In this document: positions 1 through 64,000 of the stretch, one piece after another
How the letters are laid out: every line of letters starts with the position of its first letter
Position numbering within the stretch: the stretch's first letter is position 1
Assembly (NCBI GenBank): GCA_019912885.1
Contig: JAIOHV010000229.1
Coordinates: 3,846 to 67,845, forward strand
Source of the DNA: a bacterium
Lineage (GTDB): Bacteria > Lernaellota > Lernaellaia > JACKCT01
Direction: 5' to 3'
DNA length: 64,000 nt
Translations under genes and position numbers: made by a program
Notes under the pieces: generated by a model
Told to the model about the DNA's origin: nothing
Seen by the model: the letters and a program-made list of their open reading frames with translations, nothing else
Databases searched by the model: none

Positions 1-623
1 GGTGTGTGTTCGTGGATGCGCTCCGCGCCGTGGCGCATCTCCTTCATGGTCTGAATCGCGACGACCGTGTCGTACTTCGCCGCGAGATCGACGACGAAAT
101 CCAGATGCTCGACGTTGTATTTGGTCACCGTGCACGCGAGCGCGAAGGGGATCTTTTCGCGATACGCCGCCTCAAGGCCGGCCATCGTTTTTTCAAACCG
201 GTCCACGCCGCCTTCGACGCGGGCGTGGATCTCGCGCGGGCCGTGCACGCTCACCTTCAGCAAATCGATCCGGTGCAGGTCGTCGATGCGCTTTTCGATG
301 AACGTCCCGGTGGTGTTCATGCTGACCTGAAGACCGAGCGCTTTCGCCTTTCGAACAATCGTCCCGATGTCGTCGCGGATGAGCGGTTCGCCGCCCGACA
401 GCGAAAGGTGGATGCCGCCGATTTCCACGACCTGCTCCAGGCGCGGAAGGATGAAATCAAGCGGCACGAGCCCGGCGGGAAGTGTGTGCAGATGGCAAAA
501 GACGCACTCGGCGTCGCATGCGTTGAGAAGCTGCCAGCGCACCGCGATCGGCCGTTTGCGTTTCAGGAATTTCACCTGGGCAAAACGCGAGGCGGCTTGG
601 GCTTTTTGGCGCATTCTCAACAT
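1..623 (-). CDS. Radical SAM / SPASM-type enzyme, partial (3' end beyond window start)
   Basis: Minus-strand translation from ATG (cat at 621-623) reads MLRMRQKAQAASRFAQVKFLKRKRPIAVRWQLLNACDAECVFCHLH...SLSGGEPLIRDD..., with the CxxxCxxC 4Fe-4S motif about 30 aa from the N-terminus and a GGEP SAM motif. The ORF runs off the window start, so it is absent from the ORF track (no in-window stop). The plus-strand ORF 6..1112 is its antisense shadow. Paralogous in architecture to 12240..13280 and 10880..12001. Confidence 0.7.
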   Translation of the reverse strand, partial: MLRMRQKAQAASRFAQVKFLKRKRPIAVRWQLLNACDAECVFCHLHTLPAGLVPLDFILPRLEQVVEIGGIHLSLSGGEPLIRDDIGTIVRKAKALGLQVSMNTTGTFIEKRIDDLHRIDLLKVSVHGPREIHARVEGGVDRFEKTMAGLEAAYREKIPFALACTVTKYNVEHLDFVVDLAAKYDTVVAIQTMKEMRHGAERIHEHT

Positions 624-954
624 GATGGACTCGCGGGCTGGGCCAATCGGACAAATCAACCCCCGGGGGGCCGCGCGCCGAGACGGATCGTATTGGCGAC
701 CTCCCATTTTACGGAATATCGACCGGATAACAAACGACGTCAGGCGACTTGCGAATACCTGAGGAAACTCAACCGCAACGCGGAGACTTTCGCATGGCGC
801 GCTTCCGGCGTAACGCGGCTTACACATCGCGATTCTCGACCGCACAAACGGACTCGGGTAAAATGGTTTTTTGGTGCTCGAACCGAATTCGCGAGCCGAG
901 CCGATGGCGATGCGCGAAGGGCGTGCGCCGTGGGAGTCGAGGCATGGTGCGCCC

Positions 955-2376
955 ATGAAGATTTTGCTGGTCAATCCGCCGCGTTGGGACGCGCACCGCA
1001 TGGCGAAAAAGGTGCACGCGCCGCTGAATCTTCTGTACCTCGGCACGGCCCTGAAAAACGAAGGTCACGAGGTCGAGGTTCTGGACGCCAACGCGGCGGA
1101 CATGACGCTTGACCAAACCGTGGACGCGGCGGTCGCGGCCAAGGCGGGGCTGATCGGTTTTCCGCTGTTCTCGGACATTCTGCATCAAACGACGCGGCTC
1201 ATCCGCGCGACGCGCAAACGAATGCCCGCAACGCCGATCGTGCTCGGCGGCATCCACGTCACCGCCGATCCGCGCCACAACGCCGAAACGATTCCCGAGG
1301 CCGACTACTTCATCACCGGGTACGCCGAGCAGAGCCTCGCGCTGCTCGCCCGCGCGCTCGAGACGCACGCGCCACTCGACACGATCCCCTCGCTGACCTG
1401 GCGCGCGCCCGACGGCCTCCGGACCAATCCCGACAGCACGACGCGGATCGATATCAACGCGATCCCCATCCCCGACCGCTCGCTTGTCCGCGCGTACACG
1501 GAAAAAAACGCTTATTATCAGGTGCTGAACGCCAAACCGTTCGACACGATCGTCACGGGGCGCGGTTGCCCGTTCGTGTGCGGCTTTTGCTACAACGCCA
1601 TTCGCCCGCGCACGATGACCCGTTCGCCCGATAGCGTCATGGAGGAGCTCGTCTATCTCCATCAACGCGGCGTGCGTTTCGTGGATGTCGACGACGACCA
1701 CTTCACCTTTGATCGGCCCCGGGCGATGGAAATTTTCCGGCGCCTTACGCGCGAGAAGATGGATCTGTCGCTTTTCATCAAGGCGCGGCCGAACAACGTC
1801 GACGAGGAACTCATCCTCGCCGCGCGCGGCGCCGGCGTGTCGATCATCAGCTACGGCGTCGAATCCGGTTCGCAACGGCTGCTGGACGCCATGCACAAGG
1901 AAACCAACGTCGAGGACAACGCGCGGGTGATCGCGATGTCTCAGGCGGCAGGTCTGCAGGTGCACACGGGGTACCTCATCGGCTATCCGGGTGAGACGCC
2001 GGAAACGATCGAGGAGACCATCCGATTCGCGCGGCGAACGAAGCCCGACGCCGTTTCGCTTCAGATCCTCAAGCCCTATCTCGGCACCGAGGTTTACGAG
2101 CAGGCCAAGGCCAACGGCACCCTCGTCGGATCCTGGGATCCCAACGTGCCCGACTGGCCGTGGGTGCGCCTGCCGTGGACCGAGTCGCGCGACGATCTCG
2201 TCCGGTACGGCAAGAAATTCTACCGGAAGTCGTATTTGCGCGGCCGCAACGCCGTGCGTTATCCGGCGCGGATGATCAAGAACGCCAACATGCGCATGTT
2301 CCAGTACGCCGTGCAGACACTCGACGACATCCTGCGCCCGACACCCAAGGTCATTCCCGGCCGCGCCGCCGACTGA
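955..2376 (+). CDS. B12-binding (class B) radical SAM enzyme
   Basis: The N-terminal Rossmann-like B12-binding domain reads MKILLVNPP...LGTALKNEGHEVEVLD...IVLGGIHVT. It is followed by a radical-SAM core with GRGCPFVCGFC (CxxxCxxC). ATG at 955 is preceded by GGAG. The track ORF 871..2376 gives an alternative upstream start. Confidence 0.8.
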   Translation: MKILLVNPPRWDAHRMAKKVHAPLNLLYLGTALKNEGHEVEVLDANAADMTLDQTVDAAVAAKAGLIGFPLFSDILHQTTRLIRATRKRMPATPIVLGGIHVTADPRHNAETIPEADYFITGYAEQSLALLARALETHAPLDTIPSLTWRAPDGLRTNPDSTTRIDINAIPIPDRSLVRAYTEKNAYYQVLNAKPFDTIVTGRGCPFVCGFCYNAIRPRTMTRSPDSVMEELVYLHQRGVRFVDVDDDHFTFDRPRAMEIFRRLTREKMDLSLFIKARPNNVDEELILAARGAGVSIISYGVESGSQRLLDAMHKETNVEDNARVIAMSQAAGLQVHTGYLIGYPGETPETIEETIRFARRTKPDAVSLQILKPYLGTEVYEQAKANGTLVGSWDPNVPDWPWVRLPWTESRDDLVRYGKKFYRKSYLRGRNAVRYPARMIKNANMRMFQYAVQTLDDILRPTPKVIPGRAAD

Positions 2377-2380
2377 TCCG

Positions 2381-3406
2381 TCACGATGCGTTCGCGCCGA
2401 TCCGATCCGCGTTCGCCGCGTCGGCCACCGGCGCGAACAATCCCATTCGAAGAGCGCCCGGCAAGAAAAGCATCGAAAGGAACACGGGCAGAAGCCGCAT
2501 CGAAAACGATACGATGAGCCCGCCGGCGAGCGCCGCGGCTTCGCTTCCGAACGACGCGAAAAACGCCACCGTCGCGGCCTCGCGCGTTCCCAGGCCCAGG
2601 AACGTGATGGGCAGTTTCGCGGATAACATCACGAGCGGCGCGCGCCAAAGCAGGTCACCAAGCGGCACGGATATCCCCGCGGCGCCCAGACACATGCCGA
2701 TCGCCAACAGATCGACTAATTGAAGCACGCAGCCGGCCGCGATCAGCGTGAGCCGATGCGATAGCCCGATGTCGGTGAATCCGGCGACGAGGTTAGCGAA
2801 CAGATCGCCCACGCGCTCGTTTCTCGCGCGCACCCACGCGACCGGGTGACGCATCCACGGAAGGACAAACGGGACCGACGCAATGCCTGCGCTCAAAAAC
2901 GCCGGTATCCAATACCCGGCCGCGCCGGTGATCCACAATCCGAGCGCGAGATACACCCAAATCGTGTAAAAATTGATGAAATGATACATCGCCATCGAAC
3001 CCGCGCCGCGCGCGAACGGCAGGCCGTAATGCCTAAGCAGGTAATGGGGTCCGACGACAAACGAGCCGGCTTTCATCGGCAAAATCACGCGCAAGCACAA
3101 CACGCCGAGCCATAAACGGTAGATCTCGGCAATCGGTGGGCGCGCGCCGAGCCACACCACGATGCGTTGCCAGAAAAACGGGGTGCCGCCGAAGATGACA
3201 AGAAGATGCAACACGATCGCGGCGGCGATATAGGCGGGACGCGCGTTGGAGAGTGCGTCAATCAACGCCTCCCAGCCGCCCAGGTGAATGAGCACCGCGA
3301 AGATGAGCGCCATCAGAATCAGCGACACGAAAAGGCTCGCCGCCTTTCGCTTCCGAACGCCGCGCCCGAATTCCACCAGGAATTTCGTTCGATCCGCCGC
3401 CGGCAT
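2381..3406 (-). CDS. UPF0104 / lysyl-PG-synthase-TM-like 'flippase-like' polytopic membrane protein (copy A)
   Basis: Translation is highly hydrophobic and multi-TM with the ...TFLGLGTREAA... motif typical of the MprF flippase-domain family (PF03706-like). ATG (cat 3404-3406) is preceded by GGGAGG. About 78% nucleotide identical to 13336..14361. Confidence 0.7.
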   Translation of the reverse strand: MPAADRTKFLVEFGRGVRKRKAASLFVSLILMALIFAVLIHLGGWEALIDALSNARPAYIAAAIVLHLLVIFGGTPFFWQRIVVWLGARPPIAEIYRLWLGVLCLRVILPMKAGSFVVGPHYLLRHYGLPFARGAGSMAMYHFINFYTIWVYLALGLWITGAAGYWIPAFLSAGIASVPFVLPWMRHPVAWVRARNERVGDLFANLVAGFTDIGLSHRLTLIAAGCVLQLVDLLAIGMCLGAAGISVPLGDLLWRAPLVMLSAKLPITFLGLGTREAATVAFFASFGSEAAALAGGLIVSFSMRLLPVFLSMLFLPGALRMGLFAPVADAANADRIGANAS

Positions 3407-3525
3407 GTTCCTCCCGCGCGTGACTATCGCGCCCGTCCCCAGTCCAGGCAAGCGCCTCGTTGATACCGTCCCGGGTTGATCCCTCGCCGGCCGCAGCGTG
3501 GACGCGCACGTCTCGTCAGGGGAGA

Positions 3526-3720
3526 ATGGTCGGGGGAGTCGAATACGCCGTGCCAACCGTTCCGCGCGACCGCATCATCATGATCCCGACATACAACGAG
3601 TCGGCGACTATTCGCCCGCTCGTCGACCGGATCATCGAAGCCGATCCTCGTTCGGACATCCTGGTCATCGACGATGCGTCGCCGGACCACACCGCCGACA
3701 TCGTGCGGGCGTTTGGGCAC
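3526..3720 (+). pseudogene. N-terminal remnant of a GT2 (dolichyl/polyprenyl-phosphate sugar synthase, Dpm1-like) glycosyltransferase
   Basis: Translation MVGGVEYAVPTVPRDRIIMIPTYNESATIRPLVDRIIEADPRSDILVIDDASPDHTADIVRAF is a canonical GT-A N-terminus (PTYNE ... DDxSxD). Sense is lost after about 65 aa. The reading frame then runs into the 3' end of the convergent gene 3887..5548, and no continuation appears in other frames. Confidence 0.5.
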
Positions 3721-3886
3721 ATTCCATCCCTACCTGGCCGTCGAGGCGCTCGCAAAACTGCACAAACTGCGCGCGGGTTAATCCCGCGAGCGAAGCGAAC
3801 GCTCCGTCGCGGCCTCGTGCCAAGCGTTTGCCGGACGACGACACGCCAGGCGCAAGCACCGGACTTCCCCGGACGCGCGGAAGGGA

Positions 3887-5548
3887 TCAAATCGTCCCGC
3901 GCGCTTCTTCGAGCAGCTCGTCCACCTGGATCTCGAAAAATCCGTAGGTCGTCGTCGTAAACACGCGGCCGCTCTTCGGAAGCACGAGGATCGCATAGTT
4001 GCGCGGGCCGACGTTGACCGTCGCAAGCACGCGCTTGTCTTTCCACGAGACGACGTGGAACTCGCCGTTGAAATAGTTGCCGATGTAGAGCAGATCGCGC
4101 CGCGCGTCCGCGGCGACCAGATGCAGGCCGATGCCGATTTTCATCGAGCCGGTCACCGTCAGTGTCGCCGGATCGATCCCGTATAGCCGCCCGGTCAGCG
4201 GATTGACAAGAAACAGGTCGCCCGTGGCAGGCTCGGTCTCGAGCCCAAAACCAAACGGCCACATGAGCGTCCGGCGGATTTCGAGCGTGTCGTTGTCAAG
4301 TTCCGCGACGCCGGGCGGGATCCAGTCAACCTGCGTGTAGAAGTGCCCCGTCTTCGGCGACTTCACCACCACGTCGGCGCTGGGATTCGGGACGCCCATC
4401 AAGATGCGTCGCGGCTGGATCTGCCAGATCGTCAACTCATGCGGAAGAGGGCGCCAGGCCAATTCGTCCGAAGGCGTTTCGTAAAAGACGATCATCCGGT
4501 TTCTTTCGTGCTCGATAACGATCTTTTGAACGTCGCGGTGCGCCGGGTACTCGCGATAAAGTTGCCCGGCGTCGTCCGGGCAGACGCAATTGCGATCGCG
4601 GGATTGCGAGATGACCTCGCATGCGAATTCGACCGGATGCTCGAACGCCTTGGCAGGAATGCGCAAAAGGGTTCGGAAGCCGACGTTGCCCACCCAGAGC
4701 GTTTCCGACGCCGTGTCGTAGGTGATCGCCTCGGTCCGAGTCGGCAGCGGCAACGCGTCGAATCGGCCGGTCGTCAATTCGTAGCGGAAAAGACTGCTGT
4801 ACGGGTGCGGCCGTGAAGCGGGAAACGCGGACATGACGTCCGCAGCGTAGATGTAACGCTCTTCCGGATCGGCCGTCAGGTAGTACAGAAAGTGCGGCGG
4901 ATTTTCGATTGGGTATTCGCCGACGGGAAAATGCGGACACGACCCGGCGGGATCCGGTCCATGCGCGCGCGCCGGTCTGCCATAGGCATACGTCGCAAGG
5001 GGAACCACGCCCCGTTGATCGAGCGTTTTCTCATACGCGCTCTCATCCAGAGGCCGCTCGAAATCGACCCACCGGTAGGCATACGTGGCTATCGCAAGAA
5101 AGAAAATGAACGGATAGATCGCCGGAATGTTTCGACGCCGGGCGAGCAACGCCGACACGGCGACCGCCACGGCCACAAGCCATGGCACAATCGGCTGAAC
5201 GAGCGATTGAAAGACGATGAGAACGGAAAATATCGGAAACGCGATCGCGACGAGCAGCGTCCACGCCGCGATGCGCGTGTAGCGGGCCGCGCGATACCAG
5301 GCGCGCCGATCGGCATTTCGTTCCACGCGTCCCGCCGCGACCACGGCGCAAAACAATAGCGGCGGAATAAAGAGGATGCCCCATGAAATGGCTTGCTGCG
5401 GGATCCTTTGGCTGATGGCGAAAAAGTCGGGCGTGACGATTTTTGTGAGATGGTGGGCGTAGGCATAAAACGATAGTGCGAGAAATAACGCGAACGCCGC
5501 GCCGCGTCGCATCTTCGCCGCCACCGCCCTGGCCCGATGACTTGTCAT
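3887..5548 (-). CDS. Membrane-anchored protein with C-terminal beta-propeller-like domain (hypothetical)
   Basis: The N-terminal 200 aa is multi-TM. The C-terminal region carries repeated strand-like motifs (...LYIGNYFNGEFHVVSWKDKRVLATVNVGPRNYAILVL...) reminiscent of YVTN/NHL propellers. The start overlaps the upstream DegT stop (ATGA), implying operon coupling. Confidence 0.6.
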   Translation of the reverse strand: MTSHRARAVAAKMRRGAAFALFLALSFYAYAHHLTKIVTPDFFAISQRIPQQAISWGILFIPPLLFCAVVAAGRVERNADRRAWYRAARYTRIAAWTLLVAIAFPIFSVLIVFQSLVQPIVPWLVAVAVAVSALLARRRNIPAIYPFIFFLAIATYAYRWVDFERPLDESAYEKTLDQRGVVPLATYAYGRPARAHGPDPAGSCPHFPVGEYPIENPPHFLYYLTADPEERYIYAADVMSAFPASRPHPYSSLFRYELTTGRFDALPLPTRTEAITYDTASETLWVGNVGFRTLLRIPAKAFEHPVEFACEVISQSRDRNCVCPDDAGQLYREYPAHRDVQKIVIEHERNRMIVFYETPSDELAWRPLPHELTIWQIQPRRILMGVPNPSADVVVKSPKTGHFYTQVDWIPPGVAELDNDTLEIRRTLMWPFGFGLETEPATGDLFLVNPLTGRLYGIDPATLTVTGSMKIGIGLHLVAADARRDLLYIGNYFNGEFHVVSWKDKRVLATVNVGPRNYAILVLPKSGRVFTTTTYGFFEIQVDELLEEARGTI

Positions 5549-6747
5549 CGGCCGCGCACCGGGAAAATTTCTTGCATCGCGGCGGTGAGGCGATCAAACC
5601 TGCGATCGTTCAATCCGCCATAGAGCGGCAGCAATACCGCGCGCGCGTGGACGTTAGCGGCCACCGGGCAATCGGACGCGCCCAGCGCGGCGGCACCGTC
5701 ATCCGCCACCTCGCCGCCGATGCCGATATCCAGTCCCCGGCGCATCGCCAGACGGCGCAAGTCGGCGGGCGGTATCTCGGACAACGCAACGAAATTGTAG
5801 AAAGCCGGCTCACCGGCAAGATCGCGCCGCTGCGCGACAAGGCCCGCCGGAAGCCCCGCCGCGAGGGCGTCGAATCGGGCGTTCAAGGCGGCGTTTCGCG
5901 GATCGAGATCGCGTAAGCGCGCGATTCCCAGCCGCGCCTGAAAAACGCTGAAGGCGACTTTGCGACGAATCCGGTCGTGGCTGCCGCGATAGGCGCGTTC
6001 GAATCGCGCCGCCATCAAGGGCGAAAAAAGAACGCGCGCCGCGAGTCCATAGATCGGGCTGCGAATCACGCCCTCCTCGATCCACGCCAGCAAAGCCTTT
6101 TTCAATGCCGGCCATTCCGTTACCGGGCGCTCGTCGATCTCCCGCGCGATGTCCGCGCCCCTTCCCGCATCCTTCACGACCACGATGCCGCCGCCGTAGG
6201 TGGGCAGCGCCTTGTTCACCTCCAGGCTGAAAAACGAGGCCGCGCCGAACGTGCCGACCTTGCGCCCATTCACCGTGGCGCCAAGGGCGTGCGCGCAGTC
6301 CTCGACGACCGAAAGCCCTCGCTCGTCGGCGAGCGCGCAAAGCGCTTCGATATCGCACGGCGCACCGAACAAGTGCGTCGCGAGGACGGCGCGCGTCGCG
6401 GGCGTGATGCGCGCCCTGACGCTTTCGACATCGATATTGAATCCCACCGGTTCGATATCCGCCGCGACCGGGCGCAACCCGTGCGCCTGCATGAGCGGCA
6501 GCAATTCGCCAAGCGTGTAAGCGGGCACGATGACCTCGTCGCCCGGCCGAAGACCGACGGCCTTGAAGGCGAGCATCATCGCATCGCGGCCGCTTGCGAC
6601 GGCCCGGGCGAATTCGCATCCGAGGTATTCGCGAAACCCCGCCTCGAACGCGCGCACGTCGTCACGCCCGCGCGCGTCTCCCGCGAGCGATCGGCACCAG
6701 AACGAGACGTCACGAAATCGAAAGGACAGGCGTCGCCGCGGAATCAT
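5545..6747 (-). CDS. DegT/DnrJ/EryC1/StrS-family PLP-dependent sugar aminotransferase (copy A)
   Basis: Translation MIPRRRLSF...GDEVIVPAYTLGELLP...HLFGAPCDIEALCALADERGLSVVEDCAHALGA...FFSLEVNKALP has the fold-type-I aspartate aminotransferase-like signature of this family. It is about 50% identical to the paralog at 14448..15683. The track ORF extends to 6810. Confidence 0.8.
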   Translation of the reverse strand: MIPRRRLSFRFRDVSFWCRSLAGDARGRDDVRAFEAGFREYLGCEFARAVASGRDAMMLAFKAVGLRPGDEVIVPAYTLGELLPLMQAHGLRPVAADIEPVGFNIDVESVRARITPATRAVLATHLFGAPCDIEALCALADERGLSVVEDCAHALGATVNGRKVGTFGAASFFSLEVNKALPTYGGGIVVVKDAGRGADIAREIDERPVTEWPALKKALLAWIEEGVIRSPIYGLAARVLFSPLMAARFERAYRGSHDRIRRKVAFSVFQARLGIARLRDLDPRNAALNARFDALAAGLPAGLVAQRRDLAGEPAFYNFVALSEIPPADLRRLAMRRGLDIGIGGEVADDGAAALGASDCPVAANVHARAVLLPLYGGLNDRRFDRLTAAMQEIFPVRGR

Positions 6748-6754
6748 CGCGCGC

Positions 6755-9133
6755 TCAATCCTGTCGCCGCGCCCGCCGCCCGCCGAACGCGAGAAGCGCG
6801 ACGATGCCAAGACCCATGGCGCTCACGGCGAGGCCGCGACGAAACGATCGCGGTACATACGCGACGCGTATTTCGTTATCACCCGGACCGACGGGGATGG
6901 CGCGAAACGCCCCCTGCGCGCGGCAAATCGGCGCGGACTGTCCGTTGACCGTCGCCTCCCAGCGCGAATCCCAAACGTCGGTCAACAGAACGAATCCCGG
7001 CGACGGCGCGTCAACGCGCATGTCAACGCTTGTTGAAACGTGGTTCGTGATGTTCACAATGAATTGCGCACCCGAGCCTGTCATTGTCTCCGGCGGCGCC
7101 TGGACGGGTTCGGGGCAAACCAACACAAGGGATCGGCGCGGATCGAAGGACTTGGCATCCAATTGCCCCGCCGCCGCCTGGTCGTCCGGCTCAATCCGCG
7201 CGCCGGAGAAAAACGTCGCGCGCGGCAGCGCGTTATCGTTTCGATACAGATAAACGCCGTCACGCCGCACGAACGTGTAACCCGGCGCATCGATCGGCGT
7301 GCGCGACAAAATGTATTTGATATTCAACATATCGACCCAAGGGCTCCGCAAGCTGTCGCGGGACCGCAATTCACGCACGCGGATGTTCCATATCTGGTTG
7401 ACGTACGAGCCCTTCTCGATGCGATCCCACACCGCCGCGTAGGAATCGATGATCACAGACAAGTAACCCGCGGCGTCGGCCAAATTGTATCCCATCCCCG
7501 TGTCGGGGGGGAAGATGTTCGAGTAGCGTCCCGGCGGATCGGGGTCGAATCGCGCGAAGCGGAAAACGCTCGTATCCGCGCGCATGGCGTCCGTGATCGG
7601 CGTCGGCGGAAAGATGTCGCCCGGCGGATTGTCCGGAACAACGGGCAAACCCGAACGAAGGATGTTGGCGGCGACAAAGATCAGGATGACGAACGGGAGG
7701 ACGCGGGAGTCCGGATGTCGCGCGCGGGCCATCAGCAGGACAAGCGCGACCGCCGTCGCGACCGCGCCAAAGGCCAGCGGCCGGTCGATCTCAATGCCCT
7801 GACCGGGCATCGGACGAACGGCGTCGATGTAGATCGCGACGGCTGCGATCAAACCGGCCGCGATGAGAACCCTGCCCATCGCCTTTTTGCGCTGCCGGGG
7901 CGTCGGGGCACCGATCTCGTCGAACCCCGCCGCGCCCAGGATGACGATCGCCGCCAACGGGATGAGAAGAAGGCCGCGCGACAGCGCGACGGACTTTAGA
8001 AGCGGCGTGTGCAAATACGGCCAAGCCAAGGGTGTGCCCAACGCGACGAGGAGCATGACAAGCCCGAACAACGCGATCGCCAGATGGCGCGGGCGACGCC
8101 GCGCGGCAAGACCCGCGGCGGCCAGGAGAACGATCGTCGAGCCGGTGTAGGCTAACGTCTGATGCGACCAGAAATCCGGATACGTAGACATGCTCAACGG
8201 TTTTACGGCGCCGAAACCCGGAAAAATCGCGCCGGCAACATCGACCCAGGGAATGTGGTCGCGAATCAACAAGGCCGCCGGCTCTTCGTAGTCCGTTCGG
8301 CTGAGAAAACCCATGGTCGGCAGGATTTGCGCCGCGCCGATGGCGGCGGCGAGCGAGGCCGCGACCCCGGCCCAGCCGATCGCCCTCGCCCGCGCGATGC
8401 CCGCGCGTTTTTCGAGAAGATCGATCAGAAAAAACACGCCCCAGGTCAAAAAAACGATCACGCCGGTTTTGAGATTGCCCGCCAGCATGATCGCCGAAAA
8501 TCCAAGCGTGAGCGCCGCGGCACGGCGCGCGTCGGGGCGTTCGACAAGCCGGCGCCCCAACAATAGCGTGACGGGCAGCCACGCGATGGTGTGATGCATG
8601 GGTGGGTCGAAAATGGTCTCCAGCATGAATCCGCCGTAGGCGAAAACAACGGCCCCTAGAATCGATGCCGTGACCGATCGGCCAAACGCGCGCAGCAACA
8701 AAAAAAAGCCGAACCCGGCGATGAACGCGTGTGCAAACGCGAGAATCGCCAGTGTCTGATCCATCGGCAGGATCAGATAAAGGGCGTTCGGCGGATAGAG
8801 AAGTCCTTGTTCATTGATTCCGTGAAGAGGCGTTCCCCCGAGCACGAGTGGATTCCAGTGCGGAAAACGCCCATGCCGCACCTCCTGGATCGCGTAGCTT
8901 TGCCAGGAGAGATAAAAGTCGAGAACGTCGGTCAGGTCAGGACTTTGAAGGCTGTTGACGTCGTCGATCGATTCCCCCGCCCAGGGATACGCGACGCCAA
9001 GGTTGTCGGTCGGGACCAGGGAGGTCACGCGCAACGCGCCCAAACCAAAGAGCACGGCGCCAACAATGAAAATCGCCGCCGCGCCCACGAGCCGCGCCCG
9101 TGCGGCGGCCGCGCGCGGCAGCGGCATGTTCAT
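6755..9133 (-). CDS. YfhO-like large polytopic membrane protein (putative GT-C glycosyltransferase)
   Basis: It is 792 aa with more than 12 predicted TM helices, followed by a C-terminal extracytoplasmic domain. The overall architecture and the N-terminal loop match the YfhO family, which includes glycolipid/teichoic-acid glycosylating GT-C enzymes. Confidence 0.65.
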   Translation of the reverse strand: MNMPLPRAAAARARLVGAAAIFIVGAVLFGLGALRVTSLVPTDNLGVAYPWAGESIDDVNSLQSPDLTDVLDFYLSWQSYAIQEVRHGRFPHWNPLVLGGTPLHGINEQGLLYPPNALYLILPMDQTLAILAFAHAFIAGFGFFLLLRAFGRSVTASILGAVVFAYGGFMLETIFDPPMHHTIAWLPVTLLLGRRLVERPDARRAAALTLGFSAIMLAGNLKTGVIVFLTWGVFFLIDLLEKRAGIARARAIGWAGVAASLAAAIGAAQILPTMGFLSRTDYEEPAALLIRDHIPWVDVAGAIFPGFGAVKPLSMSTYPDFWSHQTLAYTGSTIVLLAAAGLAARRRPRHLAIALFGLVMLLVALGTPLAWPYLHTPLLKSVALSRGLLLIPLAAIVILGAAGFDEIGAPTPRQRKKAMGRVLIAAGLIAAVAIYIDAVRPMPGQGIEIDRPLAFGAVATAVALVLLMARARHPDSRVLPFVILIFVAANILRSGLPVVPDNPPGDIFPPTPITDAMRADTSVFRFARFDPDPPGRYSNIFPPDTGMGYNLADAAGYLSVIIDSYAAVWDRIEKGSYVNQIWNIRVRELRSRDSLRSPWVDMLNIKYILSRTPIDAPGYTFVRRDGVYLYRNDNALPRATFFSGARIEPDDQAAAGQLDAKSFDPRRSLVLVCPEPVQAPPETMTGSGAQFIVNITNHVSTSVDMRVDAPSPGFVLLTDVWDSRWEATVNGQSAPICRAQGAFRAIPVGPGDNEIRVAYVPRSFRRGLAVSAMGLGIVALLAFGGRRARRQD

Positions 9134-9317
9134 TGCGATGCCGCCGGCGTCGCCGTTAACCGGCGCGCGCGCCGCCGCGGGTGAGGCAACGGGAGTGTCG
9201 GCGGTTCAGGAAATTTGCGTATCGCGACGGCGGTCAGGACGACCGCGCCGGCTACAGGAACGATTGCGGCGGCCGGAGATCCCGCGGGCAAGACTGCCCG
9301 GCGGGGCGAACGCGAAT

Positions 9318-10808
9318 TCATGACGACAGTTGGGGGGGGACACGCATTTCGCGCAACGGGACGCCCGCATCGGTATCGTCTGGGCGAATCGAAGCCGCGG
9401 ACACGGCGTACGAAAGCGCGTGCCCGGCGATCTCAATCGCCCGGGACGGATTGCGCTTCATCCACGCCAACCACTGGCCGCCGTGTGCGCGCAGATATCG
9501 GCTCGACAGGTAGTAGCGCCGATAAAAGCGGCGCCGCAGCCGGGCGATCGTCACGTCGGACATCGCGCTCAGATTGCCGCGCGGCCGATCGACGTGGCGC
9601 ATGTCGGTATCACCGGGGCGGTCGGCCGCGAGCGCGGTGTCCGGATACGGCGTGCAAAACGACATCTGCGCGACCAGGGGATTGAGCGCGCACGCGAGCG
9701 CCTCGGTCTTTTGGAAATCTTCGCGTGTCTCGCCGGGCGCGCCGATCATGAATGTGTAGCGGTTTCGGAAGCCGAACCGGTCGAGCATCGCGGCGCGTTG
9801 CCGGATATCGGCGACCGTCGTCTTTTTATTCAGCCGTTCGAGGATCGCGTCGCTGCCGGACTCGACGCCGCACGTCATCCCCACGCACCCCGCCGCCTTC
9901 ATCGCGGCGGCAAGTTCCTCGTCCAGGTGGTCAAGCCGCGTCTGAACGATCCACGGCACGCCCAGGCGCCTTTTCCCAAGCTGGCGGCACACTTCCAGCG
10001 CCCACCGGCGATGACCGGTGAAGATCTCGTCCTCGATCGAAATCACGTTGCGGCGAGCCTCCCGAACCTGATATTCCATTTCGGCGACGAGGCGCTCGGG
10101 TTCGCACGCGCGGAAAGCCAGGTGAGCACTCTGCCGCGCCATCGACGAGCAGAACGCGCAGTCATAAAAACAGCCGCGCGTCGCGAGGATGAATCCCCAG
10201 CGGGCCCTTTCACCGATCGCAAGCGGAAACGAATATTTGTGGAAGCGGTCCGTCGCCAGAAGACGCGCGGGGACAAACGGCAGATCGTCCGTGCGGGCTA
10301 GCGGCGCCGCCCCGGTCGACCGCATTCGATGGCCGTCGCGAAGGATCAACCCTACCGGCGGCGCGCCGGCGCGGCGGGCGCTCCACCACGAAACAAGCGA
10401 TCCTGCCGTCGGCTCCGGATCGCCGCCGATGACGGCATCGGCGCCCGCATCGAGCACGTCGCCCGGATGCGCCTCGGCATACGAGCCGAACGCGGCAACC
10501 ATCGACCCCACATCGCGCGCGGCGTCGATGACGCGGCGCATCGCCGGCATGCGGCCAAACGGGATCTCCACGAACACGGCGTCCGGCCGATCCGCGAGGT
10601 CCGGAGTCGCGCCGGGCGCGATCACGGCAAGCTGGGCGCCAAACCCGAGCCGCCCGAGCATGGCGCCCGAGAGCGCGGCGGAAAACGGCAGCACACGATC
10701 GCGCGGATGCGGCCCGTTTTCCTCCGCGGTGCGGATGAACAGCGCACGAGGCGCGCCGGGCCGACCGTCGGAGATGGGGAGACGATTTGTGTTATCCGCG
10801 CGCGCCAA
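9318..10808 (-). CDS. B12-binding (class B) radical SAM enzyme (second copy)
   Basis: The N-terminal B12-binding-like region (...LAVIAPGATPD...VIGGDPEPT...) is followed by ATRGCFYDCAFCS (CxxxCxxC) and a rSAM core (GVESGSDAILERLNKK). The true start may be internal to the listed ORF. Confidence 0.75.
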   Translation of the reverse strand: MARADNTNRLPISDGRPGAPRALFIRTAEENGPHPRDRVLPFSAALSGAMLGRLGFGAQLAVIAPGATPDLADRPDAVFVEIPFGRMPAMRRVIDAARDVGSMVAAFGSYAEAHPGDVLDAGADAVIGGDPEPTAGSLVSWWSARRAGAPPVGLILRDGHRMRSTGAAPLARTDDLPFVPARLLATDRFHKYSFPLAIGERARWGFILATRGCFYDCAFCSSMARQSAHLAFRACEPERLVAEMEYQVREARRNVISIEDEIFTGHRRWALEVCRQLGKRRLGVPWIVQTRLDHLDEELAAAMKAAGCVGMTCGVESGSDAILERLNKKTTVADIRQRAAMLDRFGFRNRYTFMIGAPGETREDFQKTEALACALNPLVAQMSFCTPYPDTALAADRPGDTDMRHVDRPRGNLSAMSDVTIARLRRRFYRRYYLSSRYLRAHGGQWLAWMKRNPSRAIEIAGHALSYAVSAASIRPDDTDAGVPLREMRVPPQLSS

Positions 10809-10879
10809 CCGTTCCCATCTCCTGTGATGATGTACCGCTCATGATACGCGACCCGCGCCGCGCGGCAAAGGGCCGCAAT

Positions 10880-12001
10880 TTACGCCCCGCGCAGCAGATG
10901 CGCCCTCGCCTGACGGTACGTTTCGATCGGATGCGCGGCGAGATACGGCAGATGAAAACGGATCGCCGGTTCGGTGATACCGATATCCCAGCACGGCTGC
11001 GTGCAGCCGCGCACGATCTCGCATTGCGCGCGATAGTCCGCGCCGGCCACAATCTCCTCGAGCGGCGCCTGTCGAATATTGCCGGCGGGCCGTTCGTTGT
11101 AACAAGCCTTCACATCACCGTTCGGTTCGACGATGACAAACAGAAAGCCCGCCACGCACGGCACGGCGCGTCCGGGCCTGTACGCGTCGTCGATGCGGCG
11201 CACGAAAAGCGGCGAGTTCGCGTGTATGCCCCGCGCGTTCAGATCGTCGACGATCCGCGCCAGCGTCGCCTTGGCTGTCTCCCATTCGTCGTCGGTGGGC
11301 AACAGATTGTCGAACGCCGCGCGGTCCATGTGCCGTTGCTGCAACGCGGTGTGTACGGGCGTGAACTGGATTTTCTGCACCCCGAGCCCGACGAGAAACG
11401 CGGCGAGCTCGTCGAGCACCGCGATGTTGTCGCGCATCACGGTCACGTTGACGCCGACCGGCACCGGCGCGGGCCGCGAGCGAAACGCGCGGATCGCGCG
11501 AACGACTTTGGGTAGGCCGTCCACGCCACGAATCGCCTTGTAGCCTTCGGGTTTGTGGTGATCGCACGAGACGTACACCATCGAAAGACCCGCGTCGGCG
11601 AGCGACGCCGCGCGCGCGTCGTCAATGTTCATTCCGTGCGTGTTCAGGTGGATGGAAAGGCCCGCGCCGGAAAAGGCCGCGATGATCGTTTCGAGGTCGT
11701 GCCGAAGCGTCGGCTCGCCGCCGCCGATCGAGACGACGCGCGTCCCGAGCGCGGCAAGCGACGGAATCATCGACAACACCTCGCCTGTCGACAAATCGTC
11801 CGGCCCGCCGTTGGCCAACCGCCAGAATTCGCAGCTTCGGCATGCGGAGTTGCAGCGGTGCGTGATGTCGAAATACACGATCGGAAGGCGCGTCGGCGCG
11901 CCGCGTCCGTATCGCGCGCGAAGCACGCCGGCAAACGGCGCCGCGAGCGACGCCGCGAAACGCAGTTCTTTAATAAAGCGATTCGACGCACGGTTTGTCA
12001 T
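10880..12001 (-). CDS. Radical SAM enzyme with C-terminal SPASM domain
   Basis: The rSAM motif is ITHRCNSACRSCEFW and the SAM motif is IGGGEP. The C-terminal Cys cluster is CVAGF...GDVKAC...CEIVRGCTQPCW (SPASM/twitch pattern). Confidence 0.8.
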   Translation of the reverse strand: MTNRASNRFIKELRFAASLAAPFAGVLRARYGRGAPTRLPIVYFDITHRCNSACRSCEFWRLANGGPDDLSTGEVLSMIPSLAALGTRVVSIGGGEPTLRHDLETIIAAFSGAGLSIHLNTHGMNIDDARAASLADAGLSMVYVSCDHHKPEGYKAIRGVDGLPKVVRAIRAFRSRPAPVPVGVNVTVMRDNIAVLDELAAFLVGLGVQKIQFTPVHTALQQRHMDRAAFDNLLPTDDEWETAKATLARIVDDLNARGIHANSPLFVRRIDDAYRPGRAVPCVAGFLFVIVEPNGDVKACYNERPAGNIRQAPLEEIVAGADYRAQCEIVRGCTQPCWDIGITEPAIRFHLPYLAAHPIETYRQARAHLLRGA

Positions 12002-12239
12002 CCGGTGAATTGTCGCATACGGGGCGCCCGCGCGCGACCGACGCCATGCGCCGCGGAATTTTTCCGCGCGGACCCGCCGGCGCGATGGGAGTCTCGCGAA
12101 TACCGGCGTTCCCTCGACCCCAACCCCGGCATCGGGTAAAGTCGAGCGTCAGGTCCGATGGGATATGGCGCGCCGGGCAAAGGTTCGAAGAACGCATGAA
12201 TGACGAGCGGAAATTTCGCGCGCGAGGGGAGATCGCTTC

Positions 12240-13280
12240 ATGAGGGCGATTCATTTCGTGCGTGCGTTTCGGGCGGCTCTCCGATTGCGTATTCGGGGAG
12301 AAAAGACGCCTCTCGCGGCGAGTTGGCCGCTGTCGCATCGGTGCAACCTTCGATGCTCGTACTGCCAGATTTGGGACAAACTCGGTTACGAACTCGATCT
12401 GGAACAAGGCAAGAAACTCATCGACGACCTGGCCGCGGCCGGAACCATCTGGCTCTCATTTTCCGGCGGCGAACCCATGTTGCGCAAGGAGGTGGGCGCC
12501 TTCATCGACTACGCCACCGAGCGCGGCATGGAGACGAGTATCAGCACCAACGGCCGCCAGATCGATTCGCGCTGGCACGAGATCCGCCGCGTCGGCCGTG
12601 TCAAGATCAGCCTCGACGGACCCGAAGACGTCCACGACGGCGTTCGCGGCGCGGGCTCCCACGCGGTGGCGATGCGCGCGGCCGAAACCTGTCTCGAGCA
12701 CGGCATCCCGATCAAGTTTTCCGCGGTGCTCGGCAATCACAATCTCGAGGCGATCGACTACCTGATTGACGTGTCGCGCCAATTCCAAACGCAGGTGATG
12801 TTTCAGCCGACGACGCTCGCCAAGCTGCGCGACTTCGAGCCCAATCCCGTCTGCCCCGATATCGAGGGATACCGGCGAGTTGTCGACGATCTGATCGCGC
12901 GAAAGAAGAAGGGCTGCCGTCAGATCGCGAACACGCTCGATGGGCTGCGTCACATCCGCAAGTGGCCGGAATCGACCGCCGTGGAATGCTGGGCCGGCCT
13001 TTTGTCGCTGGCCCTGGAGCCTGACGGCACGATCACCTCCTGCACGCGCGGCCCGCTTGAGAAAAGGCAGCGCATCGCGCGGGACGGATCGTTTCCGAAG
13101 GCGTTCGCGCAGCTACACGTTCCGGACTGCCAGCAATGCTGGGACAGCGGCATGCTGGACCTGAACCACGCGTTGTCGTTTAGGGCGCGCACCGCCTTGG
13201 CGCTGGTGGCGAGATTCTATCGGCGGCCGCGCCGGCAAATCGAACGCGTGCATCTGGTAAAATCGACCGCCCCCCGCTGA
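12240..13280 (+). CDS. Radical SAM enzyme with C-terminal SPASM domain
   Basis: Motifs SHRCNLRCSYCQIW, FSGGEP and the C-terminal VECW...SCTRG...CQQCWDSG are present. It is divergent from the minus-strand operon and adjacent to UPF0104 copy B. Confidence 0.8.
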   Translation: MRAIHFVRAFRAALRLRIRGEKTPLAASWPLSHRCNLRCSYCQIWDKLGYELDLEQGKKLIDDLAAAGTIWLSFSGGEPMLRKEVGAFIDYATERGMETSISTNGRQIDSRWHEIRRVGRVKISLDGPEDVHDGVRGAGSHAVAMRAAETCLEHGIPIKFSAVLGNHNLEAIDYLIDVSRQFQTQVMFQPTTLAKLRDFEPNPVCPDIEGYRRVVDDLIARKKKGCRQIANTLDGLRHIRKWPESTAVECWAGLLSLALEPDGTITSCTRGPLEKRQRIARDGSFPKAFAQLHVPDCQQCWDSGMLDLNHALSFRARTALALVARFYRRPRRQIERVHLVKSTAPR

Positions 13281-13335
13281 CGTCGCGGATCGGCACGCAC
13301 GGCGCGAACCGCGACCCCGTTTTCGCGCAGGATCC

Positions 13336-14361
13336 TCACGAACCCTTCGCGCGGGTTCGATCCATTCCGGATGCGTCGTCCGCCGTCGTGAACAGCCCCA
13401 TGCGAAGGGCGGACGGCAGAAAAAACAACGATACGAATACGGGAAGCAGGCTCATCGAAAATGACATGATGAGCCCGCCCGCGAGGGCCGTGACCTCGCT
13501 GCCGAACGGCGCGAAAAAAGCCACCATCGCCGCCTCGCGCGTCCCCAGCCCCATGAAAGTGATCGGCAGATTCGCCACCAGGAACACGAGCGGCGCACGC
13601 CAGAGCAACTCGGCGATCGGTACACCCACGCCCGCGGCGTCAAGGCACATGCCGATCGCAAACAGATCGACCAACTGAAGCGCACAGCCGGCCAAGACCA
13701 ACCAAAGGCGATTCGAAAGGCCGAGGTCGGTGAACCCGCCGACGAGATTGGCGAACAGGTCGCCGGCGCGCCCGTTTTTCGCGCGCACCCACGCCACCGG
13801 GTGGCGCATCCACGGCAGCGCGAACGGCACGGCGAGAACAACCGCGAGGCCGGCCGCCGGCAGCACCCGGCCCGCCGTGCCGGTAAGGAGAAGCCCAAGC
13901 GCGAGATACACCCAGATCGTGTAGAAGTTGATGAAGTGGTACAGCGCCATCGAACCCGCGCCGCGCGCGAAAGGCAGGCCGTAGTGCACGCGAAGATAAT
14001 TCGGCCCGATGACAAACGACCCCGCCTTCATGGGCAGGATCGCGCGCAGGCATAGCACGCCAAGCCACAGGCGGTAGATCTCGACGAGCGGCGGGCGCGC
14101 GCCAAGCCACACGACGATTCGATGCCAGAAAAGCGGAGCCCCAACGAAGATGACCACGAAGTGCAGCGCGATCGCCGCGGCGATGGAGGCGGAATTCGCC
14201 TCGGAAAGTGTCCGGCGCAGGTCGTCCCAGCCGCCAACGCGAACGAGCGCCGCGAAGATGAGCGCCATGAGCACGATCGCCGCCGCCGCGCGCCAGAGCC
14301 GTCGCCGGCGAAAGCCGTGTCCGATCGCGGACAAGACGGTCTTTCGTTCGACAGGCTTCAT
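13336..14361 (-). CDS. UPF0104 / LPG-synthase-TM-like flippase-like membrane protein (copy B)
   Basis: It is about 75-80% identical at protein and nucleotide level to 2381..3406, with the same GLGTREAA motif. ATG is at 14359-14361. Confidence 0.75.
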   Translation of the reverse strand: MKPVERKTVLSAIGHGFRRRRLWRAAAAIVLMALIFAALVRVGGWDDLRRTLSEANSASIAAAIALHFVVIFVGAPLFWHRIVVWLGARPPLVEIYRLWLGVLCLRAILPMKAGSFVIGPNYLRVHYGLPFARGAGSMALYHFINFYTIWVYLALGLLLTGTAGRVLPAAGLAVVLAVPFALPWMRHPVAWVRAKNGRAGDLFANLVGGFTDLGLSNRLWLVLAGCALQLVDLFAIGMCLDAAGVGVPIAELLWRAPLVFLVANLPITFMGLGTREAAMVAFFAPFGSEVTALAGGLIMSFSMSLLPVFVSLFFLPSALRMGLFTTADDASGMDRTRAKGS

Positions 14362-14447
14362 GCGTCTTCATCCATGGGGATTATTCCGCCGCCATTACGA
14401 CCTGTGCGGCTTGTGTAGGCAAGAGCCGCCAAGTTACCTTGCGCGCC

Positions 14448-15683
14448 ATGATCCCCCGCCGCCGCACCACCACCTACCCGGGCATGACGCGACGGATCAT
14501 CTCCGCATATCTCAATGGCGAGGCCGTCGCCGGCGCGGCATCGGCCGAGTTCGAACGGCGCCTGGCCGCGATCGCGGGCACGCGCCACGGTATCGTCGTG
14601 TCGTCCGGCCGCTTCGGGCTGCAACTGATTCTGCGAAACATCGGCCTTGCGCCCGGCGCGGAGGTGATCGTGCCGGCGTACACGCTCACCGAGTTGCCGC
14701 ACGTCGTGCGGGATGCGGGATATACGCCGGTGCTGGCCGACATCGAAGCGCACAGCCTTAACGTCGGCCCGGAGCAGATCGCGAAAAAGATCACCGAACG
14801 CACGAGCGTGATCCTCCTGACGCACATGACCGGCGAGCCGGGCGACGTGGACGGCATTTTGCGCCTCGCGGCCGAGCGCGGACTCCTTGTGATCGAGGAC
14901 AACGCGCACGGCATCGGGGTGACGTTGCCCGACGGGCGACCGCTCGGCTCGCTCGGACGCGCGTCGTTTGTCTCGCTAGCCACGCGCAAGGTGGTCAACA
15001 CCTTCGCGGGCGGCGCCATTCTTACCAACGACGATGCCCTTGCCGCCAAAATTCGCGAGGCCGTCGCGTCCCTGCCGGTCACGCACAAAAAGCTTCTGAT
15101 CCGCGTCGTCACCTGTTCACTTGAAATATCGAGCCTCGGCCGTATTTTCGCGCCGATGACCGTCCGTCTTTTGCATTCTCCCCGGTTCAACAAGATGATG
15201 GTCGGGCTCTACCGTGCGATGCACCGCCGCGGGCGGGAGACGGAGTTCGGATACGCCAACCTGCAGGCGCTTCTCGGGCTGGACCAGTTCGATGTCCTTT
15301 CCGCGACCATTGCGCGGCGGCGAGCCGTCGCGAAGACCATCATTGACGGTCTAATGGAATCGCCGGACTTCGACCGCGAATACCTCGCCGCGCTGCGCGT
15401 ACGCGCGTTCGGATCCGGCGCGATCACGCACAACTTTTTTGAGCTGATCGTCATGGCGCACAATCCGTCCGCGCTGGCCGGGAAGTTGCTCAGGCACGGC
15501 GTGGATGTCGGTACGGGCGACGATGTTTGCGAGGATCTACCGCGCTTGTACGGCGCCGGCGGCGACTTCCCCAATCTGCGCCACGCCCTTGCCCACGCCG
15601 TGCAGCTACCGATCTGGTCGACGATGACCGAGCGCGAGGCGCGCGTCGTGGTGGCGCGGATTCTCGCGGCGGCGCACGACTGA
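14448..15683 (+). CDS. DegT/DnrJ/EryC1/StrS-family PLP-dependent aminotransferase (copy B)
   Basis: Translation MIPRRRTTTYPG...GAEVIVPAYTLTELPHV...LLTHMTGEPGDVDGILRLAAERGLLVIEDNAHGIG is a clear family match. An alternative start lies at 14439. Confidence 0.8.
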   Translation: MIPRRRTTTYPGMTRRIISAYLNGEAVAGAASAEFERRLAAIAGTRHGIVVSSGRFGLQLILRNIGLAPGAEVIVPAYTLTELPHVVRDAGYTPVLADIEAHSLNVGPEQIAKKITERTSVILLTHMTGEPGDVDGILRLAAERGLLVIEDNAHGIGVTLPDGRPLGSLGRASFVSLATRKVVNTFAGGAILTNDDALAAKIREAVASLPVTHKKLLIRVVTCSLEISSLGRIFAPMTVRLLHSPRFNKMMVGLYRAMHRRGRETEFGYANLQALLGLDQFDVLSATIARRRAVAKTIIDGLMESPDFDREYLAALRVRAFGSGAITHNFFELIVMAHNPSALAGKLLRHGVDVGTGDDVCEDLPRLYGAGGDFPNLRHALAHAVQLPIWSTMTEREARVVVARILAAAHD

Positions 15684-15849
15684 GGTCGCCGGGCTGTTTC
15701 CACGCGGCGTTTCGTGTCGCCTTGCGTCAATGCCGATGTGCGCCGACCGCTCGACGCACCGTTTTCGCGCGAGCCGTTTTTTTTGCATTACGACCCCACC
15801 TGACGCATGCCCGCCGGAACATCCGCTTGCATTGGACAAAGGAGACCTT

Positions 15850-16692
15850 ATGCAGGCGTTTCGATTTTACGAAGTCTCGGTGACGGGGATCGCGGGGGAT
15901 ATCCGGGGGCAATTCGCCGAGGCCAGCGGCTCGCTGCAACCTGTCGCGCACGCCGGCGACGCGCCGCTTATCGACGAATGGATCGTCAACGACGACGTCA
16001 GCGGCGCGGCGATTCGCCTGGCGATTCGCGGCGAGGCCGGCGCGCGCCGCCTCGCGCCGATCGGTATCGATCCCGCGCATCGGCTGACGCGGCTCTATGG
16101 TGCGCTCGCGTATTTTCGCGCGGGGATGATCGCGCGCGGCCTGGAGAAGGTGCACTCGTTTCGCTACGCCGACAATCTCGACATGGAGATCGCGGCCGGT
16201 GTCCTGTCCGCGGATGAGCGCATGAACGCCTTCGCCGAGGCGTTTCTCGGGCCGTGGTCGCCGATCGACGTCGCCTTTCTTTCGCCGCTGCGCGCGATCG
16301 CGGGCATCGACGCGCACGCCGACCCGGACGACATCCGCCGCGTGCTTCGCGACTGGTACGCGCGCGCCGAGGCGTGGTCCACGCGCGTCGCGGGTTTTTC
16401 GTATCACGGCGGCGCGTTCATCCGCGAGGAGTGCGGCGTGGAGAAAACCATCCTCGCCAAAGGCGACGAATGCCGCCTGTTCCGCGAGCCGTACAACCCC
16501 GTCGACCCGAACGCGATCGGCATCATGCACGTGTCCGGCCGCAAACTCGGCTACGTGCGCAAGACCATCGCCGCGCTCGTCGCGCCGCTCATGGATCTCG
16601 GCGTGGTGTATCGCGCGAAAGTGGGCGCGTTCCTGTCGAACGAGTTCGATCCGCCGGAGCGCGTTTACGTGTCGGTGGAGCGCGTGGGGTGA
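15850..16692 (+). CDS. Hypothetical protein with C-terminal HIRAN domain
   Basis: The AAGGAG RBS sits 6 nt before ATG 15850. The C-terminal ...VAGFSYHGG...GDECRLFREPYNPVDPNAIGIMHVSGRKLGYVRKTIAALVAPLMDLG matches the HIRAN consensus (NPxDxNAI ... GyV). The N-terminal about 190 aa is unassigned. Confidence 0.65.
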   Translation: MQAFRFYEVSVTGIAGDIRGQFAEASGSLQPVAHAGDAPLIDEWIVNDDVSGAAIRLAIRGEAGARRLAPIGIDPAHRLTRLYGALAYFRAGMIARGLEKVHSFRYADNLDMEIAAGVLSADERMNAFAEAFLGPWSPIDVAFLSPLRAIAGIDAHADPDDIRRVLRDWYARAEAWSTRVAGFSYHGGAFIREECGVEKTILAKGDECRLFREPYNPVDPNAIGIMHVSGRKLGYVRKTIAALVAPLMDLGVVYRAKVGAFLSNEFDPPERVYVSVERVG

Positions 16693-17693
16693 AGCGCACC
16701 GCCGTATTTCGCGGCGATCGCCGCGGCGGTACGCCGCACGTCGTCCGCCAGTTCCGGCGGTGCAAGAACGCGCACGCGGTCCGTGTAGGAGAGCACCCAC
16801 CACACGACCTCGCGCAGGCCGCCGACGGTCATCGCGACATCCACGGTGCCGTCCACGTTTCTCGTGTTCGACTGCGTGGGGTGGAAAAGGATTTCCTCGG
16901 CGTAGTGCGCGACATCGGCGTCGAAACGCACGCGCACCTCGACCGGCTTGCCGTGATAGATGCCGAAATTGCGATCGACCTTCGCCGCGAGCGAAAACCC
17001 GTCCGGCAGATCGAAGCGGTCGTCCGTGATCGCGGCCGATTGAACGCGGCGCACGGAGAAGATCGTCAGATCGTCGTGCTGGGCGGAGTACGCGGCAAGA
17101 TACAGAATCTGCCGGTGCACCACGATGCCGCACGGCCGGATGGAATATTCGCGCGGCGCTTCCCACGCGGGATTGAAATACGTCATGCGGCAGACGCGGT
17201 GCGCGAGGATCGCACGGTTCAGCGTGGAGATGATCTCTTTTTTCTCGCGGTAGAGGGCGCGCTGGTGATGGATCGGCGCGAAGTGATCCTCGATGTCCAC
17301 GAGACGCGCGACGACGTGCGGCGGGAGCGTCGAGGAGATTTTCTGGCGCAGGCGATCCATGCCGTCCTTGTACGGCGTACCCTCGAAGAAATCGAAAAGG
17401 CCCGACGCGAGCCACGCGGCGATAAGCTCGTCGTGATCGAGCGGAAACGGCGGCATGTCCGGCGCGGGCCCGATCACGCTCCAATACTTGACCGCGCCCT
17501 CCTGATGAATGACGCCGAGCGGAAATCCCGCCGCGCCAAGCGCCTCCAGATCGCGCTCGATCGTCCGCCGCGCGACGCCGTGCTCCTCGACAAGCTCCGC
17601 GACGGTCACGCCGACCTTCCGGTGCGCGGCGAGCTTCATAAGGATATTCCACTGGCGCACAAGCTGTTCGTTTCGGCCGATGTGGTCGGGCAT
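16665..17693 (-). CDS. WYL-domain transcriptional regulator (wHTH-WYL-WCX architecture)
   Basis: The N-terminal HTH is ...LVRQWNILMKLAAHRKVGVTVAELVEEHGVARRTIERDLEAL (DeoR/HTH_11-like). The central WYL-like region is ...ILAHRVCRMTYFNPAWEAPREYSIRPCGIVVHRQILYLAAYS... It is convergent with the HIRAN gene (28 bp 3' overlap) and divergent from 17822 gene. Confidence 0.75.
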   Translation of the reverse strand: MPDHIGRNEQLVRQWNILMKLAAHRKVGVTVAELVEEHGVARRTIERDLEALGAAGFPLGVIHQEGAVKYWSVIGPAPDMPPFPLDHDELIAAWLASGLFDFFEGTPYKDGMDRLRQKISSTLPPHVVARLVDIEDHFAPIHHQRALYREKKEIISTLNRAILAHRVCRMTYFNPAWEAPREYSIRPCGIVVHRQILYLAAYSAQHDDLTIFSVRRVQSAAITDDRFDLPDGFSLAAKVDRNFGIYHGKPVEVRVRFDADVAHYAEEILFHPTQSNTRNVDGTVDVAMTVGGLREVVWWVLSYTDRVRVLAPPELADDVRRTAAAIAAKYGGALHPTRSTDT

Positions 17694-17821
17694 GGGGACG
17701 CTCTCTTTCGAATCGCGAAATCATGCGAAAATGCTGTTTATGGTTGACGCCGAATTGAGCCTACGTTTTTATAGCGGATCGTGTCGTACATTAAAAGTCC
17801 TTAGAAACAACGGAGAACGAA

Positions 17822-18826
17822 GTGCCTTTATACAACAGACATTTGTCGAACCCGGCTTTTGAATACCTCTTAAGCAGCGATGGCGCGGACCTTCTGAAAC
17901 TTTTGCTGTCACCCGGCGTCAAAACGACAAATGCCGGGATACGCGTCCCTATCGACGTCCAGTTCCGACGGGGCGATTTTATCCAACTGTACGCCGGAAC
18001 CGCGTGCGTTCTGCGGTTGCAGTGGAACGGGACGACGTTTCAGTCAATACCGAAAAGTGTCCACAACTTCATCCGTTTGCGCGAAAACACAGTCACTGCG
18101 ATTGTGGAAAATTGGGAGCACCATCGAGACTCGGTTGAAATTAATGAACCGAGGTTCTTATTAAATGAATCGACGTGGCAAGCTGCCCTCGCTTTTCGCT
18201 TCGGACGGAATTTCAAAAAAGGCGATCCATTTTGTGTCATTGACGCCCAAATGAGGATGGAAACGCTTGCAGACAGCCGTGAACTAGAAATTGTCCAAGA
18301 AAGTTATAGGCCGATTCGCCAATCACTATGCGAATTGCCGGTAATTCGTTTGCCAAAGGAGTTTGCGTCCGGCAGTTTCTGGGATCAAATCGACATTCTC
18401 GGAATAAACGGTGATGGCAAGATCATCGTTGTCGAAATTAAGGTCGGGACCAGCGCGCGTGGCGTCTATTCGGGGCCGATTCAAGCGGGAGGCTATACCG
18501 AGCTCTTGACGGAATTTAAAGGCGACCTAGTTGCCGGCGTCCGTCCCCTGATCGAACAAAAAAAGCAACTTGGCCTACTACCCGCAAGTGCTCCGGATTT
18601 TAACCCGTCTGGCGACTTCGAAATTGCACCGATTCTGGCTGTCGGTGAACCGAATTGGCGCTCGTCGATGTGGAAAACGCTTGGAATCGTTCTGTCTGAA
18701 TGCCTCGAAAAAAAGTCGGAGACTTTTAAGGATTTTCGAATTTGTACATTCGACGATGTCGATTTCGACAAACAGTCAATGCGACCGGAACAAATCGCAC
18801 GGCTAAATCTGCCTTGGTATTTCTAA
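17822..18826 (+). CDS. PD-(D/E)xK-like (restriction-endonuclease-fold) protein, horizontally acquired
   Basis: It has a GTG start with GGAGA upstream. GC is markedly lower than its surroundings. The C-terminal half contains ...FWDQIDILGINGDGKIIVVEIKVG..., i.e. a D-(x13)-ExK catalytic triad pattern of PD-(D/E)xK nucleases. The remaining domains are unassigned. Confidence 0.55.
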   Translation: MPLYNRHLSNPAFEYLLSSDGADLLKLLLSPGVKTTNAGIRVPIDVQFRRGDFIQLYAGTACVLRLQWNGTTFQSIPKSVHNFIRLRENTVTAIVENWEHHRDSVEINEPRFLLNESTWQAALAFRFGRNFKKGDPFCVIDAQMRMETLADSRELEIVQESYRPIRQSLCELPVIRLPKEFASGSFWDQIDILGINGDGKIIVVEIKVGTSARGVYSGPIQAGGYTELLTEFKGDLVAGVRPLIEQKKQLGLLPASAPDFNPSGDFEIAPILAVGEPNWRSSMWKTLGIVLSECLEKKSETFKDFRICTFDDVDFDKQSMRPEQIARLNLPWYF

Positions 18827-20064
18827 CCATCCACCGCGCCGCCCATCAGGTCGGCGGCAACTGCGTCGAGATCGAATACGACGGGCACCGTTTGTTGCTC
18901 GACGCGGGGAGTTCACTGGACGCGGACGAACATGCGGACGACATCCCGCCGACGCTCGACCGGAAGCGCCCGATCGACGGGCTCGTCATTTCGCATCCGC
19001 ATCTCGATCACTACGGCCTGCTCGATCGCCTTCCCGCCGATTGGCCGGTGTGGTCCGGCGCGCCGACCGAAATTCTCATGCGCCTCACGGCTTCCATCGG
19101 CCGCAAACGATATCGGCAGTCGTTTCGCCACTACCGAAGCGGCAAGGCGTTTCGCGTTGGGCCGTTCAAGGTCACGCCCTTTCTCGTCGACCATTCCGCC
19201 TTCGACGCGCACATGCTCCTCGTCGAGGCCGGCGGCCGGCGCATCTTTTACTCCGGCGATTTCCGGCGCACCGGACGCAAAAGCCTGTTGACGGAACGCC
19301 TCATGCGAAAGCCGCCGCGCGACGTGGACGTGTTGTTGCTCGAAGGAACGACGCTCGGCCGCACCGGCGATTTTCCGACGGAGACGGACATCGAGCAGCG
19401 TCTCGTCGATCTGCTGAAAGACACGAAGGGGCGGATTTTCGTGACGTGGTCGGCGCAGAACATCGACCGCACCGTGACGCTCTACCGTGCCTGCAAGAGG
19501 GCTCGCCGAACGCTTGTTCTCGACGTCTATGCCGCCGGCGTTCTCGATCGCCTGGCGACCGATTCTAGCAAGATTCCGAGGCTCGGCTGGCCCTGTTTGC
19601 AGGTCGTCGTCACGAAATCCATTGCGCGCATGTACAAGGATCGGGCGCGCGTGAACGACGCGGCATTCGTGGATCGCTGCGCGACATCCGGCTTTGCGTT
19701 TGGCGCCGACAAACTCGAATCCCGCGCGCGAAACGTCATCATGCTCCGCCCGTCGCTTTGGAAGGACTACGCGCGCAAAGGCGTCACGCTGACACCGCAT
19801 GACGGCTGGGTATTTTCGATGTGGTCCGGCTACGAAAAGAAAACCGATTACGCGGAATTGCGGACCGCTTTCGAGTCCGCCGGTGCGCGCCTTGAACGCA
19901 TCCACACAAGCGGCCATGCCGCGCCGGACGACCTCGTCGCGTTTGCCGACGCTGTCGCCCCGCGACATCTCGTGCCGATCCACGGCTTTGACTGGGATCA
20001 ACACCTGCACCGCTTCAAAAACGTGAAGCGCTTGCGCGACGGCGAGCGATTCGCGATCGTTTAG
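18814..20064 (+). CDS. Metallo-beta-lactamase fold nuclease of the beta-CASP type (RNase J/Artemis-like)
   Basis: The MBL motif ISHPHLDHYG (HxHxDH) and the beta-CASP C-terminal signature RIHTSGHAAPDDL...PRHLVPIHG are both present. The start is uncertain (TTG 18814 or nearby). It overlaps the stop of the upstream gene. Confidence 0.75.
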   Translation: MVFLTIHRAAHQVGGNCVEIEYDGHRLLLDAGSSLDADEHADDIPPTLDRKRPIDGLVISHPHLDHYGLLDRLPADWPVWSGAPTEILMRLTASIGRKRYRQSFRHYRSGKAFRVGPFKVTPFLVDHSAFDAHMLLVEAGGRRIFYSGDFRRTGRKSLLTERLMRKPPRDVDVLLLEGTTLGRTGDFPTETDIEQRLVDLLKDTKGRIFVTWSAQNIDRTVTLYRACKRARRTLVLDVYAAGVLDRLATDSSKIPRLGWPCLQVVVTKSIARMYKDRARVNDAAFVDRCATSGFAFGADKLESRARNVIMLRPSLWKDYARKGVTLTPHDGWVFSMWSGYEKKTDYAELRTAFESAGARLERIHTSGHAAPDDLVAFADAVAPRHLVPIHGFDWDQHLHRFKNVKRLRDGERFAIV

Positions 20065-20320
20065 ACGCGCCTCTCATCATCGCGCCGCGAACCCGAAACC
20101 TCCCCGGCCCTGACCCTCCTTCGCGCCGCCTGCCGTGCGGGCCGAACATTTCAATCGAGCGGGTCAAAAGCAGCGTCCGCGGCCCGTCAACGTCCGCCGG
20201 CAACGCGGCCGCCGATCGTGATTTCCTTGTAAGTGGCGTGTAAGTGCGGGCGCCTACTCTCGCGTGGAACCGTAGAGCTCGACACCCCGAGCCGCACGGC
20301 CAAAGGGAGGGCCGCCCGCG

Positions 20321-21160
20321 ATGAGCCATCCGTTTTCTCTACGTCGAACACGGCTTTCGATCGCCGCCGCACTCGCGGTTTTTGCCGTCGCGATCCCGGA
20401 CGCCGGCGCCGCGACCGGCGAGCAGAATTTCACCAATTACTGCTTCGCGTGCCACACGATCGGCGGCGGCAAGCGCGTCGGCCCGGATTTGAAGGGCGTC
20501 ACCGAGCGCCGCTCCCACGAGTGGCTCGTCAAGTTCGTCGCGTCGTCGCAGTCGGTCGTCAAGAGTGGCGACCCGGACGCCGTCGCGCTGTTCGAGGAAT
20601 ACAAGATCGAAATGCCGGACGCGCCATACACCGCGGACGAGATCAAGGAGATCCTCGCCTACATCGCCACCGGCCCGACGACGCAGGCCTTCGTGCCGCT
20701 GCGGGCCACGACGCCCCAAGACATCGAGCGGGGCCGGGCGCTGTTTCAGGGCCACACGCGCCTTGCCCAAGGCGGTCCCGCGTGCAACTCGTGCCATCAC
20801 GTGAAAAACGACGCGGTGATCGGCGGCGGCATCCTGGCCAAGGATCTCACGGAGGTGTTCGCGCGCATGGGCGCGCCGGGCATCAACGCGATTTTGGGCA
20901 AGCCGCCGTTTCCGGTCATGGAGGAAGCGTACCGGAACAGGCCGCTTTCCGAAGACGAGGTATTCGCCCTGGTCGCCTTTCTGGAAGACGCCAACCGGCA
21001 GCAGGCGTTTCAGCAGCCCAACGACTACGGATTCAAGCTGTTCTACAGCGGCTCGGCCGGGTTCGTGCTGCTCCTCGGGATCTACGGGATCATCGGGCGC
21101 AAGCGGAAAAAGCTCTCGGTGAACCACAAGATCTTTGACCGCCAGACCAAAAGCCAATGA
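20321..21160 (+). CDS. narC: Diheme c-type cytochrome, NarC-like, with signal peptide and C-terminal TM anchor
   Basis: There are two CxxCH motifs (CFACH, CNSCH), an N-terminal signal peptide and a C-terminal hydrophobic helix. It lies directly upstream of narG, as in the Thermus thermophilus narCGHJIK1K2 operon. The GGGAGGG SD sits before the ATG. Confidence 0.75.
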
Positions 21161-21224
21161 CCGGGAACCGCGCGAACGAAGCGATGACGCCGCCGCCACG
21201 GACAAGAACGAGGAAGGGAAAACC

Positions 21225-24842
<3,618 letters not shown>

Positions 24843-24856
24843 ACAGGGGCACAAAA

Positions 24857-26407
<1,551 letters not shown>

Positions 26408-26409
26408 AT

Positions 26410-27102
26410 ATGTCCCTGGCGCATTACGACTCTCTTGCGGGCCTGGTTGCCTATCCCGGTCCCGGATTCGAGGCCGAACTTTCACGGGCGATCGCGCTTC
26501 ATTCCGAGCTTCACCCGGGCACGGCGCGGGAAATCGAGGCGTTTCGCGAGCAACTGCCTCTCGACGACCTTGTCGCGTTGCGGGAACTGCACACGCGGAC
26601 CTTCGACGTTCAGCCCATCACCACGCTCGACATCGGTTACACGCTCTTTGGCGAGGATTACAAGCGGGGAGCGCTCCTTGCGAATCTGAGCGCGGAACAC
26701 ACGCGCGCGGGCAACGACTGCGGCGCGGAGCTCGCCGACCATCTGCCGAACGTGCTGCGCCTGCTGCCGAAAATGGCGGACGCCGCGCTGCGCGAGGAGT
26801 TTGTCCGCCTTTTGCTCGCGCCCGCGTTGCGGGAAATGATTCGCGACTTCGAGCCGTCGCGTCTCGCCAAAAAAGAGGATCTGTATCGAAAGCACCACAA
26901 GACCATCATCGCCGTCGCGACGGGGCCGGCCCGCACCGCGTGGCGCCACGCGCTCGAGGCGATATTCGAGCGGCTGCGCGCGGATTTCGCGTTGGACGAC
27001 GGCTTTTCGGACGACATGGCTTCCCGGTTTGCCGGCGCGCTTGGCACCGAACTGGCCATCGAGGACGGCGGAACCTGCGTCAACAACGGGAGAGGTGCGT
27101 GA
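26410..27102 (+). CDS. narJ: Nitrate reductase molybdenum-cofactor assembly chaperone
   Basis: The protein is 230 aa (MSLAHYDSLAGLVAYPGPGFEAELSRAIALHSE...) and lies in the canonical position between narH and narI. Confidence 0.8.
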   Translation: MSLAHYDSLAGLVAYPGPGFEAELSRAIALHSELHPGTAREIEAFREQLPLDDLVALRELHTRTFDVQPITTLDIGYTLFGEDYKRGALLANLSAEHTRAGNDCGAELADHLPNVLRLLPKMADAALREEFVRLLLAPALREMIRDFEPSRLAKKEDLYRKHHKTIIAVATGPARTAWRHALEAIFERLRADFALDDGFSDDMASRFAGALGTELAIEDGGTCVNNGRGA

Positions 27103-27830
27103 TGAATTTGCCGAACGCGTTTCTGTTCGCGGGGCTGCCCTACGCGGCGGCGCTGATCTTTCTCTACGGAACGATTCAGCGGTACCGCTCGAAGGGTTTC
27201 AAGGTCACCTCGCTTTCGTCGCAGTTCCTGGAGGGGAACGCGCTGTTTTGGGGCACCCTGCCCTTTCACATCGGAATCCTCGTAGTCTTCTGCGGTCACC
27301 TGACGGCCTTTCTCATCCCGCGCGGACTTTTGCTCTGGAACAGCCACCCGGTGCGCCTGATCGTATTGCAGGTCTGCGCGTTCGCGTTCGGCCTGAGCGT
27401 CGCGGTGGGTTTGCTTGGTTTGATTTATCGCCGGCTGACCAACCGGCGGGTGCGGATGGTGACGACGCGAATGGACGTTGCCATCGAGGTTCTTCTGCTG
27501 GCGCAGGTGATCCTCGGCCTGTGGATCGCGCTCGGATATCGCTGGGGTTCGTCCTGGTTCGCCTCGGATCTCACGCCGTATCTCCGATCGCTGTTTGCCC
27601 TCAATCCGAACATCTCGGCCGTGAGCGCGATGCCCGTCGTGGTCAAACTTCACATCACCGGCGCGTGGCTCATCCTGGCGATCTTCCCGTTTACGCGCCT
27701 TGTGCACATCCTGGTGGCCCCCCTGCACTACATCGCCCGGCCGTACCAGCGCGTGATCTGGAACTGGGACCGCAAGGCCGTGCGGGATCCGGCCACGCCC
27801 TGGAGCCGGGTGCGCCCCCGGAACAACTGA
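27102..27830 (+). CDS. narI: Respiratory nitrate reductase gamma subunit (cytochrome b)
   Basis: Translation MNLPNAFLFAGLPYAAALIFLYGTIQRYRSKGFKVTSLSSQFLEGNALFWGTLPFHIGIL... shows the five-TM NarI pattern with heme-ligand histidines. Its ATGA overlaps the narJ stop. Confidence 0.85.
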   Translation: MNLPNAFLFAGLPYAAALIFLYGTIQRYRSKGFKVTSLSSQFLEGNALFWGTLPFHIGILVVFCGHLTAFLIPRGLLLWNSHPVRLIVLQVCAFAFGLSVAVGLLGLIYRRLTNRRVRMVTTRMDVAIEVLLLAQVILGLWIALGYRWGSSWFASDLTPYLRSLFALNPNISAVSAMPVVVKLHITGAWLILAIFPFTRLVHILVAPLHYIARPYQRVIWNWDRKAVRDPATPWSRVRPRNN

Positions 27831-27905
27831 GCCGGGAAAGCAAATGCGCGCGCACGAACATCGTAAGGTCCGTACCCTCCGGTTTGCCGGATAGGGAGTC
27901 CGATC

Positions 27906-29414
27906 GTGGAAGAACGAGCGACGGCGACCTCGCACAAGGTGCTGGCCCTTAACACGCTCGCGTTTGCGGTCTGCTTCGCGGCCTGGATGCTCAACGGCGT
28001 CCTGGTGACGTTCCTGTCGATCAACCAGGTCTTCCCGTGGGGTCCGGTCGAGATCGGCTGGCTGATGGGAATTCCGGTGTTGACCGGATCGGTCCTCCGG
28101 CTCCCCGGCGGCATCCTGACCGACCGGTACGGCGGCAAGCCGGTGTTCGGCGCGTTGCTGCTGCTGAGCGCCGTGCCGATGTTTCTGCTGTCGCGGGCCG
28201 ACGGTTTCCAGGCGTTCGCGCTTTGCAGCTTCGGTTTCGGGCTGACGGGCGTCGGCTTTTCCGTCGGAATCGCGTTCACATCGGTCTGGTATCCGAAAAA
28301 GTTCCAGGGGACGGCGCTCGGAATCTTCGGGGCCGGAAACGCGGGGGCCGCGGCAACAACGCTACTGGCGCCGACGCTCTTGAACAGGTTCACCGACAAC
28401 GGCGCAAACCTCGACGGCTGGCGGCAGCTCCCGATCGTTTACGCGGCGACGCTCGTGGCGATGGGGCTGATCTTCCTCATCTTCACCACAAACAAGAAAC
28501 CGGCCAGCTCGGTCAAGACGCTTGGCGCGATGCTATCGCCGCTTCGGAGCGCCCGCGTCTGGCGTTTCGGGCTTTATTATTTTCTGGTCTTCGGATGTTT
28601 TGTCGCCTTTTCGCAGTGGCTCGTCCCGTATTTCGTGAATGCCTACTACCTGCCGCTTGGCGTGGCCGGGTTGTTTGCGTCCCTGTTCAGCTTCCCGTCG
28701 GGCGTGATCCGCGCGGCGGGGGGATGGATGTCCGACAAGTGGGGCGCCCGCCGGGTGATGTATTGGGTCCTCACGGCGTCGTGCCTTATCAGCTTTGCCG
28801 TGACGATTCCGCGCATGGAGATTCTCTCCCCGGGCAAGGGGATCATGGCCACGCGCCCGGGCACGGTCACCGCGGTATCCGGGCAAAGCCTCAGCGTGGA
28901 CGGCCTGATCTATCCGTTGATCGAGAAGCCGACCGCGTTTGCCGACCTGGAATCGGGAATCCTCGTTTTTCCGAGGAAGGAAGTCTGGCAGGAACCCGCC
29001 GTCGCCGTCGGCCAGACCGTCAATCGCCGGGAGCTGCTCGCGAAGGGCGTCACCCGGATCTTTTTCCAGGCCAACGTCTGGATCTTCGCGGGACTGGTGA
29101 TGCTGCTGGGCGCCGTTTGGGGCATCGGGAAGGCGGCCGTGTACAAATACATTCCGGACTATTTTCCCGACGAGGTCGGCGTCGTCGGCGGCATGGTCGG
29201 GGTGCTCGGCGGCCTTGGCGGTTTTTTCTGCCCGATCATCTTTGGATATCTGCTTGAAGGCACGGGACTCTGGACGAGCTGCTGGATGTTCATGTTCGTT
29301 CTGTCCCTGACGTGCCTGGTCTGGATGATGCGGACCGTGCGCCGGCTCGACGCGAAAGCCGCCCCGCGCACGTACCGGCACCTCGAACACCAAACAGACG
29401 CGGGAATGGCATGA
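27906..29414 (+). CDS. narK: Nitrate/nitrite transporter, MFS (NarK-type), copy 1 with about 75-aa soluble insertion
   Basis: It is 12-TM MFS with NarK-type G-rich motifs. An extra hydrophilic segment (SPGKGIMATRPGTVTAVSGQSLSVDG...VNRRELLAKG) is absent from the second copy. Confidence 0.8.
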   Translation: MEERATATSHKVLALNTLAFAVCFAAWMLNGVLVTFLSINQVFPWGPVEIGWLMGIPVLTGSVLRLPGGILTDRYGGKPVFGALLLLSAVPMFLLSRADGFQAFALCSFGFGLTGVGFSVGIAFTSVWYPKKFQGTALGIFGAGNAGAAATTLLAPTLLNRFTDNGANLDGWRQLPIVYAATLVAMGLIFLIFTTNKKPASSVKTLGAMLSPLRSARVWRFGLYYFLVFGCFVAFSQWLVPYFVNAYYLPLGVAGLFASLFSFPSGVIRAAGGWMSDKWGARRVMYWVLTASCLISFAVTIPRMEILSPGKGIMATRPGTVTAVSGQSLSVDGLIYPLIEKPTAFADLESGILVFPRKEVWQEPAVAVGQTVNRRELLAKGVTRIFFQANVWIFAGLVMLLGAVWGIGKAAVYKYIPDYFPDEVGVVGGMVGVLGGLGGFFCPIIFGYLLEGTGLWTSCWMFMFVLSLTCLVWMMRTVRRLDAKAAPRTYRHLEHQTDAGMA

Positions 29415-30799
29415 GCTCGGCCGCAAAAACGCAATCCGGCCGCGACACCGTCGCGAACGGCGGCATCGGGGGGTGGCTTTCCACGTGGGAGCCGGAGAAC
29501 GCGGCGTTCTGGCGGGAGACGGGCAGCCGAATCGCCTGGCGAACGCTGACCCTCACGACGGCGACGCTGGTTCTTTCGTTCGCCACCTGGTTCGTGATGA
29601 GCGTGCTTGTCGTGCGCCTGCCGGCCATCGGCTTCAAGTTCGACACGATGCAGCTCTTCTGGCTCGCGGCCATGCCCGGACTCGCCGGCGGAACGCTGCG
29701 GGTCATTCACACATTCCTGATTCCCATTTTCGGCACGCGCCTCGTCATCGGGGTCGCCACGCTGCTCAAGATCATCCCCTGCCTCGGCCTGGGGCTTGCG
29801 GTCCTTACCCCGACGACCCCCTTCTGGGTCTTCATGGTGCTTGCGCTCCTCGCCGGGATGGGCGGGGGTGATTTTTCATCCTACATGCCAAGCACCAGCC
29901 TCTTTTTCCCCAAACGCCTTCAGGGCGCGGCGCTCGGCATTCAGGCGGGCATCGGCAATTTCGGCGTGAGCCTGGCTCAATTCGTAAGCCCGTGGATCAT
30001 CGGCTTCGCGGCGTTCGGCGCGATCGCGGGCGGCGCGCAGGTTTTCACGAAGGGCGAGGTCACAAAACCGATCTGGCTGCAAAACGCCGTGTTTGGGTAT
30101 ATCCCGCTGCTTGTCGTCGTGGGAGGGCTATGCCTGTTCCTGCTTCGATCGGTGCCTGTGAAGGCGTCGTTTCGAGAACAACTCGATATCTTCAAGAACC
30201 GGCACACCTGGTTTTGCACCGCGACGTACGTGATGACGTTCGGATCGTTTTCGGGATTCGCCGCCGCTTTCCCGCTGATGATCACGACGATCTACGGCGT
30301 CTTCCCGGACGCGCCGGATCCGTTGAAGTTCGCCTTTCTCGGACCTCTGGTCGGTTCGGCCACGCGCGTCCTTTTCGGATTTGTCGCGGACCGGACCGGC
30401 GGCGCCATTCTCACGCACATCGCCGGCCTGGCGATGACCGCCATTTGCGCGATCATCGTTTTTTTCGGCTTGCTGACCCCCGTCTCGGTCGATCAATTCC
30501 CTTACTTCGTCGCCTGCATGCTTGGCCTGTTCTTTTTCGCCGGGATCGGGAACGCCTCCACCTTCCGCCAGTACCCCATCGTCTTTGCGCACTCACCCCG
30601 GCAAGGCGCCCAGGTGCTCGGCTGGACGGGAGCCGTCGCCGCTTATGGACCGTTCGTCTTCTCGACCCTGGTCGGCGCGTCCATTACCCGAACCGGCTCC
30701 GCGGCGCCCTTCTTCGTTGCGGTCGCGGTCTTCTATCTCGTCGCGGTCGGAATCAATTGGTGGTTCTACACGCGCAAAGGCTGCGAGCATCCTTCGTAG
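29411..30799 (+). CDS. narK: Nitrate/nitrite transporter, MFS (NarK-type), copy 2
   Basis: Translation MSSAAKTQSG... is a 12-TM MFS protein. Its ATGA overlaps the narK1 stop. The arrangement matches tandem narK1/narK2 of Thermus-type operons. Confidence 0.8.
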   Translation: MSSAAKTQSGRDTVANGGIGGWLSTWEPENAAFWRETGSRIAWRTLTLTTATLVLSFATWFVMSVLVVRLPAIGFKFDTMQLFWLAAMPGLAGGTLRVIHTFLIPIFGTRLVIGVATLLKIIPCLGLGLAVLTPTTPFWVFMVLALLAGMGGGDFSSYMPSTSLFFPKRLQGAALGIQAGIGNFGVSLAQFVSPWIIGFAAFGAIAGGAQVFTKGEVTKPIWLQNAVFGYIPLLVVVGGLCLFLLRSVPVKASFREQLDIFKNRHTWFCTATYVMTFGSFSGFAAAFPLMITTIYGVFPDAPDPLKFAFLGPLVGSATRVLFGFVADRTGGAILTHIAGLAMTAICAIIVFFGLLTPVSVDQFPYFVACMLGLFFFAGIGNASTFRQYPIVFAHSPRQGAQVLGWTGAVAAYGPFVFSTLVGASITRTGSAAPFFVAVAVFYLVAVGINWWFYTRKGCEHPS

Positions 30800-30980
30800 C
30801 GCGCGCGGACCGGCCGGGCATCGCTTTCGCGTTGATCGCGACCCGCCATTCGGGCTATGATGTGGCGTAGCTTACGGGCATGACGCCGCGCCCCCGACGT
30901 CCGAAAAACCCGCCGGCGATCGGTATCCGGTCGATGGGGCGTTTTGCGTTGTTTTACCCAAGGTCCGCCGAGGTGAGACG

Positions 30981-32744
30981 ATGTTCTCGGGCTGGCCCAT
31001 CATCGAGGGCACCGATCGCGAGTCGAGCGACGCCGTTTACGGCTGGCTCGTCCGACTTCGCTGGATCGCGCTGCTCGGCGTGGCGCTCGTCCTTTTGCTG
31101 GCGGGGCCGGTCCTTTCGATGCTCCCGGCCGGCGTGGCCGGTGGACTCTGGGCGACGGCGGCGGCGCTCGCGGCCTACAACGCGATGCTGGTCGTCATGG
31201 GGCCGCGCCGGGACCGGTTATGGTTGACGCACTTTGCCGTGCAGATCACGGTGGACTGCGTGGCGCTCGCCACCTTCGTGCATCTGGCCGGCGGCCCGGA
31301 AAATCCCTTCCTTCCGCTTTTCGTGCTCCACGTCGTCACCGCGGGTATTGTCATGTCGAGCCGCGGCGCGCTGTTTACGCTCGGCCTCGCCATCGCTATT
31401 GTTTCAACGATCATTCTTGGGGAAGGCAGCGGCCTCATCCCCCACCATTGCCTGCGCGGCCCGGGCGCGGCGTGTAGCACCGGAATTCTCGACCTGCGTG
31501 CGATCGCCCAGCTCGGCGGCCTCGTGCTCTCTCTTGTCGGCGCATCCCTTTTCACGCGTTTCCTGGCGGCAAGGCTGCGCGCCGGCCAACGGCGTTTGCT
31601 TTCCACCGTCACGGAACTTACCGCCGAGAGACAACGGCTGGCGGACACGCGAGCGGCGATCGAAACCGAGCGCTCCCGGTTGCAGGCGATCATCGACTGC
31701 ATGGACGACGCGGTGACCTTTCTGGGACCCGGCGGCATTCCGCTGTTCAGCAACCGCAAGGCGCGGGATCTCTGGCGTAACGGCGCGCCGCCGGGAGGCT
31801 ACGAATCCCGCGGCGTTTTGCCTCATAACGGCGGCGCCCGCGCCGCCTCGCGCGCCCGGACCTCGTTCGAGCAGGGAGGCCGCGCGTTTGACGCGATCCG
31901 TTCGCCGGTGCGCGGCGCAAAGGGAGCGAACCTTGGAACGGTGTTGGTCGTGCGCGACGTGACCGACCGCCTCGCGATGGACAAGCGCCACATGCACGAG
32001 GAGCGGATGAACGTCGTGGGCAAGCTCGCCGCGACGATCGCTCACGAAATCAACAACCCGATCGGGGTCTTGTGTTTGTATAGCCAGCATGCGCTGGCCC
32101 ACCTGTCGCGGGACAACCCCGTCTACAAGAATCTCGAGACGATCCGCCGCAACGCCGAGGATTGCCGCACGATCATCGGGAACCTTCTGAAGCTGGCCCG
32201 TTCGCCGAAGCCGGAGCGCCGGCGGGTTGACCTGCGGCGGTTGTGCCGCGAGGTGGTCGAGTTCGTCGAGCCGCTGGCGCTGCGTCATGGTATTGCAATC
32301 TCGGGCGGGATTCACGCGAGCGACGTGCCGATCTGGGCGCAAGCCGACGCAAGCATGTTGCATCAGGCGCTGCTCAATCTGGCGGTGAACGCCATCGAAG
32401 CCGGCGGCGCGGGCGACGAGGTCTCGATCGGCGCTTACGAAACGCAGGACGGCCTATCGCCCGCGCAGGCCATCGAGGTCCGCGACACTGGCGCGGGGAT
32501 TGCCGCCGGCGATCTCGAACGGATCTTCCAGCCGTTTTTCACGACGAAACAGACGGGGACCGGGCTTGGACTTTCCGTTGCCGACAACATCGTCAAGGGC
32601 CACGACGGCCGGATCGATGTGGAGAACGCGCCGGGTAGGGGAACGGTCTTTCGCATCGTCCTGCCTGACCCCGCGCGGGACGACATGCCGCCGGACCCGC
32701 CCCGCTTGGGCGGGGAAACCTTTTTCGCGGCGGGCCGGGCATGA
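30981..32744 (+). CDS. Membrane sensor histidine kinase (multi-TM N-terminus, PAS, HisKA, HATPase_c)
   Basis: The H-box is LAATIAHEINNPIGV. The N/G boxes are LLNLAVNAIEAGG...VRDTGAGI...GTGLGLSV. The N-terminal about 190 aa is hydrophobic. Confidence 0.8.
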   Translation: MFSGWPIIEGTDRESSDAVYGWLVRLRWIALLGVALVLLLAGPVLSMLPAGVAGGLWATAAALAAYNAMLVVMGPRRDRLWLTHFAVQITVDCVALATFVHLAGGPENPFLPLFVLHVVTAGIVMSSRGALFTLGLAIAIVSTIILGEGSGLIPHHCLRGPGAACSTGILDLRAIAQLGGLVLSLVGASLFTRFLAARLRAGQRRLLSTVTELTAERQRLADTRAAIETERSRLQAIIDCMDDAVTFLGPGGIPLFSNRKARDLWRNGAPPGGYESRGVLPHNGGARAASRARTSFEQGGRAFDAIRSPVRGAKGANLGTVLVVRDVTDRLAMDKRHMHEERMNVVGKLAATIAHEINNPIGVLCLYSQHALAHLSRDNPVYKNLETIRRNAEDCRTIIGNLLKLARSPKPERRRVDLRRLCREVVEFVEPLALRHGIAISGGIHASDVPIWAQADASMLHQALLNLAVNAIEAGGAGDEVSIGAYETQDGLSPAQAIEVRDTGAGIAAGDLERIFQPFFTTKQTGTGLGLSVADNIVKGHDGRIDVENAPGRGTVFRIVLPDPARDDMPPDPPRLGGETFFAAGRA

Positions 32745-34939
32745 CAGGCGCGCGCATTCTCGTCGTGGACGATAATCGCGACCTGGCGAACGGAATCGCC
32801 ATGGTGCTCGGCGAAGCCGGGCTCAAAGCCCACGTCGCGTATTCCGCCCCAAGCGCGCTTGAGCTCCTGGAAGCCGGCGAATTCGAACTGGTGTTGAGCG
32901 ATATCCGCATGCCTTCCATGAGCGGCCTCGATTTGCTCAAGGACATCCGCGCGCGCTGGCCGTTGACGAAGGTCGTCCTGATCACGGCCTACGGCGCCAT
33001 CGACACGGCCGTCGATGCGATGAAAGGCGGGGCGTGCGACTATCTGACCAAACCTTTCGACAACGACGCGCTCGTGGACGTCGTGCGGCGCGCCCTCGCA
33101 AGCGGCGTCGCCTCCGGCGGCACCGACACGGCCTCCGTCGTCGGCGACGTCGCGGCGGCCATTTCCGCCGAGGATCTCTTGCCCAGTTTAAGAAGCGCGC
33201 TTGCGGTGCTTCTCGAAGCCACCGGCGCGGACGATGGTGAGATATTCCTGTGCGAACCCGAAGGAAGGGATCCGCTGCTCGCCGCGTGGGCGGGACCGGA
33301 CGCCATCGCGCTTGCGGATCGAACGCGCTTCGAACCCGGCGTCGGCTATCCGGGTATCGTCGTGGCGACGGGCAAACCGTTGTCCACCAAGGGCGGACTG
33401 GCGGACGATTCGCGATATCTAAGGCGGCGCGTCGTCGATGCCGGTATACGTTCGTTTGTGGCCGTTCCCCTTCCCGACACACACGGAGCCCTGGGCTCGA
33501 TCCACCTGATGTCCCGGCGCCATGATTTTCCGACCGAACACGTGCTCGAGTTGCTGACGCGTGCCGCTTCGCCCGTCAGCAATGTGGTGCGCGCCGGACT
33601 CGCGGCATTGCGTCAGTCGGTCGACCGCGTTTGCGGCGACACCGACGAATCGACCGGCCCGCCGCTTCGCGTCCTTCTTGAATCCATGAGGCAGGTCGCG
33701 GGCGCCCGCAATGGATCGCTGTTTCTGATCGATCCGCGCACCGGATACCCGGACCGTGTCGTGTCCACCGGCCCGGCATCGCTGTCGTGCGGACACGCCG
33801 CGGAGAACTCCTGGATGGGCTGCCCTTCCATCCTGGCCGCGCACGGGTTCGTCGCGGACTCCAGCCGCCGTACCTGGCCCGACCGCTGCCGGTGCGGACT
33901 GCCGCGGCGTGCGGCGACGCCTTGTTGTCTTCCGCTCGTCGCGGGAGGGCACGTTTACGGCGTCGTCTTTCTTGATTTCGGAAGGGATGGAGCCGAAAAC
34001 GCGATCGGCCGGCTCGTGCCGCTTTTGACGATGGCGCACCAGACCGCCGTCAGGCTGCAATCGCATCGCGCGGGGCACACGCCGACCGTGGAAAGTAACG
34101 GTTTCGCCGCCGGCGCCGCGGCGCACCCGACGCCGGGGCTCGAGTTACGTTGCCTTGGTTCCTTTACTCTTGCCCTTGGGGGCCGGCCGGTGCCGGCCGA
34201 GGCCTTTTCGCGAAGCAAGGCGCTCGCGTTGCTCAAGTTCCTTGCCTTAAAGGCCGGCACGCCGCAGCACCGCGACGTGCTCATCGAACACCTGTGGCCC
34301 GAGGTCAACCCCCGGCACGGGATCAACCGGCTGTATGGCGTCATCCACGACCTTCGCTCGGTGATCGAGCCGCGCCGGGCCCGGCAGGAATGGCTCTACG
34401 TCGTCAATCGGGGCGAATTTTATTATCTCAATCTGGATGCGCCGATCGACCTTGATCTCGTCCGTTTTCGCAAGTTGTCGTCGCGGGGGCTTCGGGCCGG
34501 TTTCGCGGCGACCGCGGACGTCATCGACGACCTCGAACGGGCCGTGGAGCTTTACCGGGGCGATCTGTTCGAGGACGATCCGTTTTCCTCCTGGTGCGAG
34601 GCGGAACGGCAGAAACTGAAGGAAACGCACGCGAACATGCTCGATCGGCTCGCGCGGCTTCACGCAAAACGGGGCGCGCCGGAAAAAGCGCTCGAATGCC
34701 TGCGCCTCGCGCGGCATTCGTCACCGTTTTGCGAGAACCTTTTGCAGGCGCAAATGCGTCTGCTTTCCGAATTGGGGCGACCCGCGGAAGCGATGGCGTG
34801 CTATCAGGATTACCGGCGGCTGCTGATGGACGATCTCGATGCCGAACCCACCGAGGATATCCGGATTCTCTATCGGCGCCTGATGAGAACGACGCAGGAA
34901 CAGGCGAACCGGCAAGGGCGACCCGCGTCCCGGCCATGA
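32741..34939 (+). CDS. Response regulator with REC + 2x GAF + C-terminal SARP (wHTH + BTAD) domains
   Basis: The REC domain reads ILVVDDNRDLANG...LSDIRMPSMSGLDLLKDIR...KPFD. Two GAF-like regions follow. The C-terminus (LRCLGSFTLALGGRPV...SKALALLKFLAL...LIEHLWPE) is a SARP-type winged helix followed by TPR-like BTAD. Its ATGA overlaps the kinase stop. Confidence 0.75.
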   Translation: MTGARILVVDDNRDLANGIAMVLGEAGLKAHVAYSAPSALELLEAGEFELVLSDIRMPSMSGLDLLKDIRARWPLTKVVLITAYGAIDTAVDAMKGGACDYLTKPFDNDALVDVVRRALASGVASGGTDTASVVGDVAAAISAEDLLPSLRSALAVLLEATGADDGEIFLCEPEGRDPLLAAWAGPDAIALADRTRFEPGVGYPGIVVATGKPLSTKGGLADDSRYLRRRVVDAGIRSFVAVPLPDTHGALGSIHLMSRRHDFPTEHVLELLTRAASPVSNVVRAGLAALRQSVDRVCGDTDESTGPPLRVLLESMRQVAGARNGSLFLIDPRTGYPDRVVSTGPASLSCGHAAENSWMGCPSILAAHGFVADSSRRTWPDRCRCGLPRRAATPCCLPLVAGGHVYGVVFLDFGRDGAENAIGRLVPLLTMAHQTAVRLQSHRAGHTPTVESNGFAAGAAAHPTPGLELRCLGSFTLALGGRPVPAEAFSRSKALALLKFLALKAGTPQHRDVLIEHLWPEVNPRHGINRLYGVIHDLRSVIEPRRARQEWLYVVNRGEFYYLNLDAPIDLDLVRFRKLSSRGLRAGFAATADVIDDLERAVELYRGDLFEDDPFSSWCEAERQKLKETHANMLDRLARLHAKRGAPEKALECLRLARHSSPFCENLLQAQMRLLSELGRPAEAMACYQDYRRLLMDDLDAEPTEDIRILYRRLMRTTQEQANRQGRPASRP

Positions 34940-34968
34940 CCGCGACGTCCCGCTAACGCGAACACCAT

Positions 34969-35238
34969 TTACGGCGTGCCCGATCCGCTTTCCTCGCGGG
35001 CGTCTTCGTCCGCTTCCATGGCCCCGCGCAGGTAGGTGAACGAACCGACGAGCCACACGAGCGTGCCAAGGCCGAGGAAAGCGAGCGTGCCCCGCGCGAA
35101 CGGGACGGCGTTCCGGAACAGGATGTCGCCGATATCGGTATCCATCCCGCCGGCAAAGCAGGCCGCGCAGTAGAGAATCACGCCCACGACCGTCATGACG
35201 AAGCCGGCGAAAATCATCCGCTTACCAGTTTTTTGCAT
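34969..35238 (-). CDS. Small membrane protein (89 aa, two TM helices), hypothetical
   Basis: It is the tail of track ORF 34969..35643, running MQKTGKRMIFAGFVMTVVGVILYCAACFAGG...FLGLGTLVWLVGSF... followed by an acidic C-terminus. There is no clear SD. Confidence 0.4.
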   Translation of the reverse strand: MQKTGKRMIFAGFVMTVVGVILYCAACFAGGMDTDIGDILFRNAVPFARGTLAFLGLGTLVWLVGSFTYLRGAMEADEDAREESGSGTP

Positions 35239-35360
35239 GGATTCCGCGCGCGCGGCCGTCGAAGGGAGCGCGGGCGATCGGGATTCCGAATCGGGGATCT
35301 CGCGAACGAAGGCGCCCGCGGCATGCCGGTTCAGAATTCGGGAAGACAACGGGGTCGTGC

Positions 35361-36548
35361 TCATGGCGAACCTCCAAGTGACGACGAACGGGTGCCCGGG
35401 CGGCCGGTCGCCGCGAGAGCGGCAAACGGCGATCCGGTGGAAAGCGGGCGCCTCAGATCGCTCCATGCGGAAAGGAGCAGATAAAGAAAGCGGTTCACCA
35501 GACCAAAGAAGGTGAACAGCCAGGCGATGATGGCAAGGATAACGAAGGATCGGGATATCCAGGCGAGAAACGGCAACTCGAAGGTCTCGACGAGACGAAA
35601 GGTGCAGACGCTGTACATCCCGAGCGGAAAGACCATTCCCCAATACAACGGGTCATACGTGAAGGCCACCTTGCGCACGACGTGCCGCCAGATGCCGAGA
35701 ACGATCAGCATCGGAATCCACCAGGTCGCCGTCGCCCAATAGAGAATCGTGAACCCTTTGACGAACGGGCGGATCGACTCCATGAACGGCGAATCGCCCG
35801 AAACCGCGACGAGTGCCGTGCCGGCAAGCGTCGAGATGGCGACCGCGCCCATGTTGATCCAATACGGCGGCATGAGGTCGGCCGGGGAAAACCGGAGAAA
35901 CGTATAACGATAGAAGATCAGCGAGATCATCCAGATGTAGAGCATCCCGCCGCATAGCCAAAAGGAGGTCAGAAAAAACAAGGTCGCGTCCCGATTGCCC
36001 GAATGCCCGGGAAGGACAAGGCACCCCAGGACGGCGACGGACTGCGTTGCCACGACCGCGACAAGCCAACCGCCGTTGATGCCTTCGGCCAGCGACGGTT
36101 TCACCTCCCGAACGCTGAGCGCGACAAAGACCGTGTAGGTACAAATCACCCAGAGCAACAGGCCGGCAATCCACAGCGCAAAGCCGATCGCCAGGGAATG
36201 CCGCACAAGGACAAACTGGGATCCCAGCACGCACGTCGCGGCCACCATCGTGAAGAATCCGGGACTCCGCTGATGGCAGCTCCAGTCGGCGAGGAACGTC
36301 TCGCGAAACCAGAGCGCCCGGGCCATCGTGGCAAGCCAGATCGCGCCATACGCGAAAATGTTGACCCAGAACAGGAACGCCGACAGATCGCGCAAGCCGA
36401 GCAGATGGCACGCGATGCAGACGATCCCCGTCGCCATCGACATCGCGAAATACGCCGGGTGAAACGTCGCCACCCCCTCGCCGAGGAAGCGGCGCGCGCG
36501 TCCCGATGCCGGGAACGATGCCCGGCTCTCCACGTCCAATCCCATCAT
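35361..36548 (-). CDS. TDT-family (TehA/Mae1/SLAC1-like) anion transporter
   Basis: It is a 10-TM protein of about 395 aa with conserved aromatic-rich helices (…FFTMVAATCVLGSQFVL… …FVILAIIAWLF…) characteristic of the tellurite-resistance/dicarboxylate transporter family. Confidence 0.6.
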   Translation of the reverse strand: MMGLDVESRASFPASGRARRFLGEGVATFHPAYFAMSMATGIVCIACHLLGLRDLSAFLFWVNIFAYGAIWLATMARALWFRETFLADWSCHQRSPGFFTMVAATCVLGSQFVLVRHSLAIGFALWIAGLLLWVICTYTVFVALSVREVKPSLAEGINGGWLVAVVATQSVAVLGCLVLPGHSGNRDATLFFLTSFWLCGGMLYIWMISLIFYRYTFLRFSPADLMPPYWINMGAVAISTLAGTALVAVSGDSPFMESIRPFVKGFTILYWATATWWIPMLIVLGIWRHVVRKVAFTYDPLYWGMVFPLGMYSVCTFRLVETFELPFLAWISRSFVILAIIAWLFTFFGLVNRFLYLLLSAWSDLRRPLSTGSPFAALAATGRPGTRSSSLGGSP

Positions 36549-36650
36549 GCAGGAAATTATGAGCTCGGTCCCGTTGCGCCGGGAATCGGGCTTCGTCCGA
36601 TCGCGGCGTAGGAAGGCGGGAAGGCGCCGGTCGGCGTTTGTCCTACAATT

Positions 36651-37283
36651 TCAACCGACAAGACCGTTGCGCACGGCGTACTGGATGATTTCGGCGTTGG
36701 AAGCGAGCGACATCTTTTCGAGGATGCGTGTCCGGTACGTACTCACGGTTTTGACGCTGAGTTGGAGTCGTTCGGCGATCTCCGACACGGATTTGGCCGA
36801 CGCCAACAGCAGAAAGACCTCGAGCTCGCGGCCGGAAAGGGTTTCGTGCGGCATCTCGCCGGGCTTTTTGGCCAGGTGATCGGCAAGCTGTTCCGCGAGT
36901 GTTTCCGAGAGATAGCGCCGTCCCTTGCGGACGGTTCGAATGGCCTTGAACAGCTCCGTATCCGCGGCTTGCTCTTTTGTGAGGTAGGCGGAGGCGCCGC
37001 CGGCGAGCGCGCGGACGACAAACTGCCGCTCGCTGTACATCGACAACACGATCACCGGCAGGCTCGGCCGCGCTTCCTTGATTTGCGGCAACGCGGCCAG
37101 GCCGTTTTCGGCCCCGAGCGCGACATCCAGGATCACGACATCCCACGGCGCCGACCTCACCTTCCGGAGCAATTCCGCGCACGTCGTCGCTTCCCCGATC
37201 GTGACGCCCGGAAACTCCAGCTCGAGGATCCGGCTCAACCCGGATCGCACGATCGCGTGGTCATCGGCGATGAGAATCTTCAT
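36651..37283 (-). CDS. NarL/FixJ-family response regulator (REC + LuxR-type HTH)
   Basis: Translation MKILIADDHAIVRSGL...VVILDVALGAENGL...LSGRELEVFLLLASAKSVSEIAERLQLSVKTVSTYRTRILEKM is a family match. Its ATGA overlaps the upstream kinase. Confidence 0.85.
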   Translation of the reverse strand: MKILIADDHAIVRSGLSRILELEFPGVTIGEATTCAELLRKVRSAPWDVVILDVALGAENGLAALPQIKEARPSLPVIVLSMYSERQFVVRALAGGASAYLTKEQAADTELFKAIRTVRKGRRYLSETLAEQLADHLAKKPGEMPHETLSGRELEVFLLLASAKSVSEIAERLQLSVKTVSTYRTRILEKMSLASNAEIIQYAVRNGLVG

Positions 37284-39157
37284 GGTCCGCCATCCGGACC
37301 CGCCGCGCCATCCGGCGCTATCGGCGCCTCCCGGGGCACTTCAACCTCGATCGTCGTGCCTTCTCCGGGCCGTCCCCGCACGGCGAACGAGCCGCCGAGA
37401 AGGTGGACACGCTCGCGCATGCCCAGGATGCCGAGCGACTGGGGCCCTTCGGCGTCCGCGGGCTCGATGCCCTTGCCGTTATCGTGAATCGTAAGCGCAA
37501 GAGTCGCTTCGTTGCCCATAAGGTCAACGCTCACTTCGGTTGCGTCGGCATGTCGGATGACGTTCGTCAAGGCTTCCTGCACGATCCGGAACACGGTGGT
37601 CGATACCAGCCCGTCGATGGGCTCCGAAACATTGCCGACATTGAGAATGATCGCAAGACCGGAGTTGGCCTCGCGATCGCGCACAAGCCAATCGACGGCC
37701 GCGGCAAGCCCCAGCCGATCAAGCACCGGGGGACGCAGTTCCGATGAAATCCGCCGGACGGAATCGATGGCGCGGTTGATCTGCTCGCCCATCTTGACGA
37801 TCGCCTCATCGCCGGCCAACGAGTCCGGCCGGCGCGAGCACACGCGGCAGACGGTCGAAAGTTCCATCTTCAGGCCGGTCAGAATCTGGCCAAGTTCGTC
37901 ATGAAGTTCGCGCGCGATCCGGCTTGCTTCTTCGTCGCGCGCCGCCTGGAGTCGATGAGAAAGGGCGCGAAGCCGCCCCTGGGCTTCGTGAGCCTCCTTT
38001 TGCCGGGTGGCCAAGGCGTCGGCCATGGCGCTGAACGAAACGGCAAGCTCCCGCAACTCCCCGTGACTTCCGGGCAACGGAGCCCGCGCCGAGAGGTCGC
38101 CGGCGCCGAACCGTCGCACCGCCCTCGTCAGCGCGCGCAAGACACGCAGCACGGAGAACTCAGCCGCGAAAATCGCCGAGGCAATCGCGAAAATCGTCAC
38201 CAGGATGAGTCCCACCAAGGTGCGGTAGAAGGCGTGATTCGCCGTCCCTTGCACGCGTTCGTACGGCAAGCCGGCGACGACGAAGATACCGGGGATGCCT
38301 TCCATCGGCGTCGCCACAAAAAATCGCGACATCGCGTCGGGACCGATATCGATGACGGCTCCGTGCGGGCGGCCCAACGCCTGGGCGAGGGCGGGATTGG
38401 GTTGCTGTTGCTCGGCGGCGAGAAGGCCCGTATCCGCACCCGAACGCGCGAGCACGTGCCCGTCGCGGTCCGTGATCAGCAGCGAGTAGTCCGCCGGCAG
38501 ATTCGCCTGCTCGGCCAGTTGATCGAGCCAGCCGAGTTCCACCGCCACGAACGCAACGGCGCAAGGCGCTTGATCCGGGCCGCGAATCGCATGGGCCAGG
38601 TGCAGGACGGGTCGGTCGACGAAGCCGACGACATACGTCCCCGTCTCGACCTCGATTGAGCCGAGTGCGCGCTCGAAGGCGACGTTCGTCTTCAGGCTCG
38701 AATGCCGGATGTCCGCCGCGCTGCACACAACCTCGCCGTCCGGATCGGCAACGCCGATATTCGCGAACTGGGGAAATCCGTTGAGAAGCGCGGGTAGGTA
38801 TTCCGGACAGACCGGCGCCGCCACCGGCGGCCCGCCTTCGCACGCGAGCACGTCGCCGAGGCGACGAAGGAGGTTGCGGCCGCCGTTGAGCTGATGGGCG
38901 TGTTCGCGCGACGCCAGGTTTCCGAGATGGCGCGCCTCGGTTTCCATGCGTTCCAGAGCCGCCACGCGCTCCCGGGCCGCCGCAAGAAAAATGAACAGGA
39001 CCGCCGGTACGGTCGCGAAGCCGATGAGCAATATCAGGCGGCCGCGTAGGGTAAGGAAGACTTTGACGAACCGCCGCGTCGTCGATAGCTGTTTTCCGCT
39101 GACCTCGCGGTTTTCCATCGGCTCACGGGACGCGCCAGGCCGGCGCGGCGCGGTCAT
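37280..39157 (-). CDS. NarX/NarQ-class sensor histidine kinase (TM-periplasmic domain-TM-HAMP-HisKA_3-HATPase)
   Basis: The H-box is RIARELHDELGQILTGLKMEL (HisKA_3). The ATPase boxes are QEALTNVIRHA...HDNGKGI. Two TM segments flank an about 280-aa periplasmic domain. Confidence 0.8.
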   Translation of the reverse strand: MTAPRRPGASREPMENREVSGKQLSTTRRFVKVFLTLRGRLILLIGFATVPAVLFIFLAAARERVAALERMETEARHLGNLASREHAHQLNGGRNLLRRLGDVLACEGGPPVAAPVCPEYLPALLNGFPQFANIGVADPDGEVVCSAADIRHSSLKTNVAFERALGSIEVETGTYVVGFVDRPVLHLAHAIRGPDQAPCAVAFVAVELGWLDQLAEQANLPADYSLLITDRDGHVLARSGADTGLLAAEQQQPNPALAQALGRPHGAVIDIGPDAMSRFFVATPMEGIPGIFVVAGLPYERVQGTANHAFYRTLVGLILVTIFAIASAIFAAEFSVLRVLRALTRAVRRFGAGDLSARAPLPGSHGELRELAVSFSAMADALATRQKEAHEAQGRLRALSHRLQAARDEEASRIARELHDELGQILTGLKMELSTVCRVCSRRPDSLAGDEAIVKMGEQINRAIDSVRRISSELRPPVLDRLGLAAAVDWLVRDREANSGLAIILNVGNVSEPIDGLVSTTVFRIVQEALTNVIRHADATEVSVDLMGNEATLALTIHDNGKGIEPADAEGPQSLGILGMRERVHLLGGSFAVRGRPGEGTTIEVEVPREAPIAPDGAAGPDGGP

Positions 39158-39571
39158 ACGGGTTCTTCCTCCATCGCATGATCGAGTATGGCCGTCGCGT
39201 GGATCGTCGTTGTGTCATAACACGGGTATCCCGGTGCGCGGCAGGTCCAGGACAGTAGCGCGATACGTATCAGGCATTGACGTCCGTACGGGAGCCGGTG
39301 TCAAGGGAGGCGGGATGCGTCTTAAAGTCGCGGAAGCTGTGCACGATCGGCATCGCTCGCAATACAACTCGACGGCACGCTCCGGGTTGCGGAGGTTTCG
39401 GGCGGCGGGCGAAACGAGGAGATGCCACGGCTCGGCGAAACCCGGTTCCCGGTAGTCGACGACATCGGCGCCGCCCTTATGCCGGCCGCGATTCTAGGTA
39501 GCCGGTAACCCGGCCACCGAAAAGCCCACTGGGACCTGATCCTTGTGCACCAGGTGTGCACCACGACACGG

Positions 39572-39608
39572 AAAAACGAATCCCCGGGGGAATTTCCCCG
39601 GGGATTCA
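39572..39608 (-). terminator. Intrinsic terminator downstream of tRNA-Asp
   Basis: A GC-rich dyad (gaatcccccggggg aattt ccccggggattc) is followed on the minus strand by a U-run (A5 at 39572-39576 on plus). Confidence 0.6.
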
Positions 39609-39623
39609 AGGACTTTGGTCGAT

Positions 39624-39697
<74 letters not shown>

Positions 39698-39915
39698 ATC
39701 AAGGCGCACGGCGGGCCGCGTGCCAAGGCGCGTATTGTAGATAGAGCCGCGCCGGTGTCAAGCAAATCCGCACCGATTCAAGGCGGGAATGACATGGGCT
39801 TTTCCCCGGGCATGTTTCGCCGCGCGTCGGGTTCGTCTCGCGGCGCGAGACGCGACGACGTTTCGCTCTTAGTCGAACGTTGCGTGTGTCGCGCGCGTTT
39901 TCTACGATCCGCGCC

Positions 39916-42051
39916 ATGTTCGACAAAATTTTTCGCGGATGGGTTTGGCGCGCGGCGATCGCGATTGCGTGCGCTTTGATTCTCACCGTAATAGCCGGCG
40001 CGGCAATCGAGCGCGCGGTCGCCGAGGACGACAAGGGCGATTCGCCCCCCTCGTCCGAAGCGACCCCGACGCCGACGCCCACCCCTTCACCCGCTGCGTC
40101 ACCCGCGCCGGCGGCGGAATCGACGCCGGCGCCCGATGCGACGCCGGTGGACGCAGAGGCCACGCCGGCCAAACCTCCCGACGATGGTCTGCCGCCGATC
40201 GAGGCGTATCTGAACATCCGCCGCGCGGTGGGGCCGACGTGGTCGCCCGACGGGCAGAGCCTCGTGTACCTCTCGAACGATACGGGCACCTATCAGGCGT
40301 GGAAGATCGCCGCGGACGGCGGAGAGCCCGTGCGTTTGACGCAGTTTGAAAACACGATCGGCTTCGTGGAATACCTGCCGAACGCGCGCCGCATCTTGTT
40401 CGGCATGGACGAAGGCGGCAACGAGCGCACGCAGATCTACATCATGAACGACGACGGCATGGACGTCGTTCGCCTGACCTCCGACGAAAACGTCATCCAC
40501 ACGCTCGGCGCGGTGGATCGCGACGGCAAGCGCATTGCCTACGCGAGCAACGCGCGCGACCAGCGCTACTTCGACGTGTACGTCATGGATCTCGCCACGC
40601 GCCAATCGCGCCTCGTGCTGCAGCAGGATGCGTACAACGAGGCAGCCGCGTTTTCGCCCGACGGAAAATTCGTCGTCGTGTCGACGTGGGAGTCGAACTT
40701 CAACAACAACCTCACGCTCGTCGAGATGCCGTCGCTCGCCGATCAGCTCCTGACTCCGCACTCCGGATGGGCGACGTACACCGACATCGCGTGGCCGCCG
40801 GGAGCGGACGCGTTCTATCTTATATCCAACCTCGGGCAGGATTGGTCGAAGGTCGCAACGCTCGAACCAAAGGAGCGCGAGCTCGCCTACAAGGGCACGG
40901 GCAAGTGGGATGCGCAGACGCTGGCGATCTCGCGCGACGGCTCGCGCCTCGCGTACACACTGAACGTCAATGGCCAATCGACGCTGGCGCTTGTCGATCT
41001 CAAGCAGGGCAAGCCGCTGCCCGTACCGGCGATCGAGGAGGGCATCATCGGCGGGCTCGAGTTTTCGCCGGACAGCAACAAGCTCGCGTTTCACTTCAGC
41101 TCTCCCACGCGAACGCACAACGTCTGGATCGCGGACCTGGCCGCGAACACCGCGGCGCCGCTGACCGACGCGAGCCTCGCGGGGATCGACCCGGCAACGT
41201 TCGTTTCCCCGCGCCAAGTTCGCTATCGCGGCCACGACGACCTTGTGATCCCGGCGTTCCTCTACGTTCCGCCCGGCGAGAGCGACGGCCCGCGCGGTGT
41301 CGTCGTGTACGCGCACGGCGGACCGGAGGCGCAGGAGCGGCCGGATTTTTCGGGGCTATTTCAATATCTGCTCTCGCGCGGCATCGCGATCTTCGCGCCG
41401 AACGTTCGCGGCAGCACGGGGTACGGCAAGACCTACGAACATCTGGACGACAAGCGCCTGCGCCGCAATTCCTTGCGCGACTACGCGGCGGGGGTGGAAT
41501 TTCTGAAATCGGCTGGCGGGTTCGACGCGGAAAAAATCGGCATCTTCGGCGGCAGCTACGGCGGATACGTCGTGCTGGGGAGTCTTGCGGAATATCCCGA
41601 GTTATTCGCGTGCGGGGTTTCGGTTGTCGGGATTTCGAACTTCGTCACGTTCCTGGAGAACACCGGCGCATGGCGGCGAACGATCCGCGAGGCGGAATAC
41701 GGGACGCTCGCCGAGGACCGCGAGTTCCTGGAATCGATCAGCCCGACAAACCAGGTCGATACCATGCGCGCGCCGCTCATGGTCATCCAGGGCGCGAACG
41801 ATCCGCGCGTGCCGGCGAGCGAATCCGATCAGATGGTCGCCGCGCTGCGCGAGCGCGGGCGGGAAGTGTCCTATCTCCTCTATCCCGACGAGGGGCATGG
41901 CCTCGCCAAGCTGAAAAATCGCCTGGACGCTTACCCGAAGGTCGCGGATTTTCTACGGAAATGCGTCGCGGACCCGGCTGGAGCTCTGAAAACGGAATCG
42001 GATGTAGAAAAATCGTCGAATTCCGCCCCGGATGCGTCCACCCTGCCCTGA
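39916..42051 (+). CDS. S9-family serine peptidase (prolyl oligopeptidase / dipeptidyl-aminopeptidase-like; beta-propeller + alpha/beta hydrolase)
   Basis: An N-terminal TM/signal segment is followed by a Pro/Thr-rich linker, a propeller region and a C-terminal hydrolase domain with the nucleophile motif GGSYGGY and a ...DEGHG... His box. An alternative TTG start lies at 39880. Confidence 0.85.
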   Translation: MFDKIFRGWVWRAAIAIACALILTVIAGAAIERAVAEDDKGDSPPSSEATPTPTPTPSPAASPAPAAESTPAPDATPVDAEATPAKPPDDGLPPIEAYLNIRRAVGPTWSPDGQSLVYLSNDTGTYQAWKIAADGGEPVRLTQFENTIGFVEYLPNARRILFGMDEGGNERTQIYIMNDDGMDVVRLTSDENVIHTLGAVDRDGKRIAYASNARDQRYFDVYVMDLATRQSRLVLQQDAYNEAAAFSPDGKFVVVSTWESNFNNNLTLVEMPSLADQLLTPHSGWATYTDIAWPPGADAFYLISNLGQDWSKVATLEPKERELAYKGTGKWDAQTLAISRDGSRLAYTLNVNGQSTLALVDLKQGKPLPVPAIEEGIIGGLEFSPDSNKLAFHFSSPTRTHNVWIADLAANTAAPLTDASLAGIDPATFVSPRQVRYRGHDDLVIPAFLYVPPGESDGPRGVVVYAHGGPEAQERPDFSGLFQYLLSRGIAIFAPNVRGSTGYGKTYEHLDDKRLRRNSLRDYAAGVEFLKSAGGFDAEKIGIFGGSYGGYVVLGSLAEYPELFACGVSVVGISNFVTFLENTGAWRRTIREAEYGTLAEDREFLESISPTNQVDTMRAPLMVIQGANDPRVPASESDQMVAALRERGREVSYLLYPDEGHGLAKLKNRLDAYPKVADFLRKCVADPAGALKTESDVEKSSNSAPDASTLP

Positions 42052-42129
42052 TGTGCGGTCAAAAAACGGCTGTGATTTTGGTTAGATAGCTCATATTGCT
42101 AAATAGGACCATTGTGGTACAAATAAGCC

Positions 42130-42263
42130 AAGTCCAGTGGCTCCTTGAAAAAGGAGTCACGGACCCTTCCCTCCTTTGGACGTGTTGAATCGAAGTCCCT
42201 CCTTCTGAAAGACACGACCCAAGGTGACATCGCCAGGCCCCGGAAAACCGGGGCCCTTTTTTT
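42130..42263 (+). ncRNA. Candidate small RNA (about 135 nt) ending in an intrinsic terminator
   Basis: The region is AT-richer and non-coding. A putative sigma70-like promoter is present (TTGCTA ... TACAAA near 42096-42130). Internal hairpin ggctccttgaaaaaggagtc and C/U-rich stretches are present (cccttccctccttt, gtccctccttctg). It ends in the terminator at 42236-42263. Confidence 0.3.
42236..42263 (+). terminator. Rho-independent terminator
   Basis: The hairpin ggccccgg-aaaa-ccggggcc is followed by T7 (42257-42263). Confidence 0.7.
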
Positions 42264-42403
42264 GGGATTTTTCGGGATTTCGACGAAATCTTCGAGGCGA
42301 TACCGTCGATGCGTGCCAGGAATCGAAACCGCCAACGCGCCCACAAAAGCAAACCCCGCAAACTTTCGTTCACGGGGTCGCTTTCTGCCGACGGGCCGTT
42401 TTA

Positions 42404-42474
42404 AGTCATGCCCAGGACCGGGCTATACAGCCTTCGCTGCAGTGAGCCACAGGACGCAGCATGTAACGCTTCAT
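42404..42474 (-). CDS. Small ORF (22 aa, MKRYMLRPVAHCSEGCIARSWA) with strong Shine-Dalgarno
   Basis: On the minus strand, AGGAGGAAAGCACC-ATG gives a canonical SD with 8-nt spacing. The peptide has two Cys and no homology call is possible. Confidence 0.3.
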
Positions 42475-42774
42475 GGTGCTTTCCTCCTGTATTTGCGGCG
42501 TTGATCGCCGCAAGGCAATTTCAAGCAATTTAAGGACGCGTGTGGTCAATGTCAACCGATCCCGCCCGGTGCAAGGCGCGTTTCGCGCGGCCATCCGCGG
42601 CCGACCAAACACCGCGCCTCACGAGTTTTATCGTGTCAAATCGCGTAAAAATTTGCCGTCAGGGGGTTCACGGCCTGGCACGCGGCGGCGGCGTCTAGGA
42701 ACGCGGCGCTTGTTTGGATATGATTGCTTCTCGTTTCTCCCGGAACTACGCAAGCATGTGTAAGGAATATCACG

Positions 42775-44622
42775 ATGTTTCGCTGCGCCCCTGCCATTCT
42801 CGTCCTGTTTTTGCTGTTCGCCGCCCCGTTTGCCGCCGGCTGTTCCTGCGGCGACGATGACACCGGCGACGACGACCTGGGCGATGACGACACCGGCGAC
42901 GACGACATGGACGACGACGATACCGACGACGACGACGTGGACGAAGACATGGACGATGACGACGCCGTTGACGACGATTCGGCCGACGATGACACCGATC
43001 CTCTCGATCGGGGAGGCCTGATCCCCGGCCCCGCCGATCCCGGTCACGATGCGGCGCTGGAGCTTTTGGCGGCGCGCTACGCGCAGCAGTTCCACGGGTT
43101 CATGACCGTACCGTTCGGCATGTCTCTCGAGGCCTATATCTCGGATCCGGACATGCGTGCCGAGATCGACGACTGGCTCGAAAACTCCGACCTCGACGAG
43201 ACGTTCGAGGAATATTCCGGCATCCACCCGTTCGACAACGCCGACGCCTACGGCGAGCACGGCGACCTCGGCATGTTCGGCGGCATGGCGTCAATCGGCG
43301 ACGTGTTCCGCTATGCGCTCGCGCGCGACCGCGGCGAGACGTTCGAGATCCCGATCGCCGAGTTGCGCCAGAACGTCATCGAGCTGATGGACGCGCTGCA
43401 CGTGTGCGTCGAGATCACGGGAGAGCCGGGCGTGGTGGTGCGCGGCATCCGCAAGATCGCCGAACCCGGACCGTTGCAGACGACCGAGCCGCTGTTCGAT
43501 ATCAACGGCGATCCGTATCCGCCGAACAAGGACGACAACGTCTGGCGCGAGGACAATTCCGGCGCGCATCCCGACTTCATCTGGGAAGACAACACGAGCA
43601 AGGACCAGCTCGACGGGTACATCTTCTCGATGGGCGCGGTGTGGGACATCGTCGCGGACGATCCCGATATTCCGCAGGCGAAAAAGGACGCGCTTATCGC
43701 CGACGCGGCGGCCATCGGCGACATGCTGATGGAGGTCGCGCCGGAGACGGGGCTGGATCTGTCGATTCGCGACGCGGACGGCCGCCTGACGCAATTCCAC
43801 GATATTCACCCACGCGACATGGGCTCGTTCGTCATCCCCGAATTTCTCGGCGTCGGCAACGGCTTCAACGCGCTGATGGCGCTTGGCATCGTCAAGACGA
43901 TCGCGTTCATCACGGGCGAGGAGCGGTTCAGGGATTTCTTCGCGGAGATGATCGAGGATCGCGGGTTCCTTGACTACGTGGACCAGACGGTCTTTCTGAC
44001 CAACAACGGACCGCTGACGAACTGGTCGAACGTCAACATGATGTTCGTGGCGATTTATCCGCTGCTGCGCTACGAGGCCGATCGCGATTTGCGCGCGTAT
44101 TGGCAAAAGGTGATGGCCGACGATCTGTGGGGCAGCCGCTTTTCGGACTGGGCCGTGTCCAACTCGCATCAGGCGTTTTTCGGCTTGATCTGGGCGTCGT
44201 TCAAAAACGGGGCGACGGACGACGCGGAGGCCGATACAGCCGCGTACGATCTCGCGGGCTTCAAGACGCCGCCGTACTGGCACGCGCCCAAAATCGTGAA
44301 CTGCGACGATGACGAGCTGGCCGCGGGCGAGTGCCTGGCGATCGACGGCACCACGATCATCACGCTTGCGGGTTACACGGATACGCACGGCGTCTTCCAT
44401 GCGTATCCCACGCACACCGGCGATCCGATTTCAACGGACCCGCTGCCGCGCACGATCCGGCCGCCGAGTAACTTCGACTGGCGTTCGCCGCCGTATGACG
44501 TCAACGGCGGCGGCGGCGTGCGCCTGAATCCCGGCGGCGATTTCCACGGCGCATATTGGCTTGGCCGGTTTATGCGACGCTCGAACGACACCGCGATCAA
44601 CGTCTCGCCGCGGGCGTGGTGA
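42775..44622 (+). CDS. Lipoprotein with N-terminal poly-Asp linker and large unassigned C-terminal domain
   Basis: Translation MFRCAPAILVLFLLFAAPFAAGC|SCGDDDTGDDDLGDDDTGDDDMDDDDTDDDDVDEDMDDDDAVDDDSADDDTD... shows a lipobox (FAAGC) followed by about 55 aa that is more than 70% Asp. The remaining 540 aa is unassigned (possibly alpha-helical hydrolase-like). Confidence 0.7.
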   Translation: MFRCAPAILVLFLLFAAPFAAGCSCGDDDTGDDDLGDDDTGDDDMDDDDTDDDDVDEDMDDDDAVDDDSADDDTDPLDRGGLIPGPADPGHDAALELLAARYAQQFHGFMTVPFGMSLEAYISDPDMRAEIDDWLENSDLDETFEEYSGIHPFDNADAYGEHGDLGMFGGMASIGDVFRYALARDRGETFEIPIAELRQNVIELMDALHVCVEITGEPGVVVRGIRKIAEPGPLQTTEPLFDINGDPYPPNKDDNVWREDNSGAHPDFIWEDNTSKDQLDGYIFSMGAVWDIVADDPDIPQAKKDALIADAAAIGDMLMEVAPETGLDLSIRDADGRLTQFHDIHPRDMGSFVIPEFLGVGNGFNALMALGIVKTIAFITGEERFRDFFAEMIEDRGFLDYVDQTVFLTNNGPLTNWSNVNMMFVAIYPLLRYEADRDLRAYWQKVMADDLWGSRFSDWAVSNSHQAFFGLIWASFKNGATDDAEADTAAYDLAGFKTPPYWHAPKIVNCDDDELAAGECLAIDGTTIITLAGYTDTHGVFHAYPTHTGDPISTDPLPRTIRPPSNFDWRSPPYDVNGGGGVRLNPGGDFHGAYWLGRFMRRSNDTAINVSPRAW

Positions 44623-46271
44623 AAAACGCGCGCGAGGACGCGGCTTTCGCGCCGAAAACGCGCGCGGTCGTCGCGATCGCCGTCGTGCTCGGCGCGGTGG
44701 CGATGGCGCATCTGGTCGAGCGCGCGATCAACCGAAAATACAACGGCGACGAGTTGCAGCACGCGCACGCGGTGTATCGCGTCGCACAAGGTGATCTACC
44801 GTTCCGCGATTTTTTCGAGCACCACCCGCCCGCGCTTTACTACGCGTCCGTTCCGCTCTACGAAATTTTCGCGCGCGATCCGCGCACGATGACGGCGCTG
44901 CGTTTCCTGATGCTCGCGTGCGTCGCCGCGACATTCGCCGCGCTGTTTGCGACGGCGTATCGCACCACGCAATCCGTCGCGCTCGCCGGCGTCGCGGGCA
45001 TCGCCTTTTTGTGGTGCACGGTCGTGCTCGACAAGGGCATCGAGTTTCGCCCCGACGGTCCGGCGACCGCGCTCATCGCGTGGGCGATTTATTTTCAGGC
45101 GACGAGCGGCGACACGCGACGGCGCTCGATCGTCGCGGCGCTTTTCTGGGGCCTGGCGCTGACGTTCACGCCCAAAGCCCTGTTCGCGTTTGCCGGCGCG
45201 ACGCTGTTTGAGATCGCGCGGAACGCCTTTGGTAGACGCAATGATGCGTCCGTACCCGCTCCCTTATCCTTCGCTTCCGCTCAGGACAAGCTCACGCGGT
45301 TTCAAACGCGAGAGATAGCGGTCTGGTTTGTCGCGGCCGCCGTTCCCGCGCTGCCGTGGGCGGTCGGTTACGCGCTCGCCGAGCCGCGGTCGATCCCCGA
45401 CCCGTGGTACGCGCCCGAGTTCGTGCGGGCGCTGCCCGGCGCGCTGCCCGCGATGGTCGATCGCCTGATCTTCTGGAACGCGAACTGGGCCAACACGTTC
45501 AGCCCGTTCGCGACGTTCGCGGACGTAGCGCGCGAAAATGCGGCGCTGGTTTTGTTTTCGATACTCGGCGTCGCGCTCGCGTTGCGCACCTTTGCGCAAA
45601 CTCGCGTCGCCGGTCCGCCGCTGCTATTCGCGCTCGTGCTCGCGTGCGGCGGCGCGGGGGCGTTCGCCGTGCACGTTCCCTACGCGCAATACTGGCTGTT
45701 GCTCGTCCCCGCGGCGGCGCTCGCCGCGACGCACGCCATCCACATTCTCGTGACGCGAGCGAATCTCGCCTTCATCGCCCGGGCGTACGGCATCCCCGAT
45801 CCGCCGGACGATCTTGAGTCCGCCTCCCCACGGATCGCGCAAGGACGACGGGGGACGGGGCTATTGGTCGGCGCGGCGCTGATCACGTCGCTCGGCATGG
45901 GCACGCTGGCGCGTCCGCTGCAAGGCCCGGCGGAATCGAACGCGAATCAGCGCGCGGCGATTTCGTTTTTTGTGAACGAGGTCGATCCGGCGTGGCCGGT
46001 GATGGGCGCGTGGACGGGCTGGGCCGCGTTCAATCCCACCGCGTCGTACTACCACTTCCTGCATCTGGAGGTGCGCAAGATGTTGCCGTTGCCGGTGCAA
46101 CGGGACGGCGGGCTCGCGGCGCTATCGCGCGCCAGGCTCGTGATCCGCGACGAGGAATTCGATCGGCTGCCGCGCGAAGTGATCGAAACGCTCGAACGCG
46201 ACTTCGTGCCGTTCACCGGGCCGATCTGGGCGTCACGGGACGTCGTTTCAAGGAAGAGACTGGAAGGCTGA
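44619..46271 (+). CDS. Polytopic membrane protein, GT-C/PMT_2-like (putative glycosyl- or mannosyltransferase)
   Basis: More than 10 TM helices are present. The first extracytoplasmic loop carries ...YNGDELQHAHAVYRVAQGDLPFRDFFEHHPPALYY..., a DE-containing motif typical of the ArnT/PMT GT-C superfamily. A GTG start overlaps the upstream stop (GTGA). Confidence 0.55.
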   Translation: MKNAREDAAFAPKTRAVVAIAVVLGAVAMAHLVERAINRKYNGDELQHAHAVYRVAQGDLPFRDFFEHHPPALYYASVPLYEIFARDPRTMTALRFLMLACVAATFAALFATAYRTTQSVALAGVAGIAFLWCTVVLDKGIEFRPDGPATALIAWAIYFQATSGDTRRRSIVAALFWGLALTFTPKALFAFAGATLFEIARNAFGRRNDASVPAPLSFASAQDKLTRFQTREIAVWFVAAAVPALPWAVGYALAEPRSIPDPWYAPEFVRALPGALPAMVDRLIFWNANWANTFSPFATFADVARENAALVLFSILGVALALRTFAQTRVAGPPLLFALVLACGGAGAFAVHVPYAQYWLLLVPAAALAATHAIHILVTRANLAFIARAYGIPDPPDDLESASPRIAQGRRGTGLLVGAALITSLGMGTLARPLQGPAESNANQRAAISFFVNEVDPAWPVMGAWTGWAAFNPTASYYHFLHLEVRKMLPLPVQRDGGLAALSRARLVIRDEEFDRLPREVIETLERDFVPFTGPIWASRDVVSRKRLEG

Positions 46272-46362
46272 AAGGCTGGAAGTCTGAAAGGTCATCTCGG
46301 GCCTGCGGTAGGCTTTATCGTCGATCTCTCTCCGCGCACTCCGCGCCTGGGCGTGAACCCTG

Positions 46363-48915
46363 TCAGCACGCGCAGCCGCTGTCGTGTTCGTCCACATCGT
46401 CGGGTTCGAGGTCCGGCGCGATGTCCTGGCCGTCATCGTCCGTGTCGTCGTCGTCATCGCTGCCGCGATCGAATGGCGGGGGGTCGGATACCGCGTCGCT
46501 CTTTGGCGTCGCCGTGATCGCGATATCGCGGAAGGCGTAGCCGCTTGCGTCACGCGCCACGACAATGCCGTGATACGTGCCCGCGTGCGCCGGCGTGAAC
46601 GATAGCACGCCGCCGAAAACGTCCGCGCCGGGCATGCCGTAAACGTCGACCCGCGCGGCGCTCGACGCCTGGTATCGATACGTGGCGCCGACCTCCACAA
46701 ACGCGCGTTCGGGCGCGCCGATCGCCGGCGCGACGAATTCGGTGGCTTCCGGCAGGCGGTCGATCAAAAAGAAGCGCAGCAAATCGACGACGAACAGGCT
46801 GAGCTGGTAGCGGTCGCCGATGGCCAGGCCCGCGAACAGGTTCGACACGTCGAGCAGCGCCGGGTCGGGCGCGCCGGCCAGGTGCGTTCCGTACCACGCG
46901 AGCAGGTACAGAAGCTGATAGCCCTCGTGCGTGAGCCGGTCGGCGGGATACCACAGATCATCCACAAGCGACGGGTCGAGCGCCGAATGGTGCAGGCGAT
47001 TTTGCGCCGTCGCCATTGATGCCGCGTACGCGACAAGATCGCCGCCCGCCGCGATCGTCGAGTTCGGGTCGCCCGCGGACACCGCTTGTTTGAACGCCGC
47101 GACGTGCGCCTCCATGACGCCGTTCGATGGAAACGCCACGCCGCGCACGCCCGAACCGCCGTTGCCGTCGAACGCGAGCGCGAGGAATTGCAGAAGCTGT
47201 TCGTCGAACGCATGCGCGCCTTCCATCCCGGCGGCGCGCGCTCGCGCGAGGTTCGTGTCGTAGCCGTCCGGATCGCGCAGATTGTCCGCGTAGCTCGGCA
47301 CGATGAGGCGATCGGCCGCGCCGAGGATCATGGGGTTCGCGACCAGGCCGCCGATCGCGTCCACGAGATCCGGCGCGCGGCCGGTGAGCGGCCGCAGGTA
47401 CACCTTGGCGACGAAGGCATCGCCGCCATCGGTGGCATGCTCGTTGTCCCAGATGACCACCTCGCGCCCGACGCGCGCGTTTACGTCGGCGAGGTCCGCG
47501 GCGGCAAGCGTCTGGCTGAACGTTTCCGTGCCGGTCCACATCACGCCGATGTCCGGGTGCAGGGCGAAAAGCGTATCGAGATAATCGTCGCCGCCCGCCC
47601 AGCTCTCCTGGCGGTTTGTCGAATACACCGTCGGCACGACGAGCATCGCAACGCGCTCGCCGGCCATGTCCGAAAGCGTCAGCCGCAGCCAGTTCGCGAG
47701 GTCGGTGTGCTTTGCGCCAAGCGCGCCGTCGACCGGCTCGGCCAGGTCGAACTCGATGTCGTCGAGCAGCAGCGTGAAATGGCGAAAGCCCGCGTCGACG
47801 AACGGCGCGAGCTTGCCGATGAGCGTCGCGCGCTCGGCCTCGTCTTCCATCGCCATGTCTTTGCCGGGGCTGATGCCGAACGAAAACGTGACGCCGACGC
47901 GCTCGCCCAGCCGGTGCAGTTCCGCGAAACGCGCGATGTCCTCGTCCGGATACGGTGTGCGCCACTCGTCGCGATGCAGCGGATCGTTTTTCGGGCCGTA
48001 GATGTAGAGCCCAAGCCCCGCGCGTCCGAGCAGGCGCATCATCGCGCGGCGCTCGGAGTGCGTCCACGGCGTGCCGTAAAAGCCCTCGACGACGCCACTT
48101 TGCGCGAAAACCGGCTCGATGCGCCACGGGATCTCCACGCGCGTCGTGCGGCTTTCCGTTCCGTCGGCGCGCAGTGTCACGATGACGGCTTCCGCGTTCG
48201 CGAAATCCGGCAGCGGGCCGTCCCACGTCTCGCGCGCGGGAAATTCGTCGATGAGATTTTCCGGCGTCGGCGCGTCGCCGAAATCCGTGTAATGAACGCG
48301 CACGATCTGCGGCGCGTTCGCGCTATCGGCAAGCGTGAAGGCGAGATGCAGCGCGCCGTCCGTTTCGGTGACGACGACGCTTCGCGCCGAGGCGGGCGGC
48401 ACGCCAAGCTCACGCGCGAACACGCGCAGCCTCACGAGCGCGGCGGGGCCGGCGTCGTACATCGTCAGCGTGACGCACCTGGCAACCTTGCCGGCGCCAA
48501 AAACGATGTCGTCATTCGGCGCGACGATGACCTCGTCGTTCGCGAGCGCGCCGCAATACGAAAACGCTCGCGCCTGGATGCCGCCGCCCGGCGGAGGGTT
48601 CCAGTCCATCTCCACGCGATCGGGCACGAAGCCGTCCGGCAGGAGCGGCGCGAAATCAAGCGTCAGCGTGACGCGCCCCTGGCGAGCGGGCTTCCACGAC
48701 GTGTCGCCGCGCTCGTCGCGGATGGTGTACGCCGCGTCCTCGCGCTCGTTCGGCCAGAAGCCGAGGAAGGTTTCGTGCGTGCGGTCGGCGACGATGCGGG
48801 CGTAAGGCGCCAGGTCGATCGGTTCCGATGACGCGGGCGTCGCCGCAAGAAGCATCGCGAACAACGCGGCGACAACACCCGTCGCGCTTCGCAAATTCAG
48901 CAACCGCATCCGCAT
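46363..48915 (-). CDS. Secreted GH84-family beta-N-acetylglucosaminidase-like (O-GlcNAcase-type) protein with C-terminal poly-Asp tail ending GCAC
   Basis: The signal peptide is MRMRLLNLRSATGVVAALFAMLLAATPASS. The catalytic-domain hallmark is SGVVEGFYGTPWTHSERRAMMRLLGRAGLGLYIYGPKND. The C-terminus reads ...DRGSDDDDDTDDDGQDIAPDLEPDDVDEHDSGCAC*. Confidence 0.75.
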   Translation of the reverse strand: MRMRLLNLRSATGVVAALFAMLLAATPASSEPIDLAPYARIVADRTHETFLGFWPNEREDAAYTIRDERGDTSWKPARQGRVTLTLDFAPLLPDGFVPDRVEMDWNPPPGGGIQARAFSYCGALANDEVIVAPNDDIVFGAGKVARCVTLTMYDAGPAALVRLRVFARELGVPPASARSVVVTETDGALHLAFTLADSANAPQIVRVHYTDFGDAPTPENLIDEFPARETWDGPLPDFANAEAVIVTLRADGTESRTTRVEIPWRIEPVFAQSGVVEGFYGTPWTHSERRAMMRLLGRAGLGLYIYGPKNDPLHRDEWRTPYPDEDIARFAELHRLGERVGVTFSFGISPGKDMAMEDEAERATLIGKLAPFVDAGFRHFTLLLDDIEFDLAEPVDGALGAKHTDLANWLRLTLSDMAGERVAMLVVPTVYSTNRQESWAGGDDYLDTLFALHPDIGVMWTGTETFSQTLAAADLADVNARVGREVVIWDNEHATDGGDAFVAKVYLRPLTGRAPDLVDAIGGLVANPMILGAADRLIVPSYADNLRDPDGYDTNLARARAAGMEGAHAFDEQLLQFLALAFDGNGGSGVRGVAFPSNGVMEAHVAAFKQAVSAGDPNSTIAAGGDLVAYAASMATAQNRLHHSALDPSLVDDLWYPADRLTHEGYQLLYLLAWYGTHLAGAPDPALLDVSNLFAGLAIGDRYQLSLFVVDLLRFFLIDRLPEATEFVAPAIGAPERAFVEVGATYRYQASSAARVDVYGMPGADVFGGVLSFTPAHAGTYHGIVVARDASGYAFRDIAITATPKSDAVSDPPPFDRGSDDDDDTDDDGQDIAPDLEPDDVDEHDSGCAC

Positions 48916-51110
48916 CCTCCGTCATCGTCGTCGTCATCGTCATTCCAACAATCGGGACAGCCATCCCAAGCGTAGTCGTCATCGTCTGCGTTCCCGCTAT
49001 CGTCGTCGCCCATGTCATCATCAGTCGTATCGTCATCCACGTCGTCATCCGGCGGCATCGGCCCCAGGCCGCCGAACGCGCGGTAGGGTGCGTACGCCGC
49101 GGCGAGCGCATTGGCCGCGGGCTTCCACGTCGTGCGATCCATGTGGATGAGGCCCATCGACTGAAGGGGCGTGGCAAAAAATTCCGGCAGGCCATTTTTC
49201 GTAAACCAGTTGAACGCCGTCCACCAGCTCGTGCCCGCGAGGATTCCATCGGGGTTCACCTCGCCCTCCTCGGTCAACGCGGCGATCTCGGCAAACGCCA
49301 CCCACGTGTCGTCGAAGACATCCTTCTGCTTTTGCGCCTCGGAGTCGTCGGCCTCCGACCAGTAGCCGAACTCGGTCGCCACCATCGGCACGTCGGGGAA
49401 ACGCGCCTGGTGTTCGGCGACGAACGCCAGCGTGTCGGCGTACGGATCGTCGTCGTAGAAAACGCCGTAGTACATCGTCCATCCGGCGAGATCGAGATCG
49501 TTCACCGTTGCCGCGAGGATCTGCCAGCCCAGGTCCGCGGCCGGCGACTGGCTGACGATGCGGCCATCGTCGTACGCCGCGTGATCGTCGATGAGCGACG
49601 CGTTGTAGTCGCGGATCTGCGGCGTGAACACGAATGGGCACTCGTTCATCGTACCCCACACGAGGATCGACGGGCGCGAAAGGCCCATGAACACCATCTC
49701 GCGGAACATCTGTTGCGGCACGCGGCGATACGTCTGATAGCCCCAGTTCCAGCCCATCATCCAGTACACCGGCAGCTCGGTCCAAACCGCCAGGCCCATG
49801 CGATCGGTGAGCAGGTACGTGTACGGATGATTGGGGTAGTGGCCCGTGCGCAGGAAGATCGCGTTGAGATCGAGGATGACGTCGAGGTCGTCGCGGATGC
49901 GTTCAAACGTCGCGGTGCGGCCGGTGTCCGGCCACTCCTCGTGCCGCGCCACGCCGGGGAAAAACGCGACGCGATCGTTCACGAACATCTTGCCCTCGCG
50001 CGCGTCCACGGTACGCACGCCGAACTGGTTGTGGCGTTCGTCGGCGAGCGCGCCGTCGATCTCGAGCGTCGAACGCAGCACATAAAGATTCGGTTCGTTC
50101 GGGGTCCATAGCGCGACATCCTCGATTCGCGGAACCAGATGCACGACGCGGACGCCACCCGGTGGAATCGTCACGAATGTCGCGGCGCCGCCCGACAACA
50201 CCGCCGCCTCGCCCGCGATCGCCGAAGCGCGCGGATCGCCAAGCCATGCGCCGCCTGTGCGATCGGCGATGAGCGCCTCGATGCCCACCCGCGCATCGAC
50301 GGCGTTGGCGCCGCTATTCGCGACGACGATGCGCACGTCGATCAAACCGCGCCGGCCGACCGGCCGCACGTCGGCACGGACGATGTGAACGGCGGGCAGC
50401 GATTCGAGGTAGATGTCTTGCAACACGCCCGTATAGCTCCACCAGTCCATCAGAAACCACGCGGGGATGGCGTCCTGGCGCGCGCCGGGAAACGGCTTGT
50501 CGATGCGGATCGCAAATACGATCTGCTCGCCCGGCACGACGTGCGGTGTCACGTCGAACGCGAACGGCAGATCGCCGCCTTCGTGCACGCCGGCCCATTC
50601 TCCGTTCACCCACAGATCCGTGATGTAGTTCGCGCCCAGGCACACGAGACGCACCACCTCGTCGAAGTCCGCGGGCACGTCGATCGCGCGGCGATACCAA
50701 ACACCGCCGTGGTAGCCCTCGGGGATGCCGGACTCGTCTCCCGCGAGATCGCCCTCGTGGCCCGGTAGTTCGCGCGTCGCCCACGCGGAGTCGTCGTAGT
50801 CCGATTCGAATCGGCCGGCTGCTTCGGCTTCGAGCGCGGCGATACCGTCCGCGTCGCGCGCGCCGAACGAGATGTCATGATCCAGATCGACGCGCTCGCG
50901 TTTCCACGTACCGGAAAGGTCGAGCGTATCGTGATCCTGCGGATCGAAATCGGGCAGCGGCACGCCCGATTGAAACGGCACGGGGAAGCCGTCGATCCAT
51001 TCGATGGAAAACGTCGGCGCCAGGTCGCCTGGCGCGCTCGCAAGGGCCGGCGCGGGAAGGCCGACCGCAAGCCATAACGTCGCCATCACACGCGCCCGAA
51101 TGCATTTCAT
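48897..51110 (-). CDS. Secreted GH2-family glycoside hydrolase with C-terminal poly-Asp/Cys tail (…GGCGCGC)
   Basis: The signal peptide is MKCIRARVMATLWLAVGLPAPALA. GH2 features are NEPNLYVLRSTLEIDG... and the acid/base motif VWGTMNECP, with TIM-barrel region ...RTGHYPNHPYTYLLTDRMGLAVWTELP. The C-terminus reads ...DDDVDDDTTDDDMGDDDSGNADDDDYAWDGCPDCWNDDDDDDDGGCGCGC*. The track ORF extends to 51134. Confidence 0.75.
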   Translation of the reverse strand: MKCIRARVMATLWLAVGLPAPALASAPGDLAPTFSIEWIDGFPVPFQSGVPLPDFDPQDHDTLDLSGTWKRERVDLDHDISFGARDADGIAALEAEAAGRFESDYDDSAWATRELPGHEGDLAGDESGIPEGYHGGVWYRRAIDVPADFDEVVRLVCLGANYITDLWVNGEWAGVHEGGDLPFAFDVTPHVVPGEQIVFAIRIDKPFPGARQDAIPAWFLMDWWSYTGVLQDIYLESLPAVHIVRADVRPVGRRGLIDVRIVVANSGANAVDARVGIEALIADRTGGAWLGDPRASAIAGEAAVLSGGAATFVTIPPGGVRVVHLVPRIEDVALWTPNEPNLYVLRSTLEIDGALADERHNQFGVRTVDAREGKMFVNDRVAFFPGVARHEEWPDTGRTATFERIRDDLDVILDLNAIFLRTGHYPNHPYTYLLTDRMGLAVWTELPVYWMMGWNWGYQTYRRVPQQMFREMVFMGLSRPSILVWGTMNECPFVFTPQIRDYNASLIDDHAAYDDGRIVSQSPAADLGWQILAATVNDLDLAGWTMYYGVFYDDDPYADTLAFVAEHQARFPDVPMVATEFGYWSEADDSEAQKQKDVFDDTWVAFAEIAALTEEGEVNPDGILAGTSWWTAFNWFTKNGLPEFFATPLQSMGLIHMDRTTWKPAANALAAAYAPYRAFGGLGPMPPDDDVDDDTTDDDMGDDDSGNADDDDYAWDGCPDCWNDDDDDDDGGCGCGC

Positions 51111-51134
51111 GGCCGGCATGATATCAGACTCCAA

Positions 51135-53114
51135 CTATTTGGAAGCACCGAGAAGCGCGAGATTCTCGCGGGCGGGCGCGAAGTTCGGATCGACCCAGAT
51201 CGCGTGCTCGAACGCCTTGCGCGCCCCGGCCGGATCGCCGGTGCGAAGGCGCGCGACGCCGAGATTCGTCCAGGTCGAGGCGTCCCACGCCCCGTAGATC
51301 ACCGCGCGCTCCAGGTGCGCGCGCCCCGCGCCGACGTTATCCGCCTCGAGCGCGAACAGCCCAAGCAGCGCGTGGCAGCTTCCGTTTTTTTCGTCGGTAT
51401 CGACGCACGCCCTCGCCGCCTCGATCGAGGCTTCGCGCGCGCCGGCCTGCCGCGCGACCGTGGCGAGCATGAACAGGTTGTGCGTGTCGGCAACGTCGGC
51501 CACGGCGCGGCGCGCCTCGGAAAGCGCTTGCACGAGCGTGGCCTCGCCGGCGCCGCGAAGGCCATACATCGGCTCCCACGGTTTGAGCGTGCGAAACGCG
51601 CGCTCGCTCAGATCGGCGGTGGCCGGTTCGACGTGCGCCAGCACGATCGCGCGCCGGTCGATCCACACAAGCTCCCAGTGCGGCGCGTCGACGATCTCGC
51701 GCTCGATCGCCATCAGGGGCTTGGGTTCGTATGGGCCCTTGTTCGCCAAAAGCGCGACAGGGATGCCTTTGGCGGCCAGCCACTCTGGAAACTTTTCGCG
51801 CGGCAACAATTCGAATAGGTGCCGCTGCGCCTCGAATCGGGTGTCCCAAAACGCCGACAGGCGCGGCCAGGCGCGCCACTCGACGTACCCGCCGAACGCG
51901 ATGTCGTTGTACAGGCGCAGGTCGGCGGCCTCGCGTTCGAGAAATGTCACCGCGTCGCAAGGCAGGCGCGAGCAATCGATCCCCGCGCCCCATGCCGGCA
52001 GCGTGCGATGGGCGTGCACGAACCCCGCGGCGAGCACGGCGGCCGACAACACCGGCACGAGTCGCTGGCGCGAGATACGCTCGACGATACCCGCGAACGG
52101 CCGGTCCGCGAGAACCTCGAAATAAAGCGGCACGGCGACGACGGCGAAATCGCCGACGAAACGCACCGTCTTTAACGCCACCAGGCCGAAAACCCAAAAC
52201 GCGGCAAGCGAAAACCACCGGCCGCGCCGGATCGCGAACGGCGTCGCGATCGCGCCGGCCGCGAGCATCCCGAAGAATTCCGGATGCAGCGCGAAACTCG
52301 TGGCGACCTCCTCATCCGTCGCGACGAGCTTGTTGTACTGCGTGAGGTTGTACCAGAGCCGCGCGTAGTTGAAGCCCGGATGCATCGTCGAAAACACCGA
52401 AACGACCGCGACGAGCAGAAACGTGCCGAGAAGCACGCGCGTTTTCATCGTGAGCGCCCGCGCGCGTCCATCCGCGATCGCCGAGATCGCGAACGCGAGC
52501 CCCGAAAGAAAAACCCCAAGCGCGACGAGCGGATGGCTGTTCGCCCACACCGCGCCCAACAGCGGCAACGCCGCGAAGACGCGGAAGTCGGCATCCTTTT
52601 GGCGCATCGCGCGCACGAGAAAAAACATGAACGCCGCGAGCATCAGGTACGTAATCATGAAGGGGCGGATCTGGAGCCGAAACCGGATGACCAAAAACGA
52701 CGCGACGAGAATCGGCGCGACGATCGCCGGCGCCAGGCCAACGGACCGCCCAAGCCGCCAGAGGAACGCGTAGATGCCGACAAAGACAAGCGACTGAAAA
52801 AGGATGAGGCCGGTAACGTTGACGGAATCCAGGCGCGAGAGGCCATAAAGCACGATCTCGATCAACCAGTCGTGATGCTTGATGACGCGGCCGTCGTTCG
52901 TGTGCGTCACGACGCTGGGGAACGCCAGCTCGCCGCGCTCGAGAATCTGCTCGCCCGTCTTGACGTGCCAGAACAGGTCGTAATCGTGCACCTTCAGGAA
53001 CGTGACGAACAAAAGCGCGCCGAAAAAAATCGCGGCGAGATATTCGGACGAAAGGCGCACGGTCGCGGGCGCGCGCGCCACGTCGCCGGTTGCGTTGGGA
53101 GGTTGAGCGTTCAT
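51135..53114 (-). CDS. Polytopic membrane protein with C-terminal TPR repeats (TMTC/PMT-like GT-C candidate)
   Basis: About 11 TM helices in the N-terminal 400 aa are followed by TPR-like repeats (...AGRAHLERAVIYGAWDASTWTNLGVARLRTGDPAGARKAFEHAIWVDPNFAPARENLALL). The start is ATG (cat 53112-53114). Confidence 0.6.
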   Translation of the reverse strand: MNAQPPNATGDVARAPATVRLSSEYLAAIFFGALLFVTFLKVHDYDLFWHVKTGEQILERGELAFPSVVTHTNDGRVIKHHDWLIEIVLYGLSRLDSVNVTGLILFQSLVFVGIYAFLWRLGRSVGLAPAIVAPILVASFLVIRFRLQIRPFMITYLMLAAFMFFLVRAMRQKDADFRVFAALPLLGAVWANSHPLVALGVFLSGLAFAISAIADGRARALTMKTRVLLGTFLLVAVVSVFSTMHPGFNYARLWYNLTQYNKLVATDEEVATSFALHPEFFGMLAAGAIATPFAIRRGRWFSLAAFWVFGLVALKTVRFVGDFAVVAVPLYFEVLADRPFAGIVERISRQRLVPVLSAAVLAAGFVHAHRTLPAWGAGIDCSRLPCDAVTFLEREAADLRLYNDIAFGGYVEWRAWPRLSAFWDTRFEAQRHLFELLPREKFPEWLAAKGIPVALLANKGPYEPKPLMAIEREIVDAPHWELVWIDRRAIVLAHVEPATADLSERAFRTLKPWEPMYGLRGAGEATLVQALSEARRAVADVADTHNLFMLATVARQAGAREASIEAARACVDTDEKNGSCHALLGLFALEADNVGAGRAHLERAVIYGAWDASTWTNLGVARLRTGDPAGARKAFEHAIWVDPNFAPARENLALLGASK

Positions 53115-53151
53115 GCGTTTGAAACGGCGCCAAGTGTAGTAGGCTCGGCTC

Positions 53152-53904
53152 GTGCGCATCAAGGTCGATTTGCACAACCACACGAATTTCAGCTTCGACG
53201 GCGAGATGAACCCGCGCCGCTTTGTCGAGGTCTACACACGCCTTGGATTCGGCGCGGTGGCGGTGACCGATCACAACACGCGCCTTGGCGCGCTGGCGGT
53301 CGCCGAGCTCGATCCGCCGTTTCGCGTCATCGTTTCGTGCGAGGTAAAATCGCGCGAGGGCGAGATCATCGGACTGTTTCTCGACCGCGACATCCCCCGG
53401 GGGCTGTCCGCGATCGACACCGCGAAGGCGATCCACGACGCGGGCGGGCTGACGCTTTTGCCGCACCCGATGATCGATGTGGTGCCGACGCGCATCGATC
53501 CGCGCGTGCTGCCCGCGGTGCTCGAACACATCGACATCATCGAGTGCGTCAACGCGCGTAACGCCGATCCCGCGTTTGACCGCGACGCGGCGCTTGTCGC
53601 GAACGCTTACGGCAAGGCGCGCGGCGCGGGGTCGGACGCACATGCGATAAGCGGCGCGGGCACGGGATACGTGCTGATGGAGCCGTTTGACGGACCGGCG
53701 GATTTTCTCGAAAAGCTCCATCGCGGCACGATCGTCGCGCGCAAGCGCGAGGCCATGGCGCGCTCGCTTGTCAACTTCGCTTACGGCAACACGCTCGGGC
53801 AGATCCGCGTCGGGCGGATGATCCGCGCGCACAGGCGCGGCGTGCCGCTACGTCGCCTTTGGGATCGGCGCGCCCCGCTCGGCGACAAGACGCCGGGCGT
53901 TTGA
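53152..53904 (+). CDS. PHP-domain metal-dependent phosphoesterase
   Basis: Translation VRIKVDLHNHTNFSFDGEM...VAVTDHNT...LLPHP carries the PHP His motifs. It has a GTG start and its 3' end overlaps the convergent RluA gene, so the true stop may be earlier. Confidence 0.65.
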   Translation: MRIKVDLHNHTNFSFDGEMNPRRFVEVYTRLGFGAVAVTDHNTRLGALAVAELDPPFRVIVSCEVKSREGEIIGLFLDRDIPRGLSAIDTAKAIHDAGGLTLLPHPMIDVVPTRIDPRVLPAVLEHIDIIECVNARNADPAFDRDAALVANAYGKARGAGSDAHAISGAGTGYVLMEPFDGPADFLEKLHRGTIVARKREAMARSLVNFAYGNTLGQIRVGRMIRAHRRGVPLRRLWDRRAPLGDKTPGV

Positions 53905-54606
53905 GGCCAGATCCCCGAACCGTTCGGTCCAGAAATCGGGCGGCGGCGCGGCGACGCGCACCTCGCGCCCGCCGACCGGATGGCCGAACGCGACGATCGC
54001 CGCATGAAGCGCGATCGCTCCGCCAAGCCCGCCGGGGCCGCCGTATTTCGTATCGCCGACAATCGGCGCACCGATGTGCGCGAGCTGCGCGCGAATCTGG
54101 TGGCTGCGTCCGGTGCCAAGGCGGACGGCGACAAGCGTCCGCGCGCCGTGCGTCGCGATGGTTTCGTAACGCAGTGTCGCTTCCTTCGCGCCGGGCTCGT
54201 TTGCGCCGACGACGCGGCTGACGTTCGTGAGGCGATCTTTCTTGAGGTAGTGCGTCAACGCCCCCTCGCCCGGCGAACCCGCGACAACGGCAAGGTAGAT
54301 CTTCTCGACCCACCCCTCGCGAAACGCGGCCGACAGGCGCGCGGCGGCTTTGCCCGTTTTGGCGACGACCACGAGCCCCGACGCGGGTCTGTCGATGCGA
54401 TGCACCGCTGTCGCGTAGACGTTGCCCGGCTTGTCGTAGGTACGTTTCAGGTAGTCGCGCGCGAAATCAACGAGGCACGCGTCGCCGGTGCGATCGCCCT
54501 GCACCGGCAGGCCGGGCGGTTTGTCGAAAACGATAACGTGGTTGTCTTCGTATGCGACGCGCGGCTCGCCGAACGACGCGCCGTGCGTTCGACCGGGGCG
54601 CATCAA
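53848..54606 (-). CDS. Pseudouridine synthase, RluA family
   Basis: Motifs AVHRIDRPASGLVVVAK (catalytic Asp) and GRSHQIRAQLAHIGAPIVGDTKYG are present. Confidence 0.8.
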   Translation of the reverse strand: MMRPGRTHGASFGEPRVAYEDNHVIVFDKPPGLPVQGDRTGDACLVDFARDYLKRTYDKPGNVYATAVHRIDRPASGLVVVAKTGKAAARLSAAFREGWVEKIYLAVVAGSPGEGALTHYLKKDRLTNVSRVVGANEPGAKEATLRYETIATHGARTLVAVRLGTGRSHQIRAQLAHIGAPIVGDTKYGGPGGLGGAIALHAAIVAFGHPVGGREVRVAAPPPDFWTERFGDLASNARRLVAERGAPIPKAT

Positions 54607-55964
54607 TACGGGGGCGGCGGCGGCAGCAGCGCGTGCAACAGATTCACGAAGCCGCGCAGGTCGTCGCGGAATCCCGTCGGCGTGGAGTCCTCAAACCAGC
54701 CCGCCAGATCGATCGTGACGTTCGGCAGGATCGCCGGCATTCCGAGCGACGACAGCACGCCGTTGACGTAAGCCAGCGGGAACGGCGTATCGACGCCGGG
54801 CTGCGTGTCGTCGCCCGTGCGGTCGAGGAGGCTATCGGCGAGGCCCTTGAACATCACCTCGAACGCGAGCGCGGATCCCATGCCCGCCTCGTCGAGTTCG
54901 CCGAAGAACGGGATATCGAAATGGTCGAACGCATCGAACACGAAATTTCCGTTGACGTCGATGTACCGGATGATGTCGCCGGCTTGATCGTCGGTCTCCG
55001 AGCGTACGATGTCGAACGTGTCGCCCGCGTTGCGAAAGCCAAGGCCAAGCTCGATCTGCGACAACTCAAAGGCGGCCTGCCCGTCCGTGTCGCGCGTCAG
55101 GAAGTCGGGGAACGCGGGGTCGTTGAGGATTTCGTAGAGGATATCGACCACGATGGAGATGATTTCGCCGACGTCGTAGCTGCCCCAGTTGATCTCCGCG
55201 AGGCCGAAAATGTAGGACAAGTCGAGATCGAAATCGAGCACGGTGATAAGGCGGATGAGCCCGCCGAATCCGCCGGTGAAGCCCATGACCGCGGCGATCT
55301 CGGATTGATCCCAGTCGTCGCCGCCGGGCGAGACGACCGTTTCGAAGTCGAAGATGATCGGCATTTCGGCCAGCTCGAACGAGAGGCACTCCGCTTCCTG
55401 AAGCTGCGGGCCGAGCTGAAAAACGTCCTCGGTGAACTGAAGGACCAGCCCGTCGAACGCCGCGTCCAGAACCGCGTCGATCACCGATTGCAGACTGTCG
55501 GACGCGGCTTTGGTCGGCGGCTCGTGGAAGCCCATGAACGAGTTGATGTACGTGACGATCACGTCGATCGTGGAGGCTTCCATGAGGAAGCCGGCGAGCA
55601 CCAGACCGTAGGCCGCGTCCGCGTCGGAGGAGTCGTCCGCGAGCGCCTGAACGAACTCGGCGTGCGCAAGACCCGCCGCCCCTGCTTCGAGGTACGTGAT
55701 GCCAAGCAGGGTGTGCTCGTTCGTGGACGGCGCCGGTTCCTCGCAGCCCGCATCGTCATCCGCGTCGTCGTCGTTGGCGTCGTCGTCGAAATCGTCGTCC
55801 ATGTCGAAATCGTCGTCCGCGTCGTCGTCGCCTTGCGTATCGTCATCGGCGTCGTCATCGCCGGAGGAGGAATCGTCGTCGTCGTCATCGCCGCACGAGC
55901 AGCCGGCGGCGAAAGCGAACGCGAATACCACGAGAAACACGAAGACGAAGCGAGACGATTTCAT
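54603..55964 (-). CDS. Lipoprotein with N-terminal poly-Asp linker (paralogous N-terminus to 42775 gene), acidic unassigned domain
   Basis: Translation MKSSRFVFVFLVVFAFAFAAGC|SCGDDDDDDSSSGDDDADDDTQGDDDADDDFDMDDDFDDDANDDDADDDAGC... has the same lipobox plus SCGDDD junction as the 42775 gene. The GGGAGGGG SD sits before the ATG (cat 55962-55964). The track ORF extends to 56114. Confidence 0.7.
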   Translation of the reverse strand: MKSSRFVFVFLVVFAFAFAAGCSCGDDDDDDSSSGDDDADDDTQGDDDADDDFDMDDDFDDDANDDDADDDAGCEEPAPSTNEHTLLGITYLEAGAAGLAHAEFVQALADDSSDADAAYGLVLAGFLMEASTIDVIVTYINSFMGFHEPPTKAASDSLQSVIDAVLDAAFDGLVLQFTEDVFQLGPQLQEAECLSFELAEMPIIFDFETVVSPGGDDWDQSEIAAVMGFTGGFGGLIRLITVLDFDLDLSYIFGLAEINWGSYDVGEIISIVVDILYEILNDPAFPDFLTRDTDGQAAFELSQIELGLGFRNAGDTFDIVRSETDDQAGDIIRYIDVNGNFVFDAFDHFDIPFFGELDEAGMGSALAFEVMFKGLADSLLDRTGDDTQPGVDTPFPLAYVNGVLSSLGMPAILPNVTIDLAGWFEDSTPTGFRDDLRGFVNLLHALLPPPPPY

Positions 55965-56109
55965 GGACCCCTCCCGGATGCGCGCCATGGTGGCAAATTC
56001 GCGCACGCCTGACAACGCAAACGCGGCGGCCGGGTAGCCGCCGCGTTTTGGATTTCGGATTCTCGATCGCGGAATTCGGACCGCGGACCCAACAGCGCCC
56101 GCGCGGTTT

Positions 56110-56183
56110 GTCACCCTGAGCGAAGCGAAGGGCCTACAATCGTGCCGGCGCGGGGCGAGATCCTTCGCTTCGCTCAGGATGAC
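56110..56183. repeat. Long imperfect inverted repeat (23-nt arms, about 28-nt spacer)
   Basis: The arms gtcaccctgagcgaagcgaaggg ... tccttcgcttcgctcaggatgac match 21/23 on reverse-complement. It is a candidate terminator or structured element between two minus-strand genes. Confidence 0.6.
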
Positions 56184-56197
56184 AGCCCCCTACGAAT

Positions 56198-56295
56198 GGC
56201 CGACCGCTGATAGCCGATCGCCGATGACCGATCGCTGACGGCCGATCGCTGATGGCCGATCTCCGTTGGCCGATCGCTGATGGCCGACCGCTGAA
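56198..56295. repeat. Tandem repeat, about 7 copies of a 14-bp unit (GGCCGATCGCTGAT consensus)
   Basis: Units ggccgaccgctgat / agccgatcgccgat / gaccgatcgctgac / ggccgatcgctgat / ggccgatctccgtt / ggccgatcgctgat / ggccgaccgctgaa are intergenic. Confidence 0.8.
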
Positions 56296-56302
56296 CGCTG
56301 GC

Positions 56303-57223
56303 CTAGCTCCCGCAGCAGCCGCCCGTGACCTGTCCCTCGGGCCAGCCGGCGCCTTCCTCTTCCTCTTCGGTACCGATGTTCGGATCGAGGTCCGACTCGT
56401 CGTCGTCATCGGTGAGGTCGGGGGTATCGTCTTCGTCCTCCTCCGAGAGGCAGGATTTGGTCGCCTCGTCGCAGATCGTGCCTTCCGCGCAGGGGTTGCC
56501 GGAATGCGCGCAATCCTGGTCCTTGAAGGAGCACGACTCCTCGCCGTTGCAGAACAGGCCGTCGTCCTCGCAAAGGGGCGCCTCGCCCTCGACGCAATGA
56601 TAGTTCACGCACGTTTCGGCGCCCGTGCACCAGTCGTGGTCGTCGCAGTGCTCATCGATGACGCATTCCTGGATGGCGTCGGTGGAGATGTCGTCGATCA
56701 GCCAGTTGTTGCCGGTGCCGGAAACCATGACGTACGCCATGCCCGGCGCTTCCACGCGCAGCGTGTCGAGCCGGCCGGTGCCGAGGTTGTCATAAATCCC
56801 GACTTCCTGATCGAGCACCGTCCCCAACTCGTCGTAGGCGGTCAGCGTGATGCCGGAACTGACGGAGTAGCCAAGCTCGAAATACGTCGCATAGGACTGC
56901 GTGAAGCTAATGACGCCGTTGCCCTGATCGGTGCCGAGCCACGCGAAGAAATTGCCGTTCGAAAAGAACTGCGTCGGGATGGGATAGAGGTCGGTGACCG
57001 CGCCGTTGGGATAGCTGCCGTTGTAGTCGTTGGTGCGCCAGTCGCCGTAGAGCCAGTCGTAGCCGGCGGTGTTCGTGAACTGCAAGCCCGTGATCGTGCT
57101 GAAGATCTTGCCGCCGTCCCAGCCGTTTTCGAAATCGATGAATCCGGCGTTTGCCGGCAGCGCGGCGATTAGGCCCGCGCAAAGGGCAAGCAAAGCCAGC
57201 CCGAAAATCAAAAGGCGTTTCAT
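56303..57223 (-). CDS. Secreted Cys-rich protein with C-terminal acidic tail ending GGCCGS
   Basis: The signal peptide is MKRLLIFGLALLALCAGLIAALPANA (SD AAGGACAGGA). The N-terminal domain is Gly/Asn/Tyr-rich. The C-terminal third has more than 20 Cys (CxxxC spacing, EGF/knottin-like). The tail reads ...EEDEDDTPDLTDDDDESDLDPNIGTEEEEEGAGWPEGQVTGGCCGS*. Confidence 0.7.
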   Translation of the reverse strand: MKRLLIFGLALLALCAGLIAALPANAGFIDFENGWDGGKIFSTITGLQFTNTAGYDWLYGDWRTNDYNGSYPNGAVTDLYPIPTQFFSNGNFFAWLGTDQGNGVISFTQSYATYFELGYSVSSGITLTAYDELGTVLDQEVGIYDNLGTGRLDTLRVEAPGMAYVMVSGTGNNWLIDDISTDAIQECVIDEHCDDHDWCTGAETCVNYHCVEGEAPLCEDDGLFCNGEESCSFKDQDCAHSGNPCAEGTICDEATKSCLSEEDEDDTPDLTDDDDESDLDPNIGTEEEEEGAGWPEGQVTGGCCGS

Positions 57224-57413
57224 GTTCCTGTCCTTCCGGCCCCGTAGGCTACAATAGCGTGACAGCATAGCCGGAAACCGATCCCAAAAGCCACCGTGCG
57301 AACGGATTTGCGTCAGGCGATCGTCACGAGACGGAGGACGGATGAGCCGCGGCGATCAGAGCGGCGAACAGAGCCGCGAACATGAGTGATCGGCCGCCCC
57401 GTTTTTGCCGTGA

Positions 57414-57511
57414 GCCGGCGATCGGAACGAATAGGTGACTGTCCCCATTTTCCCCCATTTTCCCCATTTTCCATCGTGGCCGGCGATCGGAAAGAATAGG
57501 TGACTGTCCCC
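57414..57511. repeat. Two direct copies of a 33-bp repeat (gccggcgatcggaMMgaataggtgactgtcccc) separated by an (attttcccc)n mini-tandem
   Basis: The copies lie at 57414-57446 and 57479-57511. A 17-bp inverted partner (ggggacagtcacctatt) lies at 58694-58710. Confidence 0.75.
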
Positions 57512-57518
57512 TTTTTCC

Positions 57519-57654
57519 CGGATCGATGGCAAGCGCTTCGTCCGCGCTTTTCGCGTCGTTTCGCACCACCACGACGTCCGCGCCCAGCGTCCCGAGCGCC
57601 TGCACGAGGTTGTAGGTAAACGAGTCGTAGTTGTCGATCACCAGAACGCGCATC
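57519..57654 (-). pseudogene. 5' fragment of trpG/pabA-type class-I glutamine amidotransferase (about 45 codons)
   Basis: Translation [47 protein letters not shown] matches the N-terminus of anthranilate/aminodeoxychorismate synthase component II. The frame turns to nonsense exactly at the 33-bp repeat copy (57511/57519). Confidence 0.6.
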
Positions 57655-57991
57655 GAAAAGCCCCTCGCTCCGCGCCGCCTGCCCCAAGCAACCGAAGGCG
57701 TCCGGCGCGGCGTCCGAATCGGACACGCGGTATGCCTAAAACGAAACGCACGGGGCCGCAAGGGCGCAGCGCGCCGGCCGCGGCGACCCCGCTCGCGGTC
57801 GGCGACTCGCACCGCGGGCGCGGGGGGTTCTCTCCGATCGAGTAAGCGGATAGAATGCGTCAAATTTGCAAGGGGGAATGTGAGCGTGGTACGCGAATTA
57901 ACAGCGGAGCGAGGCCCAGCACCACTAGGCCAAGGTCAGTTTTTTGCGCGGAATGGGGAATCTAGCAGGCACCTGTCACGGTTTTTTTACG

Positions 57992-58666
57992 ATGAATAAA
58001 TTAATTTTGGCAGCAATTTGCCTTGTAGCTGGCGGCTGCGAACTATATCATCCGGCACCGCAGATCAAGCCAGAAGACCGGACCGCGAAAGCTGAGTCGG
58101 CAATAAATTCAATTGATAATAACATTGAACAAATGAAAGCTCAGAACAGAGATAAGCTTGACATCTTGTCCTATAAATGCGAAATGGATTCTTATATATA
58201 CAATAATTACCATCTTCGATATGACTTTACGGCGTGCCACGAATTAAAGCTACAAAAAGAACGCGATCTAAAATCACTACAACGGGAGCAATATCGAAAA
58301 AGAATAGGGACAGACGATAGCGAGGAAAATCCCGAAAAAGCACTAAAATATTTTTGCCACAATTTTGAACAATTGCTGCTTGCAGAAATCAAGCTATATG
58401 GATCCATGGAAGATACCAAAAAAATTATGCCGCTATCAAAGCACCTACAGAATCAGCGCAATATCACTGAATTTCAAGCGCAAAGAAATGTCTACGTCAA
58501 AGCAACACGGGGATCGCTTGCGAAATATTATAAACTTGGCGGAACTATTAATATTAAAAAAGAATTCGAGAAAGGGCAAGATGGCATAACGCTGGCGTGT
58601 CCAACTATTTCTCCGCATATATTCGGATATATTAGCAGATATAACTTAATGCTAAAGTTCAAATAA
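57992..58666 (+). CDS. Foreign low-GC lipoprotein (hypothetical)
   Basis: Translation MNKLILAAICLVAGGC|ELYHPAPQ... has a lipobox. The protein is about 225 aa and K/N/Y/E-rich. Local GC drops sharply (roughly 35-40%) between about 57840 and 58690, unlike the flanks. Confidence 0.65.
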   Translation: MNKLILAAICLVAGGCELYHPAPQIKPEDRTAKAESAINSIDNNIEQMKAQNRDKLDILSYKCEMDSYIYNNYHLRYDFTACHELKLQKERDLKSLQREQYRKRIGTDDSEENPEKALKYFCHNFEQLLLAEIKLYGSMEDTKKIMPLSKHLQNQRNITEFQAQRNVYVKATRGSLAKYYKLGGTINIKKEFEKGQDGITLACPTISPHIFGYISRYNLMLKFK

Positions 58667-58693
58667 TTTAAGGCAAAAAAAACGGAAAAAAAC

Positions 58694-58710
58694 GGGGACA
58701 GTCACCTATT
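58694..58710. repeat. Inverted copy of the 17-bp core (ggggacagtcacctatt) of the 57414/57479 repeats
   Basis: It is an exact reverse-complement of aataggtgactgtcccc and lies at the right edge of the low-GC insert. Confidence 0.7.
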
Positions 58711-58860
58711 TTCCCCCTCTTTAATCGTGCAATTGTTGTCCAAAAAGAATGGCGAGACGTCGTCGTGGCGGGTTGTCTTTGTCTTTCGTTTGCGACTTGC
58801 TTCATAAACGTGTCTCCCGGACCTTAAAAAGGGCGTCTCCGCTTCGGCGTTCCTGGCCGG

Positions 58861-59190
58861 TCATCCCGCCTCCACGCTCGCCGAATCCTCGATCACGAGA
58901 TCGAGACGCAGGTCGTTCGTGTGCGCCTCCCGCGGATTCCACGTGCCCGCGCCGTCCGTTGGATTGAACGGGCCGTTCGCGTCGTCGTCGTTCGTCTCGT
59001 TCCAGTCTTCCGGCTGCACATTCACCTCGGCGTTTTCGCCCGTGCACGTTATACCACGCATCGTTACGTTGCCGGTATAGGGCGCCGTCGTGTTCTTTTT
59101 CCGGTGGATCGTTGTCACGTCCGCGACCGGGCCGGTGATGAGGTCGACGCCCGCCTCAGAATGGGCGGCGTCTGCGCGTGAAGCGATCAT
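58861..59190 (-). CDS. Small hypothetical protein (109 aa), translationally coupled to upstream membrane protein gene
   Basis: Only the tail of track ORF 58861..60222 looks genuine: MIASRADAAHSEAGVDLITGPVADVTTIHRKKNTTAPYTGNVTMRGITCTG... Its ATG overlaps the stop of 59187..61106 (ATGA). The upstream part of that ORF is an Arg-rich out-of-frame shadow. Confidence 0.4.
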   Translation of the reverse strand: MIASRADAAHSEAGVDLITGPVADVTTIHRKKNTTAPYTGNVTMRGITCTGENAEVNVQPEDWNETNDDDANGPFNPTDGAGTWNPREAHTNDLRLDLVIEDSASVEAG

Positions 59191-61106
59191 GGTGCATCGT
59201 CCGCGGTTGCCAGCGGAGTTGGTTTCGGCCCGCAGATTCCCGCCGGGTCCGGAATGTTTCGGTTTTCGAGCACGTAGAAATGGCCCACCGTGGCGGCTTG
59301 TTTGAAGTTTTCGTACAGAAAGCGGCGCACGATGGGCGCGGCGTTCGCGAGGCGCCGGGCGTCGCCCTCGATGGAATCGTCGATGTAGGCCACGACGCGC
59401 GGCGGATTTTGGCGAAGGCGCTCGATGACGCGGTCCTGGCTCTCGACGCTGTCGGCATAAAAGACGAGCGACGGATAGCCCGTCGGGTCGCGCCGGCCGG
59501 AAAGGAAATAGAGCAGCGGTTGATTGGTCGGCGCGAACAGGCGATCGCATTCGCCGCCGAGCGCGTTGATCTCGGTGAGCAGGTCGCGCAATTCGATGGC
59601 CTCGTGCTCGAACAGGCGCAGCGTGTCGCGCCCGATGCGCACCGACCTCGCGCGTGCGAAGCGGTTCGAGACGGCGCCGGTGTAGGGATCGGCCGGGTGG
59701 TGCGTGACCGCGGCCGCAAACGGCAGGACCGACGCGAAAACGAGCGCCGCCACAAGGCTGGTCGAAAGCGGCCAGCGGGGATTTGGCGCCAGATGATCGC
59801 GCAGCGCCTGAAGGACGATGGCCGAAAGCAGCACGGCAAACGGCGCGGCCTGCAGCGCGTGGGAGATGTCGGGCTTGACGCGGATCGGGTGCGCCGCGGC
59901 GAGGCACACAAGCGCGACGACGGCGTGGCCGGCGAGGCGGGCGCGGGTGTATTTCGAAGCAGGTGAGGACACCTGCGGTCCCGGGGAGGAGCCCGTCGAC
60001 CCGGCGAGATCGCGTGGTTTTTGGGGGTTGGTTGGCCCGGCGGTTTTTTCTTTCGAAGAAGGCCGGACGCCTGCGCTCCCGGAGGACAACGTCGCATTCG
60101 AAGCGGGCGGGACGCCTGCGCTCCCAGCGAAAAGCAGGTGCGCGGCCATCGCGGCGAGAGCGACGATCGGCCACCACAGCAGCAGCGCATCCAGGCGGCG
60201 CGGGCCGGTGACGGCGGTCCACGGCGCGGGCATGCGCGGCTCCTCAATGGCGAGATTCTTTTGCACCTCGTCGGCGAATTGCGCGAGCGCCGGGGATATC
60301 GTGCCGGTCGCCGCGTGGAAAGCGATCGGCAGCGCGAAGGCGAGCGCCAGGGACGCCAGCGCGCCGATGAAGGCGTATTTCGCGAGTGCGTGTTCACCTC
60401 GCCGACGCACGAGCCACGAGGCGAGCATCGCGCCCCCGGCGGCCGCCGCGCCGATATCCAGGCGCAAGAGCGTCGCGCCGAAGACCACGGCGGCAAGCAC
60501 GAGGGCGCCGCGCCGCGCGGGCGACGTGACGAATCCGTGTCCGGCCAGCGCGGCGGCGAGCATGCCGAGCACCCAGAACGCCTTGTGCGCGGGTCCGGGA
60601 GCGAGCAGAAACGCGACGGGCGGCGCAAGCGCAAAAAGCGGCGACACGGCGCGCAGCGCCAGCCGATGCAGCGCGATCGTCGCCGCCGCCTGGACGCCGA
60701 TCCAGATCAGGTGCAGCGCGGTCAACGATACGCCCGTGACCGACAACAACGCCGCGAGCGCGTAATAACGGACCAGGCCGTAGGAGTTGATGGCGAAATC
60801 GCGCGCGGGGATCTCGCCGCGCAAGATGCGTTCGACGTAGTAGAGGACCTCGCCTTCGTCGAACCACACGAGTCCGCGGTTGAGCACCAAAAGACGCAGG
60901 ACGACGCACCCGGCGGCAAGCGCGCCGGTGACGTGCCACGTGCCGGCCGCCCGCGCGATCGAACCGGCGCTCGCGGTCACCGCGCCCGGCTCCTCAGGTT
61001 TTTCCGGATTGTTCCGTTCATTCGGATATTCCCAATCATAGCGCGCCAAGACGCCGACCGTCAGGCTCCCGGCCGCGTCCCGGACAATAATCCCAGGGCA
61101 TGCCAA
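59187..61106 (-). CDS. Polytopic membrane protein, possible GT-C-like (DUF2029/PMT-like) with Ser/Pro-rich internal linker
   Basis: More than 10 TM helices are present. The first loop reads ...LVWFDEGEVLYYVERILRGEIPARDF (a DE motif). An internal low-complexity linker is encoded by a 27-bp imperfect direct repeat (60055-60081, 60100-60126). The C-terminal soluble domain is unassigned. Confidence 0.55.
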   Translation of the reverse strand: MACPGIIVRDAAGSLTVGVLARYDWEYPNERNNPEKPEEPGAVTASAGSIARAAGTWHVTGALAAGCVVLRLLVLNRGLVWFDEGEVLYYVERILRGEIPARDFAINSYGLVRYYALAALLSVTGVSLTALHLIWIGVQAAATIALHRLALRAVSPLFALAPPVAFLLAPGPAHKAFWVLGMLAAALAGHGFVTSPARRGALVLAAVVFGATLLRLDIGAAAAGGAMLASWLVRRRGEHALAKYAFIGALASLALAFALPIAFHAATGTISPALAQFADEVQKNLAIEEPRMPAPWTAVTGPRRLDALLLWWPIVALAAMAAHLLFAGSAGVPPASNATLSSGSAGVRPSSKEKTAGPTNPQKPRDLAGSTGSSPGPQVSSPASKYTRARLAGHAVVALVCLAAAHPIRVKPDISHALQAAPFAVLLSAIVLQALRDHLAPNPRWPLSTSLVAALVFASVLPFAAAVTHHPADPYTGAVSNRFARARSVRIGRDTLRLFEHEAIELRDLLTEINALGGECDRLFAPTNQPLLYFLSGRRDPTGYPSLVFYADSVESQDRVIERLRQNPPRVVAYIDDSIEGDARRLANAAPIVRRFLYENFKQAATVGHFYVLENRNIPDPAGICGPKPTPLATADDAP

Positions 61107-61206
61107 CGTCGGCTTTTCTGGCCGGATTCTCGCGTCTGCCGCCTTTTCGGCATGCCGATCGGCGCCTTGAACCGGCGCCGCAAACGCGTCCCGCGGGACA
61201 AAACGT

Positions 61207-63195
61207 TTGTCATTGGCGGGAGAATTCGCTTATCGTCGGCCCGTTCTCTTTGGTGGTGGCGATTACTTGTCGCGAATTTTTTCGAGCCGTTTCTCCCTTT
61301 TTGCCGGCGTGGTCGTCGTGGCCGTCGTCACGATTGCGGCGATCCTGGCGATCCGCAATTACCGCCCGCCGGGACCGGAATTCGTCCGGGGCACGGTCGA
61401 GGTTTTACCGAAAACCGTCCGCGTCGGTTCACGCGTCACCTGGACGATCGACGTGCGTCTCGACAAGCCCCTCCTCGAGGACGGCCGCGTGGTCGTTCGA
61501 TTTCCCCACTACTACTTCGGCGCCCAGACCCCGCGCGAGCTTTACCAGGCCGAGAATCCGGAAGAGCCCGGTTATGTGACGGCGTCGCTGGGGAAGACCC
61601 CCCTGCCCGTTTTTATCGAGTCCACCGAATTTGCGCGCCGCGCGGTGGTGGTCACCGCGCCGAAGGAGGGCATTCCCGCCGGCCGCTCGATCCGGTTTGT
61701 CATCAACGATATCGAGGCGCCCCGCGTGGTTCGGGATGACTTCTCCTTTCGCGTGTTGGCCGATACGGATGCCGACGATTACCACGGCATCATCAGTACC
61801 GTCAGCAAGGTCCGTGTTCGCGCGGCCGAGCCCGAGCGCCTTGCGTGCGTCGCGGATACGTTTGTCCCGCGCGACGCCGTGCCGGCGGTGGGATGCCGGC
61901 TCGAAGACCTTTGGGGCAATCCCGCGGGCAAGATCGACGAATTGACCATCCTGAGCCGCAGCCATCCGGAAACGGCGGGAACGATCAAGACGATCGCGAA
62001 ACCGAAGACCGAAACCGCGACCATCCGGATTCCGATCGCGAAGGCGCCGGATCCCGGCGTGTGGCGGCATTTCGTCAGCGCGCGCTCTGGCGACATCGAT
62101 TTTCAGGCGCGGCCTAATCCGACGTTCGTTTCCGACAATCCCGCCGCGCGCCGCGTCGTGTGGGGCGATATTCACGGGCACAGCGCGCTCGACGACGGGG
62201 TCGGCAGCCCGGAAAACTACTATCGGTACGCGCGCGACGTGTCCTTTCTCGATGTTGCGTCGCTGACGACGCACGATTGGCAACTGGAGCCCGGAGAATG
62301 GACGAAACAACTCGCGGCGACGCGGCGGTTCCACGAGCCGGGTCGCTTCGTGACGGTCGACGGAGTCGAGATCAATTGGCGCGGCCACGAGATCGCGTAC
62401 TTTTTCGACGCGAAACGCGCCGAAAACGTGCCGGTGGGCCGCGAAGGCGGCGCGCACACGATGTGGGAAGAGGACTACGCCGGCATGGCTACGAGCGAAA
62501 TGATGGTAAGTTACGAAAAAATGCTCGAGTTCTACGGCATGGATAACCTGGTCACGGCGGCACACTCGACGCTGGCCGCGGGGATGGGAACCGAGACGCT
62601 GCGGCCCAGCCTGCCGGCGGAGTTGGCGATCGAGGTTTACTCCGCGCACGGCAATAACATGTGCCGGGAATGCCCGCTGGCGCCCGCGTCCACCCCATTC
62701 GCGATTTCGGTGCATGACGCGCTCGACGCCGGAATGCGCGTGGCATTCATCGCGGCGGGCGATTCGCACGACGGGCGGCCGGGCAACACGCAATTTTCCG
62801 CATCGCCGGGCGGACTGACCGCTTTCGCGGTCGACACCGTCGACGCGCGCGGCGTGTACGAGGCGATGCGCGATCGGCGCACCTACGCCACGAGCGGCTG
62901 CCGCGTACACCTCGAGTTCACTTTGAACAAACAGCCGATGGGCAGCGTCGTCGCGATGGCCGCCCGAATGCCGCGCGTTCTGCGCTTCCGGATGGTGTCG
63001 AACGACGCGAAAACGGAGATCGCGCTCGTCCGCAATGGCGAAACCGTGGTAACGGTCGACGAATACATGCCGGGCACGCGATGGACATTCACGGATCGGA
63101 ACGAGGGCGACGCGTGGTATTACGTTCGCGCCAGGGCAAATAACGGAACCTGCCACGTCTGGACAAGCCCGATCTGGCTTGAGGAGGCATCGTAG
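61207..63195 (+). CDS. DUF3604-like putative metal-dependent hydrolase with N-terminal TM anchor
   Basis: An N-terminal TM (FAGVVVVAVVTIAAILAI) is followed by ...RVVWGDIHGHSALDDGVGSPENYY... and later His/Asp-rich segments (...AAGDSHDGRP...), resembling the PHP-like DUF3604 family. Confidence 0.55.
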   Translation: MSLAGEFAYRRPVLFGGGDYLSRIFSSRFSLFAGVVVVAVVTIAAILAIRNYRPPGPEFVRGTVEVLPKTVRVGSRVTWTIDVRLDKPLLEDGRVVVRFPHYYFGAQTPRELYQAENPEEPGYVTASLGKTPLPVFIESTEFARRAVVVTAPKEGIPAGRSIRFVINDIEAPRVVRDDFSFRVLADTDADDYHGIISTVSKVRVRAAEPERLACVADTFVPRDAVPAVGCRLEDLWGNPAGKIDELTILSRSHPETAGTIKTIAKPKTETATIRIPIAKAPDPGVWRHFVSARSGDIDFQARPNPTFVSDNPAARRVVWGDIHGHSALDDGVGSPENYYRYARDVSFLDVASLTTHDWQLEPGEWTKQLAATRRFHEPGRFVTVDGVEINWRGHEIAYFFDAKRAENVPVGREGGAHTMWEEDYAGMATSEMMVSYEKMLEFYGMDNLVTAAHSTLAAGMGTETLRPSLPAELAIEVYSAHGNNMCRECPLAPASTPFAISVHDALDAGMRVAFIAAGDSHDGRPGNTQFSASPGGLTAFAVDTVDARGVYEAMRDRRTYATSGCRVHLEFTLNKQPMGSVVAMAARMPRVLRFRMVSNDAKTEIALVRNGETVVTVDEYMPGTRWTFTDRNEGDAWYYVRARANNGTCHVWTSPIWLEEAS

Positions 63196-63199
63196 CCTG

Positions 63200-64000
63200 T
63201 CAGATTCGCGGAAAAATTCCTTCCAGTTCGTCCTTGCGCTCGCGGTTCATCAGGAGGCGCGCCTCCTCGAACAGGTCGGCGTCTTCGTACAACACGCGAT
63301 AAACGGCCGCGCTGATCGGCATGTCCACGCCATGTTTTTGCGCGAGCTGATAAACCGGCCGCGCGGTCACGTAGCCCTCGGCGACGGCGGCCTGGCCCGC
63401 GACGATATCCGCCGCGCGCTCGCCCGCCGCGATGCGTTTGCCGAGCGTGCGGTTTCGCGACAGCTCACCCGTGCAGGTAAGGATGAGATCGCCGACGCCC
63501 GCGAGGCCAAGGAAGGTCAGCGGATTCGCGCCAAGCGCGACGCCCATGCGCGTCATCTCCGCGAGGCCCCGTGTCATCAGCGCCGCGACGGCGGAGGCGC
63601 CCATACCGAGGCCGTCGCACACGCCGCACGCGATCGCGAGAACGTTTTTCAGCGAGCCGCCTAGCTCGACGCCCGCGATATCGTCGGAGGTGTATACGCG
63701 AAAAAGCGCGGAGTGCAGTACCGCCTGCACCTCGCGCGCGACGCCGATATCCCGCGCGGCGAGCGCCACGTCCGCGGGCTTGCCGCGCGCGACCTCCTTG
63801 GCGAACGAGGGACCGGAAAGGAAAGTCAGCCGTCCGCGGTGATCGGGCAGTTCGTCCTCGAGCACCTCGTGCATGAATTTCAGCGTCTCGTTCTCGATGC
63901 CCTTGGCGGTCGAGACGATCGAAACACCCGCCGGCAGGTGATCGCGCGCGGCGCGCGCCACCTTGCGCATGTGCGCCGACGGCACGGCAAGAATCACGAG
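63200..64000 (-). CDS. gpsA: NAD(P)H-dependent glycerol-3-phosphate dehydrogenase, partial (5' end beyond window)
   Basis: The C-terminal 265 aa visible carries ...GGSLKNVLAIACGVCDGLGMG...GLAGVGDLILTCTGELSRNRTLG..., which is classic GpsA. The ORF runs off the window end. Confidence 0.85.
   Translation of the reverse strand, partial: LVILAVPSAHMRKVARAARDHLPAGVSIVSTAKGIENETLKFMHEVLEDELPDHRGRLTFLSGPSFAKEVARGKPADVALAARDIGVAREVQAVLHSALFRVYTSDDIAGVELGGSLKNVLAIACGVCDGLGMGASAVAALMTRGLAEMTRMGVALGANPLTFLGLAGVGDLILTCTGELSRNRTLGKRIAAGERAADIVAGQAAVAEGYVTARPVYQLAQKHGVDMPISAAVYRVLYEDADLFEEARLLMNRERKDELEGIFPRI

Follow-up and report, generated by a model that had tools for sequence, protein, structure and literature searches.

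Within the MprF/PplT family (PF03706, UPF0104, COG0392), lipid translocation has been shown experimentally for MprF only, and E. coli YbhN represents the stand-alone PplT architecture (10.1101/2022.03.11.483950). A UPF0104 protein, HpnL, is also found in the hopanoid side-chain cluster with HpnI, HpnJ and HpnK, its function being itself unknown (10.1101/2025.07.29.667474). Three-component transmembrane glycosylation systems combine a GT2 enzyme (CsbB/GtrB/ArnC), a small flippase (GtcA/GtrA/ArnEF) and a GT-C enzyme (YfhO/ArnT), and GT2-flippase-YfhO systems have been described (PMC5836110, PMC7389260). A UPF0104 flippase has been predicted in neighborhoods with GT2 and PMT/STT3-like genes, and in archaea a glycosylation flippase role was predicted for arCOG00899 and the AglD C-terminal domain from gene association, with multiple paralogues per genome noted; that role is itself a prediction and not an experimental result (PMC5898192).

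The 64,000-nucleotide stretch of DNA analyzed here (the window) contains two genes of this kind, spaced 10 kb apart and both inside a sugar-tailoring gene cluster. Copy A (2381..3406, minus strand; NCBI MBZ0274386.1) encodes a 341-residue stand-alone MprF-flippase-like (PF03706/UPF0104/PplT) membrane protein, and copy B (13336..14361, minus strand; NCBI MBZ0274394.1) its 341-residue paralogue. Both are complete open reading frames of 341 codons with an ATG start, and the start codon of copy A is preceded, at about 5 nt, by a GGAGG motif. The genes align over 1026 columns with zero gaps, with identity at 755/1026 nucleotides (73.6%, ungapped) and 235/342 amino acid positions (68.7% with the stop column included; 68.6% over 341 residues by BLASTP), and 76, 84 and 61% identity at codon positions 1, 2 and 3, respectively. 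BLASTN gave 76.1% over 960 nt (E = 0), far above chance. A preliminary description had presented the pair as collinear stretches of about 78% identity; the collinearity extends over the whole gene, beyond short motifs, and the high similarity is real, but the figure was slightly too high. The 67-mers quoted there as exact runs do occur, at 2950 and 13905, yet 6 of their 67 positions are mismatched; no exact run exceeds 27 nt, a length unexceptional at this overall identity (codon-shuffle P = 0.09). That the two are true paralogues arisen by duplication was borne out.

Profile matches place both copies in PF03706/UPF0104/PplT, the MprF flippase domain family. Pfam LPG_synthase_TM was matched by copy A (E = 6.2e-17, 62.4 bits) and copy B (E = 9.5e-15, 55.3 bits) against a cutoff of 33.4 bits, over profile positions 3-293 of 302 (3-292 for copy A), and both retain the family-invariant residues P110, G271, G273, R275 and E276. 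Copy A is predicted to have the polytopic, all-helical fold of the MprF transmembrane domain: for its AF2 model (pLDDT 93.5, pTM 0.89), ranks 1-6 of a Foldseek search of the PDB were all MprF (prob 1.00, TMq 0.55-0.61), with matches spanning 315-341 columns, and the next matches had TM of about 0.2. An HMM built from the subfamily found no PDB chain at E<=0.1. In NCBIfam scans copy A reached 21 bits for TIGR00374, under the cutoff of 43, and nothing matched copy B; neither copy matched HpnL (TIGR03476). Like MprF/PplT proteins, A and B are polytopic, of about 340 residues, with a full-length Pfam match, and they share the stand-alone architecture of PplT proteins such as YbhN. They are however very divergent in sequence, lack the lysyl-PG synthase domain of MprF and a cardiolipin-synthase neighbor, and occur in a setting of sugar and radical SAM tailoring rather than phospholipid synthesis. 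There are also two of them in one cluster, whereas most prokaryotes reportedly have one PplT gene.

Copy A abuts the convergent g2 (955..2376, plus strand), which encodes a B12-binding radical SAM protein (Pfam B12-binding and Radical_SAM), HpnJ/BchE-like below family cutoffs. As for HpnL, a UPF0104 gene lies beside an HpnJ-like B12-radical SAM gene with a GT2 nearby, but the NCBIfam HpnJ match of g2 scores 171 bits, the cutoff being 578. Pfam and NCBIfam scans of the window found neither shc nor hpnH, and the locus is not classed as a hopanoid cluster. Next to g2, g1 (3..640, minus strand, start approximate) runs off the window start and encodes the N-terminal part of a radical SAM protein (Pfam Radical_SAM, E = 1.9e-16). 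Between the copies, all on the minus strand, lie g4 (3887..5548), coding for a membrane-anchored protein with a YVTN/YncE-like beta-propeller (about four transmembrane segments by hydropathy, a weak YncE match, and E = 0.0018 to the surface-layer YVTN propeller PDB 1l0q); g5 (5545..6747), a DegT/DnrJ/EryC1-family PLP aminotransferase (Pfam E = 4.1e-54) for which there is a 400-residue gene call in L003; g6 (6755..9133), a YfhO-like polytopic membrane protein with about 12 hydrophobic segments; g7 (9318..10808), of the B12-radical SAM class and AprD4/HpnJ-like below cutoffs (Pfam, NCBIfam); and g8 (10880..12001), a radical SAM/SPASM enzyme (Pfam Radical_SAM and SPASM). Copy B is flanked by the convergent radical SAM gene g9 (12240..13280, plus strand; Pfam Radical_SAM and Fer4_12) and the divergent DegT-family aminotransferase gene g11 (14439..15683, plus strand; Pfam E = 1.3e-55). 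Each copy therefore sits beside a radical SAM gene and near a DegT gene (g5 being two genes from copy A), as had been described. Pfam detects a SPASM domain solely in g8, which adjoins neither copy.

From this layout it had been proposed that a radical SAM-flippase-aminotransferase module was recently duplicated as a segment, giving two parallel tailoring branches. Self-BLASTN of the window, however, found similarity solely between 2375-3316 and 13331-14271, ending at the gene borders, and the 150-nt flanks are dissimilar (z is 1.95 on the upstream side and 0.30 on the downstream side; within the genes it is 9-15). No collinear nucleotide similarity extends over several adjacent genes, as a surviving multi-gene duplication would have it, nor are neighbor pairs as diverged as A and B (69% amino acid identity): the DegT pair g5/g11 shares 32%, about equal to the 25-31% between either protein and the DegT proteins of distant loci, and g2 and g9, which adjoin the copies, gave no BLASTP match to each other, with no detectable kinship closer than common family membership. 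The sole close relative found, a single Deltaproteobacteria MAG (L001), carries one copy of the flippase-like gene, X. Because separate orthologues of g2, g9 and g11 exist there (82, 75 and 63-72% identity), these genes were not co-duplicated with A and B, and their paralogies predate that duplication; among the four neighbors g5 is the exception. A related cluster, L012, has two DegT genes and one flippase-like gene, so that a second DegT gene can occur without a second flippase. With dS also about 1, a recent module duplication is very improbable, and its strict form is refuted by the BLAST comparisons and the L001 orthologues: the radical SAM and DegT neighbors are anciently diverged family members. 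The original event may yet have been segmental, a possibility resting on synteny and a GT2 relic, but the genes copied in any such event are not the present radical SAM and DegT "pairs".

Nor is the duplication recent. Four methods gave dS of about 0.75-1.6 for A and B, and identity at 4-fold sites is 61%, with 37% expected from composition alone. The dN of 0.20-0.24 (dN/dS 0.13-0.29, the ratio that the preliminary description had called for) shows that both copies have been kept under purifying selection since duplication. The 4-fold identity of A and B (0.61) compares with 0.46-0.54 in five window/L001 orthologue pairs, so that, as a rough estimate from synonymous sites, A and B separated about two thirds as long ago as this lineage and its nearest known relative did. 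In a neighbor-joining tree with nine outgroups, A and B formed a sister pair in 279 of 300 bootstrap replicates, and shared derived residues numbered 13 for AB, 1 for AX and 5 for BX with outgroup P0004, and 12, 0 and 3 with P0005. Since outgroup-rooted trees make A and B sisters, the duplication is lineage-specific; it postdates the split from the only known close relative and dates to about one synonymous substitution per site. It could be supposed instead that A and B were duplicated before the L001 split and partly homogenized by gene conversion, L001 having lost one copy, and the amino acid identity of A and B (69%) is indeed no higher than that of A and X or B and X (67-70%). But no conversion tract was found between A and B, identity at third positions is spread evenly over the gene (0.43-0.73), X has no chimeric pattern, and both synonymous sites and shared derived residues favor A and B as sisters, making this history very improbable; run tests (P = 0.09 and 0.53) likewise gave no excess of identical A/B runs. 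It is likely that the locus holds an old, lineage-specific paralogue pair, that a single gene is present twice today and that no module was recently duplicated.

How the second copy arose is suggested by comparison with L001, where the gene order is GT2, DegT, X, g2, g9, g8, g7, g1, g6. X there lies between the divergent orthologue of g11, the DegT gene now beside copy B, and the adjoining orthologue of g2, now beside copy A; the orthologues of g1, g6, g7 and g8 show 80-87, 50, 64 and 71-72% identity, respectively. The window, read in reverse, has the order g11, B, g9, g8, g7, g6, g5, g4, GT2 pseudogene, A, g2, g1. All nine genes common to the two keep the same relative orientation, and the window arrangement can be split into two series, each an ordered subset of the L001 arrangement, with X as the one gene found in both; by our own count, at most one descent occurs in about 0.6% of permutations of eight genes. 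The GT2 pseudogene (3550..3781, plus strand), internally deleted, divergent from copy A and resembling a polyprenyl-phosphate-sugar synthase, was recognized by its match to the L001 GT2. Positions 3568-3720 correspond to residues 8-58 of that 237-residue protein (78%) and 3722-3772, in a shifted frame, to residues 219-235 (71%), with about 158 codons deleted and a stop at 3779-3781; the region is 100% identical in an independent Logan assembly. A tblastn search of the 64-kb window turned up no intact orthologue, nor did Pfam detect a GT2 domain in the window ORFs scanned, although a GT2 may be encoded elsewhere in the genome. The L001 orthologue is intact, as is a GT2 of L012.

These arrangements would follow from tandem duplication, or gain of a closely related second copy, of a larger block GT2-DegT-X-g2-g9-g8-g7-g1-g6, and subsequent reciprocal loss, by which one block copy would have retained DegT(g11)-B-g9-g8-g7-g6 and the other GT2 (now a pseudogene)-A-g2-g1. 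We infer this history, which fits the synteny and is not proven, at about an even chance. It rests on one close comparator genome, whose gene order need not be ancestral and whose assembly has many frameshifts in the cluster genes. The GT2 relic beside copy A counts toward it; against it counts that the two "copies" are separated by g4 and g5, which have no counterpart in L001. Duplication of the flippase-like gene by itself, with later independent transpositions and insertions parting g2, g1 and GT2 from the cluster, would accommodate the single gene present in two copies today, the failure to find relics of the postulated lost duplicates other than GT2, and a g4-g5 block absent from L001, by which the region must have gained or moved genes. 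It is nonetheless rather unlikely, as at least three separate moves (GT2, g2 and g1) would each have to end up next to the new copy with gene order and orientation retained, when the window reads exactly as a pair of ordered subsets of the L001 arrangement. With only three subfamily sequences among 5.8 billion clusters, acquisition from an unsampled close relative is indistinguishable from within-genome duplication. One copy might then be a xenologue, the cluster or the lone gene having been transferred horizontally from such a relative and integrated beside the resident cluster; the thin sampling, the slightly unequal GC3 (77% vs 82%) and a HIRAN/WYL gene pair at the cluster border would allow for this. 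A and B are, however, each other's closest relatives, both have host-like composition, and Pfam scans revealed no mobile-element genes in the cluster, so that transfer is improbable. Block duplication with reciprocal loss would make the locus a compact bacterial example, suggested by synteny with a single-copy relative, of whole-cluster duplication in which one gene was retained twice, although the paralogue pair as such is ordinary.

The gene content resembles three-component glycosylation systems. Judged by a YfhO match (48.3 bits, cutoff 28.5) confined to the C-terminal part of the profile, g6 is the candidate GT-C glycosyltransferase; L001 and L012 have an intact short GT2 of the polyprenyl-phosphate-sugar-synthase type; a flippase candidate is present; and a DegT aminotransferase would supply an amino sugar as ArnB does (PMC5836110, PMC7389260, PMC8035078). 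Unlike the characterized systems, with GtrA/GtcA or ArnE/F flippases, the candidate here is a PF03706 protein, the GT2 in the window is a pseudogene, and five radical SAM enzymes have no counterpart. Pfam found no GtrA/GtcA or ArnE/F domain in the cluster, leaving the two PF03706 proteins as sole candidates. The archaeal AglD/arCOG00899 neighborhoods share the three-part association of UPF0104, AglD-like GT2 and PMT/STT3-like proteins (PMC5898192), but here the setting is bacterial and radical SAM-rich and the flippase-like protein is not fused to GT2. At five independent loci a g2 orthologue lies at most two genes from a PF03706 gene, with DegT, GT2, and YfhO or PMT_2 genes; in L006, whose cluster also contains a g2 orthologue, no PF03706 gene occurs within 10 kb. 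The orthologues in L006-L012 share 49-59% identity with g2.

It is tentatively proposed, at somewhat less than even confidence, that A and B carry a lipid-linked sugar, probably attached to polyprenyl phosphate, from the cytoplasmic leaflet to the outer one. GT2 would charge the lipid carrier with the DegT/radical SAM-tailored sugar, flipping by the flippase-like protein would follow, and the YfhO-like GT-C would transfer the sugar to an envelope acceptor, with the two diverged copies serving two substrates or forming a heterodimer. Counted against this are that no stand-alone PplT has a demonstrated substrate and that the GT2 of the cluster is a pseudogene in this genome, as well as the C-terminal-only YfhO match, the different flippase type of the characterized systems and the lack of a nearby PF03706 gene in L006. 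The locus adds comparative evidence that stand-alone PplT/UPF0104 genes travel with GT2, GT-C and B12-radical SAM genes, an association that points to lipid-linked sugars, not phospholipids, as cargo of this subfamily, and singles out a specific cluster for examining it. More speculatively, and with doubtful prospects, this could be a recurrent, uncharacterized cluster type of several uncultured lineages that would make a new, heavily radical SAM-modified amino sugar or cyclitol, assembled on a lipid carrier and then attached to the envelope, the flippase-like gene alone having been kept twice after cluster-wide duplication and reciprocal loss, as two substrate-specific translocators or an obligate heterodimer. 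The parts of the cluster type are HpnJ/AprD4-like B12-radical SAM proteins, other radical SAM and SPASM proteins, DegT aminotransferases, GT2, PF03706 and a YfhO or PMT_2 GT-C.

The two flippase-like genes at 2381-3406 and 13336-14361 (copies A and B) are each complete minus-strand open reading frames of 341 codons with an ATG start, and they align over 1026 columns with zero gaps. Ungapped nucleotide identity is 73.6% (755/1026), with 76, 84 and 61% identity at codon positions 1, 2 and 3, respectively, and amino acid identity is 68.6%; the BLASTN local alignment has 76.1% identity over 960 nt (E = 0). The gap-free alignment and the BLASTN result thus show that the similarity is real and far above chance, although the figure of about 78% in the preliminary description was slightly too high. 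The 67-mers quoted there as long exact runs are present at 2950 and 13905, but are mismatched at 6 of the 67 positions; no exact run is longer than 27 nt, a length that is ordinary at such identity (codon-shuffle P = 0.09).

The duplication had also been described as recent, which the substitution estimates contradict. Values of dN are 0.20-0.24 and of dS 0.75 (NG86) to 1.6 (YN00), with dN/dS of 0.13-0.29, and at 147 four-fold sites the identity of the copies is 0.61, where composition alone would give 0.37. The pair thus stems from an old duplication, and purifying selection acts on A and B alike. Along the gene, third-position identity is uniform and identical-codon runs are not beyond chance (P = 0.53), which gives no indication of recent conversion between the genes; with no tracts, conversion was rejected as the source of the A/B similarity.

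A duplication did occur, but not of a radical SAM (rSAM)-flippase-DegT module as had been proposed. Self-BLASTN of the whole 64-kb window found, in the cluster region, only 2375-3316 against 13331-14271. Within the two genes, the initial and final 150 nt match with z = 8.9 and 15.5, and the 150-nt flanks have no significant similarity (z = 1.95 upstream, 0.30 downstream). In all-against-all BLASTP of the cluster proteins, in which A and B share the same 68.6%, the DegT proteins g5 (5545-6747, minus) and g11 (14439-15683, plus) are 32% identical, and the rSAM proteins adjoining the copies, g2 (955-2376, plus) beside A and g9 (12240-13280, plus) beside B, do not match each other; g2 is 29% identical to g7 (9318-10808, minus), and g9 is 27-28% identical to g1 (3-640, minus) and g8 (10880-12001, minus). 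Because a separate orthologue of each of g2, g9 and g11 lies beside X, the single copy in locus L001 of a relative, these three genes did not originate in the A/B duplication. The sole other self-similarity in the window, 42829-42991 (plus) against 55751-55913 (minus) at 74% nucleotide identity, lies in two Pfam-less proteins in which long Asp-rich linkers follow a lipoprotein-type signal that ends in AAGCSCGDDD; as Asp-rich low-complexity sequence unrelated to the A/B pair, it was rejected as a notable duplication.

Copies A and B match Pfam LPG_synthase_TM (PF03706, alias UPF0104) over approximately the whole profile, scoring 62 and 55 bits (cutoff 33), and are named 'flippase-like domain-containing protein' by NCBI (MBZ0274386.1 and MBZ0274394.1). 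An AlphaFold2 model of copy A, built from a 70-sequence alignment, is confident and all-helical (pLDDT 93.5, pTM 0.89), and in a fold search of the PDB it matched only MprF transmembrane domains (six entries with probability 1.00 and TMq 0.55-0.61), matches ranking below these having TM of about 0.2. In several of the entries from this search MprF forms a dimer. The invariant or near-invariant columns over 70 family members (P110, G114, Y122, L123, P266, G271, G273, R275 and E276) are kept in both copies. Both are therefore PF03706/PplT members by sequence and by fold, the fold model being that of copy A; membership in the HpnL/hopanoid group was rejected. Since a profile of the subfamily alone matched zero chains in a sequence search of the PDB, the subfamily is a distant member of PF03706.

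The subfamily is very small: of 5.8 billion clustered proteins, A, B and X (P0003, from the Deltaproteobacteria MAG GCA_027493875.1) are alone in sharing over 60% identity, and when 1.84 billion representatives were scanned in full with HMMER, the next relatives, P0004 and P0005, stood at 42-43%. Scans for further relatives returned only the L001 locus again from genome contigs and none from metagenome contigs. P0004, 43% identical to A, is a second, differently placed PF03706 paralogue in X's own MAG; its gene (L004, 10001-10996, on another contig) comes immediately after a PAP2_3 phosphatase-family gene, a different context and lipid-phosphate-like. In a neighbor-joining tree rooted with nine more distant members, A and B were sisters in 279 of 300 bootstraps. 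Derived residues shared by AB, AX and BX number 13, 1 and 5 with P0004 as outgroup, and 12, 0 and 3 with P0005, and the four-fold-site identity of 0.61 for A and B compares with 0.46-0.54 for five orthologue pairs of the window and the X locus. Taken together, these several results indicate that the A/B duplication probably postdates the split from the X lineage; as a rough estimate from the four-fold identities, it would have some two thirds of the age of that split. The amino acid distance between A and B is as large as that between A and X, though the A/B split is younger, which is compatible with faster protein evolution after duplication; orthologue dS values are saturated. X was also considered as an A/B recombinant and rejected, its affinity having no N-terminal versus C-terminal switch.

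Gene order in L001, with primes for orthologues, is GT2(-), DegT(-), X(+), g2'(-), g9'(-), g8'(+), g7'(+), g1'(+), g6'(+). Read on the opposite strand, the window has g11 DegT(-), B(+), g9(-), g8(+), g7(+), g6(+), g5(+), g4(+), psiGT2(-), A(+), g2(-), g1(+), where g6 (6755-9133, minus) is YfhO-like and psiGT2 is a GT2 pseudogene. Identities to L001 orthologues are 82% for g2, 75% for g9, 71% for g8, 64% for g7, 80-87% for g1, 50% for g6 and 63-72% for g11. Copy B has retained X's left neighbor (DegT) and copy A its right neighbor (g2), and the window order resolves into two ordered subsets of L001, {DegT, X, g9, g8, g7, g6} and {GT2, X, g2, g1}, having only X in common and keeping all orientations. 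In L001 the DegT, g9', g8' and g1' genes (8616-9845, 12392-13348, 13642-14789 and 16493-17498) are frameshift-split or uncalled, which could be due to assembly error or to genuine decay and limits inference on functional genes there. At the right-hand border of the cluster, a HIRAN-domain protein (15730-16692, plus) converges on a WYL/WCX/HTH regulator (16665-17693, minus), the two overlapping slightly; this pair occupies the site where L001 synteny would put GT2.

The pseudogene, polyprenyl-phosphate-sugar-synthase-like, lies at 3550-3781 on the plus strand, within the 480 bp that separate copy A from g4 (3887-5548, minus), and is internally deleted and frameshifted. Positions 3568-3720 correspond to residues 8-58 of the L001 GT2 (78% identity) and 3722-3772, in a shifted frame, to residues 219-235 (71%), about 158 codons being missing. 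The region falls within 7,855 nt over which an independent Logan assembly agrees with the window at 100% identity, and no intact orthologue of the L001 GT2 was found in the window. Both relic ends are still 71-78% identical to the intact L001 orthologue, which would point to a loss that is fairly recent. The pattern seen in the window and L001 is the one predicted if the whole block had been duplicated in tandem and reciprocal loss had ensued, and acquisition of a second, closely related block would yield the same. Duplication or acquisition of a block, then reciprocal loss, is given roughly an even chance and held there because the one comparator genome has an order that need not be ancestral, because a search of seven intergenic regions for relics of further lost duplicates found GT2 only (all else E>0.005), and because g4 and g5 have no L001 counterpart. 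The main alternative, duplication of a single gene followed by several order-preserving moves, is considered less likely.

Besides A and B, the cluster encodes five rSAM enzymes (g1, g2, g7, g8, g9), two DegT aminotransferases (g5, g11) and the YfhO-like polytopic protein g6. Both g2 and g7 belong to the B12-rSAM class, their similarities to HpnJ, BchE and AprD4 falling far short of the family cutoffs, and g8 has a SPASM domain. The membrane-anchored g4 protein matches no Pfam family; some four transmembrane helices at its N-terminus precede a YVTN/YncE-like beta-propeller at its C-terminus. Two small L001 ORFs contain propeller fragments weakly similar to it (26-28%), and unannotated proteins of 564 and 570 aa at comparable positions in the related loci L005 and L012 match it by size and position only. 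An Rfam scan of 1-20000 gave no matches, and promoter and terminator scans around A and B were at chance level.

Because it associates with AglD-like GT2 and PMT/STT3-like genes, UPF0104 has been predicted to act as a flippase in glycosylation (PMC5898192), and in GT2-flippase-YfhO systems teichoic acids receive their sugars on the outer side of the membrane (PMC5836110, PMC7389260, PMC8035078); no stand-alone PplT member has a demonstrated cargo (10.1101/2022.03.11.483950). From gene context and this literature, it is tentatively proposed, at a little short of an even chance, that GT2 would make a lipid-linked sugar from a DegT- and rSAM-tailored precursor, A and B would translocate it, and the YfhO-like protein would use it. 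In this genome the GT2 of the cluster itself is defunct. By analogy, the cluster may work like the three-component glycosylation systems; those characterised, however, are defined by a GtrA/GtcA-type flippase, which the cluster here lacks. Retention of two copies could reflect two substrates, a heterodimer or dosage.

A and B belong to a known family, and the surrounding rSAM-rich cluster is of more interest. Orthologues of g2 (49-59% identity) occur in further loci, with a PF03706 gene within two genes in L007, L009 and L012; L005, which was reached from the flippase-like protein and not from g2, resembles them in composition. In varying combinations, the loci also carry GT2, DegT genes (L012 having two), GT-C proteins of the YfhO or PMT_2 type, and a split transketolase, and each has one PF03706 gene or none. 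There is a recurrent and apparently uncharacterised cluster type in several uncultured lineages (L001, L005, L006, L007, L008, L009, L012), comprising a g2-like B12-rSAM and further rSAM, a PF03706 gene, one or more DegT, GT2, and YfhO or PMT_2 GT-C. In L012 the split transketolase is accompanied by a methyltransferase. Elsewhere in the window and unrelated to the A/B pair, 20276-24842 encodes a cytochrome c protein followed by a 1239-aa molybdopterin oxidoreductase-family protein, which we take to resemble the start of an alternative-complex-III-type operon.

Follow-up and report, generated by a model that had tools for sequence, protein, structure and literature searches.

The window analysed here is a stretch of 64,000 nucleotides from a bacterial contig, in which four ORFs lie close together (Table 1). 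Their positions and lengths agree with independent gene calls for the same public contig, and Pfam and fold matches support the domain assignments of an earlier note on this DNA (HIRAN, WYL, PD-(D/E)xK-like and beta-CASP metallo-beta-lactamase, hereafter MBL). The geometry is also as described there: the HIRAN and WYL genes are convergent with 3' ends overlapping by 28 nt, the WYL gene and the partner nuclease gene p3 are divergent, and p3 and the MBL gene form a two-gene unit. The start codon of p3 is GTG, preceded by GGAG. For the MBL gene the TTG annotated by NCBI is the most likely start, with which the gene overlaps the p3 stop by 13 nt; the two genes are one operon and translationally coupled.

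Table 1. Features of the locus (positions in the window).
Feature	Position	Strand	Remarks
HIRAN-domain protein gene	15850..16692	+	280 aa; Pfam HIRAN; adjoins the module, judged a non-member
wHTH-WYL-WCX transcription factor gene	16665..17693	-	342 aa; Pfam domains
Divergent intergenic region	17694..17821	.	128 bp; low GC (~0.51); putative regulatory role
p3, partner nuclease gene	17822..18826	+	334 aa; predicted PD-(D/E)xK fold
beta-CASP metallo-beta-lactamase nuclease gene	18814..20064	+	416 aa; TTG start

The PD-(D/E)xK fold proposed for p3 is confidently predicted by the AF2 model (pLDDT 90.2), and a fold search with this model matched the nucleases NucS, Can2, FokI, SduA and HamA. In the alignment the core consists of E116 (nt 18167-18169), D191 (18392-18394) and E205-x-K207 (18434-18442), while the beta-rich N-terminal domain carries a conserved D45-x-Q-x-R49 / Y57-x-G59-x-T61 motif. 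NucS/EndoMS and SduA of Shedu belong to the PD-(D/E)xK nucleases and have an N-terminal sensing domain; however, p3 can be aligned to them over only ~105-130 residues, gave no match to NucS or DUF4263/Shedu in Pfam and PADLOC, and is paired with an MBL, whereas SduA and NucS work without such a partner. An exhaustive HMMER search yielded 175 representative homologues of p3 at E<=1e-3, the best with only 39% identity. With a GC3 of 0.53, compared to ~0.8 in the adjoining genes, p3 is of foreign composition.

The MBL protein matches Lactamase_B_2 (64.7 bits) and RMMBL (25.3 bits) in Pfam. As the earlier note had it, the protein is a beta-CASP nuclease; every catalytic motif is intact (D30, H61-x-H63-x-D65-H66 at nt 18994-19011, H127, D149, the beta-CASP E177, H364/H368 and H390), and it is complete and predicted to be active. 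In structure its beta-CASP domain is nearest to members that act on RNA (RNase J, CPSF73, Cas14) and not to SNM1/Artemis, with TTHA0252 also among the closest structures. We rejected an RNase J orthologue, as the protein scores 78 bits against an NCBIfam cutoff of 400 and lacks the RNase J C-terminal domain; the housekeeping RNase J orthologue that the earlier note had considered as an alternative thus does not hold. Among the closest known beta-CASP nucleases is also PDB 2az4 (EF2904, function unknown). Cas14 was likewise rejected (37 against an NCBIfam cutoff of 800), and neither a CRISPR array nor Cas genes, as in type VII CRISPR-Cas, are present at the locus. RNase J-type enzymes and Cas14 have no PD-(D/E)xK partner, whereas the window MBL is encoded with an obligate one.

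Two kinds of known modules resemble this arrangement in part. In the ligase-associated DNA damage response exonuclease cluster (Lhr / beta-CASP exonuclease / ligase / metallophosphoesterase) a bacterial beta-CASP nuclease is likewise found inside a small accessory operon, and a metallophosphoesterase adjoins the cassette in two related loci. The window MBL, however, reaches only 14.9 bits against TIGR04122, the model of the ligase-associated exonuclease (cutoff 325), and no ligase or Lhr helicase was found in the window or in related loci. In the antiviral systems HamMAB, Avs, Lamassu and DRT a separate MBL-fold nuclease gene adjoins a controlling or complementing partner (PMC12799240, PMC13069673). 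These modules of MBL nuclease and trypsin protease (accessory pairs in the case of DRT) differ from the window cassette in nuclease type: their MBLs are ComEC-like, have no beta-CASP domain and become active through proteolysis, whereas the cassette combines a beta-CASP MBL with a partner that is itself a nuclease and has no protease.

When loci were anchored on close relatives of the MBL, we found an adjacent partner of ~300-370 aa in 57 of 61 non-redundant loci with room for one; in 55 of these the partner precedes the MBL gene on the same strand, and a 4-nt overlap of stop and start is seen in 33 of the 57. Anchoring on the p3 family gave an MBL within 4 kb in 14 of 20 loci, with variable gene order, and the pair was also found on the contig of a closer p3 relative. 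The partners fall into three families with a common nuclease core. Members of family A are remote homologues of p3 along the whole protein (hhalign 97.6%, E 2.8e-12, 233 columns), while family B has only the D..ExK core in common with them. Mean identity is 32% among partners and 59% among MBLs, and the partner value was the lower one in 98.6% of 1,030 pairs. The partner thus evolves much faster than the MBL and yet co-varies with it (r = 0.77), the usual pattern for a subunit that confers specificity or acts as a sensor. The conserved unit comprises the last two genes only.

The p3-MBL cassette is unnamed, widespread and mobile. Both proteins stay below the thresholds of all named families in PADLOC v2.0.0 (2023), NCBIfam and Pfam, and full-text searches of the published literature gave no description of the pair; that the locus matches no named defence system can therefore be upheld. 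Its distribution is sporadic (Planctomycetota, Verrucomicrobiota, Desulfobacterota-type lineages and Alphaproteobacteria), and its surroundings are often those of plasmids, transposons, prophages or restriction genes. On Cereibacter pORIO1 a Tn3/Tn7-like element carries the cassette as cargo, on a Rhizobium phaseoli plasmid it adjoins Eco57I-type RM and GIY-YIG genes, on a Sphingomonas plasmid it is IS-flanked, and one copy lies in an ICE next to a ubiquitin-like E1/E2/JAB cluster. Others were found near Mrr, in a prophage-like stretch, and near IS66, patatin and McrBC. Stress-sensing regulators recur beside the cassette: in addition to WYL, a cpYpsA SLOG gene and, in two loci, M78+HTH_31, a hit to the capP model of PADLOC. 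The genes directly beside the cassette vary greatly, with 94 Pfam families represented in a set of 150 neighbours, and many copies, including that of the window, lie among ordinary metabolic genes. About 13 of the 150 neighbours match PADLOC models at 1e-8, a rough count that includes several generic models and is given without a background rate, so that it does not establish any enrichment of the cassette near defence genes. In phage genomes no homologues of the cassette family were found, which is neutral for a role in defence.

The WYL protein matches WCX (66.6 bits, ~16713-16946) and WYL (50.3 bits, ~17031-17237) in Pfam, as well as HTH_11 (~17517-17657) at 24.8 bits, just below the 25-bit cutoff. 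The nearest solved proteins are DriD (E 6.4e-18, full length) and then PafC (1.4e-6), both activators, whereas BrxR and CapW, the type to which the earlier note pointed for phage defence, were undetected by sequence search even at E<=10. Most of the residues by which DriD contacts ssDNA are not kept (2/7 identical, 1 conservative). A wHTH-WYL-WCX factor divergent from its presumed targets is also seen in DriD/PafBC damage regulons and BrxR/CapW defence operons; full-length similarity to DriD is a feature of the window protein, and the presumed regulated pair is undescribed and differs from the genes of those systems. The WYL gene has a native GC3 of 0.83. Its linkage to the nuclease pair does recur, in ~10 of ~100 related loci from unrelated lineages and with all three partner families, but the regulator is facultative, and ~90% of the cassettes have no WYL gene. 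The WYL gene and the p3-MBL operon are presumed to have their promoters in the intergenic region. The hexamer TTGACG, which had been read as a -35 element, is indeed present at 17744-17749, but no sigma-70-like promoter in this region passed the scan; the WYL operator expected here is unproven, as we found no inverted repeat. No Rfam family matched the region.

We consider it about an even chance that the cassette is a mobile, inducible two-nuclease module for defence or conflict. Through the DriD/PafC-like WYL regulator, expression would probably respond to nucleic-acid stress, signalled for instance by ssDNA or a similar ligand. Once induced, p3, as a fast-evolving PD-(D/E)xK endonuclease with an N-terminal domain of recognition type, may recognise and nick or cut a target nucleic acid, most likely DNA. 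The resulting 5'-phosphorylated ends could then be degraded 5'->3' by the MBL, a conserved RNase J/CPSF-like beta-CASP metallo-nuclease without the RNase J C-terminal domain, with which we infer p3 to form a complex, and invading (phage, plasmid) or aberrant DNA would thereby be destroyed. Against a role in defence stand the heterogeneous neighbours, the many copies among metabolic genes, the lack of a detected operator or promoter, the structural nearness of the beta-CASP domain to RNA-acting enzymes, the likeness of the WYL protein to damage-response activators with only 2-3 of 7 DriD contacts kept, and the repair-like accessory genes described below.

The main rival, which we regard as possible though doubtful, is a LexA-independent DNA-damage-response module, in which the WYL activator would sense ssDNA and induce both nucleases, possibly together with HIRAN, and the nucleases would process blocked ends, cross-links or stalled forks in repair and not in immunity. 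The HIRAN domain of HLTF binds 3' DNA ends, which would suit such a role, and repair-type genes recur near the cassettes (DEDDh exonuclease, SRAP, an OGG-like glycosylase three times, a RecD2-like helicase and the metallophosphoesterase). DriD and PafC, the only detectable solved relatives of the WYL protein, are both DNA-damage activators (PMC9186387), but WYL regulators can govern damage response and defence alike (PMC12392091), so the regulator type cannot discriminate between the readings. A sporadic distribution tied to mobile elements does not fit this reading well, and the partner evolves rapidly and is prone to swapping, which is unusual in repair enzymes; moreover, most cassettes lack WYL and the HIRAN gene accompanies no other copy. 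By their scores, adjoining PolIII alpha genes are of the housekeeping DnaE type and not DnaE2, so that this link looks like plain synteny.

An RNA-directed module, in which RNA would be degraded or processed by the RNase J-like beta-CASP enzyme together with its partner, is unlikely in our view; it might cleave RNA in the manner of abortive infection, arrest growth like a toxin or serve as a stress RNase paralogue. The target could be RNA, since the nearest structures are RNA-acting, the RNA-cleaving Cas14 included, and RMMBL is an 'RNA specificity' domain. However, the RNase J score is far under its cutoff, the fold of the obligate partner is of restriction-endonuclease type and nearest to the DNA nucleases NucS, FokI, SduA and Can2, and accessory genes and regulators are DNA-centred. 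RNase J-family enzymes are, furthermore, reported to be active on ssDNA in some organisms.

The earlier note had viewed all four genes as one system, with HIRAN as a 3'-end sensor acting with WYL and both nucleases. The genes are contiguous, and the HIRAN domain (48.7 bits, cutoff 24.7; residues 178-253, ~16381-16608; E 6e-5 to that of HLTF) has weak domain-level matches in PADLOC, to the candidate PDC-M03B only (E 4e-7); no domain was assigned to the N-terminal 175 aa. Yet HIRAN was found in none of ~100 related loci, including the ~10 that also bear WYL, and no homologue was found on plasmids. The gene has a native GC3 of 0.83, follows an aminotransferase gene on the plus strand and is convergent with the WYL gene, which makes a shared promoter impossible. 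It looks like a bystander outside the module, and the four-gene system is very improbable; the proposal of an undescribed defence or damage-response cassette is retained for the unnamed nuclease pair but not for the four-gene composition. A selfish or maintenance function for the carrier elements (exclusion, addiction or DNA processing during transfer) instead of host defence would fit the copies on transposons, plasmids, an ICE and a prophage-like region, but is hardly credible, as many copies, including that of the window, are chromosomal and non-mobile, no conserved antitoxin-like or methyltransferase partner was found among the cassette neighbours, and it overlaps heavily with the defence reading, from which it is hard to separate by sequence.

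Two points were missing from the earlier note, namely that the two-gene core is very widespread and that the window copy is chimeric. The window MBL is 45-66% identical to MBLs from a metagenome scan whose partners belong to family A or B, but only 29-41% identical to those paired with the p3 family. By composition and phylogeny the window copy thus combines an MBL of the clade normally paired with family A with a partner from the p3 family. Partner GC is below MBL GC in 63 of 71 loci, and the difference in the window (0.49 for p3, 0.63 for the MBL gene) is the most extreme among them.

Third-position GC, in a window of ~64% GC, supported best between 15.8 and 20.1 kb the same four ORFs that had been drawn in the earlier note, and independent gene calls on the public contig, whose sequence is identical, gave the same products. 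The start codon of the gene for the beta-CASP metallo-beta-lactamase nuclease (MBL) is most likely a TTG, which gives a 13-nt overlap with the stop codon of the upstream gene, here called the partner gene; the two together are referred to as the cassette. To the left the four genes are flanked by a radical-SAM/aminotransferase cluster and to the right by cytochrome c and Nar-like oxidoreductase genes. These flanks are metabolic and the window locus is no defence island. When the flanks were searched for direct repeats, att sites and tRNA genes, just short imperfect chance repeats and a single tRNA, 20 kb off, were returned.

Features of the window discussed in the text (window coordinates)
Feature	Position	Strand	Content
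Radical-SAM cluster	9318-15683		three radical-SAM genes (one SPASM), LPG_synthase_TM membrane protein, DegT/DnrJ aminotransferase, upstream YfhO-like protein; probably a glycan or peptide modification cluster
HIRAN gene	15850-16692	+	280 aa
WYL regulator gene	16665-17693	-	342 aa
Divergent region	17694-17821		128 bp
TTGACG	17744-17749		inside the divergent region
Partner gene	17822-18826	+	334 aa, PD-(D/E)xK protein
MBL gene	18814-20064	+	416 aa, beta-CASP nuclease
Nar-like respiratory cluster	20321-27830		cytochrome c, then 1,235-aa molybdopterin oxidoreductase, NarI-type gamma subunit; directly downstream of the cassette
ORF	57944-58666	+	240 aa, no Pfam family
Low-GC island	58000-58800		GC 0.37-0.40 against a background of ~0.64

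The product of the partner gene matched no family in Pfam, NCBIfam or PADLOC, and its sole match in a word-indexed search of 5.8 billion clusters was itself. Its family was recovered by exhaustive HMMER, which found 175 relatives at E<=1e-3 among 1.84 billion representatives with a top identity of just 39%; a profile search gave at least 8 matches. The 60-member alignment contains the conserved blocks LDvQlR, YHGTT, EGyWQ, vIDrE, DlLA, vELKhG, GiYwgPLQ and QK..LGLLP, with D141 and D191 invariant and E116, E205, K207, Q221 and Y225 present in at least 90% of the sequences. Because of these residues we regard the protein as a new family in the restriction-endonuclease fold with an intact E...D...ExK site. 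A predicted alpha-beta-beta-beta-alpha-beta core carrying E ... D ... (D/E)xK, the hallmark of the PD-(D/E)xK superfamily, was found, which supports the assignment made in the earlier note. The N-terminus forms a beta-rich domain. Identity with Shedu (SduA, DUF4263) was rejected, as neither Pfam nor PADLOC gives a Shedu match; the sole PADLOC matches are PDC-S11 (E 3e-3) and PDC-S18 (E 2e-2) over ~30 residues, and Foldseek aligned the protein to 8ps4 at E 7e-3 with a TM of 0.22. NucS/EndoMS, judged by sequence membership and the N-terminal half-barrel domain, was rejected as well.

Regarding the MBL protein, the RMMBL/beta-CASP signature was detected by Pfam, and motifs 1-4 (D, HxHxDH, H, D) as well as beta-CASP motifs A (D/E), B (H) and C (H) are all present in a two-domain fold, as the earlier assignment to the beta-CASP MBL superfamily would have it. 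In the clustered database the homologues fall into more than 3,000 clusters (90% identity). Among the matches listed, 120 in number, identity to the window MBL is 51-66% and length 365-447 aa (nearly all ~415-440 aa). None of the catalytic residues of the MBL and beta-CASP domains varies. A housekeeping RNase J orthologue, named beforehand as the identity that would speak against a cassette of this kind, is not what the gene encodes: the protein scores 78.3 bits against a cutoff of 400 (TIGR00649) and 54.3 against 820 (NF047419), the RNase J model matches are confined to the N-terminal residues 35-260, it has 416 aa compared with ~550 for RNase J, and the RNase J C-terminal domain is missing. 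Cas14 of type VII CRISPR-Cas was likewise rejected (NF045584, 37.4 bits, cutoff 800); scanning 15-21 kb turned up no repeat array, and none of the neighbours is a cas gene. The same applies to the ligase-associated damage-response exonuclease (TIGR04122, 14.9 bits, cutoff 325), with no ligase or Lhr gene nearby.

Related loci from other genomes and metagenomes (L-numbers) were collected from both sides of the pair. Relatives close to the MBL in the window (45-65% identity) served as anchors for 80 metagenomic loci; for a further 20 loci, in species-representative genomes, the anchors came from the majority clade within the family of the window protein. The latter scan used a 16-sequence subclade of the 60-sequence alignment, so that the window's own subclade is under-sampled. 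An adjacent partner is present in 57 of the 61 non-redundant MBL-anchored loci having at least 1 kb of upstream sequence. The partner lies upstream on the same strand in 55 MBL-anchored loci, and a 4-nt stop/start overlap is seen in 33 of the 57. The partners belong to family A (53 loci), family B (14) or the window protein's family. Family A and the window protein's family are full-length remote homologues (hhalign probability 97.6%, E 2.8e-12, 233 columns); family B has the D..ExK core alone in common with the latter (probability 90.6%). Conversely, an MBL gene is found at a distance of up to 4 kb in 14 of the 20 partner-anchored loci, ten times directly adjacent and with either gene order, and three of the six loci without it are cut off by contig ends. 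A partner gene whose product is more closely related to the window protein (36% identity) is likewise followed by an MBL gene. As the pair recurs in MBL- and partner-anchored loci alike, the conserved unit is a two-gene cassette.

Single genes and irregular arrangements were noted as well. One MBL subclade, 57-58% identical to the window MBL (L006/L007/L039 and L119/L120), is located without a partner among FGE-sulfatase genes, therefore the MBL is able to persist alone. In L010, L021 and L025 a window-family partner occurs without an MBL within 8 kb; that of L025 has a REase-ARP/PDDEXK_13 nuclease gene in its vicinity and is oriented divergently to a WYL-like fragment. An odd arrangement is seen in L100 (3428-6007), where the end of a truncated PolIII alpha-like ORF (model positions 4-783 of 1146) overlaps the MBL start codon and a family-B partner is located downstream on the opposite strand.

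Of the two genes of the cassette, the partner evolves by far the faster. In family A the mean identity is 32% for partners compared with 59% for MBLs, the partners being the less alike in 98.6% of 1,030 locus pairs, and the divergence of the two co-varies (r = 0.77); the corresponding values for family B are 36% and 57%. In 63 of 71 loci the partner gene has a lower GC than the MBL gene, the mean difference being 4.3 points. The difference is most extreme in the window, where GC is 0.49 in the partner and 0.63 in the MBL gene (GC3 0.52 and 0.78) and the low-GC segment extends between the start codons of the WYL and MBL genes. Members of the window MBL clade are otherwise paired with family A or B, while the MBLs paired with the window protein's family are just 29-41% identical to the window MBL. 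The simplest reading is a recent replacement of the partner gene and the intergenic region with a copy that came from a donor of lower GC. Such a replacement would mean that partners can be exchanged from one branch of the system to another.

The cassette was repeatedly found on mobile elements. On plasmid pORIO1 of Cereibacter azotoformans it is carried as cargo, with Tn3-family and TniB/TniQ genes on either side and a metallophosphoesterase gene next to it downstream, on pRphaN671a of Rhizobium phaseoli it adjoins Eco57I-type RM, GIY-YIG and MobF genes with the partner downstream, and on a Sphingomonas plasmid it is flanked by IS elements. An ICE in L002 (5000-11013; TraG-like gene, HTH_17) carries an MBL homologue with a 112-aa remnant of a family-A partner, next to an M78 peptidase and HTH_31 pair and a Multi_ubiq / Prok-E2_E / JAB-ThiF (Bil-like) cluster. 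Further settings are beside Mrr-type nucleases, in a prophage-like stretch of a 9.4-Mb genome, and near IS66, patatin and McrBC genes, any enrichment near defence genes being a rough estimate. Other copies, including that of the window, are located among housekeeping genes. No members of the MBL family were identified in sequenced phage genomes, and none of the window protein's family in plasmids.

Among 150 immediate neighbours of the cassette 94 Pfam families are represented, none more than three times, an extreme variety as expected of an autonomous cassette. Recurrent neighbours are DEDDh exonucleases, metallophosphoesterases, SRAP proteins and OGG-like proteins; M78 peptidase and HTH_31 pairs near the cassette match the PADLOC capP model, and ADP-ribosylglycohydrolases account for 3 of the 150. 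In L014 (1248-5196) a cpYpsA SLOG protein is located upstream and an ADP-ribosylglycohydrolase downstream of the pair. A double AAA+ ATPase of ~700-760 aa occurs in eight, mostly WYL-bearing, loci (L027, L028, L031, L055, L058, L100, L106/L107); its top NCBIfam model is the anti-phage ATPase IteA, with a score far under the cutoff. In L055 and L106 it stands immediately before the MBL gene, where the partner would otherwise be. This Cdc48-like protein was rejected as a core component, being present in just eight loci and missing from the window. A link to DnaE2 and the mutasome, raised by PolIII alpha genes flanking the cassette in five loci, was rejected as well, since their scores are those of housekeeping DnaE; we regard this proximity as plain synteny.

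A mobile two-nuclease cassette is the best-supported explanation of these data. A role in defence or in conflict between elements appears about as likely as not to us; what favours such a role is the sporadic phyletic pattern, the mobile carriage, the diversification and swapping of the partner and the kinds of regulators attached. The fast-evolving PD-(D/E)xK partner would provide recognition and first cleavage, the conserved beta-CASP enzyme processive 5'->3' degradation, and in some hosts a nucleic-acid-sensing regulator would gate expression. The more specific proposal of the pair as founding member of a widespread, so far unnamed kind of two-nuclease immune module, in which a fast-diversifying, horizontally swappable PD-(D/E)xK recognition/first-cut subunit licenses a conserved RNase J-like beta-CASP exonuclease, with WYL, CapH/CapP-like or SLOG gating in some lineages and the window as a recent swap, is put forward tentatively, as somewhat less probable than its opposite. 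In PADLOC-DB v2.0.0 (2023) no effector model was matched: the MBL has no match at E<=0.1, the partner only weak local ones, the WYL protein matches generic WYL models and the HIRAN protein PDC-M03B at the domain level alone. Full-text literature searches found neither a pair of beta-CASP and PD-(D/E)xK proteins nor its WYL link described, and within this scope the lack of correspondence to a named defence system, claimed from the start, was upheld. The MBL-protease pairs described recently, HamMAB and its relatives, differ from the cassette: their MBLs are of the ComEC type, and activation is by a fused trypsin-like protease (PMC12799240, PMC13069673). We rate the cassette as akin to nuclease-based, regulator-gated accessory modules.

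The main rival is a function in the DNA-damage response, which we hold to be unlikely; it draws on the repair-type accessory genes and on a DriD-like regulator.

WYL genes, a facultative component, were identified in about 10 of ~100 loci (L015, L016, L020, L025 as a fragment, L027, L028, L031, L048, L100, L106/L107), with all three partner families and mostly upstream and co-directional. For a random 12-kb neighbourhood about 1% would be expected, on a rough estimate from typical numbers of WYL genes per genome. The window regulator is a wHTH-WYL-WCX protein (WCX 66.6, WYL 50.3 bits; HTH_11 24.8 bits, just below the 25-bit cutoff), and sequence comparison with solved proteins detects only DriD and PafC/PafB as its relatives, with five DriD entries matching full length at E 6.4e-18 to 3.5e-15. 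BrxR and CapW are absent among its PDB sequence matches even at E<=10, and no inverted repeat was found in 17650-17850; the protein is not assigned to the BrxR/CapW-type defence repressors, of which it may still be a functional analogue. DriD and PafBC both activate damage responses that are independent of LexA, and are themselves activated by ssDNA (PMC9186387, PMC11804915). Of the ssDNA-contact residues of DriD (Y168, S172, R178, Y192, K202, R204, W206; PMC9186387) only Y168 and Y192 are identical in the window protein, W206 being replaced by F, and its ligand is therefore uncertain. As damage and defence regulons alike can be under the control of WYL regulators (PMC12392091), the type of regulator does not tell the two functional readings apart. 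Regarding the promoter and operator proposed for the divergent region, the TTGACG is present at its reported position, but the promoter scan gave no consensus promoter there; nor was an Rfam element found, and a comparison by eye with the published 20-bp DriD site showed nothing significant.

An RNA target, suggested by RNA-acting beta-CASP enzymes being the nearest to the MBL in structure, seems improbable to us. The four-gene system including HIRAN that was proposed in the earlier note we consider very unlikely: the protein does carry a C-terminal HIRAN domain (PF08797, 48.7 bits, cutoff 24.7; HLTF HIRAN structures matched at E 6e-5), but HIRAN is missing from all loci anchored on the MBL or the partner, and no homologues of the protein were found in 72,556 plasmids.

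If the two-nuclease cassette is a defence or conflict module, it would add to the bacterial immune repertoire a common system missed by current catalogues. To our knowledge the beta-CASP fold has so far been seen in immunity only in the rare type VII CRISPR-Cas. The cassette would then also be a natural example of recognition-subunit swapping, with three partner families around one nuclease core, and in the window the presumed recent exchange is still visible as a compositional scar. If it is instead a WYL-controlled damage response, DriD/PafBC-type regulons would extend to new phyla and enzymes. Either way a biochemical hypothesis follows, namely an endonuclease feeding a 5'->3' metallo-exonuclease, and the partners constitute sizeable families that lack a Pfam family (the window type, and family A as judged by precomputed Pfam only).

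Some minor observations are added. In L117 (827-16942) an island of HATPase_c_3, Mrr_cat, HU and Endonuclease_NS genes is followed by the partner, a 159-aa ORF, the MBL, a DEDDh exonuclease, a SRAP protein and a RecD2-like helicase, possibly as an extended version of the system. Two deltaproteobacterial loci, L018 (181-945) and L022 (6924-7685), encode directly upstream of the pair a ~254-aa protein with a C-terminal DeoR/HTH_11-type HTH and 180 N-terminal residues without assignment, which may be an alternative regulator. In the window itself, the low-GC island coincides with the 240-aa ORF and looks like a second foreign insertion, unrelated to the cassette.

Follow-up and report, generated by a model that had tools for sequence, protein, structure and literature searches.

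A low-GC island that probably marks the fast-evolving nuclease gene of a conserved two-gene module

Type II restriction-modification (RM) pairs consist of a variable PD-(D/E)xK endonuclease and a conserved methyltransferase, and the two-gene locus described here resembles them in its organization. Its individual products resemble PD-(D/E)xK nucleases such as NucS/EndoMS, Cas4 and the RecB-type enzymes on one side and the beta-CASP nucleases on the other, and the divergent upstream regulator resembles the BrxR/CapW-type WYL proteins. The locus is located in a stretch of 64,000 nucleotides from a bacterium of the Lernaellota (the window), where a preliminary description had identified a low-GC gene between a WYL regulator and a metallo-beta-lactamase-fold (MBL) nuclease. 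This gene had been interpreted as a foreign effector added to a pre-existing WYL-MBL unit. Our analysis led to a different reading, which we consider likely. The low-GC island would be the fast-evolving nuclease subunit, together with its 128-bp leader, of a conserved and self-contained two-gene module, its depth would be the extreme of a family-wide pattern resulting from rapid turnover, and no effector would have been inserted into a WYL-MBL unit.

The low-GC gene (positions 17822-18826, forward strand) encodes a protein of 334 amino acids and has a GC content of 49.5% (0.495), with values of 0.55, 0.40 and 0.53 at the first, second and third codon positions. When all 1005-bp segments of the 64 kb were compared, the mean GC content was 0.638 (sd 0.036), which places the gene at z = -4.0, and 1.2% of the segments were as low, nearly all of them within another island, located at approximately 57.8-58.8 kb. 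The seven genes flanking it have GC contents of 0.63-0.68 and GC3 values of 0.78-0.86. In sliding-window calculations the GC content fell from 0.65-0.69 to 0.46-0.54 between approximately 17690 and 18830 and rose again to 0.61-0.65. Codon adaptation, determined with the 35 other genes of the window as the reference set, was 0.431 for the low-GC gene (z = -4.9) and 0.664 for the MBL gene (z = -0.4). Both measures bear out the sharp island of the preliminary description, which had named a difference under 5% as speaking against it; the island was 13-16 points below its flanks, and both A/T-rich strings quoted at the time were found in the sequence. The borders are abrupt and coincide with the start codon of the WYL gene (17693) and the stop of the low-GC gene (18826). 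The drop begins immediately next to the start codon of the WYL gene, at about 17694, and not at 17760. The MBL gene does not return to about 68% GC as had been stated, since it measured 62.7% (0.627; GC3, 0.78), a host-like composition.

The left portion of the island is an AT-rich divergent intergenic leader (17694-17821) that separates the WYL and nuclease starts by 128 bp and has a GC content of 44.5%. A GGAG Shine-Dalgarno sequence is located 6 nt upstream of the GTG start of the nuclease gene at 17822. No consensus sigma-70 site was scored in the leader, promoter and terminator scans of it found nothing above shuffled sequences, and a search of 17.0-20.5 kb against Rfam produced no matches. 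Homology to related WYL-HIRAN loci (L096-L099), as determined by blastn, stops at about 17695. The island with both borders is identical in the independent assemblies of two runs (SRR15662001 and SRR15662000); this identity of the border-spanning sequence rules out an assembly chimera. The same low-GC-gene protein is also encoded on a 102-kb contig from an NCBI-sourced record. Another contig (L002) was discarded as a different context for the gene, as it is 100% identical to the window and its deviant gene calls were edge artefacts. The borders showed short chance repeats only, with no flanking direct repeats and no tRNA gene (the only one is 20 kb away), and no recombinase or integrase was found among the neighbouring genes. 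A phage origin was also rejected; no phage record had the MBL, and the nuclease had no PHROG match.

The product of the low-GC gene, the hypervariable partner in the pair, belongs to the PD-(D/E)xK nuclease superfamily, in agreement with the preliminary description, and its nuclease activity is predicted from the sequence. It has a confident PD-(D/E)xK fold with the restriction-endonuclease-like alpha/beta core and RecB/NucS-type motifs, and its family is unnamed. The residues conserved in the family are E116, D141, D191, E205-x-K207 and Q221-xxx-Y225, and the sequence of the window nuclease at the catalytic signature is DILGINGDGKIIVVEIK. Among 68 family members, D191 is invariant and E205 and K207 are kept in 90% or more, and Q221 and Y225, which form the QxxxY motif after the ExK strand that is a feature of RecB/Cas4/NucS-type enzymes, are nearly invariant. 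The N-terminal region of about 110 residues is distinct and has its own conserved positions (R6, D45, R49, Y57, G59 and T61). By ordinary search the gene looks like an orphan, and the best known match to the window nuclease is 39%. A Pfam search found no NucS, Cas4 or PDDEXK match, the DUF4263 nuclease domain of Shedu (SduA) is absent, PDB sequence searches with the protein and with the family profile gave nothing significant, and the best Foldseek match in the PDB had only E = 0.02. PADLOC-DB 2.0 produced only marginal local matches over the ExK motif, to PDC-S11 (E = 0.003) and PDC-S18.

The conserved partner is encoded immediately downstream (18814-20064, forward strand, 416 amino acids). 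Its HxHxDH motif and beta-CASP/RMMBL region identify it as a beta-CASP MBL nuclease of the RNase J/CPSF73/Apollo-like kind, whose activity is likewise predicted. Pfam matches were Lactamase_B_2 (1e-17), Lactamase_B and RMMBL (1.4e-5); the HxHxDH motif is intact, and H61, H63, D65, H66, H127, D149, H368 and H390 are invariant. Profile searches of the PDB retrieved RNase J, CPSF73, Integrator-11, Apollo and Cas14. An identity as RNase J proper was rejected, as the protein scored 78.6 bits against the NCBIfam subfamily model TIGR00649, under its 400-bit cut-off; the score against the Cas14 family model was 37.5 bits (cut-off, 800). PADLOC-DB 2.0 had no match for this protein, which has more than 3,227 homologues, the best ones 55-66% identical. 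The GC content changes over at the junction between both genes (18811-18840, forward strand), where the C-terminal codons of the nuclease gene (L-P-W-Y-F-stop) hold the MBL start. This start is most likely the TTG at 18814, which produces a 13-nt overlap and is also the position at which the gene calls of the Logan contig put it. Alignment with the related locus L005 showed that the junction TGCCTTGG(TAT)TTCTrACCATCCAyCGCG is conserved, and L102 has the same junction. The overlapping stop and start would couple the two genes in translation.

Loci for comparison were anchored on the MBL; the nuclease family has no stretch conserved enough for anchoring. A profile-confirmed relative of the nuclease directly adjoins the MBL gene (410-440 amino acids), in either order, in 64 of the 92 MBL loci, the homology of the most distant partners coming from an iterated profile over a small database. 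The other 28 loci have no profile-confirmed partner, and several of them have an adjacent ORF of similar size. The nuclease homologues P0123, P0124 and P0125 adjoin MBL genes in distant lineages. The nuclease-MBL pairing is ancient and widespread, with both gene orders represented. Because the relatives adjoin in these 64 loci and the junction is kept in the nearest relatives, the nuclease and the MBL are the conserved core of the module, and the WYL gene is outside it. The latter (16665-17693, reverse strand), divergent to the module, encodes an HTH-WYL-WCX transcription regulator (Pfam HTH_11, WYL and WCX) that matches the PADLOC "CRISPR-associated signalling" WYL models (E = 8e-34). It lies tail-to-tail, with a 28-nt overlap, with the gene of a HIRAN-domain protein (15850-16692, forward strand; Pfam HIRAN, E = 7e-13). 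Of about 80 loci, only about 12 have a WYL gene at most 5 kb from the MBL gene, and its placement varies. The closest WYL orthologues (76% amino acid identity) keep the HIRAN neighbour and lack both the MBL and the nuclease; therefore, the whole nuclease-MBL pair is the variable cargo. HIRAN orthologues (49-58% identity) adjoin the WYL orthologues in L096-L099. These results indicate that the WYL gene adjoins the module only facultatively and forms a conserved pair of its own with the HIRAN gene. In L097 and L098, the side on which the window has the module is taken by a type I-C CRISPR array; in L097, genes for LexA and a RecA-like protein are found near the pair. In the closest relatives, the WYL gene and its HIRAN partner flank a type I-C CRISPR-Cas locus.

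The low GC content of the nuclease gene is not peculiar to the window. Among the 43 homology-confirmed partners, to which this statistic was restricted, every one had a GC content below that of its MBL (mean, -6.7 points; p = 2e-13). Partners recognized by position only were left out; in some high-GC loci (e.g., L065, L068, L078, L019 and L020) they are probably wrong-frame ORFs, as their GC3 is below their overall GC. When only the aligned core was considered the partner was again lower in 43 of 43 loci (mean, -6.8), compared with -0.5 in a control of 125 neighbour genes. It was also below the mean GC of the neighbours in 33 of 40 loci (p = 2.5e-7), and the difference between the MBL and the far flank (+0.9) was not significant. 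The partner is thus systematically lower in GC than the MBL and the neighbours whatever the GC class of the host, each class showing an offset of about -6 points; the window, at -13 points, ranks fourth deepest of the 43. Despite protein evolution 1.5-6 times faster than that of the MBL (dN 1.5-6.2 times as high, with dS also higher in most pairs), the partner is under purifying selection (omega, 0.07-0.36) and keeps its catalytic residues.

The two subunits have also been reshuffled, as the partner phylogeny conflicts with that of the MBL. The window partner resembles those of the most distant MBLs; the closest MBLs carry the other partner type, which is also found in L103 and L104. In two sets of sister loci, L075/L081 and L034/L036, one of them from two Xanthobacter species, AT-richer alleles took the place of the partner between homologous flanks, and the low GC is on the replaced side. 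Partner discordance was not significantly correlated with how deep the GC offset is (rho 0.25, p = 0.30, n = 19). As offset, fast evolution, reshuffling and replacement all occur in the family, the offset of the window can be taken as the extreme end of the family pattern. Rapid turnover of the nuclease subunit, through allele replacement and fast divergence, would generate the low GC content throughout the family. Of the horizontal acquisition proposed in the preliminary description, what stands is that exchange shapes the family, as indicated by the discordant trees and the replacement pairs. A one-off acquisition at this locus is not marked by the low GC content, which is not by itself a sign of such an event because the partner is below the MBL in all 43 loci. 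Counting against our explanation, the nearest relative (L102/L005; MBL 66% and partner 37-39% identical) shares partner type and junction with the window, which fits co-divergence, and no recent replacement is demonstrable at the window locus. The L102 partner is only about 4.6 points under its own MBL, and our explanation does not account for the GC depth of the window copy.

A recent allelic replacement, in which recombination with breakpoints in the promoter region and at the conserved junction exchanged the resident partner for a more AT-rich allele of its own subtype, is possible but somewhat unlikely. The low GC would then be the un-ameliorated composition of the donor. Exactly such a pattern is seen in L075 compared with L081 and in L036 compared with L034, and the rank of the window offset and the shallow one of L102 are consistent with it. 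One border is at a conserved 25-nt junction, a possible recombination anchor, and the other is the end of homology at the WYL start. However, no known allele resembles such a donor, the closest match being that at 39%, and a partner identity of 37-39% at an MBL identity of 66% is within the co-diverging range, so that a second swap is not required. In addition, random donors would not place the partner below the MBL in all 43 loci unless the allele pool is AT-shifted. The constancy of the sign, over the 43 loci and all host GC classes, speaks for a low GC that is maintained in place without transfer, by selection for rare codons or AT-rich DNA that throttle or silence a potentially toxic nuclease or by AT-biased mutation on a weakly constrained, fast-evolving gene. 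The partner GC follows that of the host (slope 0.88), dN and, in most pairs, dS exceed those of the MBL, and GC3 accounts for most of the difference in the window. Nonetheless, several high-GC loci have fully host-like partners (e.g., L012, L016, L022, L064 and L081), so low GC is not required; the partner-MBL difference in GC3 nearly vanishes in low-GC hosts; and deep offsets coincide with demonstrable replacement in both testable pairs. We regard maintenance in place as unlikely.

With respect to function, the module is probably an uncharacterised, widespread and mobile defence unit. Its neighbourhoods include RM, MADS, DRT, Uzume and ubiquitin-like (Multi_ubiq/Prok-E2/ThiF) genes as well as IS110, and orthologues were found on nine plasmids, one of them with an Eco57I-type methylase and a GIY-YIG nuclease as neighbours. 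The partner is unconfirmed or truncated in the plasmid loci L094 and L095. The range of the module comprises bacterial phyla, at least one archaeal MAG and plasmids; in the window, its flanks are housekeeping operons and there is no defence island. The two-gene nuclease module is absent from PADLOC, Pfam and NCBIfam, and literature searches on beta-CASP/MBL with PD-(D/E)xK or on WYL-linked defence returned type VII CRISPR papers or nothing. As a two-nuclease, mobile anti-plasmid or anti-phage (conflict) system, the module may use its variable nuclease to recognize the target or to make the first cut; the beta-CASP enzyme may then degrade the nucleic acid from the entry point so created. The WYL protein may control expression of the module from the AT-rich divergent promoter region. 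We propose only tentatively that the beta-CASP MBL and the NucS/RecB-like nuclease constitute an undescribed two-gene immune system against mobile elements, present at thousands of loci, in which replacement of cassettes from a pool of AT-shifted alleles diversifies the specificity subunit; if this were true, the low-GC signature would be a predictable marker of the arms-race subunit.

A role in DNA repair or the damage response is doubtful. The module would combine a NucS/EndoMS-like endonuclease with an SNM1/Apollo-like beta-CASP exonuclease, under a WYL regulator of the PafBC/DriD kind and near a HIRAN 3′-end-binding protein. In favour of it are the structure of the nuclease, for which the repair endonuclease NucS was the best match, the presence of the Apollo/SNM1 DNA exonucleases in the beta-CASP family, the HIRAN and WYL neighbours, the sensing of ssDNA by some WYL regulators, and the LexA and RecA-like genes near the WYL-HIRAN pair of L097. 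On the other hand, the distribution over phyla is patchy and includes plasmids, the neighbours are heterogeneous and of mobile or defence type with no conserved repair genes, a hypervariable and replaced subunit is atypical of housekeeping repair, and the nuclease has no Pfam NucS match. The recent insertion of a single foreign low-GC gene between pre-existing WYL and MBL genes, suggested by the abrupt borders at the gene limits, the strongly foreign codon usage and the orphan-like character of the gene, is largely refuted and highly improbable, as the family is a conserved MBL neighbour in distant lineages with a conserved junction, WYL is a rare and variable neighbour whose orthologues lack both genes, the borders have no direct repeats, integrase or tRNA, and the partner is low in GC throughout the family. 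Nor were orthologous loci lacking the insert alone found, the comparison proposed in the preliminary description: WYL-anchored loci lack both genes, and most MBL-anchored loci carry the partner.

A local dip in GC content is usually attributed to the insertion of a foreign gene at that place. At this locus that reading probably has the wrong unit and the wrong history, and the dip would instead mark the rapidly turning-over subunit of a conserved module. The dip was present in all sampled genomes with this module. Should the module act in defence, it would add to the known repertoire a two-nuclease architecture without a modification enzyme and without an NTPase, and an AT-shifted hypervariable gene beside a conserved enzyme could then serve as a compositional search signature for arms-race subunits. 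The presence of the WYL-HIRAN pair beside different defence cargos (the module in the window and type I-C CRISPR-Cas in the closest relatives) offers a clue to the recruitment of WYL regulators.

Compared with known systems, the low-GC protein differs from NucS/EndoMS in lacking Pfam NucS membership and the two-domain NucS architecture, from Cas4 in having no Pfam Cas_Cas4 match and no four Fe-S cysteines among its conserved columns, and from these and the other RecB-type PD-(D/E)xK nucleases by its distinct N-terminal region and its constant pairing with a beta-CASP enzyme. The MBL shares Lactamase_B_2, RMMBL, HxHxDH and the His/Asp motifs with RNase J, CPSF73/aCPSF1, Apollo/SNM1 and the Cas14 of type VII CRISPR. 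However, at about 416 amino acids it lacks the C-terminal domain of RNase J and is far under the cut-offs of the RNase J and Cas14 families, and it forms its own large family (more than 3,000 members) defined by the adjoining variable nuclease. The WYL protein shares with BrxR/CapW-type regulators the HTH-WYL-WCX organization, a divergent orientation beside a candidate defence operon and orthologues that flank CRISPR-Cas; in contrast to them, it is conserved with HIRAN and not with the module, most copies of which have no WYL gene. Its control of the module is putative. Type II RM systems are likewise two-gene mobile units in which a hypervariable, orphan-like and compositionally atypical PD-(D/E)xK nuclease accompanies a well-conserved partner, on plasmids and among defence neighbours. 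In the module, however, a nuclease takes the place of the methyltransferase as the conserved partner, and the neighbourhood has no conserved modification enzyme; therefore, self/non-self discrimination, if any, must work differently from that of RM.

Sliding windows showed that the GC content drops from 0.65-0.69 to 0.46-0.54 between ~17690 and ~18830 and rises again afterwards. The ORF within this island (17822-18826, + strand) has a GTG start, codes for 334 amino acids, and has a GC of 0.495 (GC1/2/3 = 0.55/0.40/0.53). Its leader (17694-17821, 128 bp) is 44.5% GC, and the seven surrounding genes have GC values of 0.63-0.68 and GC3 values of 0.78-0.86. The ORF has a z of -4.0 relative to the full set of 1005-bp windows in the 64 kb (mean 0.638, sd 0.036), and only 1.2% of these windows, nearly all from a second island near 58 kb, are equally low in GC. 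The codon-adaptation index, with 35 other genes of the window as the reference set, was 0.431 (z = -4.9) versus 0.664 (z = -0.4) for the adjoining MBL gene. These results strongly confirmed the low-GC island at the PD-(D/E)xK-like gene noted in the preliminary description, with two corrections: the dip begins directly after the start codon (17693) of the WYL regulator gene (HTH-WYL-WCX, 16665-17693, - strand) rather than at 17760, and the MBL gene, assumed to be 68% GC, measured 62.7%. An assembly artifact was ruled out as the source of the island by the identical sequence that spans both of its edges in two independent run assemblies. The low-GC protein is also encoded by a 102-kb contig that is on record with NCBI sourcing.

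TTGACGCCGAATTGAG (17744-17759), in the leader, and TTGACGCCCAAATGAG (18240-18255), within the low-GC gene, form an imperfect direct repeat of 16 nt that may be due to chance. The second island, which is deeper (~57.3-59.2 kb; lowest 1005-bp window, 41.7% GC), includes an orphan ORF (57944-58666) coding for 240 amino acids with a lipoprotein-like N-terminus (LVAGGC) and a codon-adaptation index of 0.352 (z = -6.5). No PHROG matched this ORF, and in Pfam it reached only a sub-threshold match to DUF5101. A third, milder dip (42051-42724) consists of ~670 bp of 55% GC with no predicted gene, located between two long genes.

The low-GC protein had no match in Pfam, NCBIfam, or PHROG, and a word-indexed search of 5.8 billion clusters returned only the protein itself, a MAG "hypothetical protein". 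An exhaustive HMMER search of 1.84 billion representatives identified 175 relatives at E <= 1e-3 (the best 39% identical), all unnamed and all without a Pfam domain. Residues E116, D141, D191, E205-x-K207, and Q221-xxx-Y225 are conserved across the family, in what we take to be the RecB/NucS/Cas4-type motif order. The AlphaFold model generated from the family alignment was confident (pLDDT 89.7, pTM 0.90), and Foldseek found no match in the PDB below E = 0.02. The protein is a divergent member of the PD-(D/E)xK fold without a close solved relative, and the conserved residues and the confident model sustain the label originally given to the gene.

The 3' neighbor (18814-20064, + strand) codes for a beta-CASP MBL nuclease of 416 amino acids with intact HxHxDH and His/Asp motifs. 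It is akin to RNase J, CPSF73, Apollo, and Cas14, and it scores far under the family cut-offs of RNase J and Cas14. The family is large and well conserved (over 3,227 homologues, with identities of 55-66% for the best). The key result was that homologues of the low-GC protein directly adjoin such MBL genes: the nuclease comes first, with an overlapping junction, at the locus of homologue P0123, and the MBL comes first at those of P0124 and P0125. In a sample of 80 MBL-anchored loci, taken from GTDB species genomes of many phyla, nearly every MBL has a same-strand neighbor of 300-350 amino acids. A profile seeded with the window protein was iterated to convergence and took in 56 of these neighbors, and a profile-confirmed adjacent partner was found in 64 of 92 loci, duplicates included. 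The TTG start of the MBL is located within the L-P-W-(Y)-F-stop codons of the partner, and the DNA of the partner-stop/MBL-start junction is conserved in loci L005 and L102, the nearest relatives. Therefore, the 3' edge of the island is an inherited gene junction rather than the scar of an insertion. The island edges have no flanking repeats, tRNA, or recombinase.

At locus L003 (6427-10013), a 61%-identical MBL orthologue adjoins an ImmA/IrrE-type peptidase with an HTH protein and also a ubiquitin-like Multi_ubiq/Prok-E2/ThiF-JAB set, a defense-island-like context. Locus L034, from an acidobacterial MAG, has two MBL copies in tandem (4120-5336 and 5341-6493), both aligning to the single MBL of locus L036, which suggests that the conserved subunit was duplicated in tandem there.

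The proposal that a WYL-MBL unit had gained a foreign effector was not supported; the loci compared reverse this picture. Only ~12 of ~80 independent loci have a WYL-like ORF at up to 5 kb from the MBL, in variable positions and orientations. Six metagenome loci were anchored on the window's own WYL protein (65-76% identity). The tail-to-tail HIRAN neighbor is kept in four of them (49-58% identity), and both the MBL and the nuclease are absent from all six. Therefore, WYL-HIRAN is a separate conserved unit. The DNA homology to the window runs from inside the HIRAN gene (~16100) to ~17695 and ends at the WYL start codon, coinciding exactly with the onset of the GC drop. The WYL regulator is not part of the module core and, relative to WYL-HIRAN, the entire nuclease and MBL pair is variable cargo. 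In loci L097 and L098, that side of WYL is occupied by a type I-C CRISPR-Cas system (Cas8c, Cas7, Cas4, Cas1, and a short ORF at the place of Cas2) with a ~21-repeat array. The HIRAN (15850-16692, + strand) and WYL genes, a tail-to-tail pair with overlapping 3' ends (15850-17693), recur in metagenomes at 49-76% identity (L096-L099); in L097 and L098 they abut the array and cas operon, and LexA and a RecA-like gene follow at a greater distance.

The low GC of the partner, the nuclease half of the module, is a property of the family. The main sample comprised 43 loci after deduplication, all having both a full-length MBL and a homology-confirmed partner. The partner GC was under the MBL GC in every one of the 43 (mean -6.7 points, median -6.3; Wilcoxon p = 2e-13) and its GC3 was lower in 37. 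The profile-aligned partner core alone gave the same result (43 of 43, mean -6.8 points). As a control, 125 non-module neighbor genes differed from the MBL by a mean of -0.5 points, and the MBL did not differ significantly from the far flanks (+0.9 points). In 33 of 40 loci the partner was also under the mean neighbor of its own locus (p = 2.5e-7). Every host-GC class shows an offset of about -6 points, and both genes track host GC (slopes of 0.84 for the MBL and 0.88 for the partner). Random-donor transfer does not predict such a constant negative sign, which extends even to hosts with a GC of 34-45%. The window offset, -13.3 points, ranks fourth of 43 (deepest, -17.5). In hosts below 50% GC the MBL exceeds the GC of its flanks by a mean of 3.8 points, and by up to 8.6 (MBL-anchored loci L014-L093); the conserved subunit looks compositionally buffered toward higher GC.

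Partners are only 33-76% identical where the MBLs are 80-90% identical. Their omega values, 0.07-0.36, indicate purifying selection. The partner dN is 1.5-2.3 times the MBL dN in co-diverging pairs of loci, 4 times in L075/L081, and 6.2 times in L034/L036; in the last two the partner dS is saturated and the MBL dS is not. DNA comparison showed that in both the partner was replaced between homologous flanks. L075 and L081, from two Xanthobacter species, share 79-81% identity over the MBL, the first ~170 nt of the partner, and just downstream, but the ~750 bp in between are essentially non-homologous and low in GC in L075 only (0.47-0.58 versus 0.60-0.69). The homology of L034 and L036 extends over the MBL and a patch upstream of the partner and leaves out the partner, which in L036 has a GC of 0.32-0.51. 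The general idea that horizontal exchange shapes the low-GC gene is supported, as replacement of a partner cassette within a conserved two-gene module. Synonymous divergence of the partner was also ~1.4-2 times that of the adjoining MBL in L057/L062, L016/L022, L029/L038, and L042/L046, all co-diverging pairs whose dS is not saturated; L056/L057, the fifth such pair, is the exception. A higher protein-level rate alone does not explain this.

The window partner is most similar (30-32%, full length) to partners of the most distant MBLs (36-39%; L007, L010, and L012), and in loci with the closest GTDB MBLs (56-60%) the partner type is detectable by profile only. The closest MBL of all (P0003, in L102, 66%) has the closest partner (P0122-type, 37-39%) and the same junction, but the next-closest MBLs (62-63%, in L103 and L104) have the other partner type, so the partner type switched in an ancestor that the window shares with L102. 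The state of the pair since that switch fits co-divergence. The offset in L102 is only -4.6 points; the unusually deep offset of the window may reflect a further, recent allele replacement, or it may have been maintained in place.

The neighbors of the module are heterogeneous, with no conserved third gene in 42 loci. Recurrent ones include WYL/WCX regulators, RM methyltransferases, a HindIII-type REase, MADS components, a DRT reverse transcriptase, UzuA, IS110 transposases, and polymorphic-toxin-type domains, and single loci adjoin Multi_ubiq/Prok-E2/ThiF-JAB (ubiquitin-like) genes or a type I methylase. Nine plasmids have an MBL orthologue, which in one of them adjoins an Eco57I-type methylase and a GIY-YIG nuclease; phage records have none. 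Neither module protein matches a PADLOC system. We infer, and favor, a mobile conflict or defense module because its phylum distribution is patchy, catalytic residues are conserved in both proteins, translation is coupled, and one subunit is hypervariable and replaceable. The variable PD-(D/E)xK protein would carry out recognition or the first cut, the beta-CASP enzyme would degrade from that entry point, and the AT-rich divergent leader may be the site from which the WYL regulator controls the operon. A role in repair, in which a NucS-like and an Apollo-like protein would act with HIRAN and WYL, is a live rival. In the window, housekeeping operons flank the module, with sugar and envelope biosynthesis upstream and cytochrome c and a Nar-type oxidoreductase downstream. 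A literature search found no paper describing such a beta-CASP MBL and PD-(D/E)xK pair, and the module and its compositional regularity appear undescribed. As a conflict or defense module, it fits known themes, those of orphan-like, AT-rich, fast-evolving nucleases in mobile defense units.

Follow-up and report, generated by a model that had tools for sequence, protein, structure and literature searches.

Genomic Context and Sequence Features of the Locus

The element described here is located directly downstream of an S9 peptidase gene on a bacterial DNA stretch of 64,000 nt, which was analyzed as a whole and is referred to as the window (Table 1). The best match of the peptidase, with 100% identity, is a protein from a MAG that is labelled only as "bacterium." The next relatives are 55–58% identical and come from MAGs labelled Deltaproteobacteria, one of which is named FR-FEN-1099, and the peptidases of Ca. 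Alcyoniella australis and Ca. Lernaella stagnicola share 49–51% identity with that of the window. FEN-1099 corresponds to the candidate phylum Lernaellota, for which metagenomes are the sole source of knowledge (PMC9324843).

The original prediction, which was made from the window sequence alone, had described AT-richer non-coding DNA at the 3' end of the S9 peptidase gene, and this agrees with the base composition, as the G+C content of positions 42000–42299 is 49–51% compared to ~63% in the surroundings. The plus-strand ORFs that run across the region start with TTG or GTG, are not preceded by a Shine-Dalgarno (SD) sequence, and extend through the terminator, so that the statement that there is no ORF with an SD sequence on this strand also holds. 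All other sequence features that had been described for the region were recovered where they had been placed, except for the promoter (see the section "Promoter Region and a Possible FNR/CRP Link").

Table 1. Features of the S9 peptidase locus and of the candidate RNA gene, with the upstream boxes of the homologous copies. Positions refer to the window.
Feature	Position	Strand	Sequence	Remark
S9 peptidase ORF	39880 or 39916 to 42051	+		stop codon at 42051
Weak terminator-like hairpin	42054–42074			follows the stop codon of the peptidase ORF
Degenerate CRP/FNR-like palindrome	42082–42093	+	TTAGATAGCTCA	centre ~41.5–42.5 nt upstream of the inferred start
Box in L001			TGATTCAAATCA	
Box in L002 and L010			TGACGCAAGTCA	
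Box in L008			TGATCTAGGTCA	
Box in L023			TGACGTAAATCA	
-10-like hexamer	42118–42123	+	TACAAA	starts 23–24 nt downstream of the box in 6/6 copies
Inferred sRNA transcript, ~134 nt	42130–42263	+		5' end inferred from promoter geometry, 3' end at the U-run
5' stem-loop	42132–42164	+	GUCC.AGUGGCUCCUU-GAAA-AAGGAGUCAC.GGAC	includes the originally predicted hairpin
Hairpin core	42139–42158	+	ggctccttgaaaaaggagtc	inside the longer stem-loop 42132–42164
First C/U-rich motif	42164–42177	+	CCCUUCCCUCCUUU	window-specific; mean unpaired probability 0.65
Conserved seed, anti-SD-like	42196–42205	+	UCCCUCCUUC	UCCCUCCUU invariant in 6/6 copies
Linker, 7 nt in the window	42206–42212	+	UGAAAGA	length varies among copies
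23-nt core	42213–42235	+	CACGACCCAAGGugACAUCGCCA	lower-case pair is UG in the window and AA in the other five copies
Intrinsic terminator	42236–42263	+	GGCCCCGG-AAAA-CCGGGGCC	stem-loop 42236–42255, then C, T7 at 42257–42263

Folding and a covariation analysis with homologous regions had been suggested as checks of the original prediction. The RNA from 42129 to 42263 (135 nt) is predicted to fold at -59.8 kcal/mol with a z-score of -5.3, whereby 0/200 shuffled sequences were as stable, and the comparison with the homologues yielded no usable covariation for the 5' domain with the five sequences at hand. The internal hairpin that had been noticed is present and forms the core of a longer stem-loop; however, it turned out to be specific to the window copy and is not conserved. 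Similarly, both of the CCUCC motifs that had been pointed out exist, but only the second one is conserved, whereas the first one is restricted to the window. The sequence CCCTCCTT, which is common to both motifs, occurs at 42169–42176 and at 42197–42204, i.e., 28 nt apart on the same strand. On both strands of the 64-kb window there are four matches to it compared to 0.76 expected ones, and 0/100 shuffled sequences reached four. Because of this rarity, we do not regard the two closely spaced matches as a chance event. The first C/U-rich motif contains a second full CCCUCCUU and looks like a duplicated seed module. The terminator, which had been described as a textbook intrinsic one, is exactly that: its stem consists of eight G-C pairs with a predicted energy of -17.8 kcal/mol, is followed by a T7 run, and has an equivalent in every complete homologue. 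The most conserved part of the element, the 23-nt block in front of the terminator, had been missed in the original prediction.

Homologous Copies and Their Neighbouring Genes

The first two homologues, L001 (GCA_027493875.1) and L002 (GCA_020845895.1), came to light when the loci of peptidase orthologues were read; there, the 3' half of the element is present near the peptidase gene. Further copies were identified by an exact-pattern scan with ACGACCCAAGGNNACATCGCC in the GTDB species representatives and in JGI metagenomes. The GTDB scan led to 14 places, five of which were assigned to the family. These included the L001 locus again (as L013), a second copy in the MAG of L001 (L008), as well as L010 and L015, which represent two contig ends of another MAG that both end inside the element. 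The JGI scan led to nine places, one of which belongs to the family (L023). The other pattern matches are located within coding regions of unrelated bacteria and their number corresponds to the chance expectation. Overall, the family amounts to six copies, which are distributed over five genomes or contigs and belong to a single subclade; one MAG harbours two of them. As only five of the sequences are independent, they offer no usable covariation for the 5' domain. A search with an nhmmer profile of the 3' part returned a single copy in the window and none in L003, L004, and L028–L034, with Ca. Lernaella stagnicola being among these. The element is likewise missing from the loci of S9 peptidase and OPT orthologues in more distant relatives. 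The family is thus confined to a FEN-1099/Lernaellota subclade.

The element follows directly after the S9 peptidase gene in the window, in L002, and in L010, whereas the L001 copy is separated from the peptidase gene by an EamA-type gene on the minus strand. L008 is oriented divergently from an OPT oligopeptide transporter gene and convergently with a P-type ATPase gene, and L023 lies behind a multihaem cytochrome gene and faces a gene for an S15 X-Pro dipeptidyl peptidase. There is no S9 peptidase gene near either of these two copies.

The location behind the peptidase gene in several genomes might suggest that the element is only the 3' UTR of the S9 peptidase mRNA, i.e., a terminator together with a stabilizing or regulatory element, which perhaps is processed and has no promoter of its own. 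It would be in line with this reading that the element is found right after the peptidase stop codon in three copies and one gene off in a fourth one, and that in L002 the stretch from the stop codon to the element contains no further terminator. However, it is difficult to reconcile with the opposite-strand gene that separates the two in L001, with the missing S9 peptidase near L008 and L023, and with the divergent orientation of L008 to its neighbour. Furthermore, the peptidase orthologues in L003, L004, and L028–L031 occur without the element, a weak terminator-like hairpin already follows the stop codon in the window, and an island of conservation is present upstream of the element at a fixed spacing from a conserved 5' GU (see the section "Promoter Region and a Possible FNR/CRP Link"). 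Thus, we regard an exclusive 3' UTR as distinctly unlikely. Since two copies are divergent from their neighbours, the element appears to be an independent transcription unit and not merely a part of the peptidase transcript. The derivation from the peptidase 3' UTR, which the original prediction had offered as a second option, can accordingly be kept as an additional source of the RNA at most, but not as its sole origin.

A second cis-acting reading would be a leader or attenuator of the downstream gene, in which an SD-like AAGG and the anti-SD-like CCUCC alternate in front of the terminator. UCCUU and AAGGA are indeed both present in the RNA and are able to pair, forming 5 bp in the predicted folds of L008 and L023, and the terminator is located at the end, as it is in attenuators. 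The downstream genes, however, differ at every locus, which brings this explanation close to being refuted: in the window there is a minus-strand mini-ORF and a gene for an Asp-rich lipoprotein, in L002 a gene for an SLT transglycosylase, in L001 a gene for a 186-aa protein at a distance of 440 nt, and in L008 and L023 the genes downstream are convergent. Also, no conserved antiterminator pairing was found among the copies, and there is no match to a cis-regulatory family of Rfam, so that we consider an attenuator highly improbable.

Concerning the neighbouring genes as such, four copies are located beside an S9 peptidase gene or one gene away from it, the fifth is next to an OPT transporter gene, and the sixth is next to the S15 dipeptidyl peptidase gene. 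These recurrent peptidase and peptide transporter neighbours hint at a link to peptide catabolism. However, Lernaellota genomes abound in genes of the peptidase and peptide uptake type (PMC9324843), and the association with the OPT gene is not kept in three relatives.

Conserved Anatomy of the Candidate RNA

All copies have the same order of elements, namely the seed UCCCUCCUU, a linker, the 23-nt block CACGACCCAAGGnnACAUCGCCA, a G+C hairpin, and a run of 7–9 U residues. Five copies have an identical 23-nt block, from which the window copy departs at two positions. Seed and core are invariant although the adjoining peptidases are only 55–58% identical, and stand out against the flanks and the 5' domain, where pairwise identity is at random level (19–36%). 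The linker has a length of 6, 7, 8, or 10 nt and contains a CA-rich ACACAAAG in the homologues but not in the window. The hairpin and the U7-9 run are found in every complete homologue, which was checked in L001, L002, L008, and L023, whereby the terminator stem varies in length and contains one inner pair that switches from G-C in the window to C-G in L001. In every copy, the 5' domain comprises 50–70 nt and is structured, although its sequence and shape differ. It contains a second C-rich tract in L001 and L023 (CUCCCC), in L002 (CCCCCC), and in L010 (UCCCCC). From these data, the second CCUCC motif together with the 23-nt block is what we define as the signature of the family.

The linker lengths correspond to 0, 1, and 2 modulo 3, so that no reading frame links seed and core on either strand and the element is considered to be non-coding. 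That either strand codes for a short protein is therefore regarded as very improbable, and the same low probability is given to a repeated or mobile piece of DNA such as a MITE or an attachment site. The strong SD look-alike GAAGGAGGGA, which the minus strand necessarily contains, and the ORFs of 81 and 104 aa that overlap the region might speak for a coding function; however, with linkers of 6, 7, 8, and 10 nt the two blocks are out of frame with each other on both strands, and the minus-strand sequence that follows the SD look-alike is not conserved. A mobile element could be suspected from the two copies in one MAG and from the two contigs of another MAG that end inside the element. Yet there are neither terminal inverted repeats nor target duplications, only one copy occurs in 64 kb, and the flanks of the copies are unrelated save for the promoter island. 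In addition, the U-run of the terminator is found on the plus strand only, which argues against both the coding and the mobile alternative.

With regard to secondary structure, fold z-scores are -5.3 for the window and -4.3 for L001, but are unremarkable for three other homologues (-0.85, -1.5, and -1.95). As the values vary to this extent among the copies, thermodynamic stability is not a trait of the family, and a conserved secondary structure of the 5' domain could not be established from the five divergent sequences. The predicted unpaired probability of the core is 0.70–0.78 in the homologues compared to 0.45 in the window, whereby the lower value is attributed to an upstream CCUUUGGACGUG that is complementary to the core in this copy. 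The seed shows the opposite tendency. In the window it is predicted to lie in a hairpin loop with an unpaired probability of 0.67, whereas values of 0.13–0.46 were obtained for the homologues. For L001, L002, and L010, the prediction is that the seed is mostly paired (0.13–0.26), being masked by a purine tract close to the 5' end.

These properties of the 23-nt block raise the possibility that the conserved part is first of all a protein-binding RNA, in which the block and perhaps also the C/U tract are bound and the RNA acts as a sponge or together with a protein partner. The block is more strongly conserved than the 9-nt seed, it is predicted to be single-stranded in the homologues, and it is located immediately in front of the terminator, which is where Hfq, ProQ, and similar chaperones bind in model bacteria. 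When the 23-nt core was used to scan the window for duplexes with complementary targets, nothing but background energies was obtained (~-28 kcal/mol in this G+C-rich DNA). Against a sponge, each RNA has just one block, while repeated sites are a feature of the known sponges, and the CsrA-like CAAGGA reads CAAGGU in the window copy. Besides, no candidate protein has emerged, and pairing via the seed would be compatible with protein binding. Altogether, we consider a mainly protein-binding function to be rather unlikely. A CsrA sponge in particular was rejected, as there is a single CAAGGA, which moreover is altered in the window.

Promoter Region and a Possible FNR/CRP Link

The plausible sigma-70-like promoter of the original prediction was not borne out. 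A consensus scan of the window did not detect a sigma-70 promoter on the plus strand of the region, and none was found in L002 and L008 either; likewise, no -35 element was detected in the window, L002, or L008. Instead, the homologues L001, L002, L008, L010, and L023 share an upstream palindrome of the type TGAY-N4-RTCA, which is the sole upstream island that can be aligned. With an alignment of four independent homologues that was anchored on this box, the TGA/TCA columns are identical in 6/6 cases compared to 1/53 flank columns (Fisher p = 1.6e-7). The box of the window (TTAG-ATAG-CTCA) is degenerate, with 3/8 specified positions being off; its half-site bases fit in 5/6 positions, whereas the Y and R positions are mismatched. 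Within the whole 64-kb window, the TGAY-N4-RTCA-type pattern is rare, with only two matches.

At a constant distance from the box, all copies have a hexamer that might function as a -10 element. The hexamers of the homologues (TAAAGC, TAAGGT, TAAAGT, TAGGGT, and TACAAG) have only the TA in common with that of the window and thus are poor -10 elements. A conserved GU (42132–42133 in the window) follows 6–8 nt after the hexamer in all copies, with a GG six bases later. If the hexamer is taken as the -10 element, the spacing from box to hexamer to GU fits a site that is centred at -41.5 or -42.5. Thus, the promoter looks like a class II promoter of the CRP/FNR-activated type that lacks a -35 element. 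In promoters of this type, a palindrome related to TTGAT-N4-ATCAA or TGTGA-N6-TCACA overlaps the -35 position. It was also considered whether the right half-site, CATAnT, could itself serve as the -10 element. However, there is no consistent -35 element at 16–18 nt from it, and the constant distance of 23–24 nt to the TA fits an activator site better. In E. coli, the FNR consensus is TTGATnnnnATCAA, class II sites have their centre at -41.5, 19 of 23 activated promoters have their site at -41.5 ± 4, and the fnrS site lies at -42.5 (PMC3688515).

The window also encodes the respiratory nitrate reductase NarG (TIGR01580, 1422 bits), together with a protein resembling NarJ, a transporter of the NarK type, and a two-component system that resembles NarXL. 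The sole perfect TTGAY-N4-RTCAA site of the window, TTGACTGGGATCAA, is located at 19988–20001, i.e., 245 nt in front of the ORF that precedes narG; this is a single case that was spotted post hoc, with ~0.2 such sites expected by chance in 64 kb. The nar genes and the perfect site are consistent with the presence of an FNR-type regulator in the host. Among the ~40 window proteins that were scanned against Pfam, there was no member of the CRP/FNR family.

Proposed Function and Significance

Overall, the data are best explained by the assumption that the plus-strand region ~42130–42263 encodes a conserved, independently transcribed, non-coding sRNA of ~134 nt, which occurs only in a FEN-1099/Lernaellota-like subclade, depends on an activator for its transcription, and acts by pairing with SD sequences. 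We assign a probability of roughly 60% to this reading as a whole, whereas it is very likely that the locus is a genuine sRNA gene. The central claim of the original prediction, namely an sRNA gene that possesses an anti-SD-like seed as well as a terminator of its own, gains support from the six copies, the indels that exclude a coding function, and the two divergent loci, while the plain sigma-70 promoter had to be given up.

For such an sRNA the following mode of action can be envisaged. Transcription would start ~42 nt downstream of the centre of the CRP/FNR-type palindrome, from a class II activator-dependent promoter that lacks a -35 element. Since the promoter is read as activator-dependent, the RNA would be produced in response to the signal of the regulator, and its amount might track oxygen or nitrogen oxides, or alternatively a nucleotide signal. 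The C/U-rich seed, which is similar to the 3' end of the 16S rRNA, would pair with GGAGG-type SD sequences of target mRNAs and thereby block translation initiation, whereby the window copy would have a second, duplicated seed at its disposal. Cuckoo/CcsR RNAs, CyaR, FnrS, and the UCCC-motif RNAs of staphylococci have been proposed or shown to work in this manner (PMC4615179, PMC11795201, PMC3688515). The start region of the peptidase gene itself has no SD sequence with which the RNA could pair. The 23-nt block is too conserved for a spacer. It directly adjoins the terminator, most copies are predicted to have it single-stranded, and its perfect conservation at this place exceeds what a typical seed would need. 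It could represent either a second pairing site or a platform for a chaperone. Where the gene follows an S9 peptidase gene, read-through transcription from the latter probably stops at the same terminator.

This RNA represents a new family of an ordinary, known kind, and specialists would expect a gene of this sort rather than be surprised by it. In the literature that was searched, no regulatory RNA is described for FEN-1099/Lernaellota, a phylum that is known from metagenomes only, so that the RNA would be the first cleanly delimited candidate, whose seed and promoter motif lend themselves to testing. It would add another independent case of a C/U-rich anti-SD-like sRNA and in this way support the repeated evolution of such RNAs. 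The 23-nt block might serve as a handle to identify, in these organisms, the main target or a partner that binds the RNA. A more far-reaching version, which we consider unlikely as a whole, would be a lineage-specific riboregulator that is switched on by an FNR/CRP-type sensor, broadly damps translation by mimicking the anti-SD sequence of the 16S rRNA, docks a novel RNA chaperone or partner via the 23-nt module, and is tied to peptide catabolism under anoxia by way of its neighbouring genes. If this were true, it would reveal an RNA chaperone or partner in a lineage for which none has been described so far.

Comparison With Known RNA Families

An Rfam scan, which had been suggested as a check of the original prediction, was carried out with Rfam 15. 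The whole window was scanned at gathering thresholds, the region 41500–43200 with permissive filters and E ≤ 10, and four homologous loci at E ≤ 1. These searches yielded only chance-level matches to terminator hairpins (sX12 and asX2 with 17–19 bits compared to cut-offs of 70–106). Since no known family and especially no cis-regulatory family was recovered, the sRNA reading was not refuted on this side.

Among the known systems, the cuckoo RNAs (alpha-r14/RSs0680/CcsR1-4; RF02344) are similar in several respects. They are small, trans-encoded RNAs from Alphaproteobacteria, in which a C/U-rich anti-SD-like motif is the only conserved sequence, and which have highly variable stems around this motif and often occur in several copies per genome (PMC4615179). 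The RNA described here likewise combines a C/U-rich anti-SD-like motif with variable surroundings, and the window copy has two motif modules, one of which is predicted to be located in a hairpin loop. However, the motif is CCUCCUCCC in the cuckoo RNAs and UCCCUCCUU here, and while cuckoo RNAs consist of 2–4 adjacent hairpins with the motif in the loop, a loop motif is found here in the window copy only; in the homologues, the one motif is predicted to be unpaired between the domains or paired with the 5' end. Moreover, the invariant 23-nt block has no counterpart in the cuckoo RNAs and the host lineage is unrelated. The RF02344 model did not match the window region at E ≤ 10 or the four homologous loci at E ≤ 1, and the cuckoo motif, searched as CCTCCTCCC with ≤1 mismatch, is absent from 42052–42263.

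FnrS from Enterobacteria is activated by FNR from a site at -42.5 and represses mRNAs by pairing at their ribosome binding sites (PMC3688515). It has in common with the candidate RNA a length of ~120–135 nt, an intrinsic terminator, and, if the predicted start holds, a putative FNR-type palindrome near -42 without a strong -35 element, and the nar genes in the genome of the window are FNR-type targets. On the other hand, the two RNAs share no sequence or Rfam similarity, and FNR-like control is here deduced from a DNA motif alone, which is degenerate in the window. CyaR from Enterobacteria requires a regulator of the CRP family and has a seed that binds the SD sequence of targets such as ompX and that can be masked by intramolecular pairing (PMC11795201), which resembles the predicted masking of the seed in some of the homologues. 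Here as well, there is no sequence or Rfam similarity.

C-rich motifs that target G-rich ribosome binding sites are also known from RsaE/RoxS. Similarly, RNAIII and related sRNAs from S. aureus carry UCCC loops, i.e., unpaired C-rich motifs that target G-rich ribosome binding sites (PMC4615179). The additional C-rich tract that the homologues have in their 5' domain (CUCCCC or CCCCCC) is reminiscent of these Firmicutes sRNAs, although sequence, structure, and phylum are unrelated and there is no Rfam match. Thus, the candidate RNA is a member of none of the cuckoo, CyaR, and FnrS families but resembles all three types in its presumed action.

The Surroundings of the sRNA and the S9 Peptidase Gene

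On the minus strand, the region from 42352 to 42555 looks like a separate mini-gene that is oriented toward the sRNA and comprises a sigma-70-like promoter, a short ORF and a terminator-like hairpin (see the table). A 68-aa ORF that overlaps this region gave no Pfam match. The two large proteins encoded downstream of the sRNA had neither a Pfam nor an NCBIfam match. The first of them starts with a lipoprotein-like signal with a Cys at its end, which is followed by approximately 50 residues that are nearly all Asp (DDDTGDDDLGDDD...).

Features in the neighborhood of the sRNA and the S9 peptidase gene (window positions)
Feature	Position	Strand	Context
NarXL-like two-component system	36651-39157	-	
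tRNA-Asp (GTC)	39623-39698	-	between two-component system and peptidase
Terminator-like hairpin	42379..42352	-	mini-gene facing the sRNA
22-codon ORF MKRYMLRPVAHCSEGCIARSWA	42476..42408	-	strong SD CAGGAGGAAAG ahead of the ORF
Sigma-70-like promoter TTGACA-17-TAAATT	42555..42527	-	mini-gene facing the sRNA
Large protein, first	42724-44622	+	downstream of the sRNA
Large protein, second	44556-46271	+	downstream of the sRNA

At its N-terminus, the S9 peptidase is extended by about 90 residues (39880-40160, +), which consist of a signal or anchor and a subsequent P/A/T/E-rich tract. Peptidase homologues do not align to this extension; the query coverage amounts to 81-86% and the alignments start at residues 89-94. 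No recognizable SD is present at the start of the peptidase gene. On the 3' side of the tRNA-Asp gene (39580-39698 region, -) there is a perfect palindrome, ccccggggg-aatttc-ccccgggg.

The Corresponding Loci in Related Genomes

The peptidase orthologue adjoins a tRNA/EF-Tu/L33/SecE/NusG cluster in the related MAG locus L001 (GCA_027493875.1), as well as in L028 and L029 from more distant relatives. Close to the peptidase orthologue in L029, a long imperfect inverted repeat (6760-7145; ggatggaatttgtgcttataggttttgaaaggacattt ... aaatgtcctttcaaaaccctaaatgacgagcttttccatcc) lies within 830 nt of intergenic sequence; it has no relation to the sRNA. In MAG binchicken_co200_86, two contigs stop inside the sRNA homologue (L010, 1-54, -, and L015, 1-69, +) and their ends overlap by 45 nt, which points either to an assembly that broke at a repeated element, with more than one copy in the genome, or to strain variation.

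The nar Region and the Radical-SAM Cluster

A perfect FNR-type palindrome, TTGACTGGGATCAA, is located at 19988-20001 and is the only match without mismatch within the window. It lies 245 nt in front of an ORF overlapping the beginning of narG. The narG gene was identified by TIGR01580 with 1422 bits and is followed by genes for a narJ-like protein and a NarK transporter (nar region, 20233-29414). No narH-like protein was recognized among the ORFs chosen for scanning. Between the FNR-like box and the start of the nar operon there is a third CCCTCCTT on the plus strand (20114-20121), which could be an anti-SD element within a long 5' leader.

At 871-15683, four radical-SAM proteins are clustered, one with a B12-binding domain and one with SPASM. 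The same cluster encodes two DegT-type aminotransferases, two LPG-synthase-TM proteins, and a YfhO-like membrane protein, and it probably represents a locus for cell-envelope glycan or lipid modification.
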